Assembly: GCA_964514545.1 (NCBI GenBank)
Contig: CAZETR010000011.1
Location: 26,294-90,293, forward strand
Source: an uncultured Gammaproteobacteria bacterium
Lineage (GTDB): Bacteria; Patescibacteriota; Microgenomatia; CAZETR01
Direction of reading: 5' to 3'
Length of the DNA: 64,000 nt
Shown here: one piece after another, positions 1 to 64,000 of the stretch
Layout: every line of letters starts with the position of its first letter
Position numbering within the stretch: the first letter of the stretch is position 1
The notes under the pieces: generated by a model
What the model saw: only the letters and a program-made list of their open reading frames with translations
What the model was told of the DNA's origin: nothing
The model's database searches: none
Program-made: the position numbers and the translations under genes

Positions 1-1725
1 TATGACTATGAAAATAAATAGCAAAGTCGAGATTAATATTTGCGTCCGGGCATGAAGTATAAAGGTTTCCTCGCCTGAGTTAAGAGAGGCTAGTAGGACA
101 TTTGCGTAATCTTTGAGGGTTAGATTTCTGGTAATTTCACTTCCGGTACTTGCCGCTGATGCAAGCGCTTTAAGTTTGGAATATCCAAGGACGCTGATTC
201 CCATATTCCAGGAAATCAGTAATGATTGGGTAAGAGACAAAAGCCCAAGGAGAATAACAATGTATTGCGCCGATACCTTTAACTTGCGGGAGATAAATTG
301 CGCTCCCAGACCCACGGCTATACAGATTAGCGGGACTAGTGGGAGCAAATACCTGGATGAGGCAGTCGATCCCATAAATAGTATCCATATCCAATACCAC
401 ATGAAGCTAACAAGCACGAAGCCGTTCAGGTACTGTGGAAGTAGAAGAACTAGTAATCCTAATGCTTTCGGAATCAAAAATAACGATCCGAATGATTTGA
501 GAAGAATCGGAGCTGCCAATTCTGAATGCTTCTGTGATTGCGACACTGGCTCTCTGTTGAGAATTTGTGAAACTTCGTGGACCGGGATGGTTGAGGGACG
601 TGCATCAGAGAAAGGAACTCTATAAATAATCTGGTTTCTAATAATCCACGTAAAACCCAGGAGAGAAGATATGCCCAGAATAATAATGACTCGTTTGGTG
701 ATATTTTGTCCGATGATTTTTTTCCTATGGAGGATATTTCCCAGAAGTATTACAGCTAGCGAGAGAATGACCGTAATCACGTTGTTGGGCAAAGCAAAGC
801 TAGCTGAGGTGTAAATAGTCGGCCTGATAGTAAAAATGATAAAGGTCACTACTAGTGCAGCCAGGGCAAGTGTTTTTGCCCGTTGGGTTAGCTTGTTTGA
901 TAAAATCAAAAAGAAAAAGATTGGATAATAAAAGATTCCTTGAAATTTTAAGAGAAAACTTGTTGTTAACGCGAGGCCTGCGCTGATTCCAGATGAAGTC
1001 GTTAACAACTGGGTGGATTTGCGATAAATGAAAACGAACAGCGCGGAAAATAGGATCTCGGGATAAAGTGCAAATGTCATGAGGAACTCGTCATTGAAGG
1101 GAAGAAAGGTGAATACCAGGGAACTCAAGGTGGCTAATTTTTTTCCAAAGATTTCTTTACAGAGAAAATAGTTCATTGCAAAGAAAAGTAAGTAGTGCAA
1201 AATTGGCAAGGCTTTAAAGGCTTGGGTACGGGGATTGTTTGTGACCGCCATGGCAACTGAAAAGAGAATCCATCCCCCGGGAGGAGGGACAACCATTGGC
1301 TCGCGCGTAAGTACGGTGTCAGTTGGGATGTGAGACTTAAGATGCGTCGACTGAGCGAATGGTAGATAGGAATTTGTAACATCGGGGTCAACGATCGGCC
1401 TGATAATTGTGAAGATCATCATCTTTAGAATGACTGCGATGAAGATGATTCCAAGAGGTGTTATTTTGGGTATTTTGAACGGTTTTAACTTAAAGATCTC
1501 TCTTATTCCTCTGGCCAGGAGAATCGATTGGCAGATGAAAAAAACTTTCGCCCAAAGATTAAAATTGATAGGAAGAAGGCCAATGATTGTGTAGAGGATA
1601 GTTGATATAGATAGGCCAATGATTGCAGATTCCACAAGACTAACGATCGCCATCGGTCGTCTTGGGATGCCCAGTATCCACAGTGAGACTATGGCTGGGA
1701 AAAGAACTGTCAGTGCAATTTCCAT
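1..1725 (-). CDS. Polytopic membrane protein, C-terminally truncated at the window edge (N-terminus MEIALTVLFPAIVSLWILGIPRRP...); possible GT-C-like membrane glycosyltransferase
   Basis: Reverse complement of 1..1725 translated manually. It gives an uninterrupted 575-codon frame from ATG at 1725 with no stop before position 1. The product is hydrophobic and multi-spanning, with a DPD acidic motif in an early loop. It is missing from the ORF track because it runs off the window edge. All short ORFs listed in 113..1594 are antisense to it or out of frame. Confidence 0.6.
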   Translation of the reverse strand, partial: MEIALTVLFPAIVSLWILGIPRRPMAIVSLVESAIIGLSISTILYTIIGLLPINFNLWAKVFFICQSILLARGIREIFKLKPFKIPKITPLGIIFIAVILKMMIFTIIRPIVDPDVTNSYLPFAQSTHLKSHIPTDTVLTREPMVVPPPGGWILFSVAMAVTNNPRTQAFKALPILHYLLFFAMNYFLCKEIFGKKLATLSSLVFTFLPFNDEFLMTFALYPEILFSALFVFIYRKSTQLLTTSSGISAGLALTTSFLLKFQGIFYYPIFFFLILSNKLTQRAKTLALAALVVTFIIFTIRPTIYTSASFALPNNVITVILSLAVILLGNILHRKKIIGQNITKRVIIILGISSLLGFTWIIRNQIIYRVPFSDARPSTIPVHEVSQILNREPVSQSQKHSELAAPILLKSFGSLFLIPKALGLLVLLLPQYLNGFVLVSFMWYWIWILFMGSTASSRYLLPLVPLICIAVGLGAQFISRKLKVSAQYIVILLGLLSLTQSLLISWNMGISVLGYSKLKALASAASTGSEITRNLTLKDYANVLLASLNSGEETFILHARTQILISTLLFIFIVI

Positions 1726-1742
1726 TTGTTAACTCGATGAAT

Positions 1743-2807
1743 TTACCCGCGACCTGACGGTCGGGGTGTCTTCTCGCGTTCGGACTTCGTCCGAAACTGG
1801 TCGCTCATCCCGCGGTCTGACGACCGGGGTATTACGCGTCGCGATAAAATGGTCTGAATTTTCCAGTAAACCGGGCCTATGTTTTTGGCCAATTTATTTT
1901 TAAATCTCATTAGAAGATTCCCGTAGTGATTTTTTACCTTATACGCAGAATCTATGTTCCTGATTGTTAAGATGGCTTCCTTGGTTGCAGTAATGTATGG
2001 GCTATAAATTAATTTTCTAACGTTACTTGTTAGCCTATATCCCGCCGAATAATCGAACTTATTTTCAGAAAGAAGCAGAAATTGGTGAAAATGGTAGCAA
2101 ATTAACCTGTCCCGTTCTATATAAACTGTTTTATCTTTCTCTGTAACACTATATTGTCCGATGTTCCAGGGAGCTGCGTTCACGCCAAGATTTTTTGAAA
2201 TAACAAGTTGTTTATAAAGCGAGGGCCATTCGTTTAGATACATTTGGTCGCCTAACTTATTGTCTTCATATTTCCAGTAGCACCAATCCAGGCATTGCTT
2301 TCGCCATTTTCGAAGACACGCCATCCCCTCTTTGTTCCCTGCAAAGATTTGAAATCCGACGTTAAATCTGCCAATAAGCGAGATTCTGTATTCCTGTCCG
2401 AGTGGATACCTGCTCTCTACTATATATATTGATCCTCCGTTGAGTTCAGCAAACACCGGGTCAATTTTTCCAAAAAGGTACAAGTCGGCGTCCAAATAAA
2501 CCACATACCTGGTCTTGAAATCGTGCCTAAAAATGTAGAGGGGTAATGAGGGCGTACAGGTCCAGTAATATTCCACCCAGTTCCTGTTATTTTTTGCCTT
2601 TAGTAGCTCTTTGTCTTCAAACTCCGCGAGCGGGACAAGCTTGGCGTTTTTGAGCTTCATCTTTGTTAGGATATCGAGGGTATAGTCGTCCATGCAGAGA
2701 ATCCATAACTTTGAATTTGGATGAAACTTTATTAGCGACGTGTAAAGGGCCAGTCCTTTGGGTAAATAACTTTTATCGAAGTAGGTACAAAAGACAAAAT
2801 TATCCAT
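1743..2807 (-). CDS. Putative nucleotide-diphospho-sugar glycosyltransferase (DxD-type: YVVYLDADLYLF); the C-terminal ~35 aa is encoded by a GC-rich hairpin island
   Basis: 354-aa ORF. N-terminal FCTYFDKSYLPKGLALYTSL plus a DAD motif resemble GT8/GT32-like sugar transferases. The basic, low-complexity C-terminus RVIPRSSDRGMSDQFRTKSEREKTPRPSGRG maps exactly onto the GC-rich segment 1745-1845. Confidence 0.5.
   Translation of the reverse strand: MDNFVFCTYFDKSYLPKGLALYTSLIKFHPNSKLWILCMDDYTLDILTKMKLKNAKLVPLAEFEDKELLKAKNNRNWVEYYWTCTPSLPLYIFRHDFKTRYVVYLDADLYLFGKIDPVFAELNGGSIYIVESRYPLGQEYRISLIGRFNVGFQIFAGNKEGMACLRKWRKQCLDWCYWKYEDNKLGDQMYLNEWPSLYKQLVISKNLGVNAAPWNIGQYSVTEKDKTVYIERDRLICYHFHQFLLLSENKFDYSAGYRLTSNVRKLIYSPYITATKEAILTIRNIDSAYKVKNHYGNLLMRFKNKLAKNIGPVYWKIQTILSRRVIPRSSDRGMSDQFRTKSEREKTPRPSGRG
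1745..1845. repeat. GC-rich island of three hairpins at a gene junction
   Basis: Hairpin 1 (1746-1766) is CCCGCGACC-TGAC-GGTCGGGG. A central hairpin (about 1778-1797) has stem TTCGGAC/GTCCGAA with loop TTC. Hairpin 2 (1809-1829) is CCCGCGGTC-TGAC-GACCGGGG; it uses the same loop and outer stem, with compensatory inner-stem changes (ACC/GGT to GTC/GAC). Confidence 0.5.
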
Positions 2808-3672
2808 ATAGATAAACTTTATTTAGGCTGCCGAGCATTTTTTTTGCCAGACTGACGAAGTTGACAAATTTGTATCTGGGCGGACAATAAAGTCGAATAA
2901 AATTGATGGAGTCAAAGATGTTTAACCTCGAGCGCCGGGAAAAAATTAATTTCAAAGCGTTTTTGAAATGTATTTTTTTGAGTGTATGTTCATGCCCTAG
3001 TCCGGTTAAATTGGATTTATTGTATATGATTGCCTTGTAGTAGATTGCTATTTTAAGCCCCTTTAATTTTGCTCTACACCCAAACTCGTAGTCGGAAAGA
3101 TAATGCGGAAAGGCAATATCGTTAAACAGTCCAATGGATTTAAATACACTTGTTTTATATAGCGTGCCCTTGGTTGAAAGAGTATCGATATTGGTTTCTA
3201 CTTCCAATGTTTCTTGCCAACCAGATTTGAGGATAATGGGTACATATTTGCAATTTGCCCAGTCGATATTAATCCCGGCATCGATAACCTTTTTTCCGTC
3301 TTGACTTACACACAGAGATCCAATTATTTCGTACTTGATGTTTTGACTAAATGCTACCAGGCGTCCTACATAGTCTGTATCGAAAGTGCAATCGTTGTTG
3401 ACGATTAAGACGAAATCGCTCTTTCGGGAAACCTTTAGAATTTCTTCTAAACCCCGGTTTATGGATCTGGTCCACCACAGGTTGCCGTCTCCTTCTAAAA
3501 CGGATAGGTTCTTTTGCCTACGTAAATATTGAAGTGTTCCGTCCGTCGATCCATCGTCCACGATAAAAGTTCTTAGGTTAGGATAACTTTGCTTTTTAAT
3601 ACTAGAAAGCAGTTTTTTGGTTTCATTTAATCTGTTGTGGACTGCTGTAAGAATGTAGACTGTGGGTTTCAT
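2800..3672 (-). CDS. Glycosyltransferase family 2
   Basis: Motifs ILTAVHNR...QSYPNLRTFIVDDGSTDGT and DxD. The likely start is the internal MKPTVYI at 3672, which gives an ATGA overlap with the stop of the upstream gene at 3669. Confidence 0.8.
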   Translation of the reverse strand: MKPTVYILTAVHNRLNETKKLLSSIKKQSYPNLRTFIVDDGSTDGTLQYLRRQKNLSVLEGDGNLWWTRSINRGLEEILKVSRKSDFVLIVNNDCTFDTDYVGRLVAFSQNIKYEIIGSLCVSQDGKKVIDAGINIDWANCKYVPIILKSGWQETLEVETNIDTLSTKGTLYKTSVFKSIGLFNDIAFPHYLSDYEFGCRAKLKGLKIAIYYKAIIYNKSNLTGLGHEHTLKKIHFKNALKLIFSRRSRLNIFDSINFIRLYCPPRYKFVNFVSLAKKMLGSLNKVYLYG

Positions 3673-4634
3673 TTGTCGGTTTCTAAAAATACCAGCCAAC
3701 TCTCGCCTAACCCGAGAAAATCTATCAGACGATTGAATGGAATACACGCAACGAGAAATGACCAGACCACTAGTTTGTACATGGACTGGGTAGCGCTAGA
3801 TCTATTAGGAGATAGTGAATCTGTTGGATTATCCCAGATTGGATTTGGCACTCCATGTTTTGCTTTTTTAACGAGGCTGCGAATTTGCAAGAGCGTCCAT
3901 AAATTTGGGGTAATAGTTCTCACTCTGGTGATTTTTAAGTTGTTTATTTTAGCCAGATGGTTAAGGGACTTTAAGGTAAAAAGGTTTTGATGAAATGGCA
4001 CGTGCCAATGAAGCCATTTACGCCCCAACATTTTTCGGGTAAGAGAATTCAGGTTTGGAGTACTAAGAATTATTTTTCCTGCTGGTTTTAGTTTTTTCTT
4101 TGCGGCTTGCAAGAACAATGCAGGATCCGACACGTGTTCTATCACTTGACTGGCAGTTACCACGTCAAATTTAAGTTTAGGAAACGGATTATTTGTAATT
4201 TCTCCTTGAAATACATTTAGATTGAGGGCTCTGGCAATCTTTTGAGCCATTGGGTCAGGTTCAACTCCATAGCCAGTAGATTTTTGGTCTTTAATCTCGA
4301 GTAGCGAAACTCCCGATCCTGATCCAATATCCAAAACCAGATTATGTGGCTTAATTTGCTTATGGGCTATATTGTCGATTCCTAATAACCAGCTACCAAC
4401 TTTCCCAATCTTCGAGATGGAGCTTTTCACCTGCTGGGGTGTGAATTTAGACAGAGGGTAATATTTGCTATATATTTTAGGTATCTCGTTTTTTTTTAAC
4501 CGAGGATAAGTCTGACCAAGTGAGCAGTTTTTACACTGTAGAACTGAATACTTTCCAGAAGATCCGTATCTGTCGTCGAAAAGACCACTTTCCAAAAGAT
4601 TGAGTTTTGTTTTTTTGCAAAGAACGCAGTTCAT
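3669..4634 (-). CDS. Class I SAM-dependent methyltransferase with an N-terminal Cys4 zinc-ribbon
   Basis: N-terminal CxxC...CxxC (MNCVLCKK...CKNCS). SAM motif VLDIGSGSGVSL and VTASQVIEHVSDP. Confidence 0.7.
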   Translation of the reverse strand: MNCVLCKKTKLNLLESGLFDDRYGSSGKYSVLQCKNCSLGQTYPRLKKNEIPKIYSKYYPLSKFTPQQVKSSISKIGKVGSWLLGIDNIAHKQIKPHNLVLDIGSGSGVSLLEIKDQKSTGYGVEPDPMAQKIARALNLNVFQGEITNNPFPKLKFDVVTASQVIEHVSDPALFLQAAKKKLKPAGKIILSTPNLNSLTRKMLGRKWLHWHVPFHQNLFTLKSLNHLAKINNLKITRVRTITPNLWTLLQIRSLVKKAKHGVPNPIWDNPTDSLSPNRSSATQSMYKLVVWSFLVACIPFNRLIDFLGLGESWLVFLETDK

Positions 4635-5308
4635 TTTTGCCCTTTTAACAGATAGACCGCTGTGACTGTAAAAAGATTTGGAAACATTCGCAAAACTGCC
4701 TCTGGAATTGGGCCAAGTTTGTGGATGGTAAAAAGGTGTCTATCTAAAATCTTAAGTCTTCTTTCCGCGCAGAATTTTTCAAAGTCTACGATAGATAATT
4801 GGTGAATAAGGCCTGTAGAGTACCATCTCTGGTTGGTAAACATTTTCATAGGTATTCTCCCGTCAAATAGTAGCTCGAACCTATTGTTAATGAAAGCAAA
4901 ATTGGGAAAAGAAACAATTTGTCTTTTTGCCACTCTCGCCATTTCGCTTAACAAGATCTCGGGATAAAAAACCATTTGAAGAGTAACATTGCATATTGCA
5001 AAGTCAAAATCCCTTTTTTTATATTTTAATTTTGTATCAATTCTTCCGACTGTTGCTGTAATTCCTTTTTTGCGTGCTGAATTTACACCGGAGCGCGAGA
5101 TATCTATTCCTTCGCCATTTATGCCTTTTTCAATAAGGAGCTTGAGAAGTGAGCCGTCACCGCAACCTAAATCCAGGACACTTGCGTTCGCTGGTATCCA
5201 GTCTTTGATAACACTATATTCAGCACGTTGCGAGCTCCCGTTTAGTTTATAACTATAATTTCGATTGTCACTCATTTTTCGAGTAGATAAACGGCGCTTG
5301 AAGCCCAA
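4631..5308 (-). CDS. MetW-like SAM-dependent methyltransferase (paralog A)
   Basis: VLDLGCGDGSLLKLL plus RQIVSFPNFAF closely resemble the MetW domain (CIVSFPNFGHW). Confidence 0.7.
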   Translation of the reverse strand: MGFKRRLSTRKMSDNRNYSYKLNGSSQRAEYSVIKDWIPANASVLDLGCGDGSLLKLLIEKGINGEGIDISRSGVNSARKKGITATVGRIDTKLKYKKRDFDFAICNVTLQMVFYPEILLSEMARVAKRQIVSFPNFAFINNRFELLFDGRIPMKMFTNQRWYSTGLIHQLSIVDFEKFCAERRLKILDRHLFTIHKLGPIPEAVLRMFPNLFTVTAVYLLKGQK

Positions 5309-5910
5309 AGATTTGAATGTCCGGCCAATAATATTCCAGGAATCGCTCCTAGTTTCGAAAAAATAAAAGGATGATGCATAATTTTTTTAACTTTCTTACG
5401 TTCTATATATTCCTCAAAATCTCGGATCGAGAACTGGTGGATATGTCCGGTTGAATACCAGTTGTACCCGAAAAGGGTAAATCTGGGAAACCTGCCGTTA
5501 AATAGCAGATCTAGTCTGTTTAGGATAAACGCAAAATTGGGGAAAGATACTATTTGGCGCTTTGAGACCCGAACCATTTCTGAAAGCAAAATATCCGGGT
5601 ACATGACCATTTGTATGGTAACGCAGCAGATCGAATAGTCGAAACTGTTGTTTGGGTAGGGCAACTTCTTGTCTATTCTCCCTTTGAAGGCAGTAACTCC
5701 CTTTCTCCTTGCTGACTTTACGGCAGTTGGAGAAATATCCAGACCGATTCCACGAATCTTTTTCTTTTGCAGTGACTTAAGAAGTGAACCATCGCCACAG
5801 CCGAGATCTAGAACCCTGCTTCCAGCTTCGACCAGGTCAAATATTTCTTTAAATTCAGCTCTACTAGTTTGTGAGTCGGGTGCGTACTCGTAATTTCTAT
5901 TATCGTTCAT
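5272..5910 (-). CDS. MetW-like SAM-dependent methyltransferase (paralog B)
   Basis: VLDLGCGDGSLLKSL and RQIVSFPNFAF. This is a tandem paralog of 4631..5308 with visible nucleotide-level similarity. Confidence 0.7.
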   Translation of the reverse strand: MNDNRNYEYAPDSQTSRAEFKEIFDLVEAGSRVLDLGCGDGSLLKSLQKKKIRGIGLDISPTAVKSARRKGVTAFKGRIDKKLPYPNNSFDYSICCVTIQMVMYPDILLSEMVRVSKRQIVSFPNFAFILNRLDLLFNGRFPRFTLFGYNWYSTGHIHQFSIRDFEEYIERKKVKKIMHHPFIFSKLGAIPGILLAGHSNLWASSAVYLLEK

Positions 5911-6044
5911 TTTTCTTTTTTATTCTGCACTTTTATTCATATGGATTATAAACTACCTTGGCCCTACCCACCGACTAAAGTTTGAGTATTGGTTGAGTTG
6001 AACAAAGTTGTTTACCTGAAACTCAATACATATGGTATACTTTT
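5911..6044. promoter_or_regulatory. Divergent intergenic region, probably carrying promoters for both flanking operons
   Basis: 134-nt AT-rich gap between head-to-head genes. It contains a TATACT -10-like hexamer and a short inverted repeat (TTGAGT/ACTCAA). Confidence 0.3.
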
Positions 6045-6890
6045 GTGATTCAAAAATTGAATATGCGAGATAAAAAACGGACAATTTACGAAAAAATTAT
6101 CTCTGGTCTCGTGACACATGTCGACCCTAGGACTCGACTGGCCGGATATGTCTATAGTTTAGCTAAGAGGTACTGTTCTGCTTATCAAGGTGAAAACGAT
6201 CCTGATTACCACACTAACGGGCAGCGGAATTTCTATAAAAAATTAGTTTTATCAGGTAATACAAAATTAGTAGTCATTGTCGGTGCGAACATTGGAGAAA
6301 TGTCGAATTATCTTCTTTCTCTGGAAAAAGGGATTGAGGTGCATTGTTTTGAGCCGGATCCAAGAGCGTTTAAAATTCTCCAAACAAAATTAAATGTCTC
6401 AAACGCCGTATTGAATCAACTGGCCGTAGGAGACAGGGTAGAAATAAAACCAATGCATATGCATAAGAAATTTAGTGAGTGGAATACTTTTCATGTATAT
6501 CCTCATCGACTAAAAGAGTTTAGATCCCAGTCAGTAAAAGTTACCACTCTCGATTCGTATCTTTCGGGAAAAAATATCTCCCACGTTGACTTATTGAAGA
6601 TCGATACGGAGGGCCACGACTTTTTTGTGCTTAAGGGAACAAGCCGTTATTTGCAACGAGCTGCAATTGACGTAATTATATTTGAGTACGGAGAGGTGTC
6701 TATGCTATCCCGACAGCTGTTTTATGACATCTATTCGTATCTTGAAGGCAATGGATATCGAGTATATAAAATAATGCCAAACTATCTGAAGAGAATTAGA
6801 TACTCGCCAGATGATGAACGATGTTTTTATGCCAACTTTGTTGCCATTCGAAGAGATTTTAACATTGGAAGTATAGAAACTGATGACTAA
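6045..6890 (+). CDS. FkbM-family methyltransferase
   Basis: VIVGANIGEMS...HCFEPDP...LKIDTEGHDFFVL matches the FkbM-family signature (TIGR01444-like). Confidence 0.75.
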   Translation: MIQKLNMRDKKRTIYEKIISGLVTHVDPRTRLAGYVYSLAKRYCSAYQGENDPDYHTNGQRNFYKKLVLSGNTKLVVIVGANIGEMSNYLLSLEKGIEVHCFEPDPRAFKILQTKLNVSNAVLNQLAVGDRVEIKPMHMHKKFSEWNTFHVYPHRLKEFRSQSVKVTTLDSYLSGKNISHVDLLKIDTEGHDFFVLKGTSRYLQRAAIDVIIFEYGEVSMLSRQLFYDIYSYLEGNGYRVYKIMPNYLKRIRYSPDDERCFYANFVAIRRDFNIGSIETDD

Positions 6891-8056
6891 GATTCAAATC
6901 GCTTTTTTTCGAGAACAGAACTTTTGTAATTTAGAGCTTTTAGGTGCAGTGCTTTAATTTCAAATCCCACCTGCTGAATTTGATTTTGAGTTAAGGCAAG
7001 CCCCGAGGGGAGATACAATCCTACTTTTGAGGCAAGGATAGTGTTCGGAAACTTATCGTTTTCGCCAAGATATGTTTTTAGGATTGGTTGATCTGATGGA
7101 GGGTAAAAAAAGTCGCGGGTATCAATTCCTCGAAGTTTTAATTCTGCACGAAGCTCGTCCCTGGACATGCCAAATTTAATCTCATCGACTGTAATTGCGT
7201 ACATCCAATAGACACATTTACATTTTTTTTCTTCGTGCGGGAGTTTGATACCAGCTACGTCCTGCAAAAGTGACATGTATGTTTTGGCCATTCGTCTTTT
7301 CTTTTCAACGTAATCTTGAATATGACCTAACCCTCCACAACCGACAGCGGCTTGGAGGTTTGTCATGCGATAGTTAAATCCCAATTTTGAGTGGATGAAA
7401 CGTTTGGGAAAGTGATATAAGTCCATTAATTTCCGGGACTCTTTAGCTAGGCTGTCATTATTCGTAACAATCATTCCTCCTTCTCCGGTGGTGATAATTT
7501 TGTTGGCATAGAAACTAAAACAGTTGATGTCTCCCAGAGATCCACATTTCCTTTCTTTATATTCCGCTCCATGTGCTTCGGCTGCGTCTTCAATGATTGT
7601 GAGTTTGTGTTTTTTGGCTATTTTAATTAACGGATCCATGTCGACAGGGTATCCGTAAATGTGAACAGGAATAATGGCTTTGGTTCTTTTGGAAATTTTT
7701 TTTTCTATTAGTTTGACGTCTATGTTAAAGGTGTCAGGATCGCAGTCGACGAATACTGGTTTGGCGCCTACATATATAACTGCCATCCATGTCGCTGCCA
7801 TTGTAAATGCAGGAACTATTACTTCATCTCTTTTTCCTATTCCGCAAGCAAGTAGGGCTACGTGAAGTGCCGCTGTTCCACTGCTGACTGCAATGGCATG
7901 TTTGACGCCAAGGAAGTGAGCAAATTTTTCTTCAAATTCTTGAATGTATTTTCCGGCTGAGGAGATCCACCCGGTTTCTAAAGCGTCTAATACGTATTTC
8001 TTCGCCTCTGGTGAAATAATGGGTTCATTTACCGGGATTATTATACTAGTGTTCAT
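6887..8056 (-). CDS. DegT/DnrJ/EryC1/StrS-family PLP-dependent sugar aminotransferase
   Basis: IIPVNEPIISPEAKKYVLDALETGWISSAGKYIQEFEEKFAHFLG, AVSSGTAALHVAL and FNYRMTNLQAAVG are hallmark motifs. Confidence 0.9.
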   Translation of the reverse strand: MNTSIIIPVNEPIISPEAKKYVLDALETGWISSAGKYIQEFEEKFAHFLGVKHAIAVSSGTAALHVALLACGIGKRDEVIVPAFTMAATWMAVIYVGAKPVFVDCDPDTFNIDVKLIEKKISKRTKAIIPVHIYGYPVDMDPLIKIAKKHKLTIIEDAAEAHGAEYKERKCGSLGDINCFSFYANKIITTGEGGMIVTNNDSLAKESRKLMDLYHFPKRFIHSKLGFNYRMTNLQAAVGCGGLGHIQDYVEKKRRMAKTYMSLLQDVAGIKLPHEEKKCKCVYWMYAITVDEIKFGMSRDELRAELKLRGIDTRDFFYPPSDQPILKTYLGENDKFPNTILASKVGLYLPSGLALTQNQIQQVGFEIKALHLKALNYKSSVLEKKRFES

Positions 8057-8456
8057 TCTCGTACGTTTTTGCTTCTTTGTCTCCAGGGTAGGGTCCTTGC
8101 TTCACCTCAATAATCTTGCATTTCTCGAGAACTTCAAGCCCATGTCCTCCACTTATGGTGAGAATAAAATCTCCAGCAGTAAGAACCACATCTTCTAATG
8201 GTTCCCAATCATCAGAAAACAAATGAACTTTTACTTTTCCTTTTACAATGTAAAGAAATTCCTGGGTCGTATCAACGTTGTATTTTATGTCTTTGCGGTG
8301 TATGTGATTCTTTACGATCTTTCCAGCAGGATGTTCAATGAGACCAAGTTGAAGTGTGTAGCTTTGAGGCGTTAAAAATCTGACGCCGTCGGCTTTTAGG
8401 CTTTTACGAAAAACTAGTGCGACGGTTTTTTTGTATGTTATCTGCTGTACTTCCAC
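8046..8456 (-). CDS. WxcM/FdtA-like cupin (NDP-4-keto-6-deoxyhexose 3,4-ketoisomerase-like)
   Basis: 136-aa cupin with HxH...H (NHIHRKD...H). Its size and its position next to an aminotransferase match FdtA/QdtA-type isomerases. Confidence 0.5.
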   Translation of the reverse strand: MEVQQITYKKTVALVFRKSLKADGVRFLTPQSYTLQLGLIEHPAGKIVKNHIHRKDIKYNVDTTQEFLYIVKGKVKVHLFSDDWEPLEDVVLTAGDFILTISGGHGLEVLEKCKIIEVKQGPYPGDKEAKTYENEH

Positions 8457-8519
8457 AGACCCTTATTATAAGCATCATTGTGCGATTATCAATCAGAATA
8501 TTTTAATCCATCAACCTAC

Positions 8520-8996
8520 TCATTTCTTTACCCAATTACTTAGAAGGTCTGAGCTTGATCTTATCTTCCCACCACCAACTCCGAATATGATTTGGCACCT
8601 TACCTTTATACACGCGTTCCTTTCGAGAATAGGTATTTTTTTGATTGAATCTATGTCTCCACCATTGGCCCAGATGTTTGGCTTTAGGTGGAGAATTGCA
8701 TTAACTACATCCCCACCTCCCATAACAAATACGTCGTCCACGCATCGCAACTCTTTAATTATGGCAACCCTATCTTCTAATGGCATAAATACTTTTCCTT
8801 TCTTTTTAATTGTGTATTCATCCCCGTCGATGACCACTACTAGCTTGTCTCCAAGCGCCTTTGCGGCCTGAAAGGAAAGTAGGTGACCTAAATGAAGTGG
8901 GTCAAAACTTCCACTTACCATAACAACTTTTTCTTTTCTTAATTCTCTTGAATTTCTTTGTAGCAATCTTTTCTTGTCTTTTTTCCGATTTAGCAT
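8520..8996 (-). CDS. Cytidylyltransferase-like nucleotidyltransferase (HxGH family, TagD/RfaE-domain-II-like)
   Basis: MVSGSFDPLHLGHL (HxGH) plus a Rossmann-like layout. The basic N-terminal 25 aa may lie upstream of the true start at 8921. Confidence 0.65.
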   Translation of the reverse strand: MLNRKKDKKRLLQRNSRELRKEKVVMVSGSFDPLHLGHLLSFQAAKALGDKLVVVIDGDEYTIKKKGKVFMPLEDRVAIIKELRCVDDVFVMGGGDVVNAILHLKPNIWANGGDIDSIKKIPILERNACIKVRCQIIFGVGGGKIRSSSDLLSNWVKK

Positions 8997-9002
8997 CTAT
9001 TT

Positions 9003-9680
9003 TTATGCTTTGTATTTTTCCTCGATCTGGTTTTTGATTAAAAGCGGTATATCTGACGGTTTTCTCAAGAGATGTCCGCGTTTGCGAAGAATTGGGAAGA
9101 TTGTATTTTCCACTTTGTGTCCTGTTTCTCTTTCGACGTCCCAGTATTTTCTTCCACCGAGTCTTGCTGTGAGTGCTGGGTCGCTATTTAAATCCTGTCG
9201 TCTGGCTTCTACTTCACTTACCCTCTCGTCAAAAGAGACGATTTCACTTCCCTTGCAGATATCGTCAAGGTAAAACTGTAGGAGCTCAAGAAAAGTGGCT
9301 TTTCCGTTTACCACCCTGACAAGAAACTCTGGTCCTGTTGCAAACAATAAATCAAGGTCTGGATTAACCCGCGCTTGCAATTCTTCTCCCCACAGCAGAT
9401 CTAATTCATCAAAATCTTCGGGTCTCTTATCGAGACGCATTCGCCAGTCATGTGTCGCCGCGACTTTCTCCATTTTTTTTCGGGCAGATAAAGGCAAATT
9501 CAATATCTTGCATAATGCTTCGGCTGCAGCTAGTTGTACGAGCTGATGTTCAACTACGTTTCTCCACCCATCTCTTTCTGATAGCTTACCTCCCTTTACG
9601 GAAAGCCTTATCTCGTTAAGATGTGATAGGGCTAAATCTGAAAAGTATTTTGATTTTGATTCTTTAATCTCTTTAATCAT
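9003..9680 (-). CDS. Hypothetical protein, possible HD-domain phosphohydrolase
   Basis: Has H...HD spacing (VVEHQL...ATHDW). It is a paralog of the 44208..44951 product. Confidence 0.4.
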   Translation of the reverse strand: MIKEIKESKSKYFSDLALSHLNEIRLSVKGGKLSERDGWRNVVEHQLVQLAAAEALCKILNLPLSARKKMEKVAATHDWRMRLDKRPEDFDELDLLWGEELQARVNPDLDLLFATGPEFLVRVVNGKATFLELLQFYLDDICKGSEIVSFDERVSEVEARRQDLNSDPALTARLGGRKYWDVERETGHKVENTIFPILRKRGHLLRKPSDIPLLIKNQIEEKYKA

Positions 9681-9702
9681 TGGCCCTTTATATCACATTT
9701 TC

Positions 9703-10326
9703 TTGAATTTTAAGAGAAGAAGTTGTTTAATGTCTGTTATGTTTGCGCAAGAAAGAGAAAGACAGGGCGAGTTCAAATTTTGCCAAGGGCTGTTGGAAGA
9801 AGCTTTGTTTGTAAAAATGCGTGAGTTTAATAGGCTTGCCCACACATACGGAGCGTCATTAGGCACTCCTGGTTTTGTTCATGGGGGCGAGGGGTTGATG
9901 GTAATTAACTTAGATGCGTTTGTGATTCAACGAGATGGTAAACCTGTTAATTTCTCTGACTTAATATTTTTTGTGGTCTTACACGAGGTGTGTGAAGAGT
10001 ATGCTCGACACTTTATGCCACTCATTCGTCATCCTGATGATTTTGAAATAGGTCGTGATCGATTTCACGAGTATGCCGTAGAACAGGAATTCAAGGCTGC
10101 TAAGCGGGTTGGCAAGATTGACAGATTGTTTGAATTTAGATGTTTGGTTTCTGGAAAGCCTAGCTTCCTTGGTAAAGTTTTTGGTTCATCTGATAGCTGG
10201 TTTGCTATATATCGAAGAGTAGAGAGTGGCACAGGTGTTACACTAGATGAAGAGGTTTTTCAATTAGTTCAAGAAAAAATTGACAGTATTGATATGGGGG
10301 CAGTATTTGATACTTATCTGTTCTGA
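9703..10326 (+). CDS. Hypothetical protein
   Basis: 207-aa ORF with an HEVCEEYARH segment and no recognisable family. It is the only plus-strand gene between two minus-strand runs. Confidence 0.4.
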   Translation: MNFKRRSCLMSVMFAQERERQGEFKFCQGLLEEALFVKMREFNRLAHTYGASLGTPGFVHGGEGLMVINLDAFVIQRDGKPVNFSDLIFFVVLHEVCEEYARHFMPLIRHPDDFEIGRDRFHEYAVEQEFKAAKRVGKIDRLFEFRCLVSGKPSFLGKVFGSSDSWFAIYRRVESGTGVTLDEEVFQLVQEKIDSIDMGAVFDTYLF

Positions 10327-11555
10327 CTGAATTTATAAAGGATGCTGTTTACTCTGTTTGAGAAGTCCGCTTGAGTCCAGAGTTTGGACTTGATCTTGCC
10401 AAGTTCGATTAGCTTTTTTCTTAGTTTTTCGTTTCCGTAGATTCTTTCTATTTTTAGTGCGATGTCCCGTGGATCCCAGGGATTTATAAGTAATCCCGCT
10501 TTTCCAAGCTGGTCACGGCAGCCGCGGATATTGGAAGTTATCGCGGGAGTACCCATAACCCATGCCTCAAGTATTGGAAGGTTTGTGGGCCCGAAGAACG
10601 ATGGCATGACCATGGCTTGAGATAGCTTGTAAACACTCGACAGCTCATCGTAATCCAGATACCCCATATGTTTAACCTGGTCTCCTAAGCCGTATTCATC
10701 TATTAGATTGGTTATTTTGGGATAAGTTGTGAATTCAGCCTTCGTGTTTCCGGTTAAAACAAGGTTCACCATTTTTCCCTTGAGTTTAAGAATCCGAATT
10801 GCTTCGATGAGGTTAAGGTGGTTTTTGTGTGACCAAAATTTGGCTGGATAGAAAATATATTTATCTGGAAGCCTGAGCTTTTTTTTGATTTTTATTATTT
10901 TTTCCGAAGATATATTTGGATTTAGATAGTCAGCGGGAATATACGGCAGAATAATTATTTGTTTTTCTGTCGTTTCGTAACTGTTTAGTAAATCCTCCTT
11001 TCCGACTTGCGAGTCTACGAACATACCGAAAGACTTCTTTGCAATATTTGTGTATATGTATTCCCTCTCTTCCCAACGACCATTTGCTGATACTTCTTTG
11101 AAACGGGGTTTTATCCGGTGCTCAAGGTCATAAACTGTGACTACAAATGGAACGCCTGAAAGAAAAGAAACTGAGGTGGCTGTGGGATAAAATATTAGGT
11201 CAAGTTTTACTGAACGGACTATATTGACGAGTCTGAAATTTCTTAATCGACAAAACACGTCTATGAATGATAAACCTCCAAAGTGATATAAGGGTTTGAT
11301 TACATATGGTTCAATTACTCCCATTCCAATGTTAAAGAGTCGGTATATTTCAGTAGAGAGCGACTTTTCTTTGGGGTAAACATCAACTACTTTAAATCGT
11401 TCGTCTTTTCTAAACTTCTCAGGAACTTCTCCTCCCTCATTGAATATAGTGTATGTGTGACCGCGGATGCGATTGAAGGCTTCAAGAATAGACACGGAAT
11501 ATTGATGTACTCCTCCCTGGCTGGATACGGCTGTGAAATATATACCAATTTTCAT
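10314..11555 (-). CDS. Glycosyltransferase family 4 (GT-B, group 1)
   Basis: C-terminal EAWVMGTPAI (E-x7-E region) and KAGLLINPWDPRDIA are typical of GT4. Confidence 0.8.
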   Translation of the reverse strand: MKIGIYFTAVSSQGGVHQYSVSILEAFNRIRGHTYTIFNEGGEVPEKFRKDERFKVVDVYPKEKSLSTEIYRLFNIGMGVIEPYVIKPLYHFGGLSFIDVFCRLRNFRLVNIVRSVKLDLIFYPTATSVSFLSGVPFVVTVYDLEHRIKPRFKEVSANGRWEEREYIYTNIAKKSFGMFVDSQVGKEDLLNSYETTEKQIIILPYIPADYLNPNISSEKIIKIKKKLRLPDKYIFYPAKFWSHKNHLNLIEAIRILKLKGKMVNLVLTGNTKAEFTTYPKITNLIDEYGLGDQVKHMGYLDYDELSSVYKLSQAMVMPSFFGPTNLPILEAWVMGTPAITSNIRGCRDQLGKAGLLINPWDPRDIALKIERIYGNEKLRKKLIELGKIKSKLWTQADFSNRVNSILYKFSQNR

Positions 11556-12673
11556 TTTGGTAAATATTTTTTGACTAAGTGTACGAGTTCTTTCATCCTT
11601 TGGGGATAAGTGTGTTCTTTAAGTGTTCTTTTTTGACCTGCGAGTGCAATTTCTTTTCTCTCGTTTTCATGGGAAAGATAATATCTAATCTTTGCGATCA
11701 AATCTTGAGAGTTCGTATAAGAAACGACTTCTTTGTTTATTTCGAATAGTTCTCCAAGATTGGTTTTATCATCTGTGATGAGCGTCGATCCCATGCCCGT
11801 ACTTTCGTATAAGCGCATATTATTAGCATAATCTTCCGAAGTAGATATATGTCTATTGATAACTATTTTGCTCCGGGAAAGGATCTTATACATCTCGAGC
11901 CCCCAGGCTTCTCCCCGGTAGCACGTTCTAAGTGGAGACATGGGAGCGAGATATTTATCTCCGTTTCCCCAGAAGTTTAGCGGAACTTCTCTGGCTACTT
12001 CCTCTAATAATTGGGTGCCTTTATGGTGATGGGGACTAATGCTGCCAACAAATGTAACATTATAAATTCGTTTTTGTTTCCTGATTCTTTTTAAGACTCT
12101 CTGCTCAAAGCATAATTTAAGATATTCGCTATTAATACCCATTTGGCGGAATTTAGTCACGAAATGCGGAAAAGAGGTCAAAATTAAATCAAACTGTTTT
12201 AAATTGTTTATTCTCGGCATAGGAGACGCGATTTGACCGACAATTAGGCGACAATAAATTTTTGCCTCTTTCAGAGTTTCTGAGTCTAGAATGCTTAAAT
12301 CTTGGATGTAGAGAACGTCCGGGCGAGAAGACCTGATTTTTGCCAGGGCTACTTCTTGCATGGCTTTCGGACGGCCAATGAACCTGTGGGCAAGAGGCAG
12401 GGTCCTGATTTTGTCAATTAAGTTTGGAGGAGAAATCTTAACGCTATTTTCCCGTGCCCAGGATATGTACAGTATCTCGTCATTTAGAATGAAGTCCTCT
12501 ACTCTATGACCCAATTTTCGAAGGCTATATGAATAAAAATCAGCGGTTCCAAAACTTTGGGACAGAATCCCTTGAAGTTGTTTCTTGTATGACTGCTGCT
12601 GAAGTTCTTTATGGCCTTTCCAAAAAGTTCTTAGAAATGAAGGATAGTATGAGTCGATTATTAAAAATTTCAT
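11552..12673 (-). CDS. CgeB-like / glycosyltransferase-1-type domain protein
   Basis: C-terminal IVINRHISTSEDYANNMRLYESTGMGSTLITD resembles the CgeB/Glyco_trans_1_2 C-domain. Start chosen at the internal MKFLIID to avoid a 158-nt overlap. Confidence 0.5.
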   Translation of the reverse strand: MKFLIIDSYYPSFLRTFWKGHKELQQQSYKKQLQGILSQSFGTADFYSYSLRKLGHRVEDFILNDEILYISWARENSVKISPPNLIDKIRTLPLAHRFIGRPKAMQEVALAKIRSSRPDVLYIQDLSILDSETLKEAKIYCRLIVGQIASPMPRINNLKQFDLILTSFPHFVTKFRQMGINSEYLKLCFEQRVLKRIRKQKRIYNVTFVGSISPHHHKGTQLLEEVAREVPLNFWGNGDKYLAPMSPLRTCYRGEAWGLEMYKILSRSKIVINRHISTSEDYANNMRLYESTGMGSTLITDDKTNLGELFEINKEVVSYTNSQDLIAKIRYYLSHENERKEIALAGQKRTLKEHTYPQRMKELVHLVKKYLPK

Positions 12674-12689
12674 TATATGGAGCGGGGAG

Positions 12690-13628
12690 CTATGTTTTAT
12701 ACAGCTCTCGTATTTTTGACAATCGTTTGGTTCTCGTATTGTATATATGGAGATGTTTAATTTCGTTGAGTTTTTCTGACTGGGAGAGAAAGTTAAGTCT
12801 TCCGTCAGTACCCCTGGATTCACGGTATAAAGATGGGGTGTAGCCATTGCTGAGTGTCTTTATAGGTAATTTCCCTACCCTATCTTTGCGAACAAAGTAG
12901 GCGTTGTTTCCGGTACTTTCTGTCCCCACAAATGCATATCCCTTTCTCTTTGCTAATTCGTAGAGAGCCTTGAACGAAGCACCCCAGTATAGGTGAGAGT
13001 AATGGGCTCTGAAAGTCACAAAATTAGAGTCGTACGGGACTGTCACTGGGAAAGCGTTCCCAAATATTGAGTTGTACTCAATAATTACAATGACCGGATT
13101 CACTTTCTTAATCGCATCCCATACCCAATAATCGTTGCCGTCGATATCGATACTTAATAGGCCAATATCTTGGCGAAAGTTGTACTTCGTGATTATAGCT
13201 TCAACATTTTCAACTGTGATAAATTCGCTTATAGCGGTTAGATCATGCTTCCAATAAATTTCGTCATTTTTAATAAAGTTTATATTCTTAGAACTTGCGT
13301 CTATGACCAAACCACGCCAATTGTTGTTAGTTAATAAAAAGCGCGTGTTCGACTCGAGGTAATTCTCGACCCCAAACTCTATGAACCTTCTTTCTTCGTC
13401 GTTAAGTTTGACGTTATTAATTAAATACTGAATGATGCCGTCGCCACCAAATTGGGAGTAGACTTTAAACTCCGTATCTTGAATGTCTTGGTAGATTCCG
13501 TGGGACTTGATTTGATTAATGAGGGATTTAGCGATTAGATGTTGAGTCGTGTTGTGTACTTTTCTCTGACCTATTAGGTTGCTTAGGTGAATTGCGAGGG
13601 CTTGCAACAGTGAGCTCATTCTTACCAA
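12690..13628 (-). CDS. FkbM-like methyltransferase-domain protein
   Basis: EFGVENYLESNT...WRGLVIDAS and SIDIDGNDYWVW resemble the FkbM core. Confidence 0.45.
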   Translation of the reverse strand: MVRMSSLLQALAIHLSNLIGQRKVHNTTQHLIAKSLINQIKSHGIYQDIQDTEFKVYSQFGGDGIIQYLINNVKLNDEERRFIEFGVENYLESNTRFLLTNNNWRGLVIDASSKNINFIKNDEIYWKHDLTAISEFITVENVEAIITKYNFRQDIGLLSIDIDGNDYWVWDAIKKVNPVIVIIEYNSIFGNAFPVTVPYDSNFVTFRAHYSHLYWGASFKALYELAKRKGYAFVGTESTGNNAYFVRKDRVGKLPIKTLSNGYTPSLYRESRGTDGRLNFLSQSEKLNEIKHLHIYNTRTKRLSKIRELYKT

Positions 13629-14785
13629 AATACGACGTCTGGGTTTATATTTTCAAGTATATCTTTTTTGATTTCTTCGTTATATGGACCGGCTTTTAGA
13701 ATAATGTTTATCCTCCCTTTTCCTTTTAGAATCTTGGGGGAATGGACTATAAATTTCGTGCCATATAAACGCTGGCCTTGTTTCATGGGGCTGTTGTCCA
13801 GAACCGACACAATTCGGTCTGTTTTCAGGCCAAATCCGATTAGATACTGAGAGAAAATGTGAGCGCCAAAAAGATACAACAATTCGTGATTAGTTAATTT
13901 GTTAATTTTTCGATTAAGTCCATTTACCATATCCAGGTGAAAATTTACGAAATCCATAAAAACCTTCTTGTAAACTTTATATTTATTTCTTAACTTAACT
14001 GGGTGTGGTTTGTCTTTGCGGGTAAGGTAGAAAATGCTGTGGTCGTCTCCAAAGGTTTGTTTTCTGATAATCTTAAATCCGGTTCTTAGGAGAAGGTAAT
14101 CCATGAAATATTCGGTGAGGAAGAATGTGTGCTCAAAGTTAAGAGCGTTGGTAAATTTCTTTTTTAGAAAATCGTGTAGCATGGGAATGGCAAAAGCGTG
14201 ATTCTGGCCGGGTTTTAGAAATTTATATATCACTTCGAGAAACTCAACGGGGTTATAGAGATGCTCGAAAAAGTGTGAATGGACAATCGTATCAATTTCT
14301 CCACTGAAAGTGAATTTATCGTCAAACCACTTTTTAACCACTTTTATTCTTTTGTCTTCGACGATTGGATGTGGCTCTACGAGGGTCCATGTGGCTTGGG
14401 GGACTTTATCGAGGTAGTTTTGAGCGATTCGTCCGTGGGCCCCTCCAATTTCAAGAATTTTTTGCGGCTTAAACGTACTCAAGAATTTGGCAAACTCGCT
14501 ATACAAGTCATTCCATACTTTCCCGGTTCCGTCGTTGTGCTGGTTCTTGTAAAGAATCTCTAGGGGAAGAAGTTTTTTTAGCTGAATCATTCCTGATTCT
14601 GGATCTATGACCCACTCCATGTCCGCAAACAGATCATGCTTTATTGGCTCGTCCGTACAGCCCATGAAGACGGGAAAGCTCTTGAAAGTGTACAGGGGTT
14701 CTAGGTCTTGTTTGCCGGTGACGATACTTTTATCACGACGAATATAATCTGTCTGTTTCATCTGGGTGGATATTATGACACTCAA
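13622..14785 (-). CDS. Class I SAM methyltransferase with C-methyltransferase-type C-terminal domain (NDP-hexose C-methyltransferase-like)
   Basis: ILEIGGAHGRIA SAM motif. A long C-terminal domain resembles the Methyltransf_14-type C-terminal domain of sugar C-methyltransferases. Confidence 0.5.
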   Translation of the reverse strand: MSVIISTQMKQTDYIRRDKSIVTGKQDLEPLYTFKSFPVFMGCTDEPIKHDLFADMEWVIDPESGMIQLKKLLPLEILYKNQHNDGTGKVWNDLYSEFAKFLSTFKPQKILEIGGAHGRIAQNYLDKVPQATWTLVEPHPIVEDKRIKVVKKWFDDKFTFSGEIDTIVHSHFFEHLYNPVEFLEVIYKFLKPGQNHAFAIPMLHDFLKKKFTNALNFEHTFFLTEYFMDYLLLRTGFKIIRKQTFGDDHSIFYLTRKDKPHPVKLRNKYKVYKKVFMDFVNFHLDMVNGLNRKINKLTNHELLYLFGAHIFSQYLIGFGLKTDRIVSVLDNSPMKQGQRLYGTKFIVHSPKILKGKGRINIILKAGPYNEEIKKDILENINPDVVFW

Positions 14786-14814
14786 GAAGATACATCAATG
14801 ATCAGAAGAGAAGT

Positions 14815-15519
14815 TTATTTTACTAGATAAGGATTTGTTCTGAGGAGATCGAGAGTTGGCTGGCACAAAACCCTGCCTACCTGTAGGCTTAGCGGTCTGT
14901 GTGAGATTGTGTGTCTTAAGAATTGCATAAACTTGATGTATTCACTAAACCCGTTTTCCTTCGCACTTTCGGGAATATGAATCATTCGGGCGAGGGAAAT
15001 GTGGAGGAGGTTATCAAGAAGCGCTGGTTTTAGTCCGGCCTCCATATAAATCCCTTCGAGTTCTCTTCTTGTTTCAAGAATAAAATCGGGGATGTCTATC
15101 GCTGTCAGAATAATGTTCCCCTTGTCCAAAAGTAGGTACTTATATTCGATGAATTGACCTTCCAGCGCGCTTGCCAGTTGCCTAAGACTTTCATTTTCGG
15201 AAAGAGACGAGAAAATTTGCTTCCTGGCTTCAACACTTTGCGGGGCCTCAAACCCCTCCATGACAGTTGAATGGAGAGGAAAATCTATATCTGCGATAAT
15301 CATTTTAATCCCCATCCCCCTCTCTATGCCCATGCGTATAGCTTGAGTTAGCCTGCCAACACGAGTCAGTGACGAGGGCGAAAAAGTAAGAGCTATAACG
15401 AATCTATTAGCGAGACTGTCTGAAAATCCTTTGAATTCTTCGATCTTCCCTGACCTAAGAGCTGCTATCCCAGACCTATTCATTCCTATGTATTTCAGTC
15501 CTTCGGGTGAGATATTCAT
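14815..15519 (-). CDS. Hypothetical protein, possible 2H phosphoesterase (LigT-like)
   Basis: Two H-x-[ST]-x motifs (PLHSTVME and LLHISLAR) spaced about 100 aa apart. Confidence 0.35.
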   Translation of the reverse strand: MNISPEGLKYIGMNRSGIAALRSGKIEEFKGFSDSLANRFVIALTFSPSSLTRVGRLTQAIRMGIERGMGIKMIIADIDFPLHSTVMEGFEAPQSVEARKQIFSSLSENESLRQLASALEGQFIEYKYLLLDKGNIILTAIDIPDFILETRRELEGIYMEAGLKPALLDNLLHISLARMIHIPESAKENGFSEYIKFMQFLRHTISHRPLSLQVGRVLCQPTLDLLRTNPYLVK

Positions 15520-15584
15520 GTTAAATTCTTTGAACTGGTCTATTCTATGGCCTTTTTGGTTTAAGTCAAGTAGAGCGGGGTTTA

Positions 15585-16412
15585 CTATGATAGATAAAAT
15601 GTTTCATTGCGAACATCTTGGTTGCATCTCCACTGACCCTCCGGGTTTCTGTAAAGCAACTGTTCTCCATCTGGAGGCCGAGGAACTCTCCGGTCTATCG
15701 AAACGAGGTTTCTATCTTCATTAAAGCCCAGATAACCCAAGGCAATAGTTTTACCCGCAGAATCTTCCAGTAGGTATTCAAGTAACCATCTTTCTCCGGG
15801 AAAAAGGTAGCACATTCTGTACCAGCCATCAGGATCGTTGTCGAAAAGTAGATTTTTCATCTTCAGTTCTTCAACTAGTGCTGGATCTACTCTTCTGCTA
15901 TCGAGAGCTTGATTAACCGCTTTGGTTAGTAGGGGAAGATTTTTGTTAAAACGGAATTTTTTTAGTGACTGTCGTAGGCGATCGGTTTGGTCAGAGGTAA
16001 ATATAAATTGAAAGTGAGGGTTTCCTGGCAATTTCGCCGCGTCTCTTTCAGACCACGTAGCAGGGGAAAAATGACTCGTAGTAGGTTTAGTTTTAGTTCG
16101 AATCTCTTCTCTTTTAAGTTGGAGGGCTGTGCGAAGCTTGCCCTGCTTTAATTTAGCAATAAAGGTGTTGTCGCATACCAATTCGTCAGTTAGAACTCCC
16201 CAAACTGTTGATTCATCCATCCTGGGGAATATATCTTCGAGATCAATTTTTCCGACACCTGGTTCTGAGGGAAAGAATTTCGTGTAAGTAACGTCCTCCC
16301 CCTCGATGTAAATAATCAGACATTTACCATTCTTTCTTGGAGAGAATTTGGCTCCAAACATAATCCCACTTCGGAGATATGGTTTTTGTTCAGACTCTTT
16401 TGATACTCTCAT
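15585..16412 (-). CDS. Hypothetical protein
   Basis: 275-aa soluble ORF with no recognisable motif. Confidence 0.4.
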   Translation of the reverse strand: MRVSKESEQKPYLRSGIMFGAKFSPRKNGKCLIIYIEGEDVTYTKFFPSEPGVGKIDLEDIFPRMDESTVWGVLTDELVCDNTFIAKLKQGKLRTALQLKREEIRTKTKPTTSHFSPATWSERDAAKLPGNPHFQFIFTSDQTDRLRQSLKKFRFNKNLPLLTKAVNQALDSRRVDPALVEELKMKNLLFDNDPDGWYRMCYLFPGERWLLEYLLEDSAGKTIALGYLGFNEDRNLVSIDRRVPRPPDGEQLLYRNPEGQWRCNQDVRNETFYLS

Positions 16413-16457
16413 GGGGTGAGTTGTACCATATCTATGGCCTTTTTGCTTTTTAATAGG

Positions 16458-17420
16458 TTAGCCGGTTTTGAAATCTTTGTAACCTGTAAAACTGGACTGG
16501 GCTAAAGGAAGAAGCATTGCGTGAACCTTTTCAGAACAGGATCCGAGAACCACAGACGTGGAGTTTGCGGTAACTTCTTCTCCTTCGTGTGTGGTTGCAA
16601 CGCCTCCGGCCCATTTGGTCATAACTGCACCATTTTCCACATCCCACCTGCCTCCAATGGCATACGTGATCCAGGCATGTCCGTGCAATATTGCAAGCTT
16701 TTGGTTTTGAACATTACTTGCAGTGCCAATTAGGCTAATGTTCATCCCGGTGATTTGAGGGAGGTTTTTAATAAATTCTGCCACTCTTTGTGATGTCCCA
16801 TTTCTAATCGTCGAATCTATATAAACCAATATTCTTCCCCGTGTTGGTTCTGGAATCCTGATTCGAACTGGGTCTATACGTTCATTTAGACTCAGGTCAC
16901 TTTCAAGCGAGAATCTATAGACAAGATCTTTCTGAGCTAAAACTAATCCCTCTTCTCTAAGAAAGGGGCTTGCAATTGCTACCGCATGCGGCTCATTGTT
17001 TAATCTCGCCATGACGGTTGTAGCTGCAAAGGGGAGTCCGAACGCGTATTCTGTGGTTCCATCCAGAGGGTCACCAATAAATTCTAATTCGCTCTCCTGC
17101 CCACTGATTCCTCCCTCTTCAAAAATTAGTTTGCATCCGGACGGGTTGGATCTAGCGAGGAAACGTTTCATTAGTCCTTCAGACGCCCAATCGGCACGGG
17201 TGACAAAGGTATTGTCTCCCTGCTTTACTTTCAATTGTAGGTTGTGCCCTAGCGGGGAATTGGGATGATATTTGACTAGTCGGGTAGCTCCGATAATTGA
17301 AGCCAGTGCGCAGTTTACGGCAATTTTATCGAACCCTGTGGCTGTTATTCTTTCTCTCGCTATAGATATCTTTTCTTCAGTCGAACTTGAGTCTCTTGCG
17401 AGGCTTTCTCGATAAATCAT
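16458..17420 (-). CDS. Inositol monophosphatase / CysQ-family phosphatase
   Basis: DPLDGTTEYAFGLP (DPxDGT) and WDxxAG-type motifs of the IMPase/FBPase superfamily. Confidence 0.8.
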   Translation of the reverse strand: MIYRESLARDSSSTEEKISIARERITATGFDKIAVNCALASIIGATRLVKYHPNSPLGHNLQLKVKQGDNTFVTRADWASEGLMKRFLARSNPSGCKLIFEEGGISGQESELEFIGDPLDGTTEYAFGLPFAATTVMARLNNEPHAVAIASPFLREEGLVLAQKDLVYRFSLESDLSLNERIDPVRIRIPEPTRGRILVYIDSTIRNGTSQRVAEFIKNLPQITGMNISLIGTASNVQNQKLAILHGHAWITYAIGGRWDVENGAVMTKWAGGVATTHEGEEVTANSTSVVLGSCSEKVHAMLLPLAQSSFTGYKDFKTG

Positions 17421-18151
17421 TTTCTATTTTGTGACAAATAATCTGTCGTGTAGGCTAGTGTGTCTGGGTTTCCCGTGTCGAGCCAGGGATCAAAAAGTGT
17501 GGAAGTGAATGGATATCCTCTTTTGATCATCTCGTTTATAACGTGGGTGTCGGTGAGTTTTTGGTCGTTGGGATCCTTTTGGTAAAGATAATTCAGGGAG
17601 TCCCAAAATACTTTGTAATCCTTAACCGCTGTGAGGCCGATATGGACCTGGTGATAATCATTTGCTCCAACATCCTGTACTTTTATAAGCTTTCCATCTT
17701 CTATCCAATGGGTGCGGAAGTACTTGGTAACAACTGATTTATCCAAGTCGCGCATCGGATTTCCACCGGTCCAATTAGTGTCCGGACGGGGAATAGGCTG
17801 GGTAACAATTGTGTCGCAGGCATGGAAGATAAAGGGGCACTGAAGAAGTTCCGCGGCCTTTGACATGGAATATGCGCAGCTGGTACCGGGACCTACAAAT
17901 TTGTCTACCCATGCATATTCAACTTTGATGTCCGAATGATTTTTCTTTAGGTACTCTCTAACCTGGTCACCCAGGAATCCAAGTGTAATTACAAACGAAA
18001 CTCCTTTGGGGTAGGAATCAAAAATATAGGAGAGAATGGATTTGCCGTTTATTTCTACTAGGGCTTTGTTCTTTTCGCGGGTCAGATCACCAAGGCGGGA
18101 CCCAATTCCGGAGGTCGTCACGAGAACTTTATAGGGGTTCGGCCAGCGCAT
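17417..18151 (-). CDS. Sugar-phosphate nucleotidyltransferase (NTP_transferase family)
   Basis: KVLVTTSGIGSRLGDLT (GxGxRL) Rossmann-like nucleotidyltransferase signature. Confidence 0.7.
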   Translation of the reverse strand: MRWPNPYKVLVTTSGIGSRLGDLTREKNKALVEINGKSILSYIFDSYPKGVSFVITLGFLGDQVREYLKKNHSDIKVEYAWVDKFVGPGTSCAYSMSKAAELLQCPFIFHACDTIVTQPIPRPDTNWTGGNPMRDLDKSVVTKYFRTHWIEDGKLIKVQDVGANDYHQVHIGLTAVKDYKVFWDSLNYLYQKDPNDQKLTDTHVINEMIKRGYPFTSTLFDPWLDTGNPDTLAYTTDYLSQNRK

Positions 18152-18166
18152 TAGCTGACGGTTCTA

Positions 18167-19162
18167 TCACGAAAGGTTGTGGATGTAAAGATCAAAGACC
18201 CTGTGCATTTCATTCTGAATTGCGTTTGCAAAATCTTCGTGGTGGGAAATTTTGTCAAATAATCTCTTGTATTCGTCAGTGTTGAAGTTGTAGTGGCCTG
18301 AGATTGTGCTACACAAAAGCTTGTTATTGGCATCATTTTTATTGAGCCACTTCACCCATTTTTTGCTCCGGTATGAGAGCTCGAGAAATTCATTTGCGTC
18401 CAGACCGTACTGGGTGGCCTTATAGAGTGAGAGTTGCGTTTGCAGAATGCCGAATTGTGGCGCAACGTTCATTGCCGAAATCAAACCCCTTCTCTGGCTA
18501 ATTTCTTCCTGACTAAGATAATCTGCGTTGTGCTCTTTCAGGGGTAGATCGTATTTGTCTGCAAGAAGCTTCACCTTTTTTAGATAATCTTCGTGGAAAA
18601 CTCCTTCTTGGTTAATTTCTTTTATAACCGAGCCTGTCTGTGTCACGAAAAAATGCGGTTTGAAAAAAGAGGTAAAGAATTGCATCTGTTGTTCGACTTT
18701 ACCAATGTTCTCAACTTCAATTCCATTATTTTCATCGGTTCCGATCTCAATAAAAACATCGGGGGATTTTTTCTTGATATATTCGATTGCTTTTTGAGAC
18801 TCGTCGAGTATTTCATCATATGTTCCATTGTGGAAACAAAAATCGATATGAATCAAGTCAAAACCTACCTCTATATCTTCATCTATCGTTCTGTATGTAT
18901 CTTTAATGTCGTAGACGCTATTGTGGCCTGGTCCACAATGGTCCCGACAGAGTAGGACTCTGGCATCTGGATATTTTTTATCTAGTCTAGAAATGAAATT
19001 TCCGTAATCCTTGGTATTAAACACGTAGCCTCTGTCAAAATCAACCTGGTTCTTCGAGCAGATGAGCATTAGAGGAACATTGTTCTCTTGCGAGTAAGAG
19101 AAGACCGCTTCAATTATAATATTGCTCATTGGCCCTACCCCTAACGTACTAATCACTTCCAT
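18167..19162 (-). CDS. GatZ/KbaZ-like TIM-barrel protein (tagatose-bisphosphate aldolase non-catalytic subunit family), tentative
   Basis: IIEAVFSY...LMLICSKNQVDF...LCRDHCGPG parallels GatZ LVIEAAL...LIEATSNQVNQ...LGGDHLGPN. Confidence 0.4.
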   Translation of the reverse strand: MEVISTLGVGPMSNIIIEAVFSYSQENNVPLMLICSKNQVDFDRGYVFNTKDYGNFISRLDKKYPDARVLLCRDHCGPGHNSVYDIKDTYRTIDEDIEVGFDLIHIDFCFHNGTYDEILDESQKAIEYIKKKSPDVFIEIGTDENNGIEVENIGKVEQQMQFFTSFFKPHFFVTQTGSVIKEINQEGVFHEDYLKKVKLLADKYDLPLKEHNADYLSQEEISQRRGLISAMNVAPQFGILQTQLSLYKATQYGLDANEFLELSYRSKKWVKWLNKNDANNKLLCSTISGHYNFNTDEYKRLFDKISHHEDFANAIQNEMHRVFDLYIHNLS

Positions 19163-19671
19163 ATCCCGACCCCCTTTTTGAATGTCATCTGTTGGATATT
19201 AAGCCTACTATAAAATTTCGCCATGAGGTGAAAACAGGCCTCTGCAACGGCTCCTTCTCCTCCCCTTCTCTTGGTTACAAAATCAGCTTGAGTTTTGGTC
19301 TGAGGAAAAGCATTTGCGGGGGCAATTGAGTAAGCCACTGCCTTAAATACTAAGCCATCAAAGATTCCGTCGCCCATATAACAAGTTGACTTGATATCGT
19401 AATTCTCTTTTATCCATGAGACTCTATCAAAGGTGCTGACTAATGTTAGTGGAAAATGCATATCGTCGACTATTCTTTTCTTGGAGATTTCAAATCCTCT
19501 TTTGTCTCCTGAGATCATGTGAATGTTTATTCTATCTTTAATAAGGTTTAGCGCGTCGCTGTCGTCAGGGCCGAAAATTTTATATGCTTTCCCTTTGACA
19601 GAATATAAAAATTGGCCGGTCGTGAGAACTCCGTCCACATCGATAATGAAATTCTTTATTTTTTTCTTCAT
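19153..19671 (-). CDS. HAD-IIIA phosphatase, KdsC-like (3-deoxy-sugar 8/9-phosphate phosphatase family)
   Basis: IIDVDGVLTTG and GDGIFDG motifs of KdsC/NANP-type phosphatases. Confidence 0.8.
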   Translation of the reverse strand: MKKKIKNFIIDVDGVLTTGQFLYSVKGKAYKIFGPDDSDALNLIKDRINIHMISGDKRGFEISKKRIVDDMHFPLTLVSTFDRVSWIKENYDIKSTCYMGDGIFDGLVFKAVAYSIAPANAFPQTKTQADFVTKRRGGEGAVAEACFHLMAKFYSRLNIQQMTFKKGVGIWK

Positions 19672-20498
19672 TGTCCTAATAAGCGCAACATTGCACTTTT
19701 CATTATTTCAAGAGGCGCTTCCTGATCAGTGTAAAGTTCAAATTGTTTGACGGCTTGTAAAAGACACATTACCGTACCCGGAATTACGACTTTATTTCTC
19801 TTTCGGGCTAGTTTTATGAGTAGGGTATCAACTGGGCTAATTACAACCTCGTATATTATTTTGAAATTTTCAACTGCTGGTTCATCCACTGGAGTTTCAC
19901 TAAAATCAGGAGTCATGCCGATGCTGGTGGCATTTATTAGCACATCAGCTGGATATTGGTTTCTGTTATTCCAAGGAATAAAAGAATACCCTCTTTTAAG
20001 AGCGAGGTCGTGAGCCTTTTGATAGGTTCGATTGCAGATGCTAACGTCAGTGACACCCAGATGTTTAAGGGCAGCAGTTATTGCAAGGGAGACACCGCCA
20101 GCTCCCAAAACTAATACTTTTTTCCTTTCGATACTCCCTATTCCCTTCAGAGCCTCTGTTGCACCGAAAAAGTCTGTGTTGTAACCAATTAACATTCCGT
20201 TTTCATTGACGATAGTGTTCATGGCTCCAACTTCAATGGCGCTGGTGTCTAGCCTATCCATGTAGTTCAATGCGTCTACCTTAAACGGCATAGACACTCC
20301 GCATCCTCTTATTCCAAGTGCCCTTATACCGTGAATAGCATCTCTCAAATTATTCCCAGTCGGCTCGAGGCCTCGAGCAAGGTAGATCGCGTTTATGCCC
20401 AATGACTCAAACCCGGCATTATGTACAGTTGTCCCGAAATCGCTCGGTCTTTGGGCAAGTGACATGCAAATAATGGTTTCTTTGGTAATGCTAGACAT
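19668..20498 (-). CDS. Shikimate/quinate dehydrogenase (AroE)-family oxidoreductase
   Basis: GAMNTIVNENGMLIGYNTDFFG and VLVLGAGGVSLAI Rossmann segments are typical of AroE. Confidence 0.8.
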   Translation of the reverse strand: MSSITKETIICMSLAQRPSDFGTTVHNAGFESLGINAIYLARGLEPTGNNLRDAIHGIRALGIRGCGVSMPFKVDALNYMDRLDTSAIEVGAMNTIVNENGMLIGYNTDFFGATEALKGIGSIERKKVLVLGAGGVSLAITAALKHLGVTDVSICNRTYQKAHDLALKRGYSFIPWNNRNQYPADVLINATSIGMTPDFSETPVDEPAVENFKIIYEVVISPVDTLLIKLARKRNKVVIPGTVMCLLQAVKQFELYTDQEAPLEIMKSAMLRLLGQ

Positions 20499-21900
20499 AT
20501 AAAGATTTGGTTAGCATTAATTTTCCTAGATGATGGAGAAAAAAATTGAATGGTTCATGGTGTAAGGGAGACATGTTGATAAATATAATTCCTGTTAGTA
20601 ACTGGATCTTCGTTTTATCATATTTTCTGGCTTTGATAAATTCCCGAAATTCATCCCTTGCCTGATGTAAATACGGCGGGGGCTGAAGACTAATTTCTAC
20701 GCTACTGTCAGCCTGGGAAAAAGCAAATTTATTTTTCTTGATCGAACTATAAGGAATAATTAACCCTCCATAGAGTTTGGCCAGATCGTAATAAATATCA
20801 CCGTACTCTACTAAACCGGCAAAACTTTCCCGCCAGTCCAGAAGAATAAACTCAGAACTTCCATTTGGAACAAATAATACGTTGTCAAATTGTAGATCGC
20901 CATGAAACCTGACTGGTGTACCATGACAGAGATAATCCCAATCGACCAATTCGATTAATTCATTTAGGGTAGGTGTTTGTTCTCCGTTAACTTGAGTTTG
21001 AATATCTTTGTGCGAAACTGTATTCCAGTAATTATGTATTCGTTCGTTAGTTTTATTTTTATAGAATTTAACGCAGGCTTGGAAAAAATCTACCGTTTGA
21101 CCATCGGCAAGAAGTGGTTTTTGTGTATCCCAGAGGTGAGATGAGCACCACCACAAAAATCGATTTGTCAGTCCAGGAGATAAACATTCATACATCGTTT
21201 TGCCTGGTACTTTTTTATATGAATAATAATTAGCACCCACTCTGTCCAAGCTTGGAGTTAACCCGTTTAAGAATTTGATTCTTTCAACTCTTGCTTTTAC
21301 GATCTTTTCGTCCTGAAAATATTTGACAACCATGTTTTCCGGAAAGTAAATCGCCTCTTCGGGTTTGGAGAAATCGAACTCTTGATCGTTGTCATTTTTA
21401 AGGTAATTTCTGGCTTGAAGCAACTTATCTGGCTCAGATAAATTTAGATAATCGATAGCGATATCTTCATAATTTGCTTTTACTGTATCTAGTGATTTTT
21501 TTTGTTTTATTGCGTTCCAAAATGACAGATGGTCGAATACGTGAATAATTGGTTCAGATGTCCAATTGCGGTCTTCGTTGAGTGAACTGGTGTTTAGAAA
21601 ATAATTTCCAAAGACAATAAAAAACGGTGTTGTGAGCTGGTTTCTTAGTTTTAGAAGCTCTTGGGAGGTGCCGAAAATATTACCAAGATCGGTAGATGCC
21701 CTAATTACTATGATTTTTTTGTCTGGATGGGCACATAGCAAATAATCCTCCAAAAGTTTCGCATCTTTGCCGGTTATAACAATTATCTCCTCCAGCTGGG
21801 AAAAGATCGATATTTGATGAGAAATTAGAGGAATCCTTCCAAGCGAGGTTAACGATCTGACGGTATTTGAAGGAGAGATGAAGACTGCTTTTTTTGTCAC
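20491..21900 (-). CDS. Fusion: N-terminal MobA-like nucleotidyltransferase domain plus C-terminal APH/choline-kinase-like phosphotransferase
   Basis: C-terminal HGDLQFDNVL catalytic loop and LLDWRE. The N-terminal ~110 aa is a small nucleotidyltransferase-like fold. Architecture resembles LicA/LicC-type kinase plus cytidylyltransferase pairs. Confidence 0.6.
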   Translation of the reverse strand: MTKKAVFISPSNTVRSLTSLGRIPLISHQISIFSQLEEIIVITGKDAKLLEDYLLCAHPDKKIIVIRASTDLGNIFGTSQELLKLRNQLTTPFFIVFGNYFLNTSSLNEDRNWTSEPIIHVFDHLSFWNAIKQKKSLDTVKANYEDIAIDYLNLSEPDKLLQARNYLKNDNDQEFDFSKPEEAIYFPENMVVKYFQDEKIVKARVERIKFLNGLTPSLDRVGANYYSYKKVPGKTMYECLSPGLTNRFLWWCSSHLWDTQKPLLADGQTVDFFQACVKFYKNKTNERIHNYWNTVSHKDIQTQVNGEQTPTLNELIELVDWDYLCHGTPVRFHGDLQFDNVLFVPNGSSEFILLDWRESFAGLVEYGDIYYDLAKLYGGLIIPYSSIKKNKFAFSQADSSVEISLQPPPYLHQARDEFREFIKARKYDKTKIQLLTGIIFINMSPLHHEPFNFFLHHLGKLMLTKSLYV

Positions 21901-21934
21901 AGATTAAGGTGAATTACGGGCAGTCTGAAAAAAC

Positions 21935-22435
21935 TTATATTTTTCGATGTTCCTGTTCGATTCGCCCGTTCGGGCGATCAGTATCGTCCTGAATTCGAAT
22001 AACGTCATCAAGTTGTGGCGAGGAAGCTTCGATTAAAATTAGATCTGTTAAAGCTTCTATCCTGTGTACGCCCGGGGGATTAACGTAGATTATGTGGCCC
22101 GGTCCGAGTTCTTGCGATGACACAATCTCACCAGTATCTTTATCTTCGTAATATAATATTGCTTTCCCGCTAAGTATAAAATTGTGTTCTCGCTTTTCTT
22201 TGTGATATTGGAGGCTTGTCTTTGTACCATTTTTAAGGCCTATTATTTTGAATGCGTACGAACCCTCACTGCCATCGGCAATCCAGATTTCAAAACCCCA
22301 CGGTTTTATTACTAATTTTGCTTGGGCTAAATTAAAAATTTGAAGTTCTTCGGGAAGGTTATCGGGATAAAGTTCATGTCTTCCTGTTCGTGTAAAGTTA
22401 ACAATCTGTTCAAACATTTTAATTTCTGCGCTCAT
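21935..22435 (-). CDS. Cupin-2 protein resembling the type II phosphomannose isomerase (ManC C-terminal) domain
   Basis: KPWGFEIWIA...FKII...GTKTSLQYHKEKREHNFILSGKA parallels RPWG...VKRI...LSLQMHHHRAEHW. Confidence 0.6.
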   Translation of the reverse strand: MSAEIKMFEQIVNFTRTGRHELYPDNLPEELQIFNLAQAKLVIKPWGFEIWIADGSEGSYAFKIIGLKNGTKTSLQYHKEKREHNFILSGKAILYYEDKDTGEIVSSQELGPGHIIYVNPPGVHRIEALTDLILIEASSPQLDDVIRIQDDTDRPNGRIEQEHRKI

Positions 22436-22501
22436 CTTGATTTGATATCTTTCTGGAGTTTTATATACTACTCAGCTACCGAGTGTCAATAATTTCTTGG
22501 C

Positions 22502-23371
22502 TCATTTGCCGAGATTCCTTACGGGAGTTGTGTGTTTGTATATACCACGACTAACTAGTGAGTATCTTGGGACACCTTGGTCATCATCGATGGAGGCAAA
22601 TAATTCTCTTGTTGGGAGCGAAAGGCGGAGTGGTAATATGTCAATCCGGCTGGGATCTTTTTCTAATTCAAACGGGGCCTCGTGCGTGTAGCGGCTAAGT
22701 TTATAGCCTAATAGGCTGTTTAGGAATTGGAATGGACTTTGGGGGTTTACTTTGAACCCTATTCTATTTATAAGAGCTGAGAGCGTGAATATTGGTCGAG
22801 ATAGCGTGGGTGACCATTTGTTTATATCCTTTTTCATCATTGCGATTAGGAACTCCTTTCTAAATATTCCCAAAAGGGAAATTAGGTAATAAGAATGTCC
22901 AGATTTTCTAATAGCAACCCAGTCTTTTATTCTCAGTACAGCGGTATCTGAGTACGTCTGGTGATTAAATTTCACCCCACTGAATGACTTTTTGAATCTG
23001 CCGAAGTGCCACCAAGATATGGGGAGATAATCGCTTCTACTTTTCTGCATTTCTTGGACTAGGTTTTTATATATCGTTTGCGGAGCTAAGTTAAGGTGGT
23101 CCTCGTTCCAAATAAGAATGTAGTTATGTTTGGCTTTTTGGATCATTTCCAAGGCGTTATTAATCCAACCGTTAGCGTCATTTAGAAGCTGGAAGAGTAT
23201 CATTCTGGGACCGAGCTGTTTTTTTAAATATTCTATTGCCTGATCTCTATATGGACCTCGGACATTTATTAACCAGTTGTCACTGACTTTGTCGAATGAC
23301 TTAAATGAATCTTTTAAGTGTTGAAGTTTATCTGGACTGTTTATTTTTAGATTTCCAAGAATTGTTAGCAT
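22502..23371 (-). CDS. Hypothetical protein (possibly GT-A-like)
   Basis: 289-aa soluble ORF immediately downstream of wzt. Contains NEDH; no secure family. Confidence 0.4.
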   Translation of the reverse strand: MLTILGNLKINSPDKLQHLKDSFKSFDKVSDNWLINVRGPYRDQAIEYLKKQLGPRMILFQLLNDANGWINNALEMIQKAKHNYILIWNEDHLNLAPQTIYKNLVQEMQKSRSDYLPISWWHFGRFKKSFSGVKFNHQTYSDTAVLRIKDWVAIRKSGHSYYLISLLGIFRKEFLIAMMKKDINKWSPTLSRPIFTLSALINRIGFKVNPQSPFQFLNSLLGYKLSRYTHEAPFELEKDPSRIDILPLRLSLPTRELFASIDDDQGVPRYSLVSRGIYKHTTPVRNLGK

Positions 23372-23374
23372 TAC

Positions 23375-24607
23375 TTAACTTATTTGATAATTAAGGAGAA
23401 GGCTGCCTTCTGATTGCAGTGGCAATTGTCCGGTTTTGTAGTAATCACCAAACTCTACACTGAAGTTGCCTGCTTTTTGCACCCAGTCCAGGATGTCGCC
23501 ATTTTGGTCTACTGTGATGAGGGTAAATTGATATCTTCCAGGGGTTAATGGAAGATTGCTGATTTTAACCTTTATCACGCCGTCGGATGTACTTATATGT
23601 TGGTTAAAGATTTTATTGCTTATAAAGGCAATTCGGTTTTGCGAAACAAAATCGTCTATGCTAAGGGCAAAATCGATTTTTTTGACAGCCGGGTCAATTA
23701 TATTAAACTCTATCCAGAAGTAGGCGTCCTCCCCGCTTCTAAAGAAATTGACACTCTTTCCTAGGCTGTCTTTGAAAAACACGCGGGTAATTCTTAGCCT
23801 ACCACTTCCCTGTCTGTCTTTTCGATCTTTAAGAGAAATCTTACTTGTTTCGCCCGACATTTTCAGATACTCGGCAATTACTTTGCGTGAATCACCCGAT
23901 TTGACTAATTTTCCTTTGGAGAGGAGCAGTGATCTGGGACAGAGTGATTGAATCGCGCTCATGTTGTGGCTTACAAAAATTACTGTTCTTCCGCTTTTGG
24001 CAACGTCCTGCATCTTGCCGATACTTTTTTTCTGGAACCTGGCATCTCCTACTGCCAATACTTCGTCAACCAGTAGAATTTCCGATTCTAAAAATGCGGC
24101 GATTGAAAATGCTAGGCGAGTATACATGCCTGAGGAATAGTGTTTCACGGGTGTATCCAAAAATTTTTGGATCTCGGAAAAATTCACTATATCGTTGTAT
24201 TTCTTTTTAATTTCCGTTCTACTCATTCCGAGGATTGATCCATTTAGGAAAATATTTTCTTTTCCGGTTAATTCCGGATGAAAACCGGTTCCCACCTCCA
24301 GTAAACTGGCTACTCGCCCGCGAAGATTAATTTGTCCCTGTGTTGGGGGTGTTATCTGGCTGAGTACTTTTAAGAGTGTACTTTTGCCTGCTCCGTTTCC
24401 GCCGATTACTCCTAGCACCTCTCCTTGACCTACGTTGAAAGATACATTTTTCAAGGCCCAAAGGGATATGGCGGGAGCCTTTAGAATTGGCTGAATTTGT
24501 GGAAATTTGATAATTTTAGCAATCGAATCCCGAAGTGCGTGATATGGCTGACGCTCCCCCAGGGCATATTCTTTGGATAAATTTTTGACTTCTATGATTG
24601 GCTCCAT
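23375..24607 (-). CDS. wzt: ABC transporter ATP-binding protein Wzt/TagH-type with C-terminal carbohydrate-binding extension
   Basis: Walker A GGNGAGKST, signature YSSGMYTRLAF, Walker B ILLVDE. A ~160-aa β-rich C-terminal extension resembles Wzt_C. Confidence 0.9.
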   Translation of the reverse strand: MEPIIEVKNLSKEYALGERQPYHALRDSIAKIIKFPQIQPILKAPAISLWALKNVSFNVGQGEVLGVIGGNGAGKSTLLKVLSQITPPTQGQINLRGRVASLLEVGTGFHPELTGKENIFLNGSILGMSRTEIKKKYNDIVNFSEIQKFLDTPVKHYSSGMYTRLAFSIAAFLESEILLVDEVLAVGDARFQKKSIGKMQDVAKSGRTVIFVSHNMSAIQSLCPRSLLLSKGKLVKSGDSRKVIAEYLKMSGETSKISLKDRKDRQGSGRLRITRVFFKDSLGKSVNFFRSGEDAYFWIEFNIIDPAVKKIDFALSIDDFVSQNRIAFISNKIFNQHISTSDGVIKVKISNLPLTPGRYQFTLITVDQNGDILDWVQKAGNFSVEFGDYYKTGQLPLQSEGSLLLNYQIS

Positions 24608-24613
24608 TTTGGG

Positions 24614-25429
24614 TCAGATGATGTCTGCTATATATTTTTCTGTGTGTTTGAAGTAAGCAAGTCCTGAGGCAAAAATTATGACAGCTGAAGTTATGGATGT
24701 AATAATAACCGGCCAATTAAGAATCACTGTCCCGGACAATGCCTCTCTGGATGAATCAATGACTGCGGTCATGGGATTTAGCGCCATAATTAATTTATTT
24801 GTGGAGCTGACAATACTTAAGGGATATATCACGGGAGTGACAAATAGCAGAATTTGAATAAAGAATGGAAGGATATACCTAACGTCGCGAAATCGAACGT
24901 TTAGAGCGCTGGTAAATAAGCTAAGTCCGGCAGAGGTTACGGTGGTTAGCAGAATTGCAAGTGGAATAATCAATATCGCGTAGATAGATGGCGTGAATTT
25001 TAGTACCAGGGAATAGAGTATTAATATAATAAGATTAATGGTGAAGTCTACAAAGCTGACAAGTATGGATGATAGCGGGAGAAAAATCTTGGGAAAATAG
25101 ACTTTTTTGATCAGATTTTCATTTTCAATCAAAGAATTACTGGCATGGCTGAGTACCCCCGAAAAAAAATTCCAGAAAACTAATCCCCCTAGAACAAAAA
25201 GCGAGTATGGCAATTTACCTGAGGAAATGCGAGCTAATTTTCCGAAGAAAACAGTGAATATAATCATGGTTGTAACGGGTTGAAAAACTGTCCATGCAAT
25301 CCCCAGGAAAGTTTGCTTATATCTAACTTTTATATCTCTCCAGGCGAAAATAAAAAATAGTTCCCGAAACCGCCACAGTTCTTTCCAGTCAATATTCCAC
25401 CAATTATTGCGGGGAGTAATTGTAATCAT
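24614..25429 (-). CDS. wzm: ABC-2 type polysaccharide export permease Wzm
   Basis: REL...RDIKVRYKQTFLGIAWTVFQP ABC-2 signature, six predicted TM helices, ATGA-coupled to wzt. Confidence 0.85.
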   Translation of the reverse strand: MITITPRNNWWNIDWKELWRFRELFFIFAWRDIKVRYKQTFLGIAWTVFQPVTTMIIFTVFFGKLARISSGKLPYSLFVLGGLVFWNFFSGVLSHASNSLIENENLIKKVYFPKIFLPLSSILVSFVDFTINLIILILYSLVLKFTPSIYAILIIPLAILLTTVTSAGLSLFTSALNVRFRDVRYILPFFIQILLFVTPVIYPLSIVSSTNKLIMALNPMTAVIDSSREALSGTVILNWPVIITSITSAVIIFASGLAYFKHTEKYIADII

Positions 25430-27471
25430 GTGCCCTGGGGGTTAAGCAAGTAGAGATTTTTAATTATCATGCTTGAGTTGCATATTAACAAATTTCTTAT
25501 TTCGAGGCGATAAAGAGAGTAGTCTTCTTTTCGACTGATGTTTAGGTTAATTGGTTTTCTGCATTTTTCCCTATCGGCAAAATATAGCATTTTGTTTTCT
25601 GCAACGAGATGTTTTAGTTCCTCCATTGGGGTGGCCTCGTAAAAGTCAAGAGGTAGAAGTTCGCAATTTACATTAAATATGTGTGTCCACCCATCTTCGG
25701 CTTTTCTAATTACATCTTCATCAGCCAGGAATAATTCCTTTTTTCCTAAAGTGCCGCACCACTTGTAAATATCCCCGGTCACTCTGTGTCTGTCTTTTAA
25801 CCAATCGTAGATATCTGTTTTGCCTAAGGCGTAGCGGATCTCTTGGGGGGAAATATATGATTTCAGTGAGTAGATTCTTTTAACATTGAAGGCAAAAAAA
25901 TACCCGGCGAATAAAAATAAAACCACTGAATATACTTTGTTTAGTTTCTTTAGACTTCTAGATTTAGAATGAAGCGATAAGGGAATAGTTAGTAGTAGAG
26001 CCAGAACTATCTGCAGAAAGTAAAAGTATCTATCAACATATCCGGTAAAATATTTGATGACAACGAAAGAGAGAGTTGAGCATGAGAGCAAAAACAGAGC
26101 TATTTTGATGGTAGGTAATCGCCGGCTCTTGAGAATTAATAATAATGCAGGAATTAAGAGTAATAGATAGATCGAGTGTCCCTTGGTTATCCCTATTGCC
26201 AGTTGAGGTAAATAAGAAAAGGAAATAGGAATGGTAGCTCCAAAAATGCTATTTGTAACCGAACAGAGTGCCTGATCGCATTTAAATACATTTCCCAGAA
26301 ATGGAAAAATTGGGTTTCCGGTAAGTGCCAAGTTTTTGAGGTACCAAAATCCTCCAAAAAAGACGAGTAGGGAAATAAGCTTAAGAATACTGCTTGGCTT
26401 TAGAATTTTAGAAAACCTCGTCACAAATTTCGCACTTTCTTCTTTGCCTGCGGGTCCTGTCGCGAGTTGTCCTTCCCGCCAGTGCTCGCGGGATTTACCC
26501 GTCTGCGCGCTGTCGGGCGTGCTCGCTGACGCTGTGCCTTGCAGTGCAAGCCTTCCTCTCGCACCACCCGCGTTATTTGTAGACGCAAAACTTATTGCTG
26601 TGTAGGCCAACCAAACCACGAAAATGGTATAGGATGTGGCAAAAGGAACCAGAGATGGATATTTGCTGCCAATAGACATGGCACTAAACACCATACTTGC
26701 GTAAAGGTAATTGGCGGTTTTGGTCAGAATAAACTCAATCATTGTAATCATGCCAAGTACTGTTAGGGCGGCCGTTGAGTAGTCTATATATCCGGAAGTA
26801 GCAACTATTAATAAATCGTGATTTAGAAACAAAAAAATCCAAAGAAACGCAAAAGCTGATAGGTGTGATGTGCGTGATTTAAACCATGCGTAAATGGCGC
26901 TGACGGACGAATAAAAAATCGCAAAATGAAGAAGGCGCGTGGGAGAGTAAGTTTTGGTAAGTGAAAATGGAATCGCAAAAAAAAGGTCTAGTTCTTTCGG
27001 AAGGCTCGGGTGGACGCTTTCATAATCTATTTTCCAGGTTGAGTTGTATGTTTCGTATGGCGACAAGAAGTGATACTGCATCTCGTCCGTGAGATACGGG
27101 GGAAGAGAGCTCTTGACGAGCAAGATCGGAAGAAATATTAGTATGGGCATGATTGATAGCAGATTTGCTTTTATAAAAACCGTGAGTGAGCGCCACTCGC
27201 GGTTTTTTATATAACTTGGTAGAGCAATTATTAGTAACGGAACCAGTGACCAAAGCACATAGTTGGGTCTTATGGGAATAAGAAACCTAAGCCAGAACCA
27301 CTCAAAAACGATTGCCCCTACTCCATAGATCCAGATTGCCGGACGGATAAAACTGGGGGACTTAATGAATTTCTTGTCTATAAATACGCCTAATACGTCA
27401 AAGTATACAAAGAGTCCAAGGGAGATTAACAGAAGGAGGGGCGAGAGGGGCCTGAAGTATTCAGATAACAT
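25426..27471 (-). CDS. Large polytopic membrane protein, PPY-DEM-YH family paralog 1 (putative GT-C-like), with GC-rich in-frame insertion
   Basis: Conserved loop motif SSLPPYLTDEMQYHF, plus LTKTYSPTRLL and SGYIDYST, all shared with 27474..29396 and 33138..34928. Has a soluble C-terminal domain. A ~60-aa low-complexity insert (STNNAGGARGRLALQGTASASTPDSAQTGKSREHW...) is absent from paralog 2. Confidence 0.6.
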   Translation of the reverse strand: MLSEYFRPLSPLLLLISLGLFVYFDVLGVFIDKKFIKSPSFIRPAIWIYGVGAIVFEWFWLRFLIPIRPNYVLWSLVPLLIIALPSYIKNREWRSLTVFIKANLLSIMPILIFLPILLVKSSLPPYLTDEMQYHFLSPYETYNSTWKIDYESVHPSLPKELDLFFAIPFSLTKTYSPTRLLHFAIFYSSVSAIYAWFKSRTSHLSAFAFLWIFLFLNHDLLIVATSGYIDYSTAALTVLGMITMIEFILTKTANYLYASMVFSAMSIGSKYPSLVPFATSYTIFVVWLAYTAISFASTNNAGGARGRLALQGTASASTPDSAQTGKSREHWREGQLATGPAGKEESAKFVTRFSKILKPSSILKLISLLVFFGGFWYLKNLALTGNPIFPFLGNVFKCDQALCSVTNSIFGATIPISFSYLPQLAIGITKGHSIYLLLLIPALLLILKSRRLPTIKIALFLLSCSTLSFVVIKYFTGYVDRYFYFLQIVLALLLTIPLSLHSKSRSLKKLNKVYSVVLFLFAGYFFAFNVKRIYSLKSYISPQEIRYALGKTDIYDWLKDRHRVTGDIYKWCGTLGKKELFLADEDVIRKAEDGWTHIFNVNCELLPLDFYEATPMEELKHLVAENKMLYFADREKCRKPINLNISRKEDYSLYRLEIRNLLICNSSMIIKNLYLLNPQGT
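26445..26572. repeat. GC-rich hairpin-rich island inserted in-frame in a membrane-protein gene
   Basis: About 130 nt of much higher GC than its surroundings. Contains stems CGCGAG/CTCGCG, TCCCGC/GCGGGA and CTTGCA/TGCAAG. Corresponds to the extra loop insert relative to the paralog. Confidence 0.45.
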
Positions 27472-27473
27472 CG

Positions 27474-29396
27474 CTATAGCTTGTACGAAACAGAATTATT
27501 TATTTTTTGAGGATCGAAGAGATAAACATTTTTTACAACCGGGGTGGAGTTACAGACAAGTAAGTTTCTAACCTCTTCCCTAAAAATAACCCTGTTTTCT
27601 TCTCTGGTAATACTAAGGTTGTATCGATCGCGGCAAGCTTTTCTATCTGCCAAATATAGTTTCTTGTTTTGTTTTACCATCAAATTAAATGCTTCAATTG
27701 GCGTGGAACCTGTAAACTCGGTAGCAATCAATTTACAGTTAACGTTAAATATCTGGCCCGGGCTCTCGTCCGGGTCGTGTATGAGCCACTCATCGATCAG
27801 CTCCAGCTCTTTTTCTCCGGGAGTACCGCACCAGGCGAACAAATCGCCGTTGTGTCGATGCCGGTCTTTAAGCCAATCAAAAATGTTTGTTTTTCCAAAA
27901 GCGAAATTTATTTCCTGGGGCGAAACATAAAATCTCGTGGAATAGATTGTCTTTGTCGTTGATGATAGTTTTCCAATGAGGAAAGAAAGAAGAATTATTT
28001 TGTAGCTTATGAGTAAAACTTTTCCAGTGGGACTCTTGAGCTTTATGGCAAATGGTAGAGCTAACACTAGTGTCAAAATTATTTGGAGGAAATAGAAGTA
28101 TCGGTCGACAAAGCCCGAGAATAGTTTAATGATGGGAAATACAATTGTCCCGCTAAGGAGAAGAAATGTCGCAATTCTAGTTAGTTGGGGCTTTCTTCCG
28201 ATAATTAAAATTAGGGCTGCTGGGATCATCAAGGCCACTAAGATCGAGTTTCCCCTAGTGGCGCTAATTACTATTTGAGGGAGATTTGACAAAGTTAAGG
28301 GTGTAGTCCAACTGCCAAAAAAACCTTCGGTGCTATAACAATTATTAAACCTGCACTTAAAAACGTTGGAAAGGAAAGGGTAGAGTGGGTTACCTGTGTA
28401 AATCCAGGTTTTAATATACCAAAACCCGCCGAACAAAACTAGAATAAAAATTATTCTAAGTATCAGAGCTTTGCTGAGAAGTTGTTTGTGTCGGTTTATG
28501 ATGCCCCATCCTGATAGAAGAGTCATCGATACAACAAAAGGGGCCAGGCCGGGGAGTTTGCTGCCAATTGTCAGTCCCCAGAAAGCAAAGCTGGCCATAA
28601 GGACTCCCGGATTAGTACTTAGAAAGTATTCGATCAAGGTAACGATGCCAAGAGCGGTTAGAGAAGCGGTGGAGTAATCTATATAACCGCTAGTTGCCAT
28701 GATGAGCATGTCGTGGTGGAGAAACAAATAAAGAAGTGAAAAAATGGCGGCCGCCCGTAAATTGCTCCGGGACTTGAACCATGCATAAATGGACCAGATT
28801 CCGCTATAAAGAATCATGAAGTGCAGAAGTCTGGCCGGAGCAAATGTTTTGGTGAGTGCAAAAGGAATATTTAAAAAAAGATCCATTTCTTTGGGCAAAT
28901 TTGGATAAAACCTGTCATTGAAAATCCATAATCCGGTTTTAAAGTCCTTGGGTTGGGTCCAGGTAACGTGATTTGCCTCAAAGGGGGACATGAAGTGATA
29001 GGCCATTTCGTCCGTGGTGTATGGAGGCAGAGAGCTTTTGACAAAGAGAATTGGCAGGAATATGGCTAGGGGGATGAGCAGAAAAGCATTACTTTTTATG
29101 AAGACAAATAGTTCAAGCCAGTTTTTGTTTTTTATATAACTCGGGACCGAAATGACGGCCAGTGTGATCAAGGCTAAAAATATCGGTAGGGAGCGTAAGG
29201 GGAAAAAGAAATGAACAAAAAAACTAACAATAACCACCACGCCTAACCCAAAAAACCAGATCACGGGGCGGAGAAATTGGGGGGATTTAATTAGACGCTT
29301 ATCGACGAATATGCCTAACGCGTCGAGAAAAAGGAAAAATATGATTACAAACCCAAGTAGGCCTGGTGTCAGTGGTTTAAAATATTCGGAGAGCAT
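27474..29396 (-). CDS. Large polytopic membrane protein, PPY-DEM-YH family paralog 2 (putative GT-C-like)
   Basis: SSLPPYTTDEMAYHF, LTKTFAPARLL, SGYIDYST. The C-terminal domain is conserved with paralog 1 (SPQEI.FAFGKTNIFDWLKDRHR). Confidence 0.6.
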   Translation of the reverse strand: MLSEYFKPLTPGLLGFVIIFFLFLDALGIFVDKRLIKSPQFLRPVIWFFGLGVVVIVSFFVHFFFPLRSLPIFLALITLAVISVPSYIKNKNWLELFVFIKSNAFLLIPLAIFLPILFVKSSLPPYTTDEMAYHFMSPFEANHVTWTQPKDFKTGLWIFNDRFYPNLPKEMDLFLNIPFALTKTFAPARLLHFMILYSGIWSIYAWFKSRSNLRAAAIFSLLYLFLHHDMLIMATSGYIDYSTASLTALGIVTLIEYFLSTNPGVLMASFAFWGLTIGSKLPGLAPFVVSMTLLSGWGIINRHKQLLSKALILRIIFILVLFGGFWYIKTWIYTGNPLYPFLSNVFKCRFNNCYSTEGFFGSWTTPLTLSNLPQIVISATRGNSILVALMIPAALILIIGRKPQLTRIATFLLLSGTIVFPIIKLFSGFVDRYFYFLQIILTLVLALPFAIKLKSPTGKVLLISYKIILLSFLIGKLSSTTKTIYSTRFYVSPQEINFAFGKTNIFDWLKDRHRHNGDLFAWCGTPGEKELELIDEWLIHDPDESPGQIFNVNCKLIATEFTGSTPIEAFNLMVKQNKKLYLADRKACRDRYNLSITREENRVIFREEVRNLLVCNSTPVVKNVYLFDPQKINNSVSYKL

Positions 29397-29426
29397 CGTG
29401 CCGTCTCATCATACATGGTCACCCTT

Positions 29427-31268
29427 TTAACTTGAAACGACCTGTTTTACTTTCTTGGCGGGGTTTCCGACGGCGATAGTATTTTTGGCAATGTTTTTGG
29501 TAACTACACTTCCCGCACCGATAACAGCGTTATTCCCGATTGTAATCCCCTTTAGAATTATCGCATTTGTTCCAATAAAAACATTCTTTCCAACTAGTAC
29601 TTCCCGGGATTTAATGTTTGCTTTGTTGAAGCGGCGATTCGTGCTATCTATCGGATGAAAATCCGTATCGAGAATTATGCTGTTCGCTCCAACCAAAGTC
29701 CCTTCGCCAATATTAATACTTCTTGCGGCACAGATAACTCCACCCGTAATTCCCACGTTGTCGCCGATAGAAATTGATGCTCCTTTTTCCCACGTGGTTA
29801 AGATTAGCGGGTGATTTACTCCAAGAGGATTTGAATATTTCCAATTGCGCACCTCAACTCCATCCCCTATCCTGATGCTACTATTTTTATGTTTCATAAT
29901 TTTGGGAAATCCATACCATTTGGTGTTTTTGCCTACGCTCACTCCCAATGCTTTGAGATAAACCAGAATTAGTGGATGGTAAATCATGCGTTTTATCTCT
30001 AAAGTAACTTTCCACACAGCACCAAAGCCGGTAATTGTTTCTCTAATTTTAGTTATTTCTATTTTTGCTTCTTCTTTTGAAGGCATGAATTCCTTAAGGA
30101 TGAGGAGAACGACTACAAATTGAATTAAGCCCAAGATAGTTAGCATTGGTTCGTAATTAAGAGTGAGGAATACCGGCCCACCTGTTCCTAATCTATATCT
30201 GACCCAGATACTGTAGAGGTGAATAGCAATTGAGAGAAACCAATATAGTCGGATTCTAGGATTCTCGAAAATATAGAATAGAAGAAGGATCGACGCATTG
30301 TAAAAGTGGTTGGCATGGGCCTGGATGACAATCTGGGGCAATAAGACTGAGGATAAGGTGTAAGTGTCAAGCAAGCTACTTCTTTTTCTTAAAATTGAGA
30401 GTGTAATGAAAATAGTCATTATCGTAAGCGTCAAATACAAAGTTATGTCGGTAATTGTGTGACTAAAGTATGGGGTGTAGATAGGGCCTGATTTATGTAC
30501 AATGCTCTGGATTAACCTAACAATTGGGTGCCAAATATTTACTTCCGATCCCACGAGTACGGGAAATGTATTCTTAACTTGTGTCAGTCTCCATGCAAGA
30601 TAAAATATCGATTGGCCGCTTATTTTGAAATAGATTGAAAAGGCAATGAAAGGGACGATAAAGCCGGAAAAATAATTTAGGGCTGCTTCTATGTGCTGAT
30701 GCACAACTTCCTTAAGTACTAGGAAGATAGCTGCTCCAAGAACTAGTGACTGTGCTTGTGGCTTTGCCATAAATGCCAGTCCCAACATTAGTCCTGAGAA
30801 AAAGGCCTTGTGCTTTACCTTTATGAATTCTTGCCAGATGGCGGCAGAGAGAAGAATAAAAAACGCCATAAGTGAGTCCCAGAAACCTTGCCAGGCTGAG
30901 ATTATAATGAACCATGGGTTAAGCCAATATAATCCAAGCATTTGGAGTTTTTTATTCGGGAAAAGAACTAGCAATAACTTAAGTATTGCTAGTTCAAAAA
31001 TTAAATTGGAAACCTTGAAGGGAAGGAACCAAAGACTGGGAATGGTTTTGGCAATACACGCATCTATTCCGTAGAAAATATAGGTAATGGGAAAATAGAC
31101 TCCGTAAAAAGCATTTGAGAGGCCTTTTTCACAGACGTCTTTGCCCCACGCGTAATAAGCGTCTTTCATATCATGCATCCCCTCTACAAATAACCCGGGA
31201 AACCTTAGGGTCAATCCGACGGCAAAAAGAAGGCCAAGTAAGATTGTTTTGTTGTATCTACGCTTCAT
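29427..31268 (-). CDS. Fusion protein: N-terminal ~400-aa polytopic membrane (GT-C-like) domain plus C-terminal left-handed β-helix (hexapeptide) acetyltransferase domain
   Basis: The C-terminal repeats IRIGDGVEV...ISIGDNVGITGGVIC...INIGEGTLVGANSIIL...VLVGKNVFIGTNAIILKGITIGNNAVIGAGSVV are typical of Mac/LacA-like acetyltransferases. The N-terminus has more than ten hydrophobic helices. Confidence 0.7.
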   Translation of the reverse strand: MKRRYNKTILLGLLFAVGLTLRFPGLFVEGMHDMKDAYYAWGKDVCEKGLSNAFYGVYFPITYIFYGIDACIAKTIPSLWFLPFKVSNLIFELAILKLLLVLFPNKKLQMLGLYWLNPWFIIISAWQGFWDSLMAFFILLSAAIWQEFIKVKHKAFFSGLMLGLAFMAKPQAQSLVLGAAIFLVLKEVVHQHIEAALNYFSGFIVPFIAFSIYFKISGQSIFYLAWRLTQVKNTFPVLVGSEVNIWHPIVRLIQSIVHKSGPIYTPYFSHTITDITLYLTLTIMTIFITLSILRKRSSLLDTYTLSSVLLPQIVIQAHANHFYNASILLLFYIFENPRIRLYWFLSIAIHLYSIWVRYRLGTGGPVFLTLNYEPMLTILGLIQFVVVLLILKEFMPSKEEAKIEITKIRETITGFGAVWKVTLEIKRMIYHPLILVYLKALGVSVGKNTKWYGFPKIMKHKNSSIRIGDGVEVRNWKYSNPLGVNHPLILTTWEKGASISIGDNVGITGGVICAARSINIGEGTLVGANSIILDTDFHPIDSTNRRFNKANIKSREVLVGKNVFIGTNAIILKGITIGNNAVIGAGSVVTKNIAKNTIAVGNPAKKVKQVVSS

Positions 31269-31971
31269 CTGCCCTTAATTTGATTGTGATAATGTCTATA
31301 ATCATCCTTGTTCCAAGTTTGAGAGCCTTTCCAAGTGTCCCAGAGTAAGTGCTCTCTCCGGTGGGTCTCTCTTTGTAGTTAACCGGTATTTGAATTATTG
31401 ATAGATTGTTTTTGCAAGCAAGCACCATCATTTCCAGGCTGAAATCTCCTCCGTTGGCTCTGAATTGTCTTCTAATTTTTTCTAAGGCTTTTTTATGGAT
31501 AATTCGATAGGTGCAACCAACGTCTGAGAGTGAAACTGTGTTGAATAAAAACTGGACTAATTTTGCGACAACGTAGTTTCCCCATTTGAGTAAAAATCCC
31601 ATGTTCGCCCCTTCCCAAATCAATTCCTGCACTGTTCTTGTTCCAATTACGAATTGAAACTCCTTGCTGTAGCTTAGAAGTTTGAATATATCATTAGCTA
31701 CAAACGTACCGTCAGGTTCACAGATTACGATTAGGTCCCCTTTTGCCACCCTTAATCCTTTTTGAATTGCAGCGCCATATCCCTGTTTGACTTCTGGTAC
31801 CACCTTTGCACTTGTCCCTGCGGTCGTTTTTAAAACATCAAACGTGGCGTTATTATCGATAATAATAATTTCATCTATGGCTCTGGTCTTCTCGAAGTCG
31901 AGAATGCTTTTGCGAAGAGTAGCCCGCTCGTTATATGTTGGCATAACGAGTGAAAGTTTAAGTTGTTTCAT
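31258..31971 (-). CDS. GT2 polyprenyl-phosphate sugar synthase-like (Dpm1/ArnC/GtrB-type)
   Basis: LSLVMPTYNERATL... DxD region and a small single-domain GT2 typical of Dol-P/Und-P-hexose synthases. Confidence 0.8.
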   Translation of the reverse strand: MKQLKLSLVMPTYNERATLRKSILDFEKTRAIDEIIIIDNNATFDVLKTTAGTSAKVVPEVKQGYGAAIQKGLRVAKGDLIVICEPDGTFVANDIFKLLSYSKEFQFVIGTRTVQELIWEGANMGFLLKWGNYVVAKLVQFLFNTVSLSDVGCTYRIIHKKALEKIRRQFRANGGDFSLEMMVLACKNNLSIIQIPVNYKERPTGESTYSGTLGKALKLGTRMIIDIITIKLRADEA

Positions 31972-32101
31972 CTTTTATAATTTCAGGGTCATTTTTATTT
32001 TATCAGGCTCTTGCTAAAAAAATCCGTGTGTTCTTTATAAACTTGAGTTTTGTTCTTTACAAGTCTTTAGTTGTCGGTTATGTTGGCTGTGAGTTTGTTT
32101 T
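31972..32101. promoter_or_regulatory. Divergent intergenic/promoter region
   Basis: 130-nt AT-rich gap between a head-to-head minus-strand run and the plus-strand epimerase gene. Confidence 0.3.
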
Positions 32102-33106
32102 ATGAGTAGAAAAAGAACTAGTCTGGTAACGGGTGGGGCTGGGTTTATAGGGTCTCATGTGGCGAGTTATTTATTGAAAATGGGCCAGAGGGTGGTTATA
32201 CTCGATGATTTAAGTGGGGGAAGTATTTCGAATATCCCCAAAGGGGCAGTGTTCGTTAACGGGTCTATAAACGACTCCGGAGTCGTCGAGCCGATTTTTG
32301 ATATGTGTAGATTTGATTATGTTTATCATTTAGCTGCGTATGCGGCTGAGGGACTTAGTCACTTTGTTCGAAAATTCAATTATGAAAACAATTTAATGGG
32401 TTCTATTAATCTTATAAACCAGTCGATTAAATTTGAAGTCAAACATTTTGTTTTTACTTCAAGTATTGCAGTCTATGGAACTAATCAGTTGCCCATGATC
32501 GAAACTCTTATTCCAAATCCAGAGGATCCCTATGGAATAGCAAAATTGGCGGTCGAGAAAGATCTTGAGTCAGCTCATAAAATGTTTGGTCTCACTTATA
32601 CAGTTTTCCGACCCCACAATGTATTCGGGGAGAGACAAAATTTGGGAGATCCTTATCGGAACGTGATAGGGATATTTATTAATAAATGTTTAAAGGGAGA
32701 GCCGATGCAAATATTTGGCGATGGAAGACAAACAAGGGCGTTTTCGTATATCGATGATGTGGCGCCATATATAGCAAAGAGTGCCGAAGTAAAAGAAGCT
32801 TGTAATGAGATTATTAATATAGGGGCAGATCATCCTTATTCCGTGAAGGCTATTGCCGGGATTGTGGCTGAATTAATGGGATCTAAAACGAAGATAAGAT
32901 TTGTGAAAGGCCGCCAGGAGACAAAACATGCTTATTCTGATCATGCAAAGGGGAAGAGAATTTTTAACATTACAAAGACGACAGACTTTAGATCTGGGCT
33001 GTCAAGAATGATCGACTGGGCGAGGCAAAAAGATCAACTATTTACTTCGAAAGTACCAGAAATCGAGGTTGTGAAGAATTTGCCGACTGCATGGAGAGTG
33101 AAATGA
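32102..33106 (+). CDS. NAD-dependent epimerase/dehydratase (extended SDR)
   Basis: TGGAGFIGSHV Rossmann motif, YxxxK region YHLAAYAAEG...; family-level call only. Confidence 0.85.
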   Translation: MSRKRTSLVTGGAGFIGSHVASYLLKMGQRVVILDDLSGGSISNIPKGAVFVNGSINDSGVVEPIFDMCRFDYVYHLAAYAAEGLSHFVRKFNYENNLMGSINLINQSIKFEVKHFVFTSSIAVYGTNQLPMIETLIPNPEDPYGIAKLAVEKDLESAHKMFGLTYTVFRPHNVFGERQNLGDPYRNVIGIFINKCLKGEPMQIFGDGRQTRAFSYIDDVAPYIAKSAEVKEACNEIINIGADHPYSVKAIAGIVAELMGSKTKIRFVKGRQETKHAYSDHAKGKRIFNITKTTDFRSGLSRMIDWARQKDQLFTSKVPEIEVVKNLPTAWRVK

Positions 33107-33137
33107 CTGAGAACCCAAGATGTGAATTTTATGATAG

Positions 33138-34928
33138 CTATTTGCTAAAACCGGTAAATTCATAGAGGTATGGTTTTATCTTTCTTGATTTGCAAATGAC
33201 ATCGTTGTTGTTTTTTCTAAAATAATACTTGCCGTCAGAGTCGTCTACTGGCAAATTCTTGTCGCATTCAGAAAGTGAGATTGCGTAAAGTGGTTTAGCC
33301 TTTGAATAAGTTGAGAGCTCATCGCGACTGTGGGAGCAATTGGTCATAAAGATGGAAAATAATGCATCGTAGTTCCCCCAAATTAGCTCCGGGTCTGTAA
33401 CTCTAATTTGAGTGTCAGGATTTACTTCTTCGCACCATTTTATGACTCCTCCCAGTCTGGGAAAGAAAGCACGAGTCCAATCGTAAATATTTATCATGCC
33501 TTTGGCGTAGGCTAGCTCTCTGGGATTTTGCGTATAGGCTAATTTCACTGTATTTAGAGTGTTTATGGAATTGCGATAAATAAATGAGGCCGAGTAAACC
33601 ATAAGTAATAGGGCGAGTGCCTTGGGGAAAAAATGGATTTTTGACAGATTCCAAGACGCGGCCACAAAAAGAATAGTCATCAGTTGCCAATGAATAAAGT
33701 ATCTGGGTTCAAAAGCCGTAAATTTTGATGAGATTGTCCAGTCAAGAGCTAAAATAGACGTTAATAAGAGCGTGAATTTAACTGATTTCCTGTTCCGGTG
33801 AATGAGGAGAAGAATTAGGGAAATTAATAATAATTTTTCGATACTTAGAAATTGATTGAAAAGTAAAGACTTTATCTTGCTTAGATTGCTAAGGGTAATA
33901 GGAGTGGTCCAGCTGCCAAAAATGTCTGTTTTCTTAGGACATGTTTTACAGGCAAAAATTAATGGATAAACCGGATTCTTGTACAGAACCGCGTTTTTAA
34001 TATACCAGTATCCTCCAAACAGAGAAAAAATTACTAAACATGATATTAACGTGTTTCTTCTAACCGCTTTAAAATCTACAAGTAAACTTATTAGAAAAAT
34101 TGAGATTGCGCTGGAAAGAACTGAGTACTTCATGCCTACCGCCAAGGCGATAAAGCCGACTCTTCCTGCTAGTGAATTTTTGTAAAAAAAGGTGAGCAGG
34201 GCCAAAATTATAAATGCAGCGGCTGCCACGTCGACGTAACCGGATGTACTTAAAGTGAGAATGTCGGGACTGAAAAATAGGATGCCGATGTACCCTCCTG
34301 CTGCCGAGAGAGTTCCAATGTTCTCCTTTAAACAGAAGTAAACTGTAGCTGCCGCAGTTAAAAAGATCAGGAATTGCAGCAGCCTGGCCGATGCGTACGT
34401 CTTGGTTAATACAAATAGGCCCAAGGCCGCGGTTTCAAGTGATCTGGGCATACTTGAGTAGAGTCCGCCTGACAGATTCCACGATTTTTCAAAAGTAATA
34501 GTTGATGGGGACTGCCAGTGATAGGCCATTTCATCCCACATGTACGGTGGAAGAGAGAGCTTTGTAAATATTGGCTTTGCGATGATTACCAAGGGAAGCA
34601 GTAGCACTACGACATCAGGCAATATTTGTTTGAATGAAATATTAAGTTTAATCCTCGAGATTTTGGTTTTATAAAAGCAGAAGAGAAAAATCGGTAAATA
34701 TAAATCTAAAACCGTGGTCGGCTTTAGGGGATAAAAAAGGTGACCTACGTAAACCGCGAGTGTCCAAATAGCTAGGCCAAAGGTCCACCTGGTGAGCAAA
34801 AGAGCCGAGGGAAGTTTGATAAATTTCTTATCGATCCAGGTACCGACAACAAACCAGGAGAGAAAAAGTGCAAAATAAACTAAGAGGTTAAAGAAATTTA
34901 GAGGTTGAAAATAATCGAGGAGTGTCAT
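33138..34928 (-). CDS. Large polytopic membrane protein, PPY-DEM-YH family paralog 3 (putative GT-C-like)
   Basis: LSLPPYMWDEMAYHW, LTKTYASARLL, SGYVDV. Shorter C-terminal domain than paralogs 1 and 2. Confidence 0.6.
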   Translation of the reverse strand: MTLLDYFQPLNFFNLLVYFALFLSWFVVGTWIDKKFIKLPSALLLTRWTFGLAIWTLAVYVGHLFYPLKPTTVLDLYLPIFLFCFYKTKISRIKLNISFKQILPDVVVLLLPLVIIAKPIFTKLSLPPYMWDEMAYHWQSPSTITFEKSWNLSGGLYSSMPRSLETAALGLFVLTKTYASARLLQFLIFLTAAATVYFCLKENIGTLSAAGGYIGILFFSPDILTLSTSGYVDVAAAAFIILALLTFFYKNSLAGRVGFIALAVGMKYSVLSSAISIFLISLLVDFKAVRRNTLISCLVIFSLFGGYWYIKNAVLYKNPVYPLIFACKTCPKKTDIFGSWTTPITLSNLSKIKSLLFNQFLSIEKLLLISLILLLIHRNRKSVKFTLLLTSILALDWTISSKFTAFEPRYFIHWQLMTILFVAASWNLSKIHFFPKALALLLMVYSASFIYRNSINTLNTVKLAYTQNPRELAYAKGMINIYDWTRAFFPRLGGVIKWCEEVNPDTQIRVTDPELIWGNYDALFSIFMTNCSHSRDELSTYSKAKPLYAISLSECDKNLPVDDSDGKYYFRKNNNDVICKSRKIKPYLYEFTGFSK

Positions 34929-35695
34929 GGGGAGTTTGTAATGATAAGATGAGATGGAATAATTCCAAGAGTCATATAAATTATTACCCTGAATTTATTT
35001 CCTGGAAGCATTTTTACAATATCTTTTACGTACAACGGATTTAGGTTTGAATTTGAGGACCAGAATGACTTGCCTGTAAATTTACATAGAAACCGAAAAA
35101 TTTTGAGAGGAAGCCAGTGGAGAAAGAAAAATCCTGTATGTGGCTCATAAATACAACCTCTGTAAGGAGTCGTGATAAATATTTTTTTCCCAACTCGAGC
35201 TATTTCTCTTATAAATTTTGCTTGTTTGGTAAAGTTTCCTACATGCTCCAATGTTGCCCATGCTGTGGCGATATCAAATTGATTTGATTTAAACGGTAAC
35301 CTTACATTAGGTTCTATTCTAATAATTTTAATCTTCGGATATTTTTTCTTTATTTCTGAATAGTCTTCGACCGCAAGGGCCGTAATTTGTGATGGGTATG
35401 GATAGTGTTTCTCAAAATAATTTGCATCTACCATGTCCTCAGTTGGTGAGATCCCTATGTCTATAACGGTTTCGTCTGGTTTCGGTTTGTACTCACGAAG
35501 TAAGAGATTTAGCTGCTCCTTTCTGACTCGCAGAGACAAGTGACTCAAGAATCTCTTCGTGATGCCGACTTTGTTTTCCGGATTTGTAGTCCAAGTGGAA
35601 GCATTGTACTGACTCATCAAAGTTAACCTTTGTACGTTTTGAATAACTTGCTTTCCTTCAGAATGAAGCTGATATCTCTTAGTCCATCTCTCCAT
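34925..35695 (-). CDS. Class I SAM-dependent methyltransferase
   Basis: VIDIGISPTE and FDIATAWATLEHV (Methyltransf_11-like). An alternative start at 35617 would remove the 72-nt overlap. Confidence 0.6.
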   Translation of the reverse strand: MERWTKRYQLHSEGKQVIQNVQRLTLMSQYNASTWTTNPENKVGITKRFLSHLSLRVRKEQLNLLLREYKPKPDETVIDIGISPTEDMVDANYFEKHYPYPSQITALAVEDYSEIKKKYPKIKIIRIEPNVRLPFKSNQFDIATAWATLEHVGNFTKQAKFIREIARVGKKIFITTPYRGCIYEPHTGFFFLHWLPLKIFRFLCKFTGKSFWSSNSNLNPLYVKDIVKMLPGNKFRVIIYMTLGIIPSHLIITNSP

Positions 35696-36348
35696 TGATT
35701 AAGGTTGGATTTTCTGATTCTTCCATCAGGGTGGTAAGTTATGGGAACTTCCTTTAAACTTACGCCTGCTTGCCTGGCTTTGATCGTTGTTTCAGGGCCG
35801 AATTCCATTCCGGGTGAAGAGAGATTCATTTTTTGGAAGGCATTCTTCGAAAATGCCTTCATGCCACAGCAAAGATCGCTAATATGTGTCGAGCAGAAAA
35901 GATTAGCTGTCAAGGTCAATACGGGATTTCCGATATACTGGTGCGACCAGGGCATGGAACCGGGCAGAATTTTGCCTTTGTACCTGCTCCCCATCACAAC
36001 GTCATATCCTTCTCTTAGAAGTCTTATAAATCTGTCTATCTCGACTGGATCATAGCTACCATCAGCGTCTAGTTTAAGTAAATATTTGCCTTTTGCTTTT
36101 TTTAGCCCAGTGATGCAGGCATTGCCGTATCCCCTATTTCTTTCGATAATTATCCGGGCTCCGAGTTTTTTGGCAATCTCTTTTGACTTATCTGATGAAT
36201 TATTATCGCAGACAACTACTTCTCCGTTAATTTTGTGTTTCTTAAGAGCTTTAAAGCAATTTTTTACACAATTTCCGATGGTTCTCTCTTCGTTAAGACA
36301 TGGCATGACCAAGGATAGTTCAATGTTTTTTTTACTCGGTTTTTCCAC
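35623..36348 (-). CDS. GT2 polyprenyl-phosphate sugar synthase-like (Dpm1-type)
   Basis: ELSLVMPCLNEERTI...VVCDNNSSDKS...LKLDADGSYDP. Confidence 0.8.
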   Translation of the reverse strand: MEKPSKKNIELSLVMPCLNEERTIGNCVKNCFKALKKHKINGEVVVCDNNSSDKSKEIAKKLGARIIIERNRGYGNACITGLKKAKGKYLLKLDADGSYDPVEIDRFIRLLREGYDVVMGSRYKGKILPGSMPWSHQYIGNPVLTLTANLFCSTHISDLCCGMKAFSKNAFQKMNLSSPGMEFGPETTIKARQAGVSLKEVPITYHPDGRIRKSNLNQWRDGLRDISFILKESKLFKTYKG

Positions 36349-36385
36349 AGTTTAAGATTATTACCTTTTATTTGCTGTGTGGCAA

Positions 36386-37375
36386 TTACTTCTTTTTATA
36401 TCCCGAAGGATGCAAACTCATCCATCTCCAGGCAGTATTGATTATTTCCTGAGCGCTTGAGCGCTTTGGCTGCCAATTGAGCTCTGAAATGGCCTTGGAA
36501 GAATTGGCAATGAGGCGGGCAGGGTCGCCGGCTCGACGGTTGGTGATAGTAAAAGGAATCTTTTTACCGGTGACTTGTGAGGAGATCGCTATTATTTTTT
36601 TGACGCTAATTCCCTTCTGGTTTCCTAAATTAAACACGGAGTTTGGCAATCGGTCAAACTTGGAGATGGCAGAGATATGTGCCTGGGCAATGTCGATTAC
36701 ATGGACATAATCCCGCAGGCAAGATCCATCTGGGGTGTTGTAGTCATCCCCGAAAATACTAACTTGGTCTCTTTTGTTTTGAGCAACTTCCAGAACTAAT
36801 GGGATAAGGTGGGTCTCGGGACGGTGAAATTCACCATGAGTTTTACTGGCCCCGGCTGCATTAAAATATCTGAAAGTAAAATATTGTAAGCTGTGGGCTG
36901 AGGCATAATGCCTAAGAATCTGCTCAAACATGAGCTTGGACTCGCCATAAGCGTTTAGAGGTCCTTTGATCGCGTCCTCCGATATTGGCGATTGTCTAGT
37001 TTCTCCGTAGACCGCGGCGGTGGAGGAAAAAATGATTTGCTTGCATCCGTATTTAAGCATTGAATTAAGTAAAGTGATTCCGTTGGAGAGGTTGTTTTCG
37101 AAATACAGATGAGGGTGGGTGTTGGCTTTGCCAACTTCTGTCTCGGCGGCAAAGTGGATGACTGTTTGAACACTGTAACGCTTAAAGATCGAGTTAAGTA
37201 AAGACTGCTTGCCAATATTTCCCCGAACGAAAACAGCATCTGGGTCAACGGCTTGTCTGTGGCCGGTTTGCAGGTTGTCGATAACTATCGTTTTAAATCT
37301 CTTTTTGATGAGCATTTCCACACAGACTGATCCTATAAAACCTGCCCCGCCTGTCACTAGCACGGTCTTTTTCAT
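36386..37375 (-). CDS. galE: UDP-glucose 4-epimerase
   Basis: VLVTGGAGFIGS, FSSTAAVYGE and YGESK catalytic region; 329 aa. Confidence 0.85.
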   Translation of the reverse strand: MKKTVLVTGGAGFIGSVCVEMLIKKRFKTIVIDNLQTGHRQAVDPDAVFVRGNIGKQSLLNSIFKRYSVQTVIHFAAETEVGKANTHPHLYFENNLSNGITLLNSMLKYGCKQIIFSSTAAVYGETRQSPISEDAIKGPLNAYGESKLMFEQILRHYASAHSLQYFTFRYFNAAGASKTHGEFHRPETHLIPLVLEVAQNKRDQVSIFGDDYNTPDGSCLRDYVHVIDIAQAHISAISKFDRLPNSVFNLGNQKGISVKKIIAISSQVTGKKIPFTITNRRAGDPARLIANSSKAISELNWQPKRSSAQEIINTAWRWMSLHPSGYKKK

Positions 37376-38178
37376 TACCGAGGTTTGATTACTTTCAAGT
37401 AAAGATTGAACATTTTAAACCCGATTCCGTTTTTAAAATCAATTGGCAGATTATTTCTCAATTTCATGTAACTGGCCCACTTGTTCTGTCGGTTTATCTT
37501 TTGGTTCGTGGAGCTGCCAATTTCATAGCGAAACTTTACCAGTTTCTTCGGAATAAGTTTAATCTGATGACTTTTTAGAATATGCGTGTACATTCCCCAG
37601 TCTTCCCCTCCTCTGCGATATTCATAGTCAAATCGATATTTGTTAACTGCGCTTCGTCTAAAAATTGAGTGGGAAAGTTGGCAGACCCAAAAAAAATCTT
37701 TTGATATATATCCGCTGTTGAAAATAAAATTTATGCTAAGCGCAAGCTGTCGAGCTAAGTTGATCAGCGATACTTTGAGCTTCTCAGCTAAAGGATATGG
37801 ACCGTAGAAATAGGGTTTGATGAGGCACATGGTTCCCATACAGGCGGGATTTGCAAATGCCTTTAGAGAAGCAACTAAAAAGCCGGGCTCCCATTGATCA
37901 TCTGAGTCAAGAAATGCAATCAATTTTCCTGCAGCATGTTTTATTCCGGTGTTTCTAGAACCCCCGGGTCCTTCTTCGTTCGTATTGGGTACAATTTTTA
38001 CTTTTGGATATCTTTTCTTGATGACGTTTTTGGGATAATCTAGGTTGTTGTCGATAACCAAAATTACCTCGATTTTCTCCAGTGGGACTTTTTGTAAATA
38101 TATAGACTGAATTGCTTGAATTGCATATTCAGGTCTGTGTTTATCAGGAATTATTACTGAGATATAAGCTTGCGTCAT
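37375..38178 (-). CDS. Glycosyltransferase family 2
   Basis: ISVIIP...GGSRNTGIKHAAGKLIAFLDSDDQW (DxD). Confidence 0.75.
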   Translation of the reverse strand: MTQAYISVIIPDKHRPEYAIQAIQSIYLQKVPLEKIEVILVIDNNLDYPKNVIKKRYPKVKIVPNTNEEGPGGSRNTGIKHAAGKLIAFLDSDDQWEPGFLVASLKAFANPACMGTMCLIKPYFYGPYPLAEKLKVSLINLARQLALSINFIFNSGYISKDFFWVCQLSHSIFRRSAVNKYRFDYEYRRGGEDWGMYTHILKSHQIKLIPKKLVKFRYEIGSSTNQKINRQNKWASYMKLRNNLPIDFKNGIGFKMFNLYLKVIKPR

Positions 38179-39461
38179 GGTCTGCTTAAATTCTTTGTTC
38201 CTCTCCCAAAATACTTCACTTCGGATTTCTTGATAACTCTTGGGTTTAAAATATTATTAGTGTCAAGAATTAGTTTGTGTCTCATTTTATTAATTTGACT
38301 TGAGGTGATGTTTCTGAATTCAGGCCATGGTGTCATAACTATCGCAAGGTCCAGTCCAGTAAAAAAATCGTCCAGACTCGTGCAAATTTTAAGGTGGGGG
38401 TGAGACACAATCTCGGTGCTGATTGCAGGATCGTAACCTATAATTCCTGCGACTTCGGATTTGAGAATAGTCGACAACGCAAGGGAGAGTGATCTGCGTA
38501 GTGTGTTTGTGTTTGGTTTATAAGTCAGGCCTAAAATTCCAATTATTTTATTTTTTGGCGATGGGAAAATGGTCTTTACCTTCTTAAGAATCATCTTTAA
38601 TCTGTCTGAATTTACCTCATAGACGGCACTTAATAGCTTTGGATTGTAACCGACGTTTGTAGCGATTTTTAGTAAAGCTTTTACGTCTCTGCCGAGGGTT
38701 CCGCCAGCGAATCCGGTACCTGGATTTATCGGTGCAAATCCGATTCTTTTATCCATTTTTAAAGCCTGAAGGATGTCTTTGTAGTCTCCGCCTACCTCTT
38801 CACATAAGTCACAAATTTCGCTGGTAAAGCTGATGGTTGTGGCCAAAAAGGCGTTTAGGGCATGTTTTACCATCTCGGCACTCTCGAATGACATCTCAAG
38901 CATCGGACACTTGAAGAAACTAAAGTCTTTCTTAAATTTATTTATCGCTCTATGACTCGCTGACCCAAGTACGATTCTATCTGGGCTGAGGAATGTTTGA
39001 TATGCATTGCCGAGTCTGATATTTTCGGGAAAATATATCACCTCTACATCTGCCACGCTTTTAAGTTGTCGCTCAAATCTTCGTGTGGTGCCTGTCGGGA
39101 TTTGGCTTGAAATTATAATTATTGACCCGGTGGAACAGTGGTGAGATATCAATTTGATTAGTCTTCTAACTGGCTCTATGTTCAACTCATCGTTTTCATC
39201 AACCGGTGTATCGATAGTGACAAAGATATATTTTTTGTTTTTTATCGCATCGGATGCGTCGAAAGAGAATCTAAGATTTTTATCAAGAGATTCTTTTAAT
39301 TTTTCGTTTAACCCAGGCTCAAAAATGGGTGGGTGGCCGTTTATTAACTCTCTGGTTACTTCAGGATCCAAATCGAATCCGGTGACGCGATACCCCAAAG
39401 AAGCCAACGAAGTCGCATAAATGCAACCCAGGTGCCATAGTCCGAGAATACCGATTTCCAT
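38175..39461 (-). CDS. Nucleotide-sugar 6-dehydrogenase (UDP-glucose/GDP-mannose dehydrogenase family)
   Basis: MEIGILGLWHLGCIYATSLASLGYRVTGFD N-terminal NAD fold plus a conserved central and C-terminal domain. Start placed at the internal MEIGILG. Confidence 0.85.
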   Translation of the reverse strand: MEIGILGLWHLGCIYATSLASLGYRVTGFDLDPEVTRELINGHPPIFEPGLNEKLKESLDKNLRFSFDASDAIKNKKYIFVTIDTPVDENDELNIEPVRRLIKLISHHCSTGSIIIISSQIPTGTTRRFERQLKSVADVEVIYFPENIRLGNAYQTFLSPDRIVLGSASHRAINKFKKDFSFFKCPMLEMSFESAEMVKHALNAFLATTISFTSEICDLCEEVGGDYKDILQALKMDKRIGFAPINPGTGFAGGTLGRDVKALLKIATNVGYNPKLLSAVYEVNSDRLKMILKKVKTIFPSPKNKIIGILGLTYKPNTNTLRRSLSLALSTILKSEVAGIIGYDPAISTEIVSHPHLKICTSLDDFFTGLDLAIVMTPWPEFRNITSSQINKMRHKLILDTNNILNPRVIKKSEVKYFGRGTKNLSRP

Positions 39462-39462
39462 A

Positions 39463-40350
39463 TTATTTTTCATAGAACGTACTGTTATCAATTCTCCTAA
39501 GCTTATATTTGTTTGCAGATAACTTTGACTCATGTTCCAGATCATCTATTGAGTCCCATTTGGCACTAATCAGCCTGCCTGTAATGTGGTCAGCCTTGCT
39601 TGAGCAGAGAAATGAGACTAATTCAGCGGCTAGTAGCGGGGAATCTCCACCCGATCTTTTTTGTTTAAGAGATCTCAAGTATATTTCTTTGCCGACTTTT
39701 TTTTCTCCTTGACCGAGAAGATAGTCGGTTAAGGATGAGTTAACAGCTCCTGGAGCGATACAATTTACCTGTATGTTGGAACCCTTTAGCTCTTCTGCAA
39801 CTACTTCAGTAAGTCCAGCTATTGATATTTTTGACGTAAAGTAGGCTGAGAATCTGGGAAGTGTGTTTTGTCCCCCGACTCCACCACCACAAAGGTTTAT
39901 TATTTTCCCCTTTTTGTTTTTTTTCATGACGGGGATGACCAGTTGGGTACAGTATACGGCCCCGAGTAAATTGACTTGGATGGTTTTTGACCATTCTGTG
40001 GGGTTTATATCTTCCAGTTTTCCTACGGGTCCGTAAATACCCGCGTTGTTAATAAGTACTTCGATTTTTTTTGAGATCTTCTTGGAGAAGTTGATGAGTT
40101 TTTTGCAATCTGCGGAATCGGACACATCTATTTTTAATCCGTATGCGCGAGTTTTTTTTGGGCTACTGTTTAGTGTCTCGAGGGCAATGTTAATGTCTTT
40201 TTTAGTTCTTGAGCATATAACAACTGTGTATCCATCTGCTATCAATTGCTTCGAAATAGCAATGCCTATCCCCCTTGCTCCACCGGTAATAATGGCTAAA
40301 TTTTTATTTTTCACTAACAGATGTATAGCTTGTTTACTATGTACTTTCAA
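39463..40350 (-). CDS. Short-chain dehydrogenase/reductase (SDR)
   Basis: LAIITGGARGIGIAI TGxxxGxG motif; classical SDR length. Confidence 0.85.
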   Translation of the reverse strand: MKVHSKQAIHLLVKNKNLAIITGGARGIGIAISKQLIADGYTVVICSRTKKDINIALETLNSSPKKTRAYGLKIDVSDSADCKKLINFSKKISKKIEVLINNAGIYGPVGKLEDINPTEWSKTIQVNLLGAVYCTQLVIPVMKKNKKGKIINLCGGGVGGQNTLPRFSAYFTSKISIAGLTEVVAEELKGSNIQVNCIAPGAVNSSLTDYLLGQGEKKVGKEIYLRSLKQKRSGGDSPLLAAELVSFLCSSKADHITGRLISAKWDSIDDLEHESKLSANKYKLRRIDNSTFYEK

Positions 40351-40394
40351 CCGTTATATTGATTTTGTTTTATCGATCGGTTATATAGAGTTCA

Positions 40395-41522
40395 ATGAAG
40401 GGAAAGGTTTTGGTGACAGGCGGAGCGGGGTTTATTGGTTCTCATATTGTAGACTTGTTGTTAACGAAGGGCTATAGCGTTCGAATCATTGACATATTAC
40501 AAGAGAGGGTTCATCCCAAGGGTAAACCAAAATATATTCCAAATGAAGTTGAATTTATCAAAGGAGATGTCTCAGATCCAAAGTTGATGCTAAAAGTTCT
40601 GAGGGAAATAGATTATGTCTTCCACCTCGCGGCATATCAGGATTATTTACCGGATTTTAGTCATTTTATCCATACAAATTCTGAGAGTTCAGCTTTGATG
40701 TTTGAGTTAATACTTGCAAATAAGCTTCCGGTAAAGAAAATTGTTTTTGCGTCATCTCAAGCTGTTGCGGGTGATGGAAAATGGAACTGTATAAAACACG
40801 GTCAGTTTTGGGCTGCGTCTCGACCAATTGAACAACTGGAAAGAGGCGAATGGGAGATTAAGTGCCCGAAGTGCCGCAAAGACTGTCAACATGTCTTAAT
40901 GACTGAAGATATCTGCAGGCCGATCACAACTTACGGTATTTCTAAATATGCGATAGAGCTATTAGCTCAAACTTTGGGAAATAAATATAATATTCCAACC
41001 GTGTGTATGCGGTATACGTATGTTCAGGGGCCAAGAAATTCTATTTATAATGCTTACTCAGGAATTCTGCGGGTGTTTGCAATGAGAATACTGAATAATA
41101 AATCTCCGGTCTTATTTGAGGACGGAATGGGCCTAAGGGACTATGTAAATGTGACGGATGTCGCAAGGGCAAATGTCTTGGTAATGGAAGATGACAGGGC
41201 GAATAATAAGGTATTCTTTGCGGGAGGGGGAAGGCCTTACACTGGGTTGGAGTTCGCACAGACGATGCTTAGGGTATTCGGCCGCAAATTGGAGCCGCAA
41301 ATACCGGGAATCTTTCGTGTTGGGGATACTAGATCCACGGTTTCTGATATTTCTGCCTTAGGAAAGTTGGGATGGAAACCCCAAAAAACCCTTGAGAAGT
41401 CCTTGACTGAATATCGAGATTGGCTCTTGGAACAAGGCAAAATTGAAGATGTTTCTGGCATGGCAATGAAAAATATGATAAAGCAGGGGGTAATTCGGAA
41501 AGTTAAAAATCATAAACAATGA
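40395..41522 (+). CDS. NAD-dependent epimerase/dehydratase with a Cys-rich insertion
   Basis: VLVTGGAGFIGSHIV; YGISKYAIE (YxxxK). Insert GKWNCIKHG...EIKCPKCRKDCQH contains C-x25-C-x2-C-x3-C. Confidence 0.8.
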   Translation: MKGKVLVTGGAGFIGSHIVDLLLTKGYSVRIIDILQERVHPKGKPKYIPNEVEFIKGDVSDPKLMLKVLREIDYVFHLAAYQDYLPDFSHFIHTNSESSALMFELILANKLPVKKIVFASSQAVAGDGKWNCIKHGQFWAASRPIEQLERGEWEIKCPKCRKDCQHVLMTEDICRPITTYGISKYAIELLAQTLGNKYNIPTVCMRYTYVQGPRNSIYNAYSGILRVFAMRILNNKSPVLFEDGMGLRDYVNVTDVARANVLVMEDDRANNKVFFAGGGRPYTGLEFAQTMLRVFGRKLEPQIPGIFRVGDTRSTVSDISALGKLGWKPQKTLEKSLTEYRDWLLEQGKIEDVSGMAMKNMIKQGVIRKVKNHKQ

Positions 41523-42235
41523 AGGGCATAGTTTTGGCCGGAGGGTTGGGAACTCGGCTAAATCCGGTTACAAAGGTCTTGAATAAACATATACTCCCCG
41601 TGGATGACAAGCCGATGTTTTACCATCCCCTGGGGACACTGATACGGTCTGGGATTAAGCAAGTAGCGGTAGTAAGCGGGCCGCCGTTCGGAAATCAAAT
41701 TAGAGAACTATTGAGATATTTCCCTTTCCCGGAAACAGTAAAATCTATTTATATTGATCAGCCTTCCCCTGCGGGTATGCCTGACGGTATAATGAGATGT
41801 AAGGCATTTGTGCAAAAGGAATCTGTGATTGTGATCGCAGGTGATAATTTATACGACCTGGATTTTACGACTGAGATCAAAAATTTTTCATCAGGAGCGT
41901 TGTCCTTTTTAAGAAAGACAAGCGATGCCCATAGGTTCGGAGTGCCGATCTATGATATAGATGGAAAATTGATCGGAATTGTGGAAAAACCGATTAACTT
42001 GGTGTCGGAATGGGCTGTAACAGGACCGCATATCTTTGATAATCGTGTGTTTGACATGATAGGGAATTTGAAACCATCTGATAGACGCGAACTGGAAATC
42101 TCTGATTTGAATTTTGAATATATTAAGTTGGGACAGCTGAAGCTTGTGAAACGTTCTGACTACTGGGTTGACATGGGCACTTTCGAATCATTATTGACTG
42201 CAGGTGAACATGCACATTCTAAAATGAAACAATGA
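41519..42235 (+). CDS. Sugar-1-phosphate nucleotidyltransferase (small RmlA/HddC-like)
   Basis: MKGIVLAGGLGTRLNPVT; 238 aa. Confidence 0.8.
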   Translation: MKGIVLAGGLGTRLNPVTKVLNKHILPVDDKPMFYHPLGTLIRSGIKQVAVVSGPPFGNQIRELLRYFPFPETVKSIYIDQPSPAGMPDGIMRCKAFVQKESVIVIAGDNLYDLDFTTEIKNFSSGALSFLRKTSDAHRFGVPIYDIDGKLIGIVEKPINLVSEWAVTGPHIFDNRVFDMIGNLKPSDRRELEISDLNFEYIKLGQLKLVKRSDYWVDMGTFESLLTAGEHAHSKMKQ

Positions 42236-43218
42236 TTGTTGTAAGAGCACCGTTTAGGATTCCCTTGGGTGGTGGAGGCACCGACTTGCCGACATATTAT
42301 TCTAAATTCGGCGGTAGTTTAATGTCAGTCGCTATAGATAAATACATTGTTGCAACTGTGAATAGGCCAATGATTGATAATTTAATTCGTCTTAAGTATT
42401 CGAAAACAGAAATTGTAGAGAAGGTTGACCAAGTAGAACATGCTTTAGTAAAGGAGGCTCTCCGCTTAACTGGTGTGCTTGACAGGGTCGAACTGTCCTG
42501 GATCGCAGACGTCCCCTTCGGAACCGGGATGGGGTCTTCGGGCACATTTCTAGTTTCGACTTTGAAAGCTCTGCATGCAATCGCAGGGAATGAAGTAACT
42601 ACAAGGCAGGTGGCCGAGGAAGCGTGTAAGATAGAGATCGAGATTCTCAAGTCACCGGTTGGGAAACAAGATCAGTACATGGCTGCTTACGGAGGTGTTA
42701 CAAGGCTAGAAATAGATAAATTCGGACATGTTGATGTAATTAAACCCAATATTTCAACTGAAACATTGAGAGACTTAGAAAGTAGTCTGGTGGTTTTTTA
42801 TACCGGCATAAGAAGATCTGGCGCAGGGGTGCTTGCAAAGCAGAATGCGGCAGTAAAAAGAGGAAGTTCAAAGGTCGAGAATAATTTGCATTTCATAAAA
42901 GAGCTGGGGATGGAGATTGTAAAGGCGTTGGAGGGAGGAAATATTAGAAGATTCGGAGCCCTACTGGATGCCCACTGGCAGTACAAAAGAAGGCTGTCGG
43001 ATAAGGTTTCCAGTGACGAAATTGATAGATGGTACCAGGAGGCTAGATATGCCGGGGCTATCGGTGGCAAGATAATGGGAGCCGGCGGCGGTGGCTTTAT
43101 GGTTTTTTGTTGCCCTGGAGACAAGGCGGAGTTAAGAGAATTGATGAAAAAAGAGGGACTCTTGGAGATGCATGTCCGCTTTGATATGGAGGGCGCAAAG
43201 GTAATGATAAACTTTTAA
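42232..43218 (+). CDS. GHMP-family sugar kinase (HddA-like)
   Basis: PFRIPLGGGGTD and PFGTGMGSSGTFLVST GHMP motifs; ATGA-coupled to the preceding nucleotidyltransferase. Confidence 0.8.
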   Translation: MIVVRAPFRIPLGGGGTDLPTYYSKFGGSLMSVAIDKYIVATVNRPMIDNLIRLKYSKTEIVEKVDQVEHALVKEALRLTGVLDRVELSWIADVPFGTGMGSSGTFLVSTLKALHAIAGNEVTTRQVAEEACKIEIEILKSPVGKQDQYMAAYGGVTRLEIDKFGHVDVIKPNISTETLRDLESSLVVFYTGIRRSGAGVLAKQNAAVKRGSSKVENNLHFIKELGMEIVKALEGGNIRRFGALLDAHWQYKRRLSDKVSSDEIDRWYQEARYAGAIGGKIMGAGGGGFMVFCCPGDKAELRELMKKEGLLEMHVRFDMEGAKVMINF

Positions 43219-43231
43219 TTTTTTTAATGTT

Positions 43232-44203
43232 ATGAAAGTAGGAATAATCGGTGCAGGGTTGATCGGAAGAAAAAGAGCAGGAGCGGTGGCAAAATCCGAT
43301 CAGATAATTGTTGTCGCTGATATCGATATTTCCAAGGCAGAAAATTTGGCTAATGAGTTGGTTGGTTGCGAGTCGACGGGAAAGTGGACTGAGGTCGTGG
43401 CAAGAAAGGATGTAGATGCTGTGTGTGTGGCAACAACCCACGAGTCTTTGGCCGAGATCTCTTTGGCAATTCTGACATCTGGAAAACATGTTTTGTGTGA
43501 GAAGCCACTGGGGATAAGGACGCCGGAGGTAGAAAGATGCGTGAAAGAGGCGAAGAAGAAAAAGCTGATCTATAAAACCGGATTCAATCATAGATTTCAT
43601 CCTGGAATTTTTAGAGCGCATGAGATGTTTAAAACCGACAAGATAGGCGAATTGATGTATATTAAAGCAACTTACGGAATTGGCGGGCGACCGGGTTATG
43701 AAAGGGAGTGGCGAATGAATAAAAGGATTTCCGGAGGCGGAGAGTTAATTGACCAAGGAACGCATTTAATCGATTTATCGAGGTGGTTTATGGGAGAAAT
43801 CGTTGATTTTAAAGCCGAGTTATTAACCTGTTTTTGGCCGGTAAGGGTCGAGGACAATGTCTTCATGTGGCTCAAAAATAAAAAGGCGGTTGCCGAGCTT
43901 CACGCCAGTTGGACGGAATGGAAAAATCGATTTGTGTTTGAAGTACATGGAACCCTCGGGTATTTGAAAATTAACGGACTTGGTGGTTCGTATGGAACAG
44001 AGACTTTGACCTGGGGTTTGAGGATTCCCGGCAAGGCCCCGGAGGAAAAAGCGTGGGCGTTTCCCGGTGAGGATGTGTCCTGGAAAGGAGAGTGGCAAAA
44101 TTTTAGACAAGCTGTTCGGGGGAAAGAAGAATTAAACGGGTCTGGGGAAGATGGACTAGAAATGCTACGGATCATCGAGAAAGCTTACAAGCATAAAACC
44201 TAA
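43232..44203 (+). CDS. Gfo/Idh/MocA-family NAD(P)-dependent oxidoreductase
   Basis: MKVGIIGAGLIGRKRA...HVLCEKPLG. Confidence 0.85.
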   Translation: MKVGIIGAGLIGRKRAGAVAKSDQIIVVADIDISKAENLANELVGCESTGKWTEVVARKDVDAVCVATTHESLAEISLAILTSGKHVLCEKPLGIRTPEVERCVKEAKKKKLIYKTGFNHRFHPGIFRAHEMFKTDKIGELMYIKATYGIGGRPGYEREWRMNKRISGGGELIDQGTHLIDLSRWFMGEIVDFKAELLTCFWPVRVEDNVFMWLKNKKAVAELHASWTEWKNRFVFEVHGTLGYLKINGLGGSYGTETLTWGLRIPGKAPEEKAWAFPGEDVSWKGEWQNFRQAVRGKEELNGSGEDGLEMLRIIEKAYKHKT

Positions 44204-44207
44204 TCCG

Positions 44208-44951
44208 GTGCTGTTGTGTTATACTCCATGCCGTATGAGTGTTGAAAATTTATTAAGCGGCCCTTTTTTTCTGGAAAGGCAGAGAAGGTATTTTCAGTAT
44301 TTTACTTTGATTCATTTAAGCGAAATGAGACGTTTGAAAGCTGGAGGGCTTTTTTTTACTGACGAAAAAAATGACTTTAGGGGGGTTGTCAGACATCAAT
44401 TGCTTGTGGGGGCAATGGCTCTAGAAGTGGGAGAATTGTGCGGACTGCCGCAAGATGAGTTGAATGAAGTGGTTTCTCAGGGTTTAACACACGATGAAGA
44501 TAAGCGAAGGCAGGTAAGAGATAGGAGTCGGACTGAAGAATTGACGCATGAATTACAAAAAGGCTCGGGACTGGCTCGCGCAACGAGTACTCATTTTGGC
44601 GATTTTGATAAATGGGGCATAAAAGAGTACATTTTGAGATTTTGTGATTCAAGTGTAACTACTCAAATACTTCCCTGGCGAGAACGAGTGGCAAAACTAT
44701 ACGAAACAAAGGCTGACGAGAATGAATTGGGAAAAGGCATATACGGAATGGGAATGTGGGATAAACTTACCCAAGCAATGGAGGTAGTTGAACAAGAGCT
44801 GTACACAAGAATCATTGAGAGGCACGCGGAGCTTGAGGATCGATTCCCTAGCCAAGAAGATCTGCACCAGATTGTAATAGAAAGGATATTTGAGAAAATT
44901 ATTAATTATTCAAGCAGATCGTATCCAAAATTGAAATCAGGCTCAGACTAG
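44208..44951 (+). CDS. Hypothetical protein, possible HD-domain protein (paralog of the 9003..9680 product)
   Basis: RGVVRHQLLVGAMALEV...GLTHDEDKRRQVRDR aligns with RNVVEHQLVQLAAAEAL...ATHDWRMRLDKR of the other gene. Confidence 0.4.
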   Translation: MLLCYTPCRMSVENLLSGPFFLERQRRYFQYFTLIHLSEMRRLKAGGLFFTDEKNDFRGVVRHQLLVGAMALEVGELCGLPQDELNEVVSQGLTHDEDKRRQVRDRSRTEELTHELQKGSGLARATSTHFGDFDKWGIKEYILRFCDSSVTTQILPWRERVAKLYETKADENELGKGIYGMGMWDKLTQAMEVVEQELYTRIIERHAELEDRFPSQEDLHQIVIERIFEKIINYSSRSYPKLKSGSD

Positions 44952-45686
44952 TTTGAAGTTGGGATCTTTAGAAGCTAGTTCGTAGGCTTGGTCAAATTGA
45001 CTAATAGTTTCCCGAAGTCTGCGGTTGGAAAATGATTGGCGCAGGACCTCCGGCGTTACGGTAACTATATGAGCTCCAAGGGAAAAGGCCTGTCTTATCT
45101 GCTCGGCAGTCCTGATGCTGCCAACAATGACGCGGACATTGCGATGGTTCCTGGTAACCAAGTAAGCAAGGGTTGACTCAAGAACGGCCTCTGGTCCAGG
45201 GCCTTGGTCATATTTTTCATGGCTCTCTTGAGTCCTGGCCCAAAAGAGGCTAATAAAATTGGCGCCGGCGTCAGCTGCGAGAGCTAGTTGTGAAAAAACT
45301 AAACCCAGGGTGGCGTTAACTGGAATATTACGTTTTCTTAGCTCTGGTATAACCTTTAACCATTTAAAATCTGGAGCCAACGGTACTTTAACGACTGCGT
45401 TGGAGGGATGTGCGTCTGCGTATTTAACTCCCAGGTCTACCATTTGTCTAGCCGTCATCTTGGTACTGGGAATTTCGACTGACACCGGAAAACCTGGTCC
45501 AACTATTTGACAAATTTCATTTAGTCGGGCCGGAATATCTAGGACTCCGTCTTTTAGAAGTATGACCGGGTTCGTGGTGAGCCCGGTAAGGACAGCCCTC
45601 CATCTTTTTATTTGCTCAGGGTCGCTTGAGTCAAGGAAGTGGCCGGAGACGTTAACTTCTGGTCTTAGGATTTCTGTGTTTGTCAT
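44943..45686 (-). CDS. Transaldolase-family protein (Fsa/TalC-like)
   Basis: LDSSDPEQIKRW...GLTTNPVIL and VVKVP...NATLGLVFSQ match transaldolase/FSA motifs. Confidence 0.7.
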   Translation of the reverse strand: MTNTEILRPEVNVSGHFLDSSDPEQIKRWRAVLTGLTTNPVILLKDGVLDIPARLNEICQIVGPGFPVSVEIPSTKMTARQMVDLGVKYADAHPSNAVVKVPLAPDFKWLKVIPELRKRNIPVNATLGLVFSQLALAADAGANFISLFWARTQESHEKYDQGPGPEAVLESTLAYLVTRNHRNVRVIVGSIRTAEQIRQAFSLGAHIVTVTPEVLRQSFSNRRLRETISQFDQAYELASKDPNFKLV

Positions 45687-46311
45687 TTATGACACCTGGG
45701 AAATTTTTTATCATATTTTTAAGGGCAAAGATAATGGCATGATGCAGAACGACATGGGTTGCCTCGATCCCAGGTGTTCCGTATGGCTCCGAATTAATTG
45801 GTACTACCAAGCATACGTCTGCCATCTTCATCATGGCTCCCCCATTAAATCCCGCAAAGCCGATTATTTTTGCCTTACGGTCTTTGGCTAGTTTCATCGC
45901 CTGAACCAAGTTTTGCGACCACAGTCCAGCATCTCCCTCGCCTGCCCCGCCGTGGACTGAAAATCCAATCAAAACATCTTTGCTCGTAATCCAGGGGTCA
46001 AGTTGGCCGGCAAAAACGCTCCCCCATCCTTTGTCGTTGGTCCAAGCGCTGACCAATGGAATGTTGTCTACTAAGGAAATTGCCCTAAGCCCTTTTTTGC
46101 CGTCTGCCATGACGGTTTTTGCCAGGTCTGCTGCAAAATGTGTGGCTGTGGAAGCTGACCCTCCGCATCCCATGGTAAAAATGGTGCCTGAATTTTTCCA
46201 TGTTTCAAAAAGAATGTTTATAACTTTTTGAAGGTCATCATTTGACGAAAAGTGGATGGCTGATTTGACTATTTCAAAAAAATACCCGCTTAGTGAAAAG
46301 CTATTATCCAT
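45652..46311 (-). CDS. SIS-domain sugar-phosphate isomerase, GmhA-like (sedoheptulose-7-phosphate isomerase family)
   Basis: IFTMGCGGSASTATHFAADL matches GmhA GNGGSAADAQHFAAEL; about 200 aa. Confidence 0.75.
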   Translation of the reverse strand: MDNSFSLSGYFFEIVKSAIHFSSNDDLQKVINILFETWKNSGTIFTMGCGGSASTATHFAADLAKTVMADGKKGLRAISLVDNIPLVSAWTNDKGWGSVFAGQLDPWITSKDVLIGFSVHGGAGEGDAGLWSQNLVQAMKLAKDRKAKIIGFAGFNGGAMMKMADVCLVVPINSEPYGTPGIEATHVVLHHAIIFALKNMIKNFPGVINDKHRNPKTRS

Positions 46312-46389
46312 TTCCTGGGGCAGGATATGAAACTTTTATTCTATTGGAAATTGGTTGTCAATTAGCAAAGTATTGTATATCATGCCGAT

Positions 46390-47832
46390 ATGTTCAAAAA
46401 TGCGTGGTTTGATTCAATTGCGGCAAATCGGGACGAATGGATAAAGAGGAATTCTTATTATTACGGCTTTATAGAAAACTTAGTGAAATTCTACGTTCCT
46501 GGGGAGGCAAGTGTACTTGAAGTCGGTTGCGGAACCGGAAACTTGATCGGAAAACTAAAAAATAAAATGCGCGTTGGGGTTGACGTTAGCCGGGAAATGC
46601 TTAAAATTGCTAACCGGCACGCGAGAGGCGTTAAGTATATAAGAGCAGACGTGGAAGATGAAGCGGTTGGCGGAAAATATGACTGGGTTTTGGCTGTCAA
46701 CTTGGTTGGATATCTGTCAGATGTTTACAAAGCCTTTGAAAAACTAAAATTGAATTGTATGTCTGACTCGCGAGTCTTGGTTATAACCTACAACCACTTG
46801 TGGGAACCGATCTTAAAACTTGGAGAATTGCTCGGTCTTAGGTCGAAACAACCGGAACAAAACTGGCTTGGAGTCGATGATGTGAAGAATATTTTTTCTG
46901 CAATTGGCTTTGAACTTGTTCAGACAGACTTTAGGTTACTTGTTCCGTTCGACCTGGGGCCAGTTTCCAACCTGATTAACAACCTCTTCGCAAGCTTACC
47001 GGTCATTAGGCATTTTAGCCTATTACAGTGTTTAATTTTCCGACTAGAAAGTCGAACCGAGCGAAATTTGTCCGTTTCCATTATTGTTCCGGCTAGGAAT
47101 GAAGAAGGAAATATTCCAAATATAATCAAACTTCTGCCAAAATTCGGGAAATGGCAGGAAATAATATTTGTCGAGGGGCATTCGAAAGATAGGACGTGGG
47201 AGGAGATAAAGAAAATTTCAAATATCCCATTGAAAATTTCTGAAAATTTATCAAGGGTAAACAAATATCAAAGATCAAATAAATTTGTAGTTAGAGCTTA
47301 TAAACAAAAGGGTATGGGCAAGGCAGATGCGGTTAGATTGGGATTTGAGCAAGCGAAGGGTGAATTGTTGATGGTGATGGATGCTGATTTGACTGTTAGC
47401 CCAGCAGAACTGCTCAAGTTCTATAGCGTAATCTCTCAAGGTAAAGCTGACTTTGCAAATGGCAGTCGGTTGGTCTATCCGATGGAAAAGGAATCAATGA
47501 GGTTTCTAAACAAAGTTGGAAATAAAGTTTTCGGAGTCCTTTTGTCTTTTATCCTGGGACAGTCTTTCAAGGATACTCTGTGTGGTATGAAGGCTCTACT
47601 AAAGAAAGACTATGACAAGATTAAAAGAGGCCGAGCTTTTTTCGGTGATTTTGACCCTTTTGGCGATTTTGATTTGATTTTCGGTGCTGCGAAATTGAGT
47701 TTAAAGATTCTGGAAATACCTGTCAGGTACTGGGAAAGAAAGTATGGGGCAACTAATATTAACCGTTTTAAGCACGGGTTGATGTTGCTGCGGATGACCT
47801 TCTTTGCATTTACAAAATTTGTGTTTTACTAG
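46390..47832 (+). CDS. Bifunctional fusion: N-terminal SAM methyltransferase plus C-terminal GT2 (Dpm1-like)
   Basis: N-terminal LEVGCGTGNLIGKL SAM motif. C-terminal SVSIIVPARNEEGNI...MVMDADLT GT2 core, followed by a hydrophobic tail. Confidence 0.75.
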   Translation: MFKNAWFDSIAANRDEWIKRNSYYYGFIENLVKFYVPGEASVLEVGCGTGNLIGKLKNKMRVGVDVSREMLKIANRHARGVKYIRADVEDEAVGGKYDWVLAVNLVGYLSDVYKAFEKLKLNCMSDSRVLVITYNHLWEPILKLGELLGLRSKQPEQNWLGVDDVKNIFSAIGFELVQTDFRLLVPFDLGPVSNLINNLFASLPVIRHFSLLQCLIFRLESRTERNLSVSIIVPARNEEGNIPNIIKLLPKFGKWQEIIFVEGHSKDRTWEEIKKISNIPLKISENLSRVNKYQRSNKFVVRAYKQKGMGKADAVRLGFEQAKGELLMVMDADLTVSPAELLKFYSVISQGKADFANGSRLVYPMEKESMRFLNKVGNKVFGVLLSFILGQSFKDTLCGMKALLKKDYDKIKRGRAFFGDFDPFGDFDLIFGAAKLSLKILEIPVRYWERKYGATNINRFKHGLMLLRMTFFAFTKFVFY

Positions 47833-49381
47833 ACACGCATTGCGGTTGCTTGAGAAGAAGCATTTTAGTTCCGGAGATTCGTTCGAATGGAGTTGATTTA
47901 TATTGGGGATTGGCAGTAATAAAATCACTGTACGAGACTTGCTGAATATAGAGGGCGTTCCAGCACAAATTGTCTATGGGCACGGAGTTTCCATTGTGAT
48001 CCCCTACGAATGAAAGGTTTTCTAAATCGTATAGATACGGATAGGTTCTGGCTAATTGAGCCGCATTAAACCTTCCGGCCCAAACTCGGCTCCACAATAA
48101 GGAGAATGGTTTTGACTTACCGTATTCCCAAATTGCCGGTCCATCTATTTTTTGAGTTGAAACAAAGACTTCCAAGGCTGCCGAATTTTCAACTTCCTCC
48201 CGGACGTTTACTGATTGACGAGAAATCGTTGATATCGCCAATATTATTGATACGATTAGAACAAGTTGTCGTAGTGATGTGGACAAAGACTTGAAAATCA
48301 ATAATATGGCCGTAATGGTTAAAAAAAGATTTACAGTTTGGTAATAATCCTGGGGGTATTTAAAAAATGCTAACCAGCCGAGGATTGATAATCCAAGTAA
48401 CAAACCAGGGGTTCGGCTGTTGGTAAATTTTCGTGAGAATAGAACAGCTATTGCAGTTAAGACTAGGAGAAATAACCATGGGGTTGACCTTAAACCGGCT
48501 GTGGCGTGAACTGTCCAGCTAGCAATGTCGAGAACTTTAGTCTCTCCCCCACCGTAAACTCCAGCATGGCTAAACAAGGCAATGGCCCATCGGAAAATTT
48601 GTGAGTATCTGTCGTGAATTGGCCAGGTGGTTACGATGAAACCGAGTGCAATTAAGAGTGAGTCCATGGCTACCCTTAAAACAACATTGAAGATTGCTTT
48701 CTTGCTTTTTACCGCCCTGGAAAATCCCAGCGCTAAGGTAATCGGAATTATTGTAATTGAGGTAAATTTGCTAGCAAGCATTACGCCTGAACAAAGTGCC
48801 ATTAATCTCATAGGGAAATCTAATTTATCTCTATGCCAGACGGAGTAGAGAACCAGCCAGATTGAGAAAAGAAGAAATAGCATGTTTTCGGCTCTTATTG
48901 AGACTGGAATAACTGTAAATGGGTAAAACGATAATAGAATGGCTATTCCAATTAACGAAGTTGTTCTTGATTCTGAAATTGCGAACCATCCGCACAGTGT
49001 CAAATAAATACTGAAAACGAAGATCACAGATATAAATCCACGGCTATACCATAGAAGTAAATCGATGTTTACAGTGCTCCATTCTAGAAATGAGGTGTGG
49101 TGAATTTTTGCCCATACTCTGAGAGGCCAATAAGAAGACCCAAGGAACATATGGAGCGGAGTACCGGGGTGATTCGTGTAGGAAATTTGACCTATTGTTA
49201 TCCACTCCACTGCGTTACTAACGTAGTGAATGTCAGGGTCAATTGAATAGAACGGACTGGTTGGCCTTGTAATAATCGGTGAAACTAGGATAGCTGTTAT
49301 GACCAGGGACGCTAATAAAAAGAGTGCCCTAATCCTGAAGGAGGGGAAAACAACGTTTTTAATTCCCTCAACGGTCTTCAT
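47810..49381 (-). CDS. Polytopic membrane protein, possible GT-C-like
   Basis: 523 aa with more than ten hydrophobic segments and an early loop IDPDIHYVSNAVEW. Located inside the GT2 / GT-C block. Confidence 0.45.
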   Translation of the reverse strand: MKTVEGIKNVVFPSFRIRALFLLASLVITAILVSPIITRPTSPFYSIDPDIHYVSNAVEWITIGQISYTNHPGTPLHMFLGSSYWPLRVWAKIHHTSFLEWSTVNIDLLLWYSRGFISVIFVFSIYLTLCGWFAISESRTTSLIGIAILLSFYPFTVIPVSIRAENMLFLLFSIWLVLYSVWHRDKLDFPMRLMALCSGVMLASKFTSITIIPITLALGFSRAVKSKKAIFNVVLRVAMDSLLIALGFIVTTWPIHDRYSQIFRWAIALFSHAGVYGGGETKVLDIASWTVHATAGLRSTPWLFLLVLTAIAVLFSRKFTNSRTPGLLLGLSILGWLAFFKYPQDYYQTVNLFLTITAILLIFKSLSTSLRQLVLIVSIILAISTISRQSVNVREEVENSAALEVFVSTQKIDGPAIWEYGKSKPFSLLWSRVWAGRFNAAQLARTYPYLYDLENLSFVGDHNGNSVPIDNLCWNALYIQQVSYSDFITANPQYKSTPFERISGTKMLLLKQPQCVSSKTQIL

Positions 49382-50181
49382 AAAATTGGTTTGATTGTTC
49401 TTTGCAAACTGTATATCGGAAGAATAAGTATTTTTGTGTGCAAATAGTGGAGAATTAACAAAATTTTATTATTGGTTTGGCCTCTGGCAATTTCTAGTTG
49501 CTCTTTAAACTGCTCCTTGAAATAATTAGTACTTTTTGAAAACCGGTGTTTGCGAAAAACAGATAGATAAGATTTAATAATTCGGGGCTTGCTCAACTGG
49601 CTTAATCTCAGCCAGTAGTCGTAGTCAAAGGCGAATTTGTATTTGGGATTGAATAGTCCAATCTTGTCGACTACTTCTCTTCTCCAGAAAGTTGAGGGTT
49701 GGGGAATCATGTTGAGAATTAGCTGAAAGAGGCGCGAGTAAAAAAGTAGTGAAAAATGGACGTAAGTTGTAATTAACGTACTTCTTGGATGTCTGCCGTT
49801 GAGTAAAACTTTATAGAAACCTGTTACCCAGAGATTTTTTGGGTGATTTTCAAATTCTATGGCAATCTTTTGCAGAGTTCCGGGAAGATAAAAGTCGTCG
49901 GAGTTAAGATAGCCAATTATCTTTCCTGTTGCAACTTTGAGACCTTTGTTCAGCGCATCAACTTGGCCTTTGTCCCTTTCTGATTTCCATCTTATGACTT
50001 TGGGGTGTTTACGGGCGTACCTTTTAATTATTTCAATCGAATTGTCCGTCGATCCTCCATCAAAGATCAGGTATTCTAGGTTTGAGTAATCTTGGTTAAT
50101 GACGCTTTGAATCGTATTATCCAGAAATTTCGCCTGGTTGTACGATGGGGTAATGATTGTAATTTTTGGCCAGGCTTTCAT
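49378..50181 (-). CDS. Glycosyltransferase family 2
   Basis: ITIITPSYNQAKFL...FDGGSTDNS...YLNSDDFY. Confidence 0.8.
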   Translation of the reverse strand: MKAWPKITIITPSYNQAKFLDNTIQSVINQDYSNLEYLIFDGGSTDNSIEIIKRYARKHPKVIRWKSERDKGQVDALNKGLKVATGKIIGYLNSDDFYLPGTLQKIAIEFENHPKNLWVTGFYKVLLNGRHPRSTLITTYVHFSLLFYSRLFQLILNMIPQPSTFWRREVVDKIGLFNPKYKFAFDYDYWLRLSQLSKPRIIKSYLSVFRKHRFSKSTNYFKEQFKEQLEIARGQTNNKILLILHYLHTKILILPIYSLQRTIKPIL

Positions 50182-50183
50182 TA

Positions 50184-50525
50184 CTATTTCTTTTTTCCTT
50201 TGGAGATAACGGTAAACTTGCTGATTAGCTTTTCCATCTCTTTTTTTAGTTCCAGGTGGGAAATATAATTGTTGTAGTTCATAACAGTCAGGATAATGAA
50301 TGCAATTACCATGATAAAGTCCAGGGTCCTGACAAAATGAAACTTCTTGGCAATCGGATCAAGCAACTGAGGGAAAAGTGAGAAGACAATAAAGGAAGAC
50401 CACAGAATTGCCCAGAAAATGAAGCTTTGTTTTAGGATATGCCCTTTTTTGTAATGAATAAGGCCCGCGTAGACCATGAAACATGCGAATGGGACGGTAA
50501 TTAGCTGAACTCCTAAAAGATTCAT
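50184..50525 (-). CDS. Small membrane protein (DUF2304-like, GT2-associated)
   Basis: 113 aa with three or four TM helices. ATGA-coupled downstream of a Dpm1-like GT2, the usual arrangement for DUF2304. Confidence 0.4.
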   Translation of the reverse strand: MNLLGVQLITVPFACFMVYAGLIHYKKGHILKQSFIFWAILWSSFIVFSLFPQLLDPIAKKFHFVRTLDFIMVIAFIILTVMNYNNYISHLELKKEMEKLISKFTVISKGKKK

Positions 50526-51193
50526 CTTCTTTGGGTAATTTTAAATGTCGGAATTGATAAAAAGACTTCAATTGCTTCGAGCAGAGAGACGCCTTTGAAT
50601 TGGTCAAGGTAAATGTTTTCTATTGGTATTTCGGTGTATTTTATTCCGGCTGAACCGATTCTGGCAATCATTTCGGTTTCGACACCATAGCGTTCTGACA
50701 CCCATTTTATTTGTCTGTATGCCGAGGAGCGAAATGCCCTGAATCCGCAAAGGAGGTCTTTGACGTAGATGCCATAGATACCGGAGACCAGAATCGCTGC
50801 GACCCTGTTTCCTAATTTGCGAACAATTGGTACTGGGTGGTGGCCGGTTCTAATACCAATTGCAACGTTGTATTTTTTGAGGGCCTTGATAAATTTAGAA
50901 ATGTGAGAAGGTTTGTGCTGACCGTCTGCGTCAAAGGTAATAATCGCCTTAGCTCCGACGGAAATTGCGTATTCAATCCCCTTCCTTAACGCATATCCTT
51001 TACCCTTATTAAGGGGGAGTGACATTAGTGTTATTGGCAATTGTCTGGCTATTTTAGGAGTGTTATCGGTTGATCCGTCGTCGACGAGAATAATGTTTTT
51101 GCACTCCTTTCGAACACCCTGAATAACTTCGCGGATGTGTCTTTCTTCATTATAGGCAGGAATAACGACATAGGTATTGGATCTATTTATCAT
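50522..51193 (-). CDS. GT2 polyprenyl-phosphate sugar synthase-like (Dpm1-type)
   Basis: YVVIPAYNEERHI...LVDDGSTDNT...TFDADGQHKP. Confidence 0.8.
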   Translation of the reverse strand: MINRSNTYVVIPAYNEERHIREVIQGVRKECKNIILVDDGSTDNTPKIARQLPITLMSLPLNKGKGYALRKGIEYAISVGAKAIITFDADGQHKPSHISKFIKALKKYNVAIGIRTGHHPVPIVRKLGNRVAAILVSGIYGIYVKDLLCGFRAFRSSAYRQIKWVSERYGVETEMIARIGSAGIKYTEIPIENIYLDQFKGVSLLEAIEVFLSIPTFKITQRR

Positions 51194-52323
51194 GCTACCC
51201 AGTAGCCTCTGGTAAACCTCATCCAGAGGAAAAAGAGCCCTGAGACGGAAATGAGGAAATATACTAGCGTTAGTTTTCTGCGGCTGGAAAAAAACTGTGC
51301 AAGAAGAAGAAATGAAGGGAAACAGACCAGAACATAACGAGGTAGTGATACGAAGCTACCGGTAAGCGTGGGCACGATAAATGCAAGGAGATTGAAAATG
51401 GAATAAGAAAGGCGGTGTTTGACTAGGGAAAAAAACGAGGTGATTAGGAACACTGTTCCGACAATTGCCTCCAAAACAATAGTCGAATAGATATCACTCG
51501 ACCTATCTACCGTTGTTATCATTTTAAAATAGCGCCAGTATACTTGATAGAGCATGATTATTTTTTGACTCCTAAATTCGCCGTAGTGACTCAGTGATCT
51601 GATGAAAATAAATGGGTCGCCTGTGGAGGATTTGAGAAATTGCATATAGTAGATTAGCCCCAGGGGTATTAAACAAATCGCGAGTAGGGAACGAAAACTT
51701 GTCGACGGGTGGTTTTTTCTTTGTGTAAACCATTCAATAATCATCGCGGGAAAGAGGAAAATCCCTACAAATCTGGTTGAGGTAGCCAATAATCCCGCTA
51801 TTCCAGCTAACCACCATTTTTTTCTTCTGGCTCCATAAAAAGTCAAAACTGTTAACAATAAAAAAAGCGATTCGGTGTATACAGCTCCAAAGTAAAAGCT
51901 GGTTGGAAATATCAATATAACTAGCAAGGTAAGCAGGCTAACATTTTTGGTGTAGTCGAGTGCAATTAATTTGTATAAAAAGAATAGGGCCGTGATAAAA
52001 CAAACATTGGAAATTGTAAATCCGGCTAATGCCGAATTCGAATTGAATAAAGGGGAAAGACTTTTTATTAGATTGGGATAAAGCGGAAAAAAGGCCTGTT
52101 CTGCAAGCCTGTAGCCAAATTTTGCAATCCCAAGGTAATGTTCACCGTCAAAGTTTGCGTGGACCCAAAGAAGAGGATTTTTTTCAACTGTTTTCCAGTC
52201 AGTTCCCAATAAGTCATGTTTGAGCTGAAAAAACTTGGGGGCAATGAAGATCAGCGCTATGAGCAGTAATCTCCACGAAATAAAGCCGGCAATAATTCTC
52301 TTTGTGGGTGTGTAAAGAATCAT
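51190..52323 (-). CDS. GT-C-like membrane glycosyltransferase (PIG-V/mannosyltransferase-like), tentative
   Basis: WVHANFDGEHYLGIAKFGY...AFFPLYP resembles PIG-V/GT76-type mannosyltransferase signatures. Multi-pass membrane. Confidence 0.45.
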   Translation of the reverse strand: MILYTPTKRIIAGFISWRLLLIALIFIAPKFFQLKHDLLGTDWKTVEKNPLLWVHANFDGEHYLGIAKFGYRLAEQAFFPLYPNLIKSLSPLFNSNSALAGFTISNVCFITALFFLYKLIALDYTKNVSLLTLLVILIFPTSFYFGAVYTESLFLLLTVLTFYGARRKKWWLAGIAGLLATSTRFVGIFLFPAMIIEWFTQRKNHPSTSFRSLLAICLIPLGLIYYMQFLKSSTGDPFIFIRSLSHYGEFRSQKIIMLYQVYWRYFKMITTVDRSSDIYSTIVLEAIVGTVFLITSFFSLVKHRLSYSIFNLLAFIVPTLTGSFVSLPRYVLVCFPSFLLLAQFFSSRRKLTLVYFLISVSGLFFLWMRFTRGYWVA

Positions 52324-52334
52324 GTTGAGTATGT

Positions 52335-53168
52335 CTAGCGCCAGTCTTGAGCTATTCTTTCTCGCGTCTGCGGATTGTGTTTAAATTCCCAGTATTTTAC
52401 GTAGGCTGATGCTTTGGTTAATCCGCTATAAAAGGCAAAAATAAATCCCGGGAAACCGTCTACGAATCCCAGGTGGCGAACGTAAATGGAAATGAATATT
52501 AACACGGGTGAAAAAATAAAGAACCTAATAAAGCTAATAGGTCCGGTTCCCGGGTTGATTGCGAATAATTCGTGGGCAAAGAGGGTTGAATAACGATTGT
52601 CCTTCGTAATATAGGCTGAAAATGAAGGTGTTGGTAAATGGATTAGTTCGTTTTCTAACCAACCGATTTGTCCGGCTATTTCGATTTGTTCATGGACACT
52701 CGTCTGCGGAAATTTGCCCTTTCTTCGACGGAATAACCTGACTACCGGGTCAGGGTAGTGACCACCCTTCTTGATCCAACGACCGAGAAACTGTTTTTTT
52801 CGCTTGATCCAGTAGCCATCAGCGGCATTCTTTGACTCTATAACTCTTTTTATCTCGTCTGCTAACTGCGGTGAAACCCTTTCATCAGCATCAAGCTGCA
52901 AAACCCAGTCTCCCCTTGCCATACCGATGGCCTTCTGTTTCAGAATATGAAAAAGTGGCTTATTTTCCGTTACGATTGTTCTCGCCCCGAGGTTTTTTGC
53001 AATTTCAACTGTGTGGTCATGCGAATTTCCATCTACTATTACAACCTCTTCTGCAAATTTTTTAACCGAGTCAAGACAGTCAACAATGTTTTGTTCTTCA
53101 TTGAAGGTCGCGAGGCAAACGGAAAGTTTAATTTTAGACCCTGAATAATTCAAATGCTGGTTTGCCAT
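52335..53168 (-). CDS. Glycosyltransferase family 2 with C-terminal membrane anchor
   Basis: LSVCLATFNEE...VIVDGNSHDHT...LQLDADE, followed by two hydrophobic helices. Confidence 0.8.
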   Translation of the reverse strand: MANQHLNYSGSKIKLSVCLATFNEEQNIVDCLDSVKKFAEEVVIVDGNSHDHTVEIAKNLGARTIVTENKPLFHILKQKAIGMARGDWVLQLDADERVSPQLADEIKRVIESKNAADGYWIKRKKQFLGRWIKKGGHYPDPVVRLFRRRKGKFPQTSVHEQIEIAGQIGWLENELIHLPTPSFSAYITKDNRYSTLFAHELFAINPGTGPISFIRFFIFSPVLIFISIYVRHLGFVDGFPGFIFAFYSGLTKASAYVKYWEFKHNPQTRERIAQDWR

Positions 53169-54798
53169 TTGGAAAGTTGATCGTTTTAATGGGTGAAATG
53201 CCTGCGGGCGCCTCTTCCGGGGAGGTAATAATGAGAGCGTTGTGGTACTCGGCCATATTGTCCCATTTTATTGGTTTGAACTCAAATTTGCTGAATCTCT
53301 CAACTGTCGAAAAGCCGAAATTGTCACGGGGTGTCAGAACATGATCGGCCTGAAATTGCGACGGGTTGAAACCTGTAAAGAAAAGGGTAAGTATGTACGG
53401 TTGGTCATATCTGTCGGTGATCACGATTTTATCAAAGTTTGAGCCATTTTCTCTAAGATACTTGACCAATTCCTGAAAGCCGTATTGGGATGAAAATGGT
53501 AAACTTTTGGCCAAGTGATTATAGTACTGATGAAGGTAATAGGTAAAATTCCAAGTTATTACTGCAAGTAGAAGGATATGCACTAACAGATTCTTGGGGC
53601 GGGCTTTTGGTCGCCCAATTATCGAAACGAGTCCAAACGCAGATATGAGTTCCAGGGGGATAATCATGTTTTCGGCGCGTAAGGCGTGGGGACTTTGGAA
53701 AGTCAGAGAGGATGCAAGTGGAGCGATGATAAGCCATAGAATTGGAAACTTGCCTAATCCTTTTGCGCCAGCAAGGAAAATTATGCCGATGGCAAGAGTT
53801 GGGATTTCAAAATAATAAAGCAGGCCCATGTTAGGGATTTTATTTCTCTGGATTTCGTCTCCACTAATAAAAAGGAAGTCAGCCGAAAAATGTCGGGTGT
53901 AATTGTCGAAGAAACGAATTGTATATTCGACAAGGCGGTTGTGAATTAGTTTCGCTCCTTGGCTAAACGGAAAACGATGCTGGGATCTCAGTTCATCCGA
54001 GCGCGATTTAGGTCCAGGATCAGATGTGATGCCGACTCCCAGAAATCTAGCTGAAGCACGGCTACTGAAAAAGCTGGCTACTATAGGTAATAATAAAATT
54101 ATAGAGATTGCAATTGATGGTAGTAGCTTACTAAGTTCGGGTCGCTCACTTCTTGGGGTGGTTAAATAAAGTGCAAGAGCCAATATTGGAGCGACCAGGC
54201 GCATCGAGTGGTAGAGGTACATCGTAAGCAGAAAGGCAAATACGGAAAGTTTGGGAGATCGGGCTAGTTTGACAGACTTAATGTACTGCAGGATACCAAA
54301 GAGAAGTACTGTAGTTGCTGCGTTACTCTCCCAACCACCACGCGAAAAGTGGATATGCCATGGAGAAATAGCTAGGAGGAAACCAGCGACGGTTCCGATT
54401 GAAAATTGAATACTGAAAATTGAAAATTGTTTACCCGGGTAAATTAGGTTTGCAAGCTCGCTTATAAGAAAGATGGAGAAGATCGAGAGGAGGATATTGG
54501 GAAGGCGGACCGCGAGTGTGTTTAGACCAAGTGTTTTAACAAACGGGAGAGCAAGGTAGAAATAGGCTCCCGGTTTGTAATCATTGAATGATTGAAATTC
54601 AAACGGCCAGGGACGGCCGTGTTCGTCTTTTCCGGTTTTGATCAAAGAATAGGTGTTATAACCGATGGCTGCTTCATCGGCATTCAGAGCCGGAAGCGAG
54701 CTGATCTTATAGAATCTGAGAACTGAAGATAAAAGAAGAATGAGAAAAAGAGGAATATTTTTCTTCCACTTCACTGCCATGACTTTAATCGGGTTCAT
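53134..54798 (-). CDS. GT39/ArnT-family (PMT_2) membrane glycosyltransferase, paralog 1
   Basis: LNADEAAIGYNTYSLIKTGKDEHG N-terminal loop with DE, SPWHIHFSRGGWESN, and more than ten TM segments. Confidence 0.8.
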   Translation of the reverse strand: MNPIKVMAVKWKKNIPLFLILLLSSVLRFYKISSLPALNADEAAIGYNTYSLIKTGKDEHGRPWPFEFQSFNDYKPGAYFYLALPFVKTLGLNTLAVRLPNILLSIFSIFLISELANLIYPGKQFSIFSIQFSIGTVAGFLLAISPWHIHFSRGGWESNAATTVLLFGILQYIKSVKLARSPKLSVFAFLLTMYLYHSMRLVAPILALALYLTTPRSERPELSKLLPSIAISIILLLPIVASFFSSRASARFLGVGITSDPGPKSRSDELRSQHRFPFSQGAKLIHNRLVEYTIRFFDNYTRHFSADFLFISGDEIQRNKIPNMGLLYYFEIPTLAIGIIFLAGAKGLGKFPILWLIIAPLASSLTFQSPHALRAENMIIPLELISAFGLVSIIGRPKARPKNLLVHILLLAVITWNFTYYLHQYYNHLAKSLPFSSQYGFQELVKYLRENGSNFDKIVITDRYDQPYILTLFFTGFNPSQFQADHVLTPRDNFGFSTVERFSKFEFKPIKWDNMAEYHNALIITSPEEAPAGISPIKTINFPNGKPAFELFRV

Positions 54799-56450
54799 TG
54801 TTTTTTGGATGCGAAAATATAGAAAGCCGGAGATTTGTCAGGGTATTCAATTTCTTTAACCAGCCTTACATCGGTTTGGTTTTTGGCGTTTGGATCCATG
54901 GCAAGAGGCTCCCCTACAACAAGGGTGTTCGATAGGTATTTATCCCCACTCCAGGCAAGCGGCCGAAACTCCACGTTGTCAATTTTTTCGATTAATCCAA
55001 CGTCTCCGTTTGGATTTTCCTTTAGTCTGACTTGGGGCCACCATTTCCGCGGGTCATATTTTTGATAAAAGAGAAAATAAATATAGGGTTGAGCGTAACT
55101 TTGGTTGAAAATAATTTTTTGGTATTGGGTCTGAATAGGGCTTAAGGCATTTACTACTTGTTTATAGCCAAAGTACCAATATTTAGCGTTGAGGAGAGAT
55201 GTGTGGATAAATTCCAGATCAAGAAACCTAACCAAAGAGATTGTGTATAAAATGATGATTAGAGCGATAATTGGTTTTGCGCTTTTAAAAGATCTGACCA
55301 GGTAAATTAGTCCGAATGCTGTCGCAAGAGTTAGCGGAGCAACAAAATTTAATGATCTGACCCCGTGTATTATGTCTCTGGAAAGGGCCGCCGAGAGAGG
55401 GGCTGTGGCAAGCCAGTAAAGCATAAATTTTTGACCTGATGATGAGGAGTTTACAATCTTGACTACACCGATAACTAAAAATACGGCTTCGAATATGTAC
55501 ATTACCCCGTGGTAGGGAGTTGAATGCCTAAGTGTCGTCCAATCGCCTTCAAATAAGAGAAATCTTGGAGAGAAGTAATTGAAATAGTGCAAGAGAAAAA
55601 CTTTAGAGAGATATAGGGGTTCCGAGTGATAAAGATAATAGGATAGGGTTTTTTGTGATTTTCCATCTTCGGACAGAAGTTGAGAGATTTCTTCCGGTGA
55701 TCTCCTGTAAGCAAATAAACTATAGACCTTGAGTCTTCCTGAACCAGTGCGCAGTGAAATAATTATCGGTAGTGCCAGAAGAGATAAAACGATAGTTGGT
55801 TTAATTAGGACTTTAGTTTGCGGCAGTTTGATTCTGTAGGCTAGTAAAAGCGACAAGATTGTTAACGGGGTGGATAATTTTGCTCCCTGGTAAGCCCAGA
55901 AGGTAAAACCAAAAAGTAGCGCCGAATAGTAATAAAATTTTGGTCTGTCGAGTGATTTTAAAAAGAAATGGATACCGGCCAAAGTAAGAGTAAGCGCGAG
56001 ATTTGATTCCCAGGCTCCCCTGGAGAGGTGGATGTGCCAAGGGGAGAGTGCGAGCAAGAAACTGGCGACGTGCCCAACGTTAAGTTTTAAGAAACTAGTT
56101 TTAACGTTGTTCTCGGAAAACAACGCGTTTGCGATAAAATATATCATTAGAACTGCCACTAATCCGGCTATGGCGCCCGGAAGACGAGTCGAGAATTCGT
56201 TGAGTCCAAAGATGGCTATAAACGGTATGTCTGAATAAATATAAAGACCCGGTTTATAATCCCCGAATGATTTAAAGACAATTGGGAACCTCTGACCGTA
56301 TTCGTCCCTGCCTGTTTTTAGAATCGAGTAAGCGTTGTAGCCCAGTGCTGCCTCGTCTGGTGTCAGATGGATTGGATTTGTACCCAGACCCCAGAATCGC
56401 AAAATTGTCGCTATAACTAATATTGAGAGTAAGGGTAAGTTCTTGAGCAT
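54795..56450 (-). CDS. GT39/ArnT-family membrane glycosyltransferase, paralog 2
   Basis: LTPDEAALGYNAYSILKTGRDEYG; SPWHIHLSRGAWESN. Confidence 0.8.
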   Translation of the reverse strand: MLKNLPLLSILVIATILRFWGLGTNPIHLTPDEAALGYNAYSILKTGRDEYGQRFPIVFKSFGDYKPGLYIYSDIPFIAIFGLNEFSTRLPGAIAGLVAVLMIYFIANALFSENNVKTSFLKLNVGHVASFLLALSPWHIHLSRGAWESNLALTLTLAGIHFFLKSLDRPKFYYYSALLFGFTFWAYQGAKLSTPLTILSLLLAYRIKLPQTKVLIKPTIVLSLLALPIIISLRTGSGRLKVYSLFAYRRSPEEISQLLSEDGKSQKTLSYYLYHSEPLYLSKVFLLHYFNYFSPRFLLFEGDWTTLRHSTPYHGVMYIFEAVFLVIGVVKIVNSSSSGQKFMLYWLATAPLSAALSRDIIHGVRSLNFVAPLTLATAFGLIYLVRSFKSAKPIIALIIILYTISLVRFLDLEFIHTSLLNAKYWYFGYKQVVNALSPIQTQYQKIIFNQSYAQPYIYFLFYQKYDPRKWWPQVRLKENPNGDVGLIEKIDNVEFRPLAWSGDKYLSNTLVVGEPLAMDPNAKNQTDVRLVKEIEYPDKSPAFYIFASKKQ

Positions 56451-56453
56451 GAT

Positions 56454-58139
56454 TTAGCGTATTTCCAGTAAATCAAAGGCCGGATGCCCGTCGAGAAAAT
56501 TAATTGTGGAAAGTTTACTCCACCCTGATGGATAGTTCCCGGGGGAGGTCACTAATAACGCTGGTTTGACCAGGGGTATTTTAACTCCGCGCTCGGTTGT
56601 CAGATCTTTAACCTGCCAGTCATTTACAAACCAGTATTTCCCGAATCGATCTGTCCAGTACCAGTTTGACTGAAAATAACGGATTTTATTGGGATCGGTT
56701 TGTAGGTCGAGAGGGTTAAACTTAAGATAAAATAAATAAAACTCGTGCGGTTCGCCGTATTTTTTAGTCGTAATTACCGTACGGTACTCTGGATGAGAAC
56801 GCAGGAACTTAACGACGTCTTGGTAACCATACTGCCAGGCCCATGAGTAATTTACCCGATACGTTGTAAATAAAACTTTCATGTAATTGAATAGAGGTGC
56901 TGAGAGGCAGAGCGTAAGGGTAATAAAAAATATCTTAGTTGTATATTTAAGTTTGGTTTTCAAAAATTTGTGGGCAAGAAAAATTCCAACAGCCGATATG
57001 AGTACAATTTCTGGGAGCATAAGTGAGCTCCTAATGACATGGTATTGACCTGACGTAAGAGCTGCCGGAATTGGTGAGGAGAAAAGAAGGATCAATACCG
57101 GAGATTTATAAAAGTGCCGATTTTTAACAAAATAGATAAGCCCGATGTAAAAAAAGGGTAGAATTACAAGCGGAAGGAGTCCAAAGCCAGGGATACTGTA
57201 TTGATACTGACTGCCGCCGGAGACAAATAAAAAGTTGGGTAAAAAATAACCGATGTAATTCTTAAAACTTTGTTTGACAACGTAGATCCCCTTGTTGTAA
57301 ATAAGGCGAGAGAAAATTGCCGGGTAGGGTGATTTTCCCCGAAGATGGTTTATTTCGTTAATTGCGCCTGAGTCTAAAACAAAAACCCATGGGGCCCGAG
57401 CAGTCGATGATGAGGAGAGAAAAATCCAGAACATTGATGAGGATAGGAGCAATGCTGAAAGTAGGATTAAGACGTGTTTACTCGGATGTTTTATTATTTC
57501 GTTCAATTTATGAGCGTGTCGGAAAGCGAGGAAAATGAACAATATCGGAATGACGAGGCGAGTGTTGTGATAGGAAAATAGAGAGAAAGATAGACATAAC
57601 AATGAGAGGGGAAGGAAAAGCGAATGTCTGTGACGGTGAAAGTAAAGAGCAACGCCGCTAATGAAAAAGAAAAGAGCAATTGTTGACTGAAACACTGCTC
57701 GAGACGGGAGGATATGCCAAGGAGAAATTGCCAATAGAAGAGCGGCAAAAAGTGCGATGTTTTTTGAGTTAATGCTGGTTGGAGACTGTTCTAAGAGACC
57801 TGTTGTAAAGAAATAAATCGAAATAATTGAGAGGGAACCAAACAGGGCTGCCGGAAAACGGGTGCTAAACTCGGTGAGCCCAAAAGTAGCAATAAACGGT
57901 ATTGAAAGATACATATAGGCCGTGGTTGGATAATCCCCATAGGCTCTAAAGTTTATAATGGGTAGACGCTTCCCCCATTCGTCCCGTCCAGTCTTTAATA
58001 TTGAATAGGCGTTGTAACCATGACTAACCTCATCCCAGTTAAGAGAAGGTGGCGAGGACGAAAGGTGAAGAAAACGAAGAAATATCCCTAAAAAGAAAAT
58101 AAATATTAGCCCCGGCCAGGGATGTAAGAGTTTTTTCAT
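56454..58139 (-). CDS. GT39/ArnT-family membrane glycosyltransferase, paralog 3
   Basis: LNWDEVSHGYNAYSILKTGRDEWG; SPWHILPSRAVFQS. Confidence 0.8.
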   Translation of the reverse strand: MKKLLHPWPGLIFIFFLGIFLRFLHLSSSPPSLNWDEVSHGYNAYSILKTGRDEWGKRLPIINFRAYGDYPTTAYMYLSIPFIATFGLTEFSTRFPAALFGSLSIISIYFFTTGLLEQSPTSINSKNIALFAALLLAISPWHILPSRAVFQSTIALFFFISGVALYFHRHRHSLFLPLSLLCLSFSLFSYHNTRLVIPILFIFLAFRHAHKLNEIIKHPSKHVLILLSALLLSSSMFWIFLSSSSTARAPWVFVLDSGAINEINHLRGKSPYPAIFSRLIYNKGIYVVKQSFKNYIGYFLPNFLFVSGGSQYQYSIPGFGLLPLVILPFFYIGLIYFVKNRHFYKSPVLILLFSSPIPAALTSGQYHVIRSSLMLPEIVLISAVGIFLAHKFLKTKLKYTTKIFFITLTLCLSAPLFNYMKVLFTTYRVNYSWAWQYGYQDVVKFLRSHPEYRTVITTKKYGEPHEFYLFYLKFNPLDLQTDPNKIRYFQSNWYWTDRFGKYWFVNDWQVKDLTTERGVKIPLVKPALLVTSPGNYPSGWSKLSTINFLDGHPAFDLLEIR

Positions 58140-58145
58140 GGCGAG

Positions 58146-59762
58146 TTAAGGCTTTTGGTTGTCTTTAACTGACACGAACCTGAAGAGAACTTTTCCGCTG
58201 GGATCCAAAATATCTTTCAAGCTTTTTATATCTTCAGGAAAATCCTCATTTGAGCCGATCAAAAGAACATTGCCCCTATTTCTGTCGAGCGACCAATTTA
58301 AATCCCTAATCTCGTATTTGCCGAGATTGTAGCTTTCCAACTGATCTACGTATTTTTTGCCTGCTGATTCGTATCTAAGCCAGTCTTTGGAATTCTTTTG
58401 AAAATCGGGCGGATCCCAGGGTTTGTAAAAGGCCAGAAAACTTTGGGGTTCAGTATAGCGTTTCGAGAAATGGATGGAATCGTAATTGTTCTCGAGAGAG
58501 ATGGCTGTCTGAAAGGCTTCCCGGAAACTAGCTCTTTGACTGTAGATTGGCTTTTGAGGCAAAAGAAAAAAATATTTGAATAAAAAGTAAACTACGGAAA
58601 TCAGTAGAATTGTAAATATTAATTTTGGTTTAACTTTAGGGTTCGATTGAAGAAAGCGAGTTAGCCCAAAAGCCGAAAGGATCACACTTAGTGGCAGAAT
58701 TGTTATTCCTCGGTTTGCGTTTAGGTCTCCAGCCAATGCCGGCGCGATAGGGGCAAGTAAAAACCAGCCAAATATTAACTTCTTGTGGATGTGTTTTTCT
58801 CTGAGAAGAAAATAGATGGCGTATGCAATAAAGATAATTTCAATTCGATAGTGAAGAGGTGTTCCGGGAAAGTTAAGGTGGGAATTGTCCGGGCGGGCTC
58901 CGGTAAAGAAAAATGTGGGGGAAAAGTAGCTCAGGTAGTTTGTTATAAACTGCCCTCCAACAAAAATATATTTGTTATCGAATATTTTAACTATGGCTGG
59001 GTGGATTGGAATTTGTGGTCTGTTTGTAAAATATCCAGCAACATTTTGTGAAGAAAAGATACTTACGTCGCTGGCTCGCTTGAGGACAAGTTTAAAATTG
59101 AGGAGCGTGGGGAGAAATATGACAAAGAAAATTCCAAGTGAGGTTAGCAAATATATTCTTTTTACTCCGCGTGACCTGAGAAACGGAATAAGTATAATCG
59201 TTAACAAGAGTGTTGCGAGTCTCCACGAGTGATAGGTATATGTGTTAATTGCTAGAAACAGAAAACCCGAGTAAAGATATCTTCGATTGTGGATTCCTTT
59301 TATAGCTAGCAGTAGACCTAGACTAACAAAAAAAATGCCTAATCCACCTTCGAAAGCCGAACGCGAGACTTGGATATGCCACGGTGAAATGGCTAAGAGA
59401 ACCGCAGCCCACATACCGGTATGAGAATCAAATAATTCCCGAGTAAGCAAGTAAACAAGGAGTATTGAAAGGGTACCAAAAAGGACTGCTGGGAGTCGAG
59501 TCGAGAACTCCGACAGACCAAACAAAGCCACCGACGGAATTGTAAGGAATGTATAAAGGGGAGCTTTATAATCTCCAAAGCCCCGGGGGAATAGTGGAAG
59601 GAGTTCTCCCCATTCATCCCGTCCAGTTTTCAAAATTGAATAGGCGCTGTATCCCTGTCCTGCCTCGTCGGCATTAAAACCAGTTGGGAATTCGGTGATC
59701 AAGGCTATTCTTAGGAGGAATCCTAGAAAGAGGGAAAGTATCAGGACGTGTCGGAGGTTCAT
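58146..59762 (-). CDS. GT39/ArnT-family membrane glycosyltransferase, paralog 4
   Basis: FNADEAGQGYSAYSILKTGRDEWG; SPWHIQVSRSAFEG. Confidence 0.8.
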   Translation of the reverse strand: MNLRHVLILSLFLGFLLRIALITEFPTGFNADEAGQGYSAYSILKTGRDEWGELLPLFPRGFGDYKAPLYTFLTIPSVALFGLSEFSTRLPAVLFGTLSILLVYLLTRELFDSHTGMWAAVLLAISPWHIQVSRSAFEGGLGIFFVSLGLLLAIKGIHNRRYLYSGFLFLAINTYTYHSWRLATLLLTIILIPFLRSRGVKRIYLLTSLGIFFVIFLPTLLNFKLVLKRASDVSIFSSQNVAGYFTNRPQIPIHPAIVKIFDNKYIFVGGQFITNYLSYFSPTFFFTGARPDNSHLNFPGTPLHYRIEIIFIAYAIYFLLREKHIHKKLIFGWFLLAPIAPALAGDLNANRGITILPLSVILSAFGLTRFLQSNPKVKPKLIFTILLISVVYFLFKYFFLLPQKPIYSQRASFREAFQTAISLENNYDSIHFSKRYTEPQSFLAFYKPWDPPDFQKNSKDWLRYESAGKKYVDQLESYNLGKYEIRDLNWSLDRNRGNVLLIGSNEDFPEDIKSLKDILDPSGKVLFRFVSVKDNQKP

Positions 59763-61483
59763 CTCGAAAGGATGTAAAAAATAGGCTGAGCGGAGGGATT
59801 TAGAACTGTTTTGAGAATTCGCACGTCTTTTGTCGGACTGTTAATCCAATCTCCAGTTCCAATTTCATCTCGTGCGCTGGCAACATAAATATCACCCGGC
59901 TTTAGCAGTTCAATAAATCCCTGATCCTTGACGATCTTTTCAACTATTCCGAAATAATACTTATCTCCGATATTAAATCCTTTAAATCCGGGCACAATAT
60001 CCGATTTCATTTCATATGAAGTAAATTGTTTTTGAAATAGACCCGGATCGTAGTTGTACCAAAAGAGAAATCTGGGTAATGATGGCTCGTATGTATTGTT
60101 TATGTAAATTCTGTTAGTTTCTGAATCGTGTTTTTTGAGATAAAGCATGCTTTCTTTGAATCCGGACTGCCAAAAACGCCAGGATTCCCGTGGCCATTCT
60201 ACGTAATAGCGGAATAGATATTTGCTTATATTATAAGTTCCTAATAGGCAGACGATAATGATGGCTAACTTTACCGGCGTTTTGTGTTTTGAAGTAAATA
60301 ATTGATTTATTCCCATTGCTGAAATAATTGCAAGCGGTGGTAGGAGCACAATTAGCCTGCCGGCGTGATTGCCACCGTCCTTCGTTAATGCAGAGGCAAC
60401 GGGAGCAATCAAAAGCCAACCCAGAAGAAGATAATAAGGAGGCTTAACTGTTGAGGTGGTTACTAGTTGTTTGGCAATAACTCCGAAACCCAGAACTATG
60501 GTTATCGCTTCAAATAGATATAATTCTCCCATTCCACCTACGGAGTGACGTAGAATTGGATCTCCCTCAAATAAAAGAAAGTCGGTCGAGAACGATTTTA
60601 AGTAATTATGAATAATTTCTTCTCCGTATAGAGTTAGTTTATTTCGAAAAAACCGAGTCAGGGGAGAGATTGATTGTGATCTACGGGTGATCAGGTCGTG
60701 CAAGAGGGACTGGTCTCTGAAAAGAGAAATTTTGGAGAACCTTTCTGAAGGGGAGCCACGGGTGAGCTGGCCTATAAATGGGATAAGCAAGATAAGGGCA
60801 ATTATGCAGGCTGATGCGATCGTTGCCGGCTTGATCTGTTTGATTGATTTCCAATAGACGGATATTGCAGTTAAGAACAGTAATGGAATAAAAAGTATGG
60901 CAATCGCGTATGAGTATATTCCGAGGGCATTAATTGCAGCGGCTATAGGCAATAGCTTGGGTGTCGTTCGCGACTTTAAAAGGAAATACAGACCAAATAG
61001 AGAGAAAACCAGAACTCCGATGTTGTCGTTATCCCAGCGAGAGAATTGAATATGCCAAGGGGAAATGGTCAATAGAATTAAGGAAATTAATCCTAGACGA
61101 CGGCCGAAAAGATCTCTGACAATTAAGAAGAAAGCGGCAAGGGAGAGGATTCCAAAAAAGACGCTTGGGAGTCTAACTCCCAATTCCGTAAGGCCAAAAA
61201 TAGCAATAAACGGAACTGTTGAATAGATATAGATCGGGAGTCTATATTCAGCAAACGATTTGAACATGACAGGCAATAAGTTCCCGTAGTAATCTCTTCC
61301 TGTCCTGAGAATCGAGTTTGCCTGTAATCCAACATCTATTTCGTCACCTGATAATTCGATTGGCACCCGATCAAGCTTGTAGGTTCTTAAAAATATGGCG
61401 AGAATAAAAGTTAGTATGACTAGAAGGGAGTACTTGGAGAGCATATGGCTACGTTCATTGTATCTTATTCTTCGTAGATGCAA
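59759..61483 (-). CDS. GT39/ArnT-family membrane glycosyltransferase, paralog 5
   Basis: LSGDEIDVGLQANSILRTGRDYYG; SPWHIQFSRWDNDN. Confidence 0.8.
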   Translation of the reverse strand: MHLRRIRYNERSHMLSKYSLLVILTFILAIFLRTYKLDRVPIELSGDEIDVGLQANSILRTGRDYYGNLLPVMFKSFAEYRLPIYIYSTVPFIAIFGLTELGVRLPSVFFGILSLAAFFLIVRDLFGRRLGLISLILLTISPWHIQFSRWDNDNIGVLVFSLFGLYFLLKSRTTPKLLPIAAAINALGIYSYAIAILFIPLLFLTAISVYWKSIKQIKPATIASACIIALILLIPFIGQLTRGSPSERFSKISLFRDQSLLHDLITRRSQSISPLTRFFRNKLTLYGEEIIHNYLKSFSTDFLLFEGDPILRHSVGGMGELYLFEAITIVLGFGVIAKQLVTTSTVKPPYYLLLGWLLIAPVASALTKDGGNHAGRLIVLLPPLAIISAMGINQLFTSKHKTPVKLAIIIVCLLGTYNISKYLFRYYVEWPRESWRFWQSGFKESMLYLKKHDSETNRIYINNTYEPSLPRFLFWYNYDPGLFQKQFTSYEMKSDIVPGFKGFNIGDKYYFGIVEKIVKDQGFIELLKPGDIYVASARDEIGTGDWINSPTKDVRILKTVLNPSAQPIFYILSR

Positions 61484-61629
61484 AGTGGGGTCTGGAGCGT
61501 ATCAACAACCGCCAACTTACGCAGGTGGTTTGCCGTACTTCTCTCGCTTTGCGAGTCCGCCTTCGGCAGAAAATCTACATCTACCAGATAACGCTGGTAG
61601 ATTTAAGACTTGAAGTATAAAGTTGGGGT
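61484..61629. promoter_or_regulatory. Divergent intergenic region with a perfect 7-bp inverted repeat (candidate operator/promoter region)
   Basis: CTACCAG-ATAACG-CTGGTAG at 61581..61600. The region is GC-richer than its surroundings and lies between the head-to-head GT39 array and the plus-strand paralogs. Confidence 0.3.
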
Positions 61630-63183
61630 ATGTTTGATCACCGAAATAGGTCATGGAAGTTGATACTTGTAGTTCTTCCGGTTTTGATCAAAGTTTTTTT
61701 GTTATTAAATATTCAACTCGGCATTCAGGAGCATCTGTATCTATATAGGGCATGGACTTTGGTAAAGTTCGGGAGGGACGAGACCGGAAACTTTCTGCCA
61801 CCAATTTTTCAGTCTCATGAGAGCTACCAGTTGCCATTTTTGTCGTATCTGATTGTTCCTGTCGTGGGAGTTTTAGGTCTGAATTTCTTCTCCGGGGCAA
61901 TTGTTGAGATGGGGTTATGGGCTGGTTTAGCTTTATTGCTATTGCATAAGTTCAAGGGAATAGGGGCTCCATTGATGGTACTTGTGGGTCCAATTTTTGT
62001 TTGGCCGGGGAGTTGGGAAGCAAAGCTATTGGTTGTGGAGCTAATGCTTTGGTTTATATTTCTGGAGCGGAGGAGATGGATAGCTTTAACTGGAATTGGA
62101 GTATTGATGTTGCTGACTTCTTTTGATAGCTATGTTTTGCTACCGACCTTGATTTTGGGAGCTGGAGTTGCATTTCCAACTTTGAGAAAAGGATTGTTTA
62201 CTCCCGGGGTCTGTTTAATTCTGCTCGTGACGAGCTTGATGTTCCAAGCCAGAAGATTTCCAGGACTTGGGAGAGCATTTCGAGAGAAGGAGTTTGGTGT
62301 GTTTCTTGGCTCTGAAGTTAGTTCCACAATAAACTTACTCAGAGGCGAGGATTTGAGAGCAAATGTTCAAGTGTGGGCGCGGGTCTGGCATAATAAACTT
62401 TCATATGGAACTGTCTTTATTAATAACTTCTTAACTGCGACTGATCCGGTACTGTTCTTTGGGCATGGGGATCTGGACAAAAGATCTAATAGCCAGTGGG
62501 TTGGAATCCTGTTGGTAGTGTACCTGCCGATGTTGGTTTTGGTTGTCCGATTTTGGAAAATGAGTTACGCTTGGTGGGTTTATGTTTTTGTGGTCGGGAT
62601 AGTGATCGCGAGTTTGAAAGGTACGCAGGTTTTTGAGCGAGATATGTTTATCGCTGCCTTGTGTTTGGTAATTATTATTGCCGGAGTAATGGATCGATTT
62701 CCGTTATGGGGCTACAGGGTTCAGGTTGGTGCCACTATGCTTTTATTGTTTGCTGTCTATTTTTCAGCTAATTTTCATCCCTTAAATATGGAAATCGAAT
62801 CCGGGTATGGGCTGAAAAATATAGCTAGTTTAGCGTTAGCTCACCCGAATACATTAGTTTTGTTCGCAGATGATGTCTATGCTAATCCAGGACCAACTTT
62901 AGCTTATTATATGAAACCAGTCCCTCTCAAAAATAAGTTGAGTGTTTTTGGGTACAGGCAGTTTTTACGTAGAGTTGGGAATATTGAAGTGGTGACCCCT
63001 AACGATAAACGCCTGGAACTGGAACGCGAGATGTGCCGGAAAGTTGATTTAGCTCCGATTCGAATTGTTTCAGCAAATGCAGTTAATGGTTGGTCGGATT
63101 ACAGGCTCGCCGTAGTAAAACCTATTATTGTTCAACGTTCAGGAATACCCCTTGTCTATTCAGCTGTTTACAATGAAAAGTAA
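61630..63183 (+). CDS. Divergent GT39-like membrane protein lacking the catalytic DE motif (possible pseudo-glycosyltransferase)
   Basis: LGIQEHLYLYRAWTLVKFGRDETGNF...YQLPFLSYLIVP aligns with the LNADEAAIGYNTYSLIKTGKDEHG...YKPGAYFYLALP loop of the neighbours, but has QEH in place of DE. Polytopic. Confidence 0.55.
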   Translation: MFDHRNRSWKLILVVLPVLIKVFLLLNIQLGIQEHLYLYRAWTLVKFGRDETGNFLPPIFQSHESYQLPFLSYLIVPVVGVLGLNFFSGAIVEMGLWAGLALLLLHKFKGIGAPLMVLVGPIFVWPGSWEAKLLVVELMLWFIFLERRRWIALTGIGVLMLLTSFDSYVLLPTLILGAGVAFPTLRKGLFTPGVCLILLVTSLMFQARRFPGLGRAFREKEFGVFLGSEVSSTINLLRGEDLRANVQVWARVWHNKLSYGTVFINNFLTATDPVLFFGHGDLDKRSNSQWVGILLVVYLPMLVLVVRFWKMSYAWWVYVFVVGIVIASLKGTQVFERDMFIAALCLVIIIAGVMDRFPLWGYRVQVGATMLLLFAVYFSANFHPLNMEIESGYGLKNIASLALAHPNTLVLFADDVYANPGPTLAYYMKPVPLKNKLSVFGYRQFLRRVGNIEVVTPNDKRLELEREMCRKVDLAPIRIVSANAVNGWSDYRLAVVKPIIVQRSGIPLVYSAVYNEK

Positions 63184-64000
63184 AATAATTTTGTTCTTGA
63201 TTCTTTTTGTTGCGGGTTTCTTGAGATTGTATTTGCTGGGAAAATATCCTACTTCGTTAAGTGTAGACGAAGTGTCGATTGGATATAACGCCTATTCAAT
63301 TCTCTCTACTGGCAGGGATCAGTATAGACGATTTTTTCCGTTGGTATTTGAGTCTCTCGGAGATTTCAAATCTCCAGTTTACATTTATGTGACGGCTGTA
63401 TCTGAGAAATTGTTAGGGGTTAATGAAGTTGCTGTGCGGGTTCCAGCAGCCGCTGCGGGAATTGTCGTAGTGTTCTTAGCCTACCTGGTAATTTACCGGT
63501 TAACGGGAAAGGTTAATTTGGCTTTGTGCTCGGCGGCGGTCCTCGCGCTTTCGCCTTGGCATATCAGATTTTCCAGAGGTGCCTATGAAGCAAGCTTGGC
63601 CCTCGCGTTTTTAATGTCAGCTTTTTACTGCCTAATTAGATTGAAAAAATTCACGTTGGGGCTAGTAATGGCTATATTCTCTATGTATACCTACCACGCC
63701 GAAAAGATTATTGCCCCACTGTTTGTTATGGGCATGGTGGTTATTTATCGAGATCGTTTCCATGTTTTGTGGAATGGCTCAAGGAAAAGAATGGTCTTTC
63801 TGGGATTTGTCTTTGCCTTAGCCACAATGGTAGCTGTTTTTATAAACGGTGGACAAGTGAGAGCCTTACACACGAGCATATTAAGTGATGTTGGGGTAAA
63901 TCAGGGATTGAGTCAAACTAAAGGGCTAAAGAGCGTAAATCGCGCATTTCTTGTATTTAGTACAATTACGAATAGGTATATTCAATATTTTGGCTCGTAT
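63173..64000 (+). CDS. GT39/ArnT-family membrane glycosyltransferase, paralog 6 (3' truncated at window edge)
   Basis: Manual translation from ATG at 63173 gives MKSKIILFLILFVAGFLRLYLLGKYPTSLSVDEVSIGYNAYSILSTGRDQYRRFFP...SPWHIRFSRGAYEAS. Not in the ORF track because it runs off the window. Its start overlaps the stop of the previous gene. Confidence 0.75.
   Translation, partial: MKSKIILFLILFVAGFLRLYLLGKYPTSLSVDEVSIGYNAYSILSTGRDQYRRFFPLVFESLGDFKSPVYIYVTAVSEKLLGVNEVAVRVPAAAAGIVVVFLAYLVIYRLTGKVNLALCSAAVLALSPWHIRFSRGAYEASLALAFLMSAFYCLIRLKKFTLGLVMAIFSMYTYHAEKIIAPLFVMGMVVIYRDRFHVLWNGSRKRMVFLGFVFALATMVAVFINGGQVRALHTSILSDVGVNQGLSQTKGLKSVNRAFLVFSTITNRYIQYFGSY

Follow-up and report, generated by a model that had tools for sequence, protein, structure and literature searches.

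A divergent family of probable GT-C glycosyltransferases in candidate phyla radiation bacteria, three of them encoded near a Wzm/Wzt exporter

In the group A carbohydrate system of Streptococcus pyogenes, GacI, GacJ, GacK and GacL work with the ABC exporter GacDE; systems of this type assemble a polymer in the cytoplasm for export through an ABC-2 transporter, a C55-P-sugar is produced by a short Dpm1-like GT-A enzyme, and a PMT_2-related GT-C enzyme attaches that sugar outside the cell (PMC8035078, bioRxiv 10.1101/180810). The three-component Gtr and GT136 systems, which consist of a lipid-phosphate-sugar synthase, a flippase and a GT-C enzyme, also modify polysaccharides after export, including O-polysaccharides from ABC-transporter-dependent pathways, and in the case of GT136 a GT-C protein without sequence similarity to existing families founded a new CAZy family (PMC11127046). 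Two further points of comparison are ArnC/ArnT, whose GT83 enzyme is an undecaprenyl-phosphate-L-Ara4N transferase, and the mycobacterial arabinosyltransferases AftA, AftB, AftD and EmbA/B/C, which act on Wzm/Wzt-exported galactan.

The stretch of DNA analysed here (64 kb, henceforth the window) is almost wholly given over to glycan synthesis, and has the same gene classes as Gac and the related Gram-positive transmembrane glycosylation systems of several components (CsbB/GtcA/YfhO, GtlA/GtlB and CsdA-F), arranged in one operon-like string, including three large membrane proteins (ORF1, ORF2 and ORF3) that are the subject of this work (Table 1). As in the Gtr and GT136 systems, a candidate polyprenyl-phosphate-sugar synthase (a GtrB/Dpm1/ArnC-like GT2) is encoded beside the putative GT-C genes. 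Unlike their Gac-type counterparts, the window proteins fail the PMT_2 model and carry three extra N-terminal transmembrane helices as well as a four-cysteine C-terminal domain that lacks known relatives, and there are two to three such paralogs per locus. In contrast to Gtr and GT136, the donor synthase is Dpm1-like and not a phosphoribosyl transferase, and the accessory domain is not recognisable as a CBM. A further difference from both types is that no flippase of the GtrA, Wzx, MATE or SMR kinds was recognised among the scanned ORFs or intergenic gaps of the window; flippase genes are frequently located elsewhere (PMC8035078). A GacJ-type DUF2304 gene is present elsewhere in the window. 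The mycobacterial enzymes are less similar to the window proteins than ArnT, ALG12 and PMT are, their soluble domains are much larger than those found here, and genes of the DPA pathway (UbiA-like PRTase, DprE1/2) were not seen in the window. Structure-based identity to ArnT is 13%, and none of the ArnT chains was matched at sequence level in profile searches of the PDB. Given that candidate phyla radiation (CPR) bacteria are not known to make LPS, and that the window showed no genes for lipid A, lipid A is an unlikely acceptor.

Table 1. Positions in the window of the three paralogs, their motifs and domains, and the neighbouring genes.
Feature	Coordinates	Strand	Remarks
ORF1	25426..27471	minus	681 aa; shares 50% identity with its paralog ORF2
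GC-rich in-frame insert, ORF1 only	26422..26571	minus	predicted cytoplasmic loop; outside conserved family architecture
SLPPYLTDEMQYH, ORF1 aa 122-134	27070..27108	minus	SLPPYxxDEMxYH motif
ORF2	27474..29396	minus	640 aa; used for the structure model
C-terminal extracytoplasmic (predicted) alpha/beta domain, ORF2 aa 485-640	27477..27944	minus	four invariant Cys: C523, C554, C588, C615
SLPPYTTDEMAYH, ORF2 aa 122-134	28995..29033	minus	proposed catalytic pair D129/E130 starts juxtamembrane helix 1
ORF3	33138..34928	minus	596 aa; paralog from different deep clade
SLPPYMWDEMAYH, ORF3 aa 125-137	34518..34556	minus	SLPPYxxDEMxYH motif
Wzt-type ABC ATPase	23375..24607	minus	C-terminal Wzt_C carbohydrate-binding domain
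Wzm-type ABC-2 permease	24614..25429	minus	start codon overlaps ORF1 stop (ATGA); translationally coupled
613-aa protein between GT2 and ORF2	29427..31268	minus	N-terminal polytopic membrane domain and C-terminal hexapeptide O-acetyltransferase
Dpm1/ArnC-like GT2	31258..31971	minus	237 aa, no TM helices; heads ORF2-ORF1-Wzm-Wzt string
Methyltransferase	34925..35695	minus	stop overlaps ORF3 start (ATGA)
Dpm1/ArnC/GtrB-like GT2	35623..36348	minus	241 aa; heads methyltransferase-ORF3 string

The three ORFs had been predicted from the DNA alone to be paralogs lying next to Wzm/Wzt and Dpm1-like GT2 genes, and all of this was confirmed: they are present on the minus strand where they had been placed, with the expected neighbours, and they align over their full length far beyond chance. 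Identity is 50% between ORF1 and ORF2 (E 7.6e-184, ORF2 vs ORF1), 32% between ORF1 and ORF3 and 28% between ORF2 and ORF3 (BLASTP E 1e-48). In a neighbour-joining tree computed without support values, ORF1 and ORF2 each have an ortholog in another genome that is nearer than their partner in the window, and ORF3 belongs to a separate clade. The GC-rich insert of ORF1 occurs only once in the window and is not repeated in the related loci; it matched no Rfam family, and gave a marginal RNA fold z-score (-1.98).

Both adjacent GT2s find their best PDB matches in the Dol-P-Man synthase of P. furiosus (5mlz), GtrB and ArnC, and their best NCBIfam matches in AglJ, Dol-P-hexose transferase, PpgS and ArnC; we regard the one that precedes the 613-aa protein as a candidate polyprenyl-phosphate-sugar synthase. 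For the membrane half of the 613-aa protein, a possible further GT-C, comparison with both GT-C profiles gave an hhalign probability of ~1%. The GT2 association recurs in related loci. A homolog of the 241-aa GT2 was found within 10 kb upstream in each of the nine independent tblastn-screened loci that had sufficient upstream flank; a GT2 gene stands directly ahead of the family gene in two loci (L019, L020), and in another (L018) two genes upstream of the member pair there is a 241-aa GT2. The methyltransferase is kept upstream of members in four independent loci (L001, L005, L007 and L017), and the acetyltransferase part of the 613-aa protein is conserved elsewhere as a stand-alone gene beside members. 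L001 and L018 repeat the gene order member-[acetyltransferase]-Wzm-Wzt, and Wzm/Wzt genes lie within 10 kb of members in L010, L011 and L012. A DedA/VTT gene adjoins a member in L019 only. All family members found come from Microgenomates-group CPR bacteria.

The original prediction could not assign these proteins to a known family. By thresholds this is correct for the three ORFs, none of which reached any Pfam or NCBIfam cut-off, but not for distant relatives that share the pattern PPxxxDExxYH and do pass Pfam PMT_2 (PF13231; gathering threshold 26.1 bits), a model that covers many ArnT-like/PMT-like bacterial GT-C enzymes. PMT_2 gave no match to ORF1-3 even at E<=1, and none in their close relatives, whereas two distant relatives that match the family profile at ~1e-39 to 1e-41 score 31.6 bits (P0135) and 27.3 bits (P0146); one distant relative with this pattern is named ArnT-like by JGI. 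Profile comparison with hhalign aligned the PPYxxDE of the family with the P..LNxDE of the PMT_2-positive GT-C paralogs in the window (E 3.8e-5, probability 71%), which places D129-E130 (ORF2 numbering here and below) opposite their D32-E33. Together, the passing distant relatives and the hhalign score make the link between ORF1-3 and PMT_2 one of remote homology, not of model membership.

Searches of the PDB with profiles of three and of 52 sequences returned nothing significant, their sole GT-C entry being PimE (9dm5, E 0.96, on the GlAxGxK motif), and using the PMT_2 paralogs of the window as a bridge to ArnT gave no GT-C match there either. Two function-unknown entries touch the family from another side. 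Precomputed weak matches to DUF8201 (PF26626) exist for the closest ortholog of ORF1 (P0003), for a paralog in L018 and for the distant relatives P0018 and P0019, with none recorded for ORF1-3 of the window. The LIC_10190 family membrane protein model (NF047510) matches 120-130 residues at the N-terminus, motif included, within residues 15-140 and at scores (ORF2 22.2, ORF3 20.5, ORF1 no match) below its curated cut-off of 100 bits. We found nothing relevant in the literature on PF26626 or on GT-C enzymes in Patescibacteria. Assignment to a non-enzymatic transporter family, which would have spoken against an enzyme, was not obtained.

Conservation and the predicted structure both point to a GT-C active site. 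SLPPYxxDEMxYH is found in all three ORFs, as are LTKT..RLL and SGY[IV]D, all as first described, and to these can be added FGG[FY]WYxK and NPx[YF]P. An alignment of 18 members shows S122, P124, P125, Y126, D129, E130, Y133, H134, R189, G237, K280, G323, G324, W326, Y327, N336, P337, P340 and Y433 to be invariant. In a wider superfamily of 52 sequences, at 16–57% identity, D129, Y133, D240, K280 and P337 are invariant, and little or no variation is seen in the acidic pair, D240, K280 and R432, each of them being kept by ORF1, ORF2 and ORF3; this indicates a conserved active site. D129, E130, D240, K280 and R432 are the catalytic candidates, and we assume that D129, D240, K280 and R432 share one pocket. 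The transmembrane core of the ORF2 model superposes on solved GT-C enzymes. For all GT-CA enzymes the conserved catalytic Asp has been described at the tip of juxtamembrane helix 1, within the extracytoplasmic loop that comes first after core TM1 (PMC12041299). The predicted position of D129 matches this rule: in the model it is the first residue of a helix (129-134) that directly follows TM helix 104-122, with a second short helix behind it (138-143; local pLDDT 55-68), all within the juxtamembrane loop (residues 121-160) where confidence is lowest (pLDDT 46-68). The position of the acidic pair and its alignment to the PMT_2 GT-C motif favour the suggestion, made originally from the sequence, of a GT-C-like glycosyltransferase or polymer-modifying enzyme.

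The predicted topology is in keeping with catalysis outside the membrane. ORF2 has 14 predicted transmembrane helices with both termini outside, comprising a GT-C core followed by the C-terminal soluble domain. Loops with a mean K+R of 2.1–3.2 alternate with loops in which it is low, and the low-K/R loops carry all of the invariant residues together with the six conserved cysteines. Because of this positive-inside pattern and the distribution of cysteines, the catalytic loop, as had been proposed, and the soluble domain are predicted to be extracytoplasmic. The motif does lie behind the first helix cluster, more precisely after four transmembrane helices. A soluble C-terminal domain is present as claimed, but measures ~155 aa (ORF2 485-640) rather than ~200; it is specific to this family, and no structural relative was found for it in the PDB. 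At the other end, ORF1-3 possess ~100 extra N-terminal residues that form three transmembrane helices ahead of core TM1. The idea that this module is a fused GacJ/DUF2304-like activator was rejected for lack of support (hhalign probability 0.1%).

We consider that ORF1-3 are GT-C-fold glycosyltransferases, a divergent PMT_2/ArnT-like branch that most likely adds sugars to an exported surface polysaccharide, and give this reading a probability of about 0.6. The soluble Dpm1/ArnC-like GT2s at the head of each gene string, going by their homology, would use a nucleotide sugar to charge polyprenyl phosphate with a monosaccharide on the cytoplasmic side of the membrane, and the lipid-linked sugar would then be flipped to the outer face. 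The polysaccharide backbone would be made in the cytoplasm by the GT2 and GT4 enzymes of the locus, possibly receive a cap from the methyltransferase and kinase-like proteins encoded nearby, and presumably be exported by Wzm/Wzt, the genes for which are in place. At the outer face the GT-C paralogs may bind the polyprenyl-phosphate-sugar in a membrane-embedded groove, K280 and R432 being candidate ligands of the lipid phosphate, and D129, together with E130 and D240, could activate the acceptor hydroxyl so that the sugar passes to the exported glycan. The family-specific C-terminal domain, presumably disulfide-bonded, probably assists acceptor binding. The three paralogs fall into two or more old clades, and for this reason probably act with different sugars, linkages or acceptor sites.

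Another reading is the extension or polymerisation of the glycan outside the cell, as by Emb and Aft enzymes on galactan, or the en bloc ligation of the finished polymer from polyprenyl diphosphate to its final anchor, in the manner of an oligosaccharyltransferase or ligase. In both cases the proteins would go beyond attaching single side-chain sugars; we regard this pair of possibilities as unlikely. Extension departs from the preferred explanation solely in the number of sugars added. Several observations argue against the en bloc version: the WWDxG motif of the oligosaccharyltransferases (PglB/AglB/STT3) is absent from all 18 members (no WWD or W[WYF]D[YWF]G), the fold search ranked oligosaccharyltransferase structures below the monophosphate-donor users ArnT, ALG12 and PMT, and the conserved Dpm1-like GT2 partner points to single sugars linked to a monophosphate. 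Wzm/Wzt is adjacent in only ~6 of 17 loci (the window and 16 independent loci), so the acceptor could be something else. The family might comprise PMT-type protein O-glycosyltransferases that move sugars from polyprenyl phosphate to Ser/Thr residues of proteins that are secreted or lie at the cell surface (S-layer, pilins, lipoproteins) instead of to the Wzm/Wzt polysaccharide, which strikes us as rather improbable. That these are non-catalytic GT-C-fold scaffolds like PIG-U/GAB1, or transporters of lipid-linked intermediates, is very hard to credit given the near-invariance of the acidic pair, D240, K280 and R432 over 52 sequences and their retention in all three paralogs.

Sugar addition by GT-C enzymes remains our preferred reading, and the three proteins represent an uncharacterised, lineage-restricted branch of a well-known class of enzymes, a useful annotation and no new kind of system. 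A bolder view, which we hold only tentatively and think doubtful, is that of a CPR-specific GT-C lineage with an N-out 14-helix topology brought about by the conserved three-helix module, a new disulfide-bonded acceptor-binding domain, and two to three ancient paralog lineages that act in series, beyond mere decoration, to make a major part of the surface polymer outside the membrane. If true, ultra-small bacteria would possess an extracytoplasmic assembly line resembling that of arabinan, and the proteins would found a new CAZy GT family. We know of no experimental work on the envelope glycans of CPR bacteria. For these organisms, the GT-C assignment gives a testable annotation, with candidates for the catalytic residues and for the donor-making partner genes, and with Wzm/Wzt as a candidate export route, and it reaches ~80 sequence clusters (50% identity) to which the sources consulted give no functional name. 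If activity is demonstrated, a new CAZy family would be the probable outcome, as it was with GT136, and the C-terminal domain would count as a new module for acceptor recognition.

The three membrane-protein genes predicted here (ORF1, ORF2 and ORF3) are real and intact and can be aligned end to end, with identities of 50% between ORF1 and ORF2, 32% between ORF3 and ORF1 and 28% between ORF3 and ORF2 (BLASTP E 1e-48). All three carry the motifs originally described, SLPPYxxDEMxYH, LTKT..RLL and SGY[IV]D, together with FGG[FY]WYxK, NPx[YF]P, a CxxxC-type loop and [DP]RYF. SLPPY does follow the N-terminal helices, exactly four according to the structure model and topology, which also reduce the soluble C-terminal domain from the estimated 200 residues to about 155. 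None of the three scored above threshold with any Pfam-A or NCBIfam model; the one hint was a match of NF047510 ('LIC_10190 family membrane protein') to the N-terminal 120–130 residues of ORF2 and ORF3, at 20–22 bits against a cut-off of 100. ORF1 is also interrupted in frame by some 150 nt of extra sequence with 62.7% GC (background about 40%), the sole 150-nt stretch with at least 57% GC across the 64 kb. It codes for the low-complexity segment NNAGGARGRLALQGTASASTPDSAQTGKSREHWREGQLATGPAGKEESAKF, maps to a predicted cytoplasmic loop, is missing from 17/17 other family members and has an RNA fold z-score of -1.98. There was no second copy in the window or related loci, and it may stem from foreign DNA, loop expansion or an assembly artefact.

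Genes and segments of the window discussed in the text
Feature	Position	Strand	Remarks
Sugar-nucleotide genes	19153-19671 and 40395-46311		
Wzt and the three genes after it	20491-24607	minus	
ORF1	25426-27471	minus	681 aa, intact
ORF1 insert	26422-26571	minus	
ORF2	27474-29396	minus	640 aa, intact
Membrane/acetyltransferase fusion	29427-31268	minus	613 aa
GT2 of string 2	31258-31971	minus	
ORF3	33138-34928	minus	596 aa, intact
Methyltransferase of string 1	34925-35695	minus	
GT2 of string 1	35623-36348	minus	
Possible GT-C-type gene	47810-49381		
GacL/GacI/GacJ-like triad	50184-52323	minus	compact
DUF2304 protein of triad	50184-50525	minus	113 aa, E 6.9e-16
GT2 of triad	50522-51193	minus	223 aa
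PMT_2-like membrane protein of triad	51190-52323	minus	377 aa, sub-threshold
Five tandem paralogs, second GT-C family	53134-61483	minus	538-574 aa
Sixth, more distant member	61630-63183	plus	E 7e-17 to profile of the five

An AlphaFold2 model of ORF2 (whose residue numbers are used below), built on an 18-sequence family alignment, is confident, with a mean pLDDT of 87.2 and a pTM of 0.89. In a Foldseek search of the PDB it matched ArnT (E 4.7e-5), ALG12, ALG9, STT3/OST, AglB, AftA, Pmt4 and Emb. Because no protein outside the GT-C class (a membrane glycosyltransferase fold) appeared below E 1, assignment of the modelled family to this fold is robust. Such a comparison had been proposed in the original prediction, and ArnT and a PMT (Pmt4) are indeed among the matches.

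An alignment of 52 sequences (core family and PMT_2-positive shell, 16–57% identical to ORF2) has invariant columns at G28, G50, D129, Y133, D240, K280 and P337, and at least 90% conservation at P124, P125, H134, P168, Y281, G324, W326, Y327, K329, N330, N336, P340, R432 and Y625. D129 opens a short helix (129–134), preceded by a TM helix (104–122) and followed by another short helix (138–143), so that the SLPPY..DEM region is modelled as a TM1-JM1-JM2 arrangement, the juxtamembrane loop being the least confident part (pLDDT 46–68). In a profile-profile comparison with the five PMT_2-type paralogs of the window, residues 113–278 aligned with their residues 15–175, and PPYxxDE fell on their invariant P..LNxDE (D32-E33; E 3.8e-5, probability 71%). 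The acidic motif is the predicted GT-C catalytic motif. D129, D240, K280 and R432 are assumed to share one pocket, with K280 and R432 as candidate phosphate ligands. The same comparison gives the family about 100 additional N-terminal residues, modelled as TM helices 11–36, 47–64 and 69–89 and an amphipathic helix (92–102); since P8, G28, W47 and G50 within them are family-invariant, this extension is genuine and the start was not mis-called.

Topology was derived from the model helices and the mean K+R of each connecting segment in the 18-sequence alignment, which is high in alternate segments (2.1, 2.6, 2.9, 3.0, about 4 and 1.4) and low in the others. On the low side lie the SLPPY..DEM loop (D+E 3.8 vs K+R 1.9), SGYxD, K280, NPxYP, the two-Cys loop, xRY and the C-terminal domain with its four invariant Cys. 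The positive-inside rule, along with the expectation that conserved Cys pairs are extracytoplasmic, predicts 14 TM helices, both termini outside and an extracytoplasmic catalytic loop. The acidic pair is therefore predicted outside, as first proposed, and not in a cytoplasmic loop. Other GT-C enzymes have variable soluble domains (PMC11127046, PMC8035078), and by this analogy the C-terminal domain may be an acceptor-binding module. We consider ORF1–3 very probably active GT-C transferases with an outward-facing site, and a non-catalytic role, set against a conserved and suitably placed motif, improbable.

Only 19 relatives were retrieved by a word-seeded search of 5.8 billion proteins. A fuller count came from searching 1.84 billion cluster representatives exhaustively with a profile, which gave about 80 (mostly full length) at E below 1e-100, 157 at E up to 1e-30, 1,573 up to 1e-10 and 7,886 up to 1e-3. 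Those in the core group (about 80) retain the entire architecture, C-terminal domain included. Members of the next shell (1e-33 to 1e-46) have PP[YHFL]xxDE[LM]xYH at about the same N-terminal distance and no C-terminal domain; two score above the Pfam PMT_2 threshold, one of them named '4-amino-4-deoxy-L-arabinose transferase-like glycosyltransferase' by JGI. Some close relatives have weak precomputed matches to PF26626 (DUF8201 in one output). In one-genome-per-species data, where the nearest relative is 41% identical, all 13 relative-encoding loci come from metagenome-assembled genomes. The titles of eight name Microgenomates-group CPR lineages (Amesbacteria, Gottesmanbacteria, Woesebacteria, Pacebacteria, Microgenomates, 'Patescibacteria group'); the remaining five bear generic automated labels ('uncultured Gammaproteobacteria/Pseudomonadales'), which we read as placeholder taxonomy. 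A CPR bacterium of Microgenomates type is accordingly the most likely source of the window.

In the window the genes lie in two tight minus-strand strings, each headed by a short GT2 gene and the second ending in Wzm/Wzt; the original prediction had noted the nearby Dpm1-like GT2 genes and the Wzm/Wzt exporter. String 1 runs GT2, methyltransferase, ORF3, and string 2 GT2, the 613-aa fusion, ORF2, ORF1, Wzm, Wzt; methyltransferase and ORF3, like ORF1 and Wzm, overlap by ATGA, and ORF2 and ORF1 are two bases apart. Both heading GT2 proteins are short and without TM helices. Their nearest solved relatives are Pyrococcus Dol-P-Man synthase (5mlz, E 4e-14 and 2e-6), GtrB and ArnC, and their top NCBIfam matches AglJ, dolichyl-phosphate hexose transferase, PpgS and ArnC, all below equivalog cut-offs; together these similarities indicate putative polyprenyl-phosphate monosaccharide synthases.

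The partnership recurs elsewhere. A 241-aa GT2 homolog lies within 10 kb upstream in 9/9 independent tblastn-screened loci with enough flank. In L019 and L020 the gene directly ahead of the family gene is a GT2, and in L018 a 241-aa GT2 is two genes upstream of the member pair; of the family's associations, the GT2 partnership is therefore the strongest. The link to Wzm/Wzt is strong in one clade and not universal. An Amesbacteria locus (L001; L002–L004 are the same locus) has the window order of methyltransferase, three family paralogs, hexapeptide acetyltransferase, Wzm, Wzt, methyltransferase and cupin, and L018 has GT2, a 402-aa gene, a 580-aa paralog, a 595-aa member, Wzm and Wzt. Wzm/Wzt also lie within 10 kb of a member in L010, L011 and L012, and are absent from that distance in the other loci, L019 and L020 included. 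In a neighbour-joining tree without support values, ORF1 and ORF2 group with the Wzm-adjacent members, and each is nearer to an ortholog in another genome (P0003 and P0002); ORF3 falls in a different deep clade. Other genomes likewise draw single members from two or three of the clades. The paralogs thus date far back and are probably non-redundant. In L019 only, a DedA/VTT-domain gene (11941-12549 of that locus) adjoins the family member. DedA proteins have been proposed as polyprenyl-phosphate recyclers, and one beside a GT-C releasing polyprenyl phosphate outside the cell would fit.

Wzt has a Wzt_C carbohydrate-binding domain and is followed by a 289-aa gene without assignment, a cupin-fold gene and a kinase-fold gene (469 aa, weak APH match). 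In L001 the gene directly after Wzt encodes a TylF-type methyltransferase, and a homolog of the 469-aa protein (29% identity) lies downstream. These genes are compatible with a capped, ABC-transporter-dependent polymer, and with Wzt resemble a WbdD-like kinase/methyltransferase system for chain termination, with the Wzt binding domain as its reader. The fusion protein of string 2 joins a polytopic membrane domain of about 390 aa, for which no family match was found, to a WbbJ/WcaF-like hexapeptide O-acetyltransferase that in L001, L005 and L018 is a stand-alone gene (172–189 aa) in the same position. Its membrane half has GT-C-like strings (GfwD..., GLAfmaK), but its hhalign probability against the GT-C profiles is only about 1%.

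Glycan synthesis (GT2, GT4, GT-C, methyltransferases, sugar-nucleotide enzymes) accounts for nearly all family-assigned ORFs of the window, whose 64 kb yielded no tRNA, no tmRNA and no Rfam match at gathering threshold. The five tandem paralogs of the second GT-C family are 26–30% identical to the first, share an invariant LNxDE, and in three of five cases pass the PMT_2 threshold. Counting these, the sixth member, ORF1–3, the PMT_2-like protein of the triad and possibly 47810-49381, the window may hold at least 10 GT-C-type genes. A DUF2304 homolog, 42% identical, stands beside a GT2 in L008. Sub-threshold top matches in the sugar-nucleotide block are GmhA (SIS), an HddA-type heptose-7-phosphate kinase (GHMP) and a sugar-1-phosphate nucleotidyltransferase, accompanied by a transaldolase-like protein, a GFO/IDH/MocA oxidoreductase and a KdsC-like phosphatase, which hints at a pathway for NDP-heptose or another higher sugar; in L020 the family member is flanked by a comparable set (SIS, TAL, HAD, GHMP, GFO, SDR, NTP-transferase, epimerase).

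The gene arrangement matches extracytoplasmic post-export glycosylation, in which a Dpm1/GtrB-like enzyme would make a polyprenyl-phosphate-sugar, the lipid-linked sugar would be flipped to the outer face (no flippase for it was found in the window) and the GT-C enzyme would attach it there to an extracytoplasmic polymer. The nearest parallel is group A Streptococcus, where the GacDE ABC transporter exports rhamnan, GacI (a short GT-A) and GacJ (DUF2304) make GlcNAc-P-Und, and GacL, a PMT_2-type GT-C, adds GlcNAc (bioRxiv 10.1101/180810, PMC8035078); GacJ, whose family is DUF2304, activates the Und-P-GlcNAc synthase GacI. The same logic underlies the Gtr and GT136 systems as well as the galactose modification of ABC-dependent O-polysaccharides in Klebsiella (PMC11127046).

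The GT-C-like interpretation is supported. Fold, motif conservation and placement, rule-based topology, the GT2 partner class and the coupling of genes to Wzm/Wzt come from the analyses above; chemistry, donor and acceptor we infer. The donor is likely a polyprenyl-monophosphate-sugar. That the acceptor is the Wzm/Wzt polymer, to which the coupling in the window points, has roughly even odds; less likely rivals are a protein O-glycosyltransferase role and an extension or ligase role. For the combined reading, an active outward-facing GT-C transferase with such a donor and acceptor, we estimate a probability of about 0.6. None of the sources checked gives the family a functional name. Current PMT_2 and NCBIfam models miss it, and some of it seems to be listed as a DUF already. 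Two features set it apart, a three-helix N-terminal extension that also occurs in the wider PMT_2-related shell and a four-cysteine C-terminal domain all its own; even so, this is a family of GT-C glycosyltransferases in a well-described type of pathway.

Follow-up and report, generated by a model that had tools for sequence, protein, structure and literature searches.

The 64-kb stretch of DNA analysed here (hereafter the window) contains a short, markedly GC-rich segment at positions 26445-26572, lying in frame inside a gene for a membrane protein. This locus raises the question of how such a segment came to reside within a coding sequence, and whether it represents a mobile repeat, a peptide module, a structured nucleic acid signal or an assembly artifact.

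A GC-rich segment absent from orthologs and paralogs

The segment belongs to one of three paralogous genes of the window:

25426..27471, minus strand: host gene (681 aa), the ORF carrying the GC-rich segment in frame; its protein is P0001
27474..29396, minus strand: adjacent paralog (640 aa) without the element, taken as the "empty" reference from the ORF list and a pairwise alignment
33138..34928, minus strand: third paralog (596 aa, P0018), also without the element according to the family alignment

P0001, P0003 and P0018 are all encoded within the window. The host product is a polytopic membrane protein exhibiting weak matches to the GT-C glycosyltransferase fold. The fold matches of its model (ALG12, ALG9, STT3 and ArnT; E-values of 1e-3 to 1e-2) are weak but consistent. 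The gene is located in a polysaccharide gene cluster, next to the genes of a Wzm/Wzt ABC transporter. Members of the host family are found in CPR bacteria of the Microgenomates group (Amesbacteria, Woesebacteria, Gottesmanbacteria, Pacebacteria and Shapirobacteria).

The first-pass annotation of this DNA had described the segment as strikingly richer in GC than its AT-rich surroundings. A sliding-window analysis bears this out. The GC content at positions 26445-26572 is 68.0%, against a window mean of 40.9%, and this interval ranks first among all 128-nt windows of the 64 kb (z = 5.44; z = 3.56 for the runner-up). The GC contents at the first, second and third codon positions of the segment are 0.66, 0.71 and 0.57, versus 0.41, 0.35 and 0.41 in the remainder of the host gene. 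As GC is enriched at each of the three codon positions, codon usage does not account for it, and the composition of the segment is foreign to its host gene. The GC-rich part translates to TNNAGGARGRLALQGTASASTPDSAQTGKSREHWREGQLATGPA. The same annotation had assigned about 60 aa to about 130 nt, a figure that has to be lowered: 128 nt correspond to about 43 aa, and the alignment gap of 57-60 aa seen against homologs also takes in AT-rich flanks on both sides (AIS upstream and GKEESAKFVT downstream).

The absence of the segment from the adjacent paralog, noticed at the outset, is confirmed by a pairwise alignment of the two proteins, in which the paralog exhibits a 57-aa gap opposite the segment. 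The segment is likewise missing from 12 members of the host family, among them the other two paralogs of the window and P0002, the closest ortholog at 61% identity. A syntenic ortholog locus from a groundwater metagenome (L001-L004) exhibits the same gene order as the window (hexapeptide-repeat protein, paralog 2, paralog 1, ABC-2 permease and Wzt-type ATPase), and its paralog 1 encodes 626 aa with no insert. Across about 640 kb of related Microgenomates loci, a scan turned up neither a copy of the element nor a GC outlier exceeding z = 4.05. The ortholog has diverged too far around the insertion site to provide an empty site at base resolution. In the host gene, the conserved motifs of the family resume in frame beyond the insert, and the reading frame is kept across both junctions.

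An AlphaFold model of the host protein, built from an alignment of 13 sequences, is of good overall confidence (pLDDT = 81.5, pTM = 0.83). The pLDDT falls below 50 at residues 305-342, between two confidently predicted helices (residues 271-310 and 340-356). The sequence flanking this loop is rich in lysine and arginine in all homologs, which suggests by the positive-inside rule that the loop is probably on the cytoplasmic side. The inserted peptide exhibits no match in Pfam. Given the continuity of the frame, the segment is presumably translated as a disordered hydrophilic loop, or as a tail where a copy is terminal.

Copies in unrelated proteins and the extent of the repeat unit

A protein search identified two copies of the inserted peptide in P0019, which is 483 aa long, resembles Wzy_C/O-antigen ligases and has no relation to the host. 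The first copy, at the C-terminus, is identical to the window protein at 48 of 62 residues over the element and its flank. The second is more diverged and occupies a loop that follows the Wzy_C domain. Neither copy is present in the six closest homologs of P0019, which are 394-415 aa long. When 1.84 billion representative proteins were searched exhaustively with HMMER, one further credible carrier was obtained, and apart from it no credible relative of the peptide appeared in that set. This carrier, P0023, is the ribosomal protein uL4 (Pfam Ribosomal_L4 at residues 18-205, E-value = 4e-58), with the element at residues 236-287, within a C-terminal extension. The NCBI record of P0023 gives a contig of 220,061 nt, equal in size to that of P0001, P0003 and P0018, and uL4 is not encoded within the 64-kb window. 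The contig records of P0023 and P0001 thus place at least two copies on the window's own contig, the uL4 copy being outside the window. No second copy was found within the 64 kb. A check for copies elsewhere, proposed when the segment was first noticed, is therefore answered by two unrelated proteins, P0019 and P0023.

The four copies known come from protein-similarity searches, and hence all are in one frame and orientation. Their consensus is [FL]A[PS][TS]N[NS][AT]GG..GR..ASTPDSA..EHWREGQLATGP[AV], in which the blocks ASTPDSA and EHWREGQLATGP are identical in all four. The three copies other than that of the host gene are diverged, with 71-86% peptide identity. The hosts are unrelated proteins (uL4, a GT-C-like protein and one of the Wzy_C type), in which conserved motifs continue in frame past the insert; the insertion sites have in common only that each is a loop or a tail.

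Several further candidates were discarded. P0024 and P0025 are long repetitive proteins with low-complexity HMMER matches only. A 17-nt match to the 5' end of the element at 31183-31199 falls in conserved coding sequence of its own gene (RFPGLFVEG; FRTPGMFVEG in the ortholog) and was treated as a coincidence. The variant IVRYAAAA of the uL4 copy is not explained by a frameshift, as frameshifted readings of the window copy do not yield it. A degenerate DNA pattern for EHWREGQLAT, which does match the window, had no match in collections of genome, metagenome and viral contigs, and looser motif scans derived from the four-copy alignment found no relatives in public sequence collections.

The peptide could be a functional module (a flexible linker, for example, or else a binding tag or short linear motif), acquired for its usefulness and conserved at the amino-acid level. 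The two blocks identical in all copies and the common reading frame speak for this idea, yet the latter is an ascertainment effect of protein-based searches. The sites are, moreover, unrelated from one host protein to another (a GT-C-like loop flanked by lysine and arginine, a Wzy_C loop, a C-terminus and the tail of a cytoplasmic ribosomal protein). The lack of a Pfam match, the absence of a confident AlphaFold structure for the segment and the absence of the peptide outside this lineage among the 1.84 billion representatives also argue against a module, and the GC content raised at codon positions 1 and 2 as well points to foreign DNA and not to adapted coding sequence. We regard a peptide module as very unlikely.

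More specific identities were also rejected. An intein does not fit a segment of 47 aa with no Pfam match, a length below that known for mini-inteins. A self-splicing intron was dismissed as no Rfam intron matched. The sequence QLATGP recalls a sortase-type LAxTG signal, but the motif has the wrong spacing and is not followed by a membrane anchor.

Alignment of the four peptide copies and the base composition delimit the unit as follows:

26449..26589, minus strand: repeat unit of 47 codons, FASTNNAGGARGRLALQGTASASTPDSAQTGKSREHWREGQLATGPA, residues 295-341 of the host protein, from the alignment of the four peptide copies
26449..26572, minus strand: GC-rich body of the unit (68% GC; 8% T in the sense strand), from composition
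26419..26448, minus strand: AT-rich linker GKEESAKFVT, inside the gap of the homologs, present in this copy only and not common to the others

The unit is about 141 nt (47 codons) long. Its 5' end, near 26589, is placed from the peptides alone, to about 3 nt. The 3' end is defined more sharply by a contig of the Logan collection (L041, run ERR3478687), which is 100% identical to the window from 26478 down to 20273. Logan contigs derive from a de Bruijn graph with k = 31, in which every 31-mer is distinct (PMC12424806). L041 begins inside the element, exactly 30 nt (k-1) before 26449, which is the last base common to the copies, at the end of the GPA codons. A start k-1 nucleotides ahead of the point of divergence indicates a branch of the graph at the boundary of a repeat. 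The start of L041 sets 26449 as the 3' end of the unit, corroborates the 3' junction by a second assembler, and supports the multi-copy status of the element at the DNA level.

The abrupt jump in composition might also come from a chimeric assembly or from contaminating GC-rich reads fused to an AT-rich gene, and a de Bruijn assembly does break within the segment. We consider such an artifact extremely improbable, in view of the intact frame at both junctions, the base-for-base agreement of an independent assembler at the 3' junction, and the three further copies, diverged to 71-86% peptide identity, in other proteins.

The sense strand of the unit contains 27% A versus 8% T, and owing to this strong asymmetry the unit is not a true palindrome. 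Four of the six reading frames are open in the core of the element. At this composition, a single frame of 44 codons has a probability of about 0.38 of being open. Given these two figures, the absence of stop codons is unremarkable by itself. The low T content fits a filter favouring hydrophilic peptides.

Inverted repeats and predicted folding

An inverted-repeat scan and folding predictions identified the following features in the unit:

26474..26493: hairpin TCCCGC-N8-GCGGGA with six perfect pairs in the sense strand, over the codons S-R-E-H-W-R-E (inverted-repeat scan and fold)
26498..26517: imperfect 20-nt palindrome, CCCGTCTGCGCGCTGTCGGG (inverted-repeat scan and folds)
26538..26550: perfect 6-bp hairpin CTTGCA-C-TGCAAG, over the codons L-A-L-Q-G, which differs in the uL4 copy (inverted-repeat scan)
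26450..26455 with 26566..26571: arms of a closing stem, GCGGGT/ACCCGC (inverted repeat and minimum-free-energy structures)

The first description of the segment mentioned several perfect short inverted repeats. These are perfect at 6 nt only, and those of 9-13 nt are just 85-89% complementary. The predicted closing stem joins both ends of the GC-rich body and encloses three internal hairpins. Compared with dinucleotide shuffles, the fold exhibits z-scores of -2.6 for the sense strand, -2.2 for the antisense strand and -2.1 when folded as DNA, with 1 to 6 of 200 shuffles folding as well.

The alternative offered with the first description was an RNA structure overlapping coding sequence. In a broader form, the segment would act mainly as a signal in structured RNA or single-stranded DNA (for instance as an attenuator, an sRNA, a processing site or a stabiliser of the mRNA), and the peptide would be a by-product. 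A GC-rich island in an AT-rich genome, with a closing stem around three hairpins and the z-scores above, is what recommends this explanation. Folding is only moderately better than in the shuffles, and the z-scores are modest for a sequence of 68% GC. The searches of databases and signals gave it no backing. No family of Rfam 15 reached its gathering threshold in the window, and a permissive threshold returned just two chance-level matches (E-values of 2.5 and 5), which lie beside the element, with none within it. No tRNA or tmRNA was detected, and terminator- and promoter-like signals were not above the expectation from shuffles.

The differences between copies bear on the same point. The peptide changes AR to VS, LALQGTAS to IVRYAAAA, and QTGKSR to HPEPVDG land on predicted stems, with no visible compensation in the partner arm; the hairpins at 26538-26550 and 26474-26493 are both affected. 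Judged from the peptides alone, such uncompensated changes speak against one strictly conserved RNA structure. The copies also lack a consistent position relative to the starts or ends of their genes. Altogether we hold a structured nucleic acid signal to be distinctly unlikely as the explanation of the segment.

Relation to known intragenic repeats

Among in-frame protein-coding repeats, those of Rickettsia and the scattered REPs inside genes are the best known. A literature search found no report of such repeats in CPR/Patescibacteria.

Together with the intragenic clusters of REP repeats, the Rickettsia palindromic elements (RPEs; described by Ogata et al. in 2000 and 2002 and covered in PMC10969869 and PMC3733652) parallel the element in how a repeat may live inside genes. 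Like RPEs, the present element is a repeat in the range of 100-150 nt, located in frame within unrelated functional protein-coding genes. It also encodes a conserved peptide, is lacking in orthologs, and occupies sites where the protein tolerates an extra segment. No dedicated transposase is known for either. There are also differences: the host is a CPR/Microgenomates bacterium and not an alpha-proteobacterium, the GC content of the element far exceeds that of its genome, its sequence is not fully palindromic, and four copies are known. The parallel with RPEs is proposed as a functional analogy only, and not as sequence homology.

Clusters of REP-type repeats inside ORFs encode 43-82 aa and are GTAG- or CGTC-tagged (PMC3733652). 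The element resembles REP/BIME repeats inside ORFs in its GC-rich hairpins. It differs from them as a 141-nt composite against hairpins of 20-40 nt that mostly occur as head-to-head dimers, in missing a GTAG/CGTC tag at a defined position, and in that no RAYT gene was seen. We rejected its assignment as a tagged REP, the motif CGTC being present solely in a flank that was itself rejected as part of the repeat (see below).

Bacterial MITEs, such as Correia/NEMIS, RUP and Nezha (reviewed in PMC10969869), are similar to the element in being small, non-autonomous-looking, multi-copy and able to make in-frame fusions. Their defining features, terminal inverted repeats (TIR) and target-site duplications (TSD), are unsupported here. 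The best TIR candidate is a 15-nt imperfect inverted repeat pairing 26419-26433 with 26570-26585, CGTC(T)ACAAAT, whose score is matched or surpassed by 13% of shuffles and by 14% of genomic controls. The 3' arm of this candidate (26419-26433) falls beyond the boundary of the repeat at 26449. The only candidate target-site duplication is a flanking 5-nt AAAAC direct repeat, equalled or exceeded in 42% of shuffles. No transposase domain was detected among the scanned ORFs of the 64-kb window.

Yeast mitochondrial GC clusters and byp elements are mobile GC-rich hairpins in an AT-rich genome that can land in coding sequence. They are organellar and much shorter than this element. Ribosomes skip byps, but the present element needs no bypass, being open and in frame.

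The first-pass annotation had taken the segment for inserted foreign DNA or a miniature element that the protein tolerates in a loop. Orthologs and paralogs without the segment, copies in unrelated proteins and the loop of low pLDDT together support the insertion itself, its other copies and its position; the classical hallmarks of MITEs are not supported. Our own reading, which we consider probable, is that the segment is one copy of a GC-rich repeat, about 141 nt long, that has entered several unrelated coding genes of one Microgenomates-group (CPR/Patescibacteria) genome, P0019 being putatively included, and is tolerated there as a hydrophilic loop or tail. The copying would have taken place at the level of DNA, presumably by some transposition or recombination. 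The surviving copies would be those that keep the frame of the host, are free of stop codons and encode a hydrophilic peptide rich in Ala, Gly, Arg, Ser and Thr. Such copies may persist in a loop or a terminal tail, where a disordered translated segment would do little harm. The segment is in this case presumably neutral or selfish rather than useful. The stem closing its ends and the internal GC hairpins suggest, by analogy, that a folded single strand may be recognised, as in REP/RAYT systems or RPEs.

If this repeat is confirmed genome-wide, small streamlined genomes would also tolerate selfish DNA within essential genes such as that of uL4, and the element would be a clear case from nature in which DNA of a non-coding type gave rise to new protein segments. 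Such elements break short-read assemblies inside genes, as in the case of the Logan contig, and inflate the apparent novelty of proteins in MAG catalogues.

A bolder proposal is that CPR bacteria harbour a class of mobile elements adapted to intragenic life, of which this unit would be the first one seen; such elements would be spread via a folded single-stranded intermediate by some enzyme and would actively remodel proteins. The T-poor, stop-free coding orientation, the hairpins closed by a stem and the lack of TIR and TSD fit such a class, although we regard the proposal as speculative and, on balance, unlikely. If true, intragenic elements of CPR bacteria would remodel the tail of uL4 and cell-envelope glycan enzymes in organisms known for their reduced genomes.

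The window contains a second GC-rich region, at positions 1746-1830. Its kinship with the main element was rejected: CGGGTAAAT is present in both, but the alignment score is equalled or exceeded by 232 of 1000 shuffles. Two REP-like hairpins of 22 nt each, between which compensatory changes are seen, form a pair in this region at the end of an ORF.

Element copies at the protein level

When the 56-aa peptide encoded by the GC-rich element was used as query, a word-indexed protein search returned no candidate sharing three 5-residue words with it. This peptide is nevertheless contained in both P0001 (the polytopic membrane protein of the window that carries the main element) and P0019, a Wzy_C/O-antigen-ligase-like protein with one copy in an internal loop and another at its C-terminus. 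The word index seems blind to short or compositionally biased queries, and the empty result for the peptide thus does not amount to absence.

P0019 has the sequence VFNNAGNGADSS at aa 350-361, where its internal copy joins the host protein on the downstream side. At the same site, all six aligned homologs of P0019 exhibit xxSHAGAGADSS, in which the histidine is invariant. The insertion of the element therefore coincides with the loss of a conserved residue. The FNNAG motif at this junction is similar to the start of the main element itself (F..TNNAGG), a resemblance hinting that the junction may reflect microhomology-mediated recombination or, alternatively, a second, partial copy.

A second GC-rich region

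The window contains another GC-rich region:

1746-1830, inside the GC outlier 1747-1874: second GC-rich region, 3' end of ORF 1743..2807

The outlier ranks second in the window by GC. Positions 1746-1830 encode the tail of the ORF, which ends in ...RRVIPRSSDRGMSDQFRTKSEREKTPRPSGRG*, and harbor a 22-nt hairpin unit that occurs twice in direct orientation, once as CCCGCGACCTGACGGTCGGGGT and once as CCCGCGGTCTGACGACCGGGGT. The four positions at which these copies differ make up two swapped stem pairs, each of them compensatory. The predicted RNA fold of the region has a z-score of -3.5, with none of 200 shuffled sequences folding equally well. The region resembles a pair of REP-like hairpins that is read as part of a coding region. 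Comparison of 1746-1830 with the main element (26449-26589) revealed no significant relationship.

Gene content and strain identity

The 64-kb window is a glycan-biosynthesis cluster almost throughout. Numerous GT2/GT4-like genes occur alongside nucleotide-sugar enzymes, a Wzm/Wzt ABC transporter and a set of three GT-C-like paralogs. Over its whole length, the window yielded neither a tRNA nor an Rfam match. It also includes a group recognized by mutual identity:

53134-61483 (and 61630-63183): paralogous ORF group, five minus-strand ORFs in tandem

These five mutual paralogs (538-574 aa) share 27-31% identity, and a sixth ORF on the opposite strand is their distant relative. Two ORFs of the group were scanned, with no Pfam or NCBIfam match.

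L040, a Logan assembly contig from run ERR3478687, ends at 31177 within a hexapeptide-repeat gene. A 17-nt similarity to the main element near this break was rejected as a copy, being conserved host coding sequence. L040 and L041, another contig of the run, match the window at 100% identity within 20273-37487, which places the same strain in ERR3478687.

Follow-up and report, generated by a model that had tools for sequence, protein, structure and literature searches.

Results

The window, the whole stretch of 64,000 nucleotides that was analysed, contains a putative surface-glycan gene cluster. One open reading frame in this cluster encodes both a polytopic membrane domain and, at its C-terminus, a hexapeptide-repeat (LbH) acetyltransferase domain. 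The fusion gene and its neighbours are:

23375..24607, minus strand: Wzt-type ABC ATPase with a C-terminal carbohydrate-binding domain (Pfam ABC_tran and Wzt_C)
24614..25429, minus strand: Wzm-type ABC-2 permease (Pfam ABC2_membrane, 2.6e-22)
25426..27471, minus strand: second B-family paralog, 681 aa
27474..29396, minus strand: B-family polytopic membrane protein, 640 aa, downstream of the fusion, with an SLPPYxxDExxYH motif and a Cys-rich C-terminal domain
29427..31268, minus strand: whole fusion ORF, 613 aa plus stop codon, in a single unbroken reading frame
31258..31971, minus strand: GT2 gene, 237 aa, of the polyprenyl-phosphate sugar synthase type, upstream of and translationally coupled to the fusion (Pfam Glycos_transf_2)
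32102..33106, plus strand: GalE-like NAD-dependent sugar epimerase, divergently transcribed; the same gene is in the same place in the related locus L001
33138..34928, minus strand: third B-family paralog, 596 aa

Gene neighbourhood

The initial annotation had proposed a context of glycan assembly or export, and the cluster bears this out with Wzm and Wzt, several GT2 genes and epimerases. The ATG of the fusion ORF is preceded by AAGGG, and its start overlaps the upstream GT2 gene by 11 nt. The best NCBIfam matches of this GT2 are AglJ, Dol-P-hexose transferase, PpgS and ArnC, and its only sequence matches in the PDB are Dol-P-Man synthase (5mlz) and ArnC. An ortholog of the GT2 lies directly upstream of the gene for the membrane domain family in 13 of about 24 evaluable loci, including loci from Anaerolineae and Acidobacteriota MAGs. 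The GT2 is presumed to make the donor for the membrane domain. No GtrA-like flippase gene lies beside the fusion gene; the window has just one small polytopic ORF (DUF2304, 50184..50525), 19 kb away between two other GT2 genes. Scans of the window for tRNAs and Rfam families returned no matches. The 640-aa B-family protein, modelled with AF2 using the three window paralogs as alignment, gave a mean pLDDT of 40.

Authenticity and distribution of the fusion

The fusion is genuine and not a sequencing artefact. A protein identical to the 613-aa fusion (P0001) is present on a 220-kb contig in an NCBI-derived collection. A search for homologous fusions recovered a second protein (P0002, 614 aa) that is 67% identical to the fusion over 97% of the query and collinear with it across the linker. 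The P0002 cluster has six member sequences, from ENA and JGI assemblies. The gene order GT2, fusion, B, B is common to L001 (from ENA) and L015 (from JGI); in L001 it continues into Wzm and Wzt, and L015 ends at the second B gene. The initial annotation had raised the concern that two genes were joined by a frameshift at a junction near 30000-30100. The domain boundary (nt 30018-30077) does fall within that interval, but a frameshift or assembly artefact is unlikely because an independent, collinear fusion with 67% identity exists in ENA and JGI assemblies.

Within the fusion, we distinguish the following features:

29430..30017, minus strand: LbH (hexapeptide-repeat) O-acetyltransferase domain, aa 418-613 (Pfam, NCBIfam and PDB matches)
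29655..29657, minus strand: codon of H538, the putative catalytic His of the LbH domain (DTDFHPID), which aligns with the YHPID His of 3srt and 2ic7
30018..30077, minus strand: linker of about 20 aa (aa 398-417), from alignment of fused and split forms
30078..31268, minus strand: N-terminal 12-TM domain (aa 1-397) of an unnamed family, with a predicted GT-C fold (AF2 and Foldseek)
30306..30539, minus strand: N244 and W246 (SExNIWH, predicted external loop 4) and H318/H321 (predicted external loop 5, top of TM10)
30756..30878, minus strand: D131 (end of WQGFWD) to K169-P170-Q171, the most conserved motifs of the predicted outer face
31170..31172, minus strand: codon of D33, candidate catalytic base, where the first juxtamembrane helix in predicted external loop 1 begins

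Two loci contain relatives in which the parts are separate genes, with 56-61% identity. In L009 the membrane gene and the LbH gene overlap by 4 nt at an ATGA, and in L010 they abut. A B-family gene follows the LbH gene in both, as in the window. In these split relatives, the counterpart of the fusion's linker is the C-terminal tail of the membrane protein together with the N-terminal head of the LbH protein. Among the 150 best representatives of the membrane domain family, the fusion is limited to one 50%-identity cluster, and another family member has a SAM methyltransferase at its C-terminus. The fusion appears to be rare and confined to one narrow lineage. The homology search with the LbH domain omitted the query's own 613-aa protein and P0002 and may disfavour long proteins; it gives no basis for excluding other LbH fusions.

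The N-terminal membrane domain

The initial annotation described this domain as GT-C-like with ten or more TM helices, and structure prediction agrees. In the AF2 model, about 12 helices span the membrane and pLDDT is mostly 85-95. The motif LYWLNPWF...WQGFWD occupies residues 113-131. The top Foldseek matches in the PDB include Gpi14/PIG-M, PIG-U, ALG6, ArnT, AglB and ALG3. Eight of the top nine are GT-C enzymes and the remaining one, PIG-U, has the same fold; probabilities for these nine range from 0.82 to 1.00 and target-normalised TM-scores from 0.22 to 0.59 (0.44-0.59 for Gpi14, PIG-U, ALG6 and ALG3). PimE is absent from the top 50 matches. The fold of the model matches that of solved GT-C enzymes: the TM core is conserved, and external loop 1 contains two juxtamembrane helices. 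On this model the N-terminal domain is assigned a GT-C fold.

Sequence searches link the domain to no characterised family. The family comprises 621 rep50 clusters and has no Pfam model. The best Pfam hit of the domain itself has E = 0.33, and one of 12 relatives has a PMT_2 match at 0.0037. There was no significant HMM match to the named GT-C sequence families PMT_2, PIG-M, Alg6_Alg8, GT87/DUF2029 and PIG-U, and a PDB profile search with the family was empty at E up to 10. With hhalign, the family matched the PMT_2 paralogs of the window with a probability of 1%, and comparisons among this family, the B family and the window's PMT_2-like paralogs gave 1-9%; we claim no relationship among them. 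DE-type motifs aligned suggestively in these hhalign comparisons. A scan of genome contigs found only distant relatives, in Anaerolineae and Acidobacteriota MAGs.

Conservation was counted over 130 family members. Residues conserved in at least 75% of them all lie in predicted external loops or TM helices, and none lies in a cytoplasmic loop; the conserved polar residues are all on the predicted outer side. The most constant are P170 and W246 (both 100%), D/E131, K169 and Q171 (98% each), H318/H321 (88%) and N244 (85%). Position 33 is D in 113 of the 130 and N in nine, and the helix that it begins (33-48) comes directly after TM1 in the AF2 model. PimE, ALG6 and ArnT have a catalytic Asp in an analogous position (PMC12041525). 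By position and without superposition, we infer that D33 may be the equivalent of PimE D58 or ALG6 D69. The fused proteins keep D33, D131, KPQ, N244, W246, H318 and H321, and the GT-C active site is predicted to be on the extracytoplasmic face.

The acetyltransferase domain and its location

Both hexapeptide models match the C-terminal domain above the gathering threshold of 27, PF00132 (Hexapep) with 36.6-43.6 bits and PF14602 (Hexapep_2) with 38.5-44.7 bits. In NCBIfam the domain matches WbbJ best (1.8e-22), ahead of maltose and galactoside O-acetyltransferases, and its closest solved relatives are maltose O-acetyltransferase and LacA (6e-19). Scores are far under the NCBIfam equivalog cut-offs (79.8 vs 243 bits for WbbJ, 58.5 vs 314 for Maa and 55.7 vs 347 for LacA), and thus the domain is not orthologous to any named enzyme. 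A weaker NCBIfam match is to heptaprenylglyceryl-phosphate O-acetyltransferase (3.3e-12). The domain also has more than 2500 stand-alone homologues of about 200 aa, with up to 66% identity over 98% of the segment. H538 was assigned by alignment with the maltose O-acetyltransferase entries 3srt and 2ic7. Across 122 LbH homologues, H538, D534, D536, R545, N529 and H486 are 100% conserved. The fusion keeps all 38 positions with at least 90% conservation in these homologues, V559 as a V-for-I substitution. The catalytic residues of the LbH domain are intact in this alignment. The LbH part of the AF2 model is of low confidence, with block-mean pLDDT of about 26-76.

The predicted short loops contain 17 K/R in 79 inner residues and one in 47 outer residues. 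This charge bias gives a predicted N-in/C-in topology, which would place the LbH domain in the cytoplasm. Acetyl-CoA is cytoplasmic. The SAM methyltransferase at the C-terminus of another family member is likewise a domain that depends on the cytoplasm, in agreement with C-in. A possible 13th TM helix at aa 428-446, which would place the LbH domain outside, was considered and rejected: this segment is the N-terminal helix in hundreds of the stand-alone homologues of about 200 aa, it contains His, Pro and Lys, and the location of acetyl-CoA likewise speaks against it. By these predictions the membrane separates the two catalytic centres, with GT-C on the outside and LbH on the inside. The membrane-tethered O-acetylation suggested in the initial annotation therefore stands in part: the acetyltransferase is joined to a membrane domain, but the acetylation is predicted to be a cytoplasmic step and not an extracytoplasmic one.

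Neighbours of the LbH domain across loci

We examined eight LbH loci (the window, L001/L015, L009, L010, L011, L012, L013/L016 and L014). A B-family gene is directly beside the LbH gene or domain in all eight. No N-domain gene is nearby within the fetched loci L011, L012 and L014, and in L013/L016 a methyltransferase gene and a GT2 gene stand between the LbH gene and the N-domain gene. The most constant neighbour of LbH is thus the B family, not the N-domain family, and the working partner of LbH may therefore be the B proteins, or just the pathway, and not the GT-C domain.

Discussion

We think it somewhat probable that the fusion protein is a bifunctional membrane enzyme, born by fusion of neighbouring genes in a Wzm/Wzt surface-glycan cluster. 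Of the possibilities raised in the initial annotation, a bifunctional transferase fits best with the GT-C fold, the intact catalytic residues of LbH and the glycan cluster. As part of this explanation, the ancestral genes would have adjoined each other in such a cluster. The fusion is not required for function, because close relatives work with separate genes.

We suggest the following mechanism. The GT2, which resembles DPM1, ArnC and GtrB, would make a polyprenyl-phosphate-hexose donor on the cytoplasmic face of the membrane. The N-terminal domain, with its active site on the outer face, would most likely move the hexose from this donor to a glycan or some other acceptor on the far side of the cytoplasmic membrane. 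Candidate residues of the GT-C site are D33, D131, K169-P-Q171, N244/W246 and H318/H321. The LbH domain, in the cytoplasm, would work at the membrane surface, where it would transfer acetyl from acetyl-CoA to a sugar hydroxyl on an intermediate of this same pathway. The fusion would tether a normally soluble, presumably trimeric acetyltransferase to the membrane and fix the stoichiometry of LbH to GT-C, and both active sites would act on one glycan exported by the ABC transporter. The use of a polyprenyl-phosphate-linked donor by the GT-C domain is our reading of the sequences; the identity of donor and acceptor, O- rather than N-acetylation, and trimerisation are likewise inferred.

The initial annotation also coupled acetylation to glycan assembly. 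This survives to the extent that both activities are encoded in the same cluster and in one protein. Tight mechanistic coupling of the fused domains is unsupported: the fusion is found in one narrow lineage, the genes are separate in close relatives, and the commonest neighbour of LbH is the B family.

Other readings of the locus differ in how much the fusion itself matters. At one extreme, an indel error at the junction in the window assembly could have joined two separate genes like those of L009 and L010. Close relatives do have split versions with the genes in different reading frames, but we consider this exceedingly improbable: the window ORF is continuous, at least two independent assemblies (L001 and L015) and six cluster members have an orthologous fusion whose linker is just as long, and the window linker has neither a start-codon context nor a stop remnant like the ATGA of L009. 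A genuine fusion might still be incidental. LbH would then really partner B-family proteins, or the pathway generally, and would have been joined to the upstream GT-C gene through the order N-domain, LbH, B with its overlapping stop and start codons; the fusion would be neutral or a mere tether. The unbroken association of LbH with B genes, the existence of relatives in which the genes are still split, and the fact that a frameshift within the ATGA overlap would suffice to join them are all consistent with this reading. That two lineages, now 67% identical, have both retained the fusion with a linker of conserved length speaks against a deleterious accident, and we regard an incidental fusion as unlikely.

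At the other extreme, the two domains could act in succession on one substrate. LbH would O-acetylate the polyprenyl-phosphate-sugar made by the GT2 before it is flipped, the GT-C domain of the same polypeptide would install the acetylated sugar outside, and the fusion would serve to pass the acetylated lipid donor on from LbH to GT-C. The genes for GT2, GT-C and LbH form one translationally coupled unit, LbH lies within about 20 residues of the membrane, and the weak match to heptaprenylglyceryl-phosphate O-acetyltransferase shows that lipid-phosphate substrates are possible for LbH enzymes. The Arn pathway is a precedent for cytoplasmic editing of a lipid-linked monosaccharide donor: ArnD deformylates Und-P-Ara4FN in the cytoplasm before it is used by ArnT. 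We nonetheless doubt that one polypeptide modifies a lipid-linked donor and then consumes it on the other side of the membrane. Most of the family members that have a GT2 next to them lack LbH, L011, L012 and L014 have LbH with no N-domain gene in the fetched locus, and other genes part the two in L013/L016; sequential action on the donor is therefore an improbable reading. We give still less credence to a catalytically dead N-terminal domain that, like PIG-U, is a lipid- or glycan-binding scaffold and serves as an anchor or substrate-presenting module for the acetyltransferase. PIG-U, noted as a non-glycosyltransferase with the GT-C fold in the PimE paper (PMC12041525), is among the top structural matches, and the domain has no sequence match to characterised GT-C families. 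On the other side, the fused proteins retain every outer-face residue that is conserved across the family. The family is also habitually paired with a polyprenyl-P-sugar synthase gene, and such pairing is a signature of active GT-C enzymes.

The fusion could have a further structural consequence. LbH enzymes are homotrimers with active sites at the subunit interfaces, and a trimer of GT-C domains is therefore possible. LbH trimerisation could make such a trimer obligate, forcing three GT-C domains together. We know of no GT-C enzyme with this oligomeric state, which would be structurally unusual.

The fusion is a natural Rosetta-stone link. It connects a GT-C family of about 620 clusters to a specific polyprenyl-P-sugar synthase and to O-acetylation in Wzm/Wzt-exported glycans of uncultured bacteria. 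It is also a defined, expressible target for assigning this new GT-C family, and with it one can ask experimentally whether lipid-linked intermediates at the membrane are substrates of LbH acetyltransferases. The library that we searched contained no description of a GT-C/LbH fusion. The domain architecture is new and built from known kinds of enzyme. In other respects the chemistry is conventional, the fusion is rare, and close relatives do without it. The fusion departs only modestly from known biochemistry, and its practical impact is modest.

Comparison with known systems

Systems composed of a polyprenyl-P-sugar synthase, a flippase and a GT-C enzyme have been published, including in ABC-transporter pathways, and C. 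youngae ORF15/14/12 is one such three-component system for extracytoplasmic glycosylation (PMC11127046). The window resembles these and GtrA/GtrB/GtrC, ArnC/ArnT, Ppm1/PimE and DPM1/PIG-M in having GT2 and GT-C genes in the same locus, conserved residues predicted to face outward, and a polysaccharide cluster with an ABC transporter. In contrast to three-component systems, the window gene has no adjoining flippase of the GtrA, SMR or MATE type, and its GT-C domain belongs to a family without a Pfam model and bears a predicted cytoplasmic LbH domain at its C-terminus.

Among individual GT-C enzymes, ALG6, ArnT, PglB and PimE are classed as GT-C_A (PMC12041525). The N-terminal domain is like the compact (about 400-480 aa) polyprenyl-P-sugar users PIG-M/Gpi14 (GT50), ALG6 (GT57), ALG3 (GT58) and PimE (GT87) in size, in its approximately 12 TM helices, and in the pair of juxtamembrane helices that follows TM1 and opens with a conserved Asp. 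It differs from them in that no sequence similarity is detectable, target-normalised TM-scores are only about 0.5-0.6, and the family is bacterial or uncultured.

The LbH domain shares the hexapeptide fold, the DxDFHP His motif and the C-terminal acetyl-CoA-binding region with maltose O-acetyltransferase, LacA, WbbJ, WcaF and NeuO, and it is 61-66% identical to stand-alone homologues of about 200 aa in glycan clusters. Unlike these soluble sugar O-acetyltransferases, it is covalently joined to a 12-TM protein. The AT3-SGNH (OafA/OatA) and MBOAT-SGNH (PatA/PatB) systems likewise combine an integral membrane protein with an acetyltransferase module in the modification of surface glycans. The fusion protein has no Pfam match to AT3, MBOAT or SGNH. 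In AT3 and MBOAT systems, the acetyl group crosses the membrane and is passed to an SGNH domain on the extracytoplasmic side. The fold and logic of these systems are unrelated to those of the window fusion, in which the membrane part has a predicted GT-C fold and the LbH acetyltransferase is predicted to lie in the cytoplasm.

The fusion gene and its relatives

The gene at 29427..31268 (-) is a single ORF without interruption, and its 613-aa product consists of a membrane domain (aa 1-397, the N-domain) followed by a hexapeptide-repeat acetyltransferase domain (LbH, aa 418-613). AAGGG precedes the ATG, and there is an 11-nt overlap between the ORF and the stop end of the GT2 gene upstream. The initial annotation had recognized a polytopic membrane domain and an LbH domain in this one ORF, and that observation is right as written: in HMM searches the C-terminal third matches Pfam Hexapep and Hexapep_2 above the gathering threshold, and the N-terminal 400 aa match no Pfam family (best E = 0.33). 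The LYWLNPW...WQGFWD motif quoted there lies at residues 113-131.

The fusion and its neighbors in the window
25426..27471 (-), B-family paralog: polytopic, 596-681 aa among the three, Cys-rich C-terminal domain
27474..29396 (-), B-family paralog, as above
29427..31268 (-), fusion protein, 613 aa
31258..31971 (-), GT2 of the polyprenyl-phosphate sugar synthase type, 237 aa
33138..34928 (-), B-family paralog, as above

Homologous fusions were sought and found elsewhere. A search of 5.8 billion proteins yielded P0002, a 614-aa protein with 67% identity to the fusion over 97% of the query and an alignment that is gap-free across the linker. Its 90% cluster has six members (614-636 aa, from ENA and JGI assemblies), and the LbH part is present in all six. 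The gene order of the window recurs on two contigs from independent assemblies, L001 (ENA, groundwater sample) and L015 (JGI): a divergent epimerase is followed by GT2, the fusion and a pair of large membrane proteins. L001 continues into the ABC exporter genes Wzm and Wzt; L015 stops at the second large membrane gene. The possibility raised earlier, that two genes had been joined by a sequencing error, is made unlikely by the continuous ORF and by the independent fusions in L001 and L015.

Split forms also exist. After the P0002 cluster, the proteins most similar to the membrane part are P0003 (61%) and P0020 (56%). Both are on short contigs, and directly after each gene is a stand-alone LbH gene with 61-63% identity to the query C-terminus. 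The membrane and LbH genes share an ATGA overlap in locus L009 and their reading frames abut in L010; in both, LbH is followed, as in the window, by the gene for the large membrane protein. At ~23 aa, the fused linker is as long as the tail of the membrane protein and the head of the LbH protein combined in the split forms. Based on this correspondence and on the split and fused relatives, the fusion is a true evolutionary joining of adjacent genes, retained in two lineages. Among the 150 best representatives of the N-domain family, LbH is carried only by the query's own cluster. A search with the 196-aa LbH segment returned neither the query's 613-aa protein nor P0002; it may list too few long multidomain proteins, and further LbH-membrane fusions may exist beyond that search.

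Fold and topology of the membrane domain

The AlphaFold2 model (15 sequences) has ~12 membrane helices, TM1 being followed by two short helices (33-53 and 60-73); pLDDT is ~85-95 for the greater part of residues 1-400. An N-domain profile matched no PDB sequence at E up to 10. In a Foldseek search of the model against the PDB, GT-C-fold proteins filled the top nine matches, with probabilities of 0.82-1.00.

Top nine Foldseek matches of the N-domain model
Gpi14 / GPI mannosyltransferase I: 9wno
PIG-U: three entries (GT-C fold, not a transferase)
ALG6: 6snh
ArnT: two entries
AglB: 7e9s
ALG3: 9s6r (target-normalised TM-score 0.59)

Matches below these had probabilities < 0.3, except three Pmt4 entries and one DPY19 entry, which are also GT-C enzymes. 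Because the E-values are modest (1e-3 to 1e-1), the "GT-C-like" reading of the initial annotation is upheld at the level of the predicted fold only. Enzymes of the GT-C_A subclass (ALG6, ArnT, PglB, PimE) have a seven-helix core, and their catalytic Asp is at the apex of juxtamembrane helix 1; PIG-U is a structural look-alike (PMC12041525). With the N-domain profile, an exhaustive HMMER search gave 621 representative proteins, mostly 400-450 aa long, at E up to 1e-3; at E up to 1e-30 there were 135. Judged by these matches, the family is sizeable and has no model in the copy of Pfam searched.

Residues kept in at least 75% of 130 family members aligned to the profile
aa 18-58: G18, R22, G30, D33, W41, G42, G49, L50, Y58
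aa 85-139: K85, L99, Y114, W115, L116, P118, F120, G128, D131, L139
aa 159-246: G159, K169-P170-Q171, P236, L238, N244, W246
aa 311-358: P311, H318, N320, H321, Y358

D131 is D/E in 98% of members, and K169-P170-Q171 are kept in 98-100% and W246 in 100%; position 228 is also above the threshold, as a Y that the query replaces with L. The fused proteins keep all of the family-conserved polar residues. In the 12-helix model these residues are all in external loops or outer helix ends, and none is in a cytoplasmic loop.

Short predicted inner loops and termini contain 17 K/R in 79 residues, compared to 1 in 47 for short outer loops, and thus the predicted topology is N-in/C-in, with an even number of helices. 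The question of which side of the membrane LbH lies on, posed by the initial annotation, therefore has a predicted answer, the cytoplasm, the side that acetyl-CoA dependence also demands. A mildly hydrophobic segment at 428-446 was considered as a 13th TM helix and rejected, since the ~200-aa stand-alone LbH homologues have it as their conserved N-terminal helix. P0066, a 705-aa member of the N-domain family in the representative library, has a C-terminal SAM methyltransferase, a cytoplasm-dependent domain that is consistent with C-in topology. Separately, a methyltransferase gene in locus L007 (7294..9209) overlaps the start of an N-domain family gene by 4 nt. Together, P0066 and L007 suggest that this GT-C family is repeatedly paired with cytoplasmic transferases of small groups.

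The acetyltransferase domain

Many stand-alone LbH proteins of 184-208 aa have 61-66% identity to residues 418-613. NCBIfam matches (WbbJ, maltose O-acetyltransferase, LacA, WcaF) are all far under the equivalog cut-offs. Of solved structures, those of maltose O-acetyltransferase and LacA are closest (E = 6e-19), and the His in DTDFHPID lines up with that of YHPID in maltose O-acetyltransferase (3srt, 2ic7). In an alignment of 122 sequences, 38 positions reach 90% conservation, and the query keeps every one, including H486, N529, D534, D536, F537, H538 and R545; one of the 38, V559, is a V-for-I replacement. Thus, the domain looks catalytically competent. Since its relatives (Maa, LacA, WbbJ, WcaF, NeuO) are sugar O-acetyltransferases, O-acetylation is the likelier chemistry. 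LbH enzymes of the Maa/LacA/WbbJ branch are trimers, which implies by analogy that the fusion protein would be trimeric.

Genomic associations

The best matches of the upstream GT2 are AglJ, Dol-P-hexose transferase, PpgS and ArnC, and among PDB sequences it is related only to Pyrococcus Dol-P-Man synthase and ArnC, both polyprenyl-phosphate sugar synthases. In a census of the window and 37 fetched loci, the N-domain family was present in 31 non-redundant loci. A GT2 ortholog is directly upstream of the N-domain gene, on the same strand, in 13 of the ~24 loci with enough upstream sequence, including Anaerolineae and Acidobacteriota MAGs. A donor synthase paired with a GT-C enzyme is a classic arrangement, as in GtrB/GtrC, ArnC/ArnT and DPM1/PIG-M (PMC11127046). 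By this analogy, the GT2 pairing is the strongest indirect argument that the N-domain would be an active, polyprenyl-P-sugar-dependent transferase.

Downstream of the fusion are the paralogous 640-aa and 681-aa membrane proteins, followed by Wzm and by a Wzt that includes a Wzt_C domain; upstream are an epimerase, the third B paralog, a methyltransferase, more GT2 genes and UDP-glucose dehydrogenase. The remainder of the window is likewise devoted to glycan synthesis.

Other glycan genes in the window
40395..46311, sugar-nucleotide block: epimerase, NTP transferase, GHMP kinase, GFO/IDH oxidoreductase, transaldolase/FSA, SIS isomerase; raised GC (0.44-0.45), strong GC skew (up to 0.31); may be a heptose-type pathway
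46390..47832 (+), 480 aa: N-terminal SAM methyltransferase fused to a GT2 domain; by its domains, putatively another bifunctional glycan enzyme of the island
49378..51193 (-), GT2, DUF2304 protein and GT2 in a row
50184..50525 (-), the DUF2304 protein, 113 aa, ~3-4 TM
51190..52323 (-), 377 aa: weak PMT_2 match under the gathering score
53134..61483 (-), five tandem paralogs, 538-574 aa: three match PMT_2 (ArnT/PMT-like GT-C), two have no Pfam match

The last two entries amount to six probable GT-C genes, an unusually dense array. GT2 and DUF2304 genes are also paired in L007, and the DUF2304 protein is a candidate partner or flippase of a polyprenyl-P-sugar synthase. No GtrA-like gene adjoins the fusion, and the DUF2304 ORF is 19 kb away.

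The window and L001/L015 have LbH fused to the N-domain; in L009 and L010 the two are neighbors, and in L013/L016 they are in one cluster with two genes between them. LbH is absent from the other N-domain loci examined. It directly adjoins a B-family member in eight of eight LbH loci, and L011, L012 and L014 have no N-domain gene within the fetched stretch. B-family proteins (~500-680 aa) have an invariant SLPPYxxDExxYH motif and six invariant cysteines, four in the C-terminal domain. They have no match in the Pfam copy searched and a weak DUF8201 in precomputed annotation, and may be another unannotated GT-C-like family. The 681-aa paralog contains a 153-nt in-frame insertion (26425..26577, aa 299-349) that is missing from the 640-aa paralog. 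Its GC content is 61% (~40% for the window), it has neither repeats nor an Rfam match, and its predicted folding is better than that of shuffled sequence (z = -3.8 on the + strand, -2.3 on the - strand). Possible origins are a small inserted element or foreign DNA within a stretch that codes for a loop.

A model for the fusion and its alternatives

We somewhat favor a model with four steps. The GT2 would put a hexose on polyprenyl phosphate in the cytoplasm, and a flippase would turn the polyprenyl-P-hexose across the membrane. The GT-C domain would then transfer the sugar at the outer face to an acceptor, probably the polymer exported by Wzm/Wzt, and LbH, tethered at the inner face, would use acetyl-CoA to O-acetylate a pathway intermediate. 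The initial annotation had proposed acetylation coupled to glycan assembly or export, or a bifunctional transferase; the fusion does tie LbH to the pathway, but, with LbH beside the B family in all eight LbH loci and with the N-domain in only some of them, a specific hand-off between the fused domains does not follow from it.

That same distribution is what would be expected if the fusion were incidental and LbH served the B proteins or the whole pathway, a reading that we consider unlikely; the retention of the fusion in two lineages is on the other side. We give a similarly low chance to LbH editing the lipid-linked donor prior to flipping. Less probable again is a GT-C domain that is a dead, PIG-U-like anchor: PIG-U is among the top structural matches, but the GT2 pairing argues for an active transferase, and the family's polar residues are intact in the fused proteins. 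An assembly artefact in the window itself is highly improbable, given the same fusion on separate contigs; what speaks for it is the existence of split relatives.

Comparison with known systems

By the HMM tests, the fusion belongs to no named GT-C sequence family and to no LbH equivalog. We found no description of a GT-C/LbH fusion in the literature searched; what is new here is the domain architecture and an unannotated GT-C family, and the chemistry is conventional. The fusion is unrelated to the AT3-SGNH and MBOAT-SGNH membrane-bound O-acetyltransferases, which carry acetyl groups across the membrane. Its membrane part would work like GT-C enzymes of the Gtr/Arn/PimE type, joined here to an acetyltransferase of the WbbJ/Maa type.
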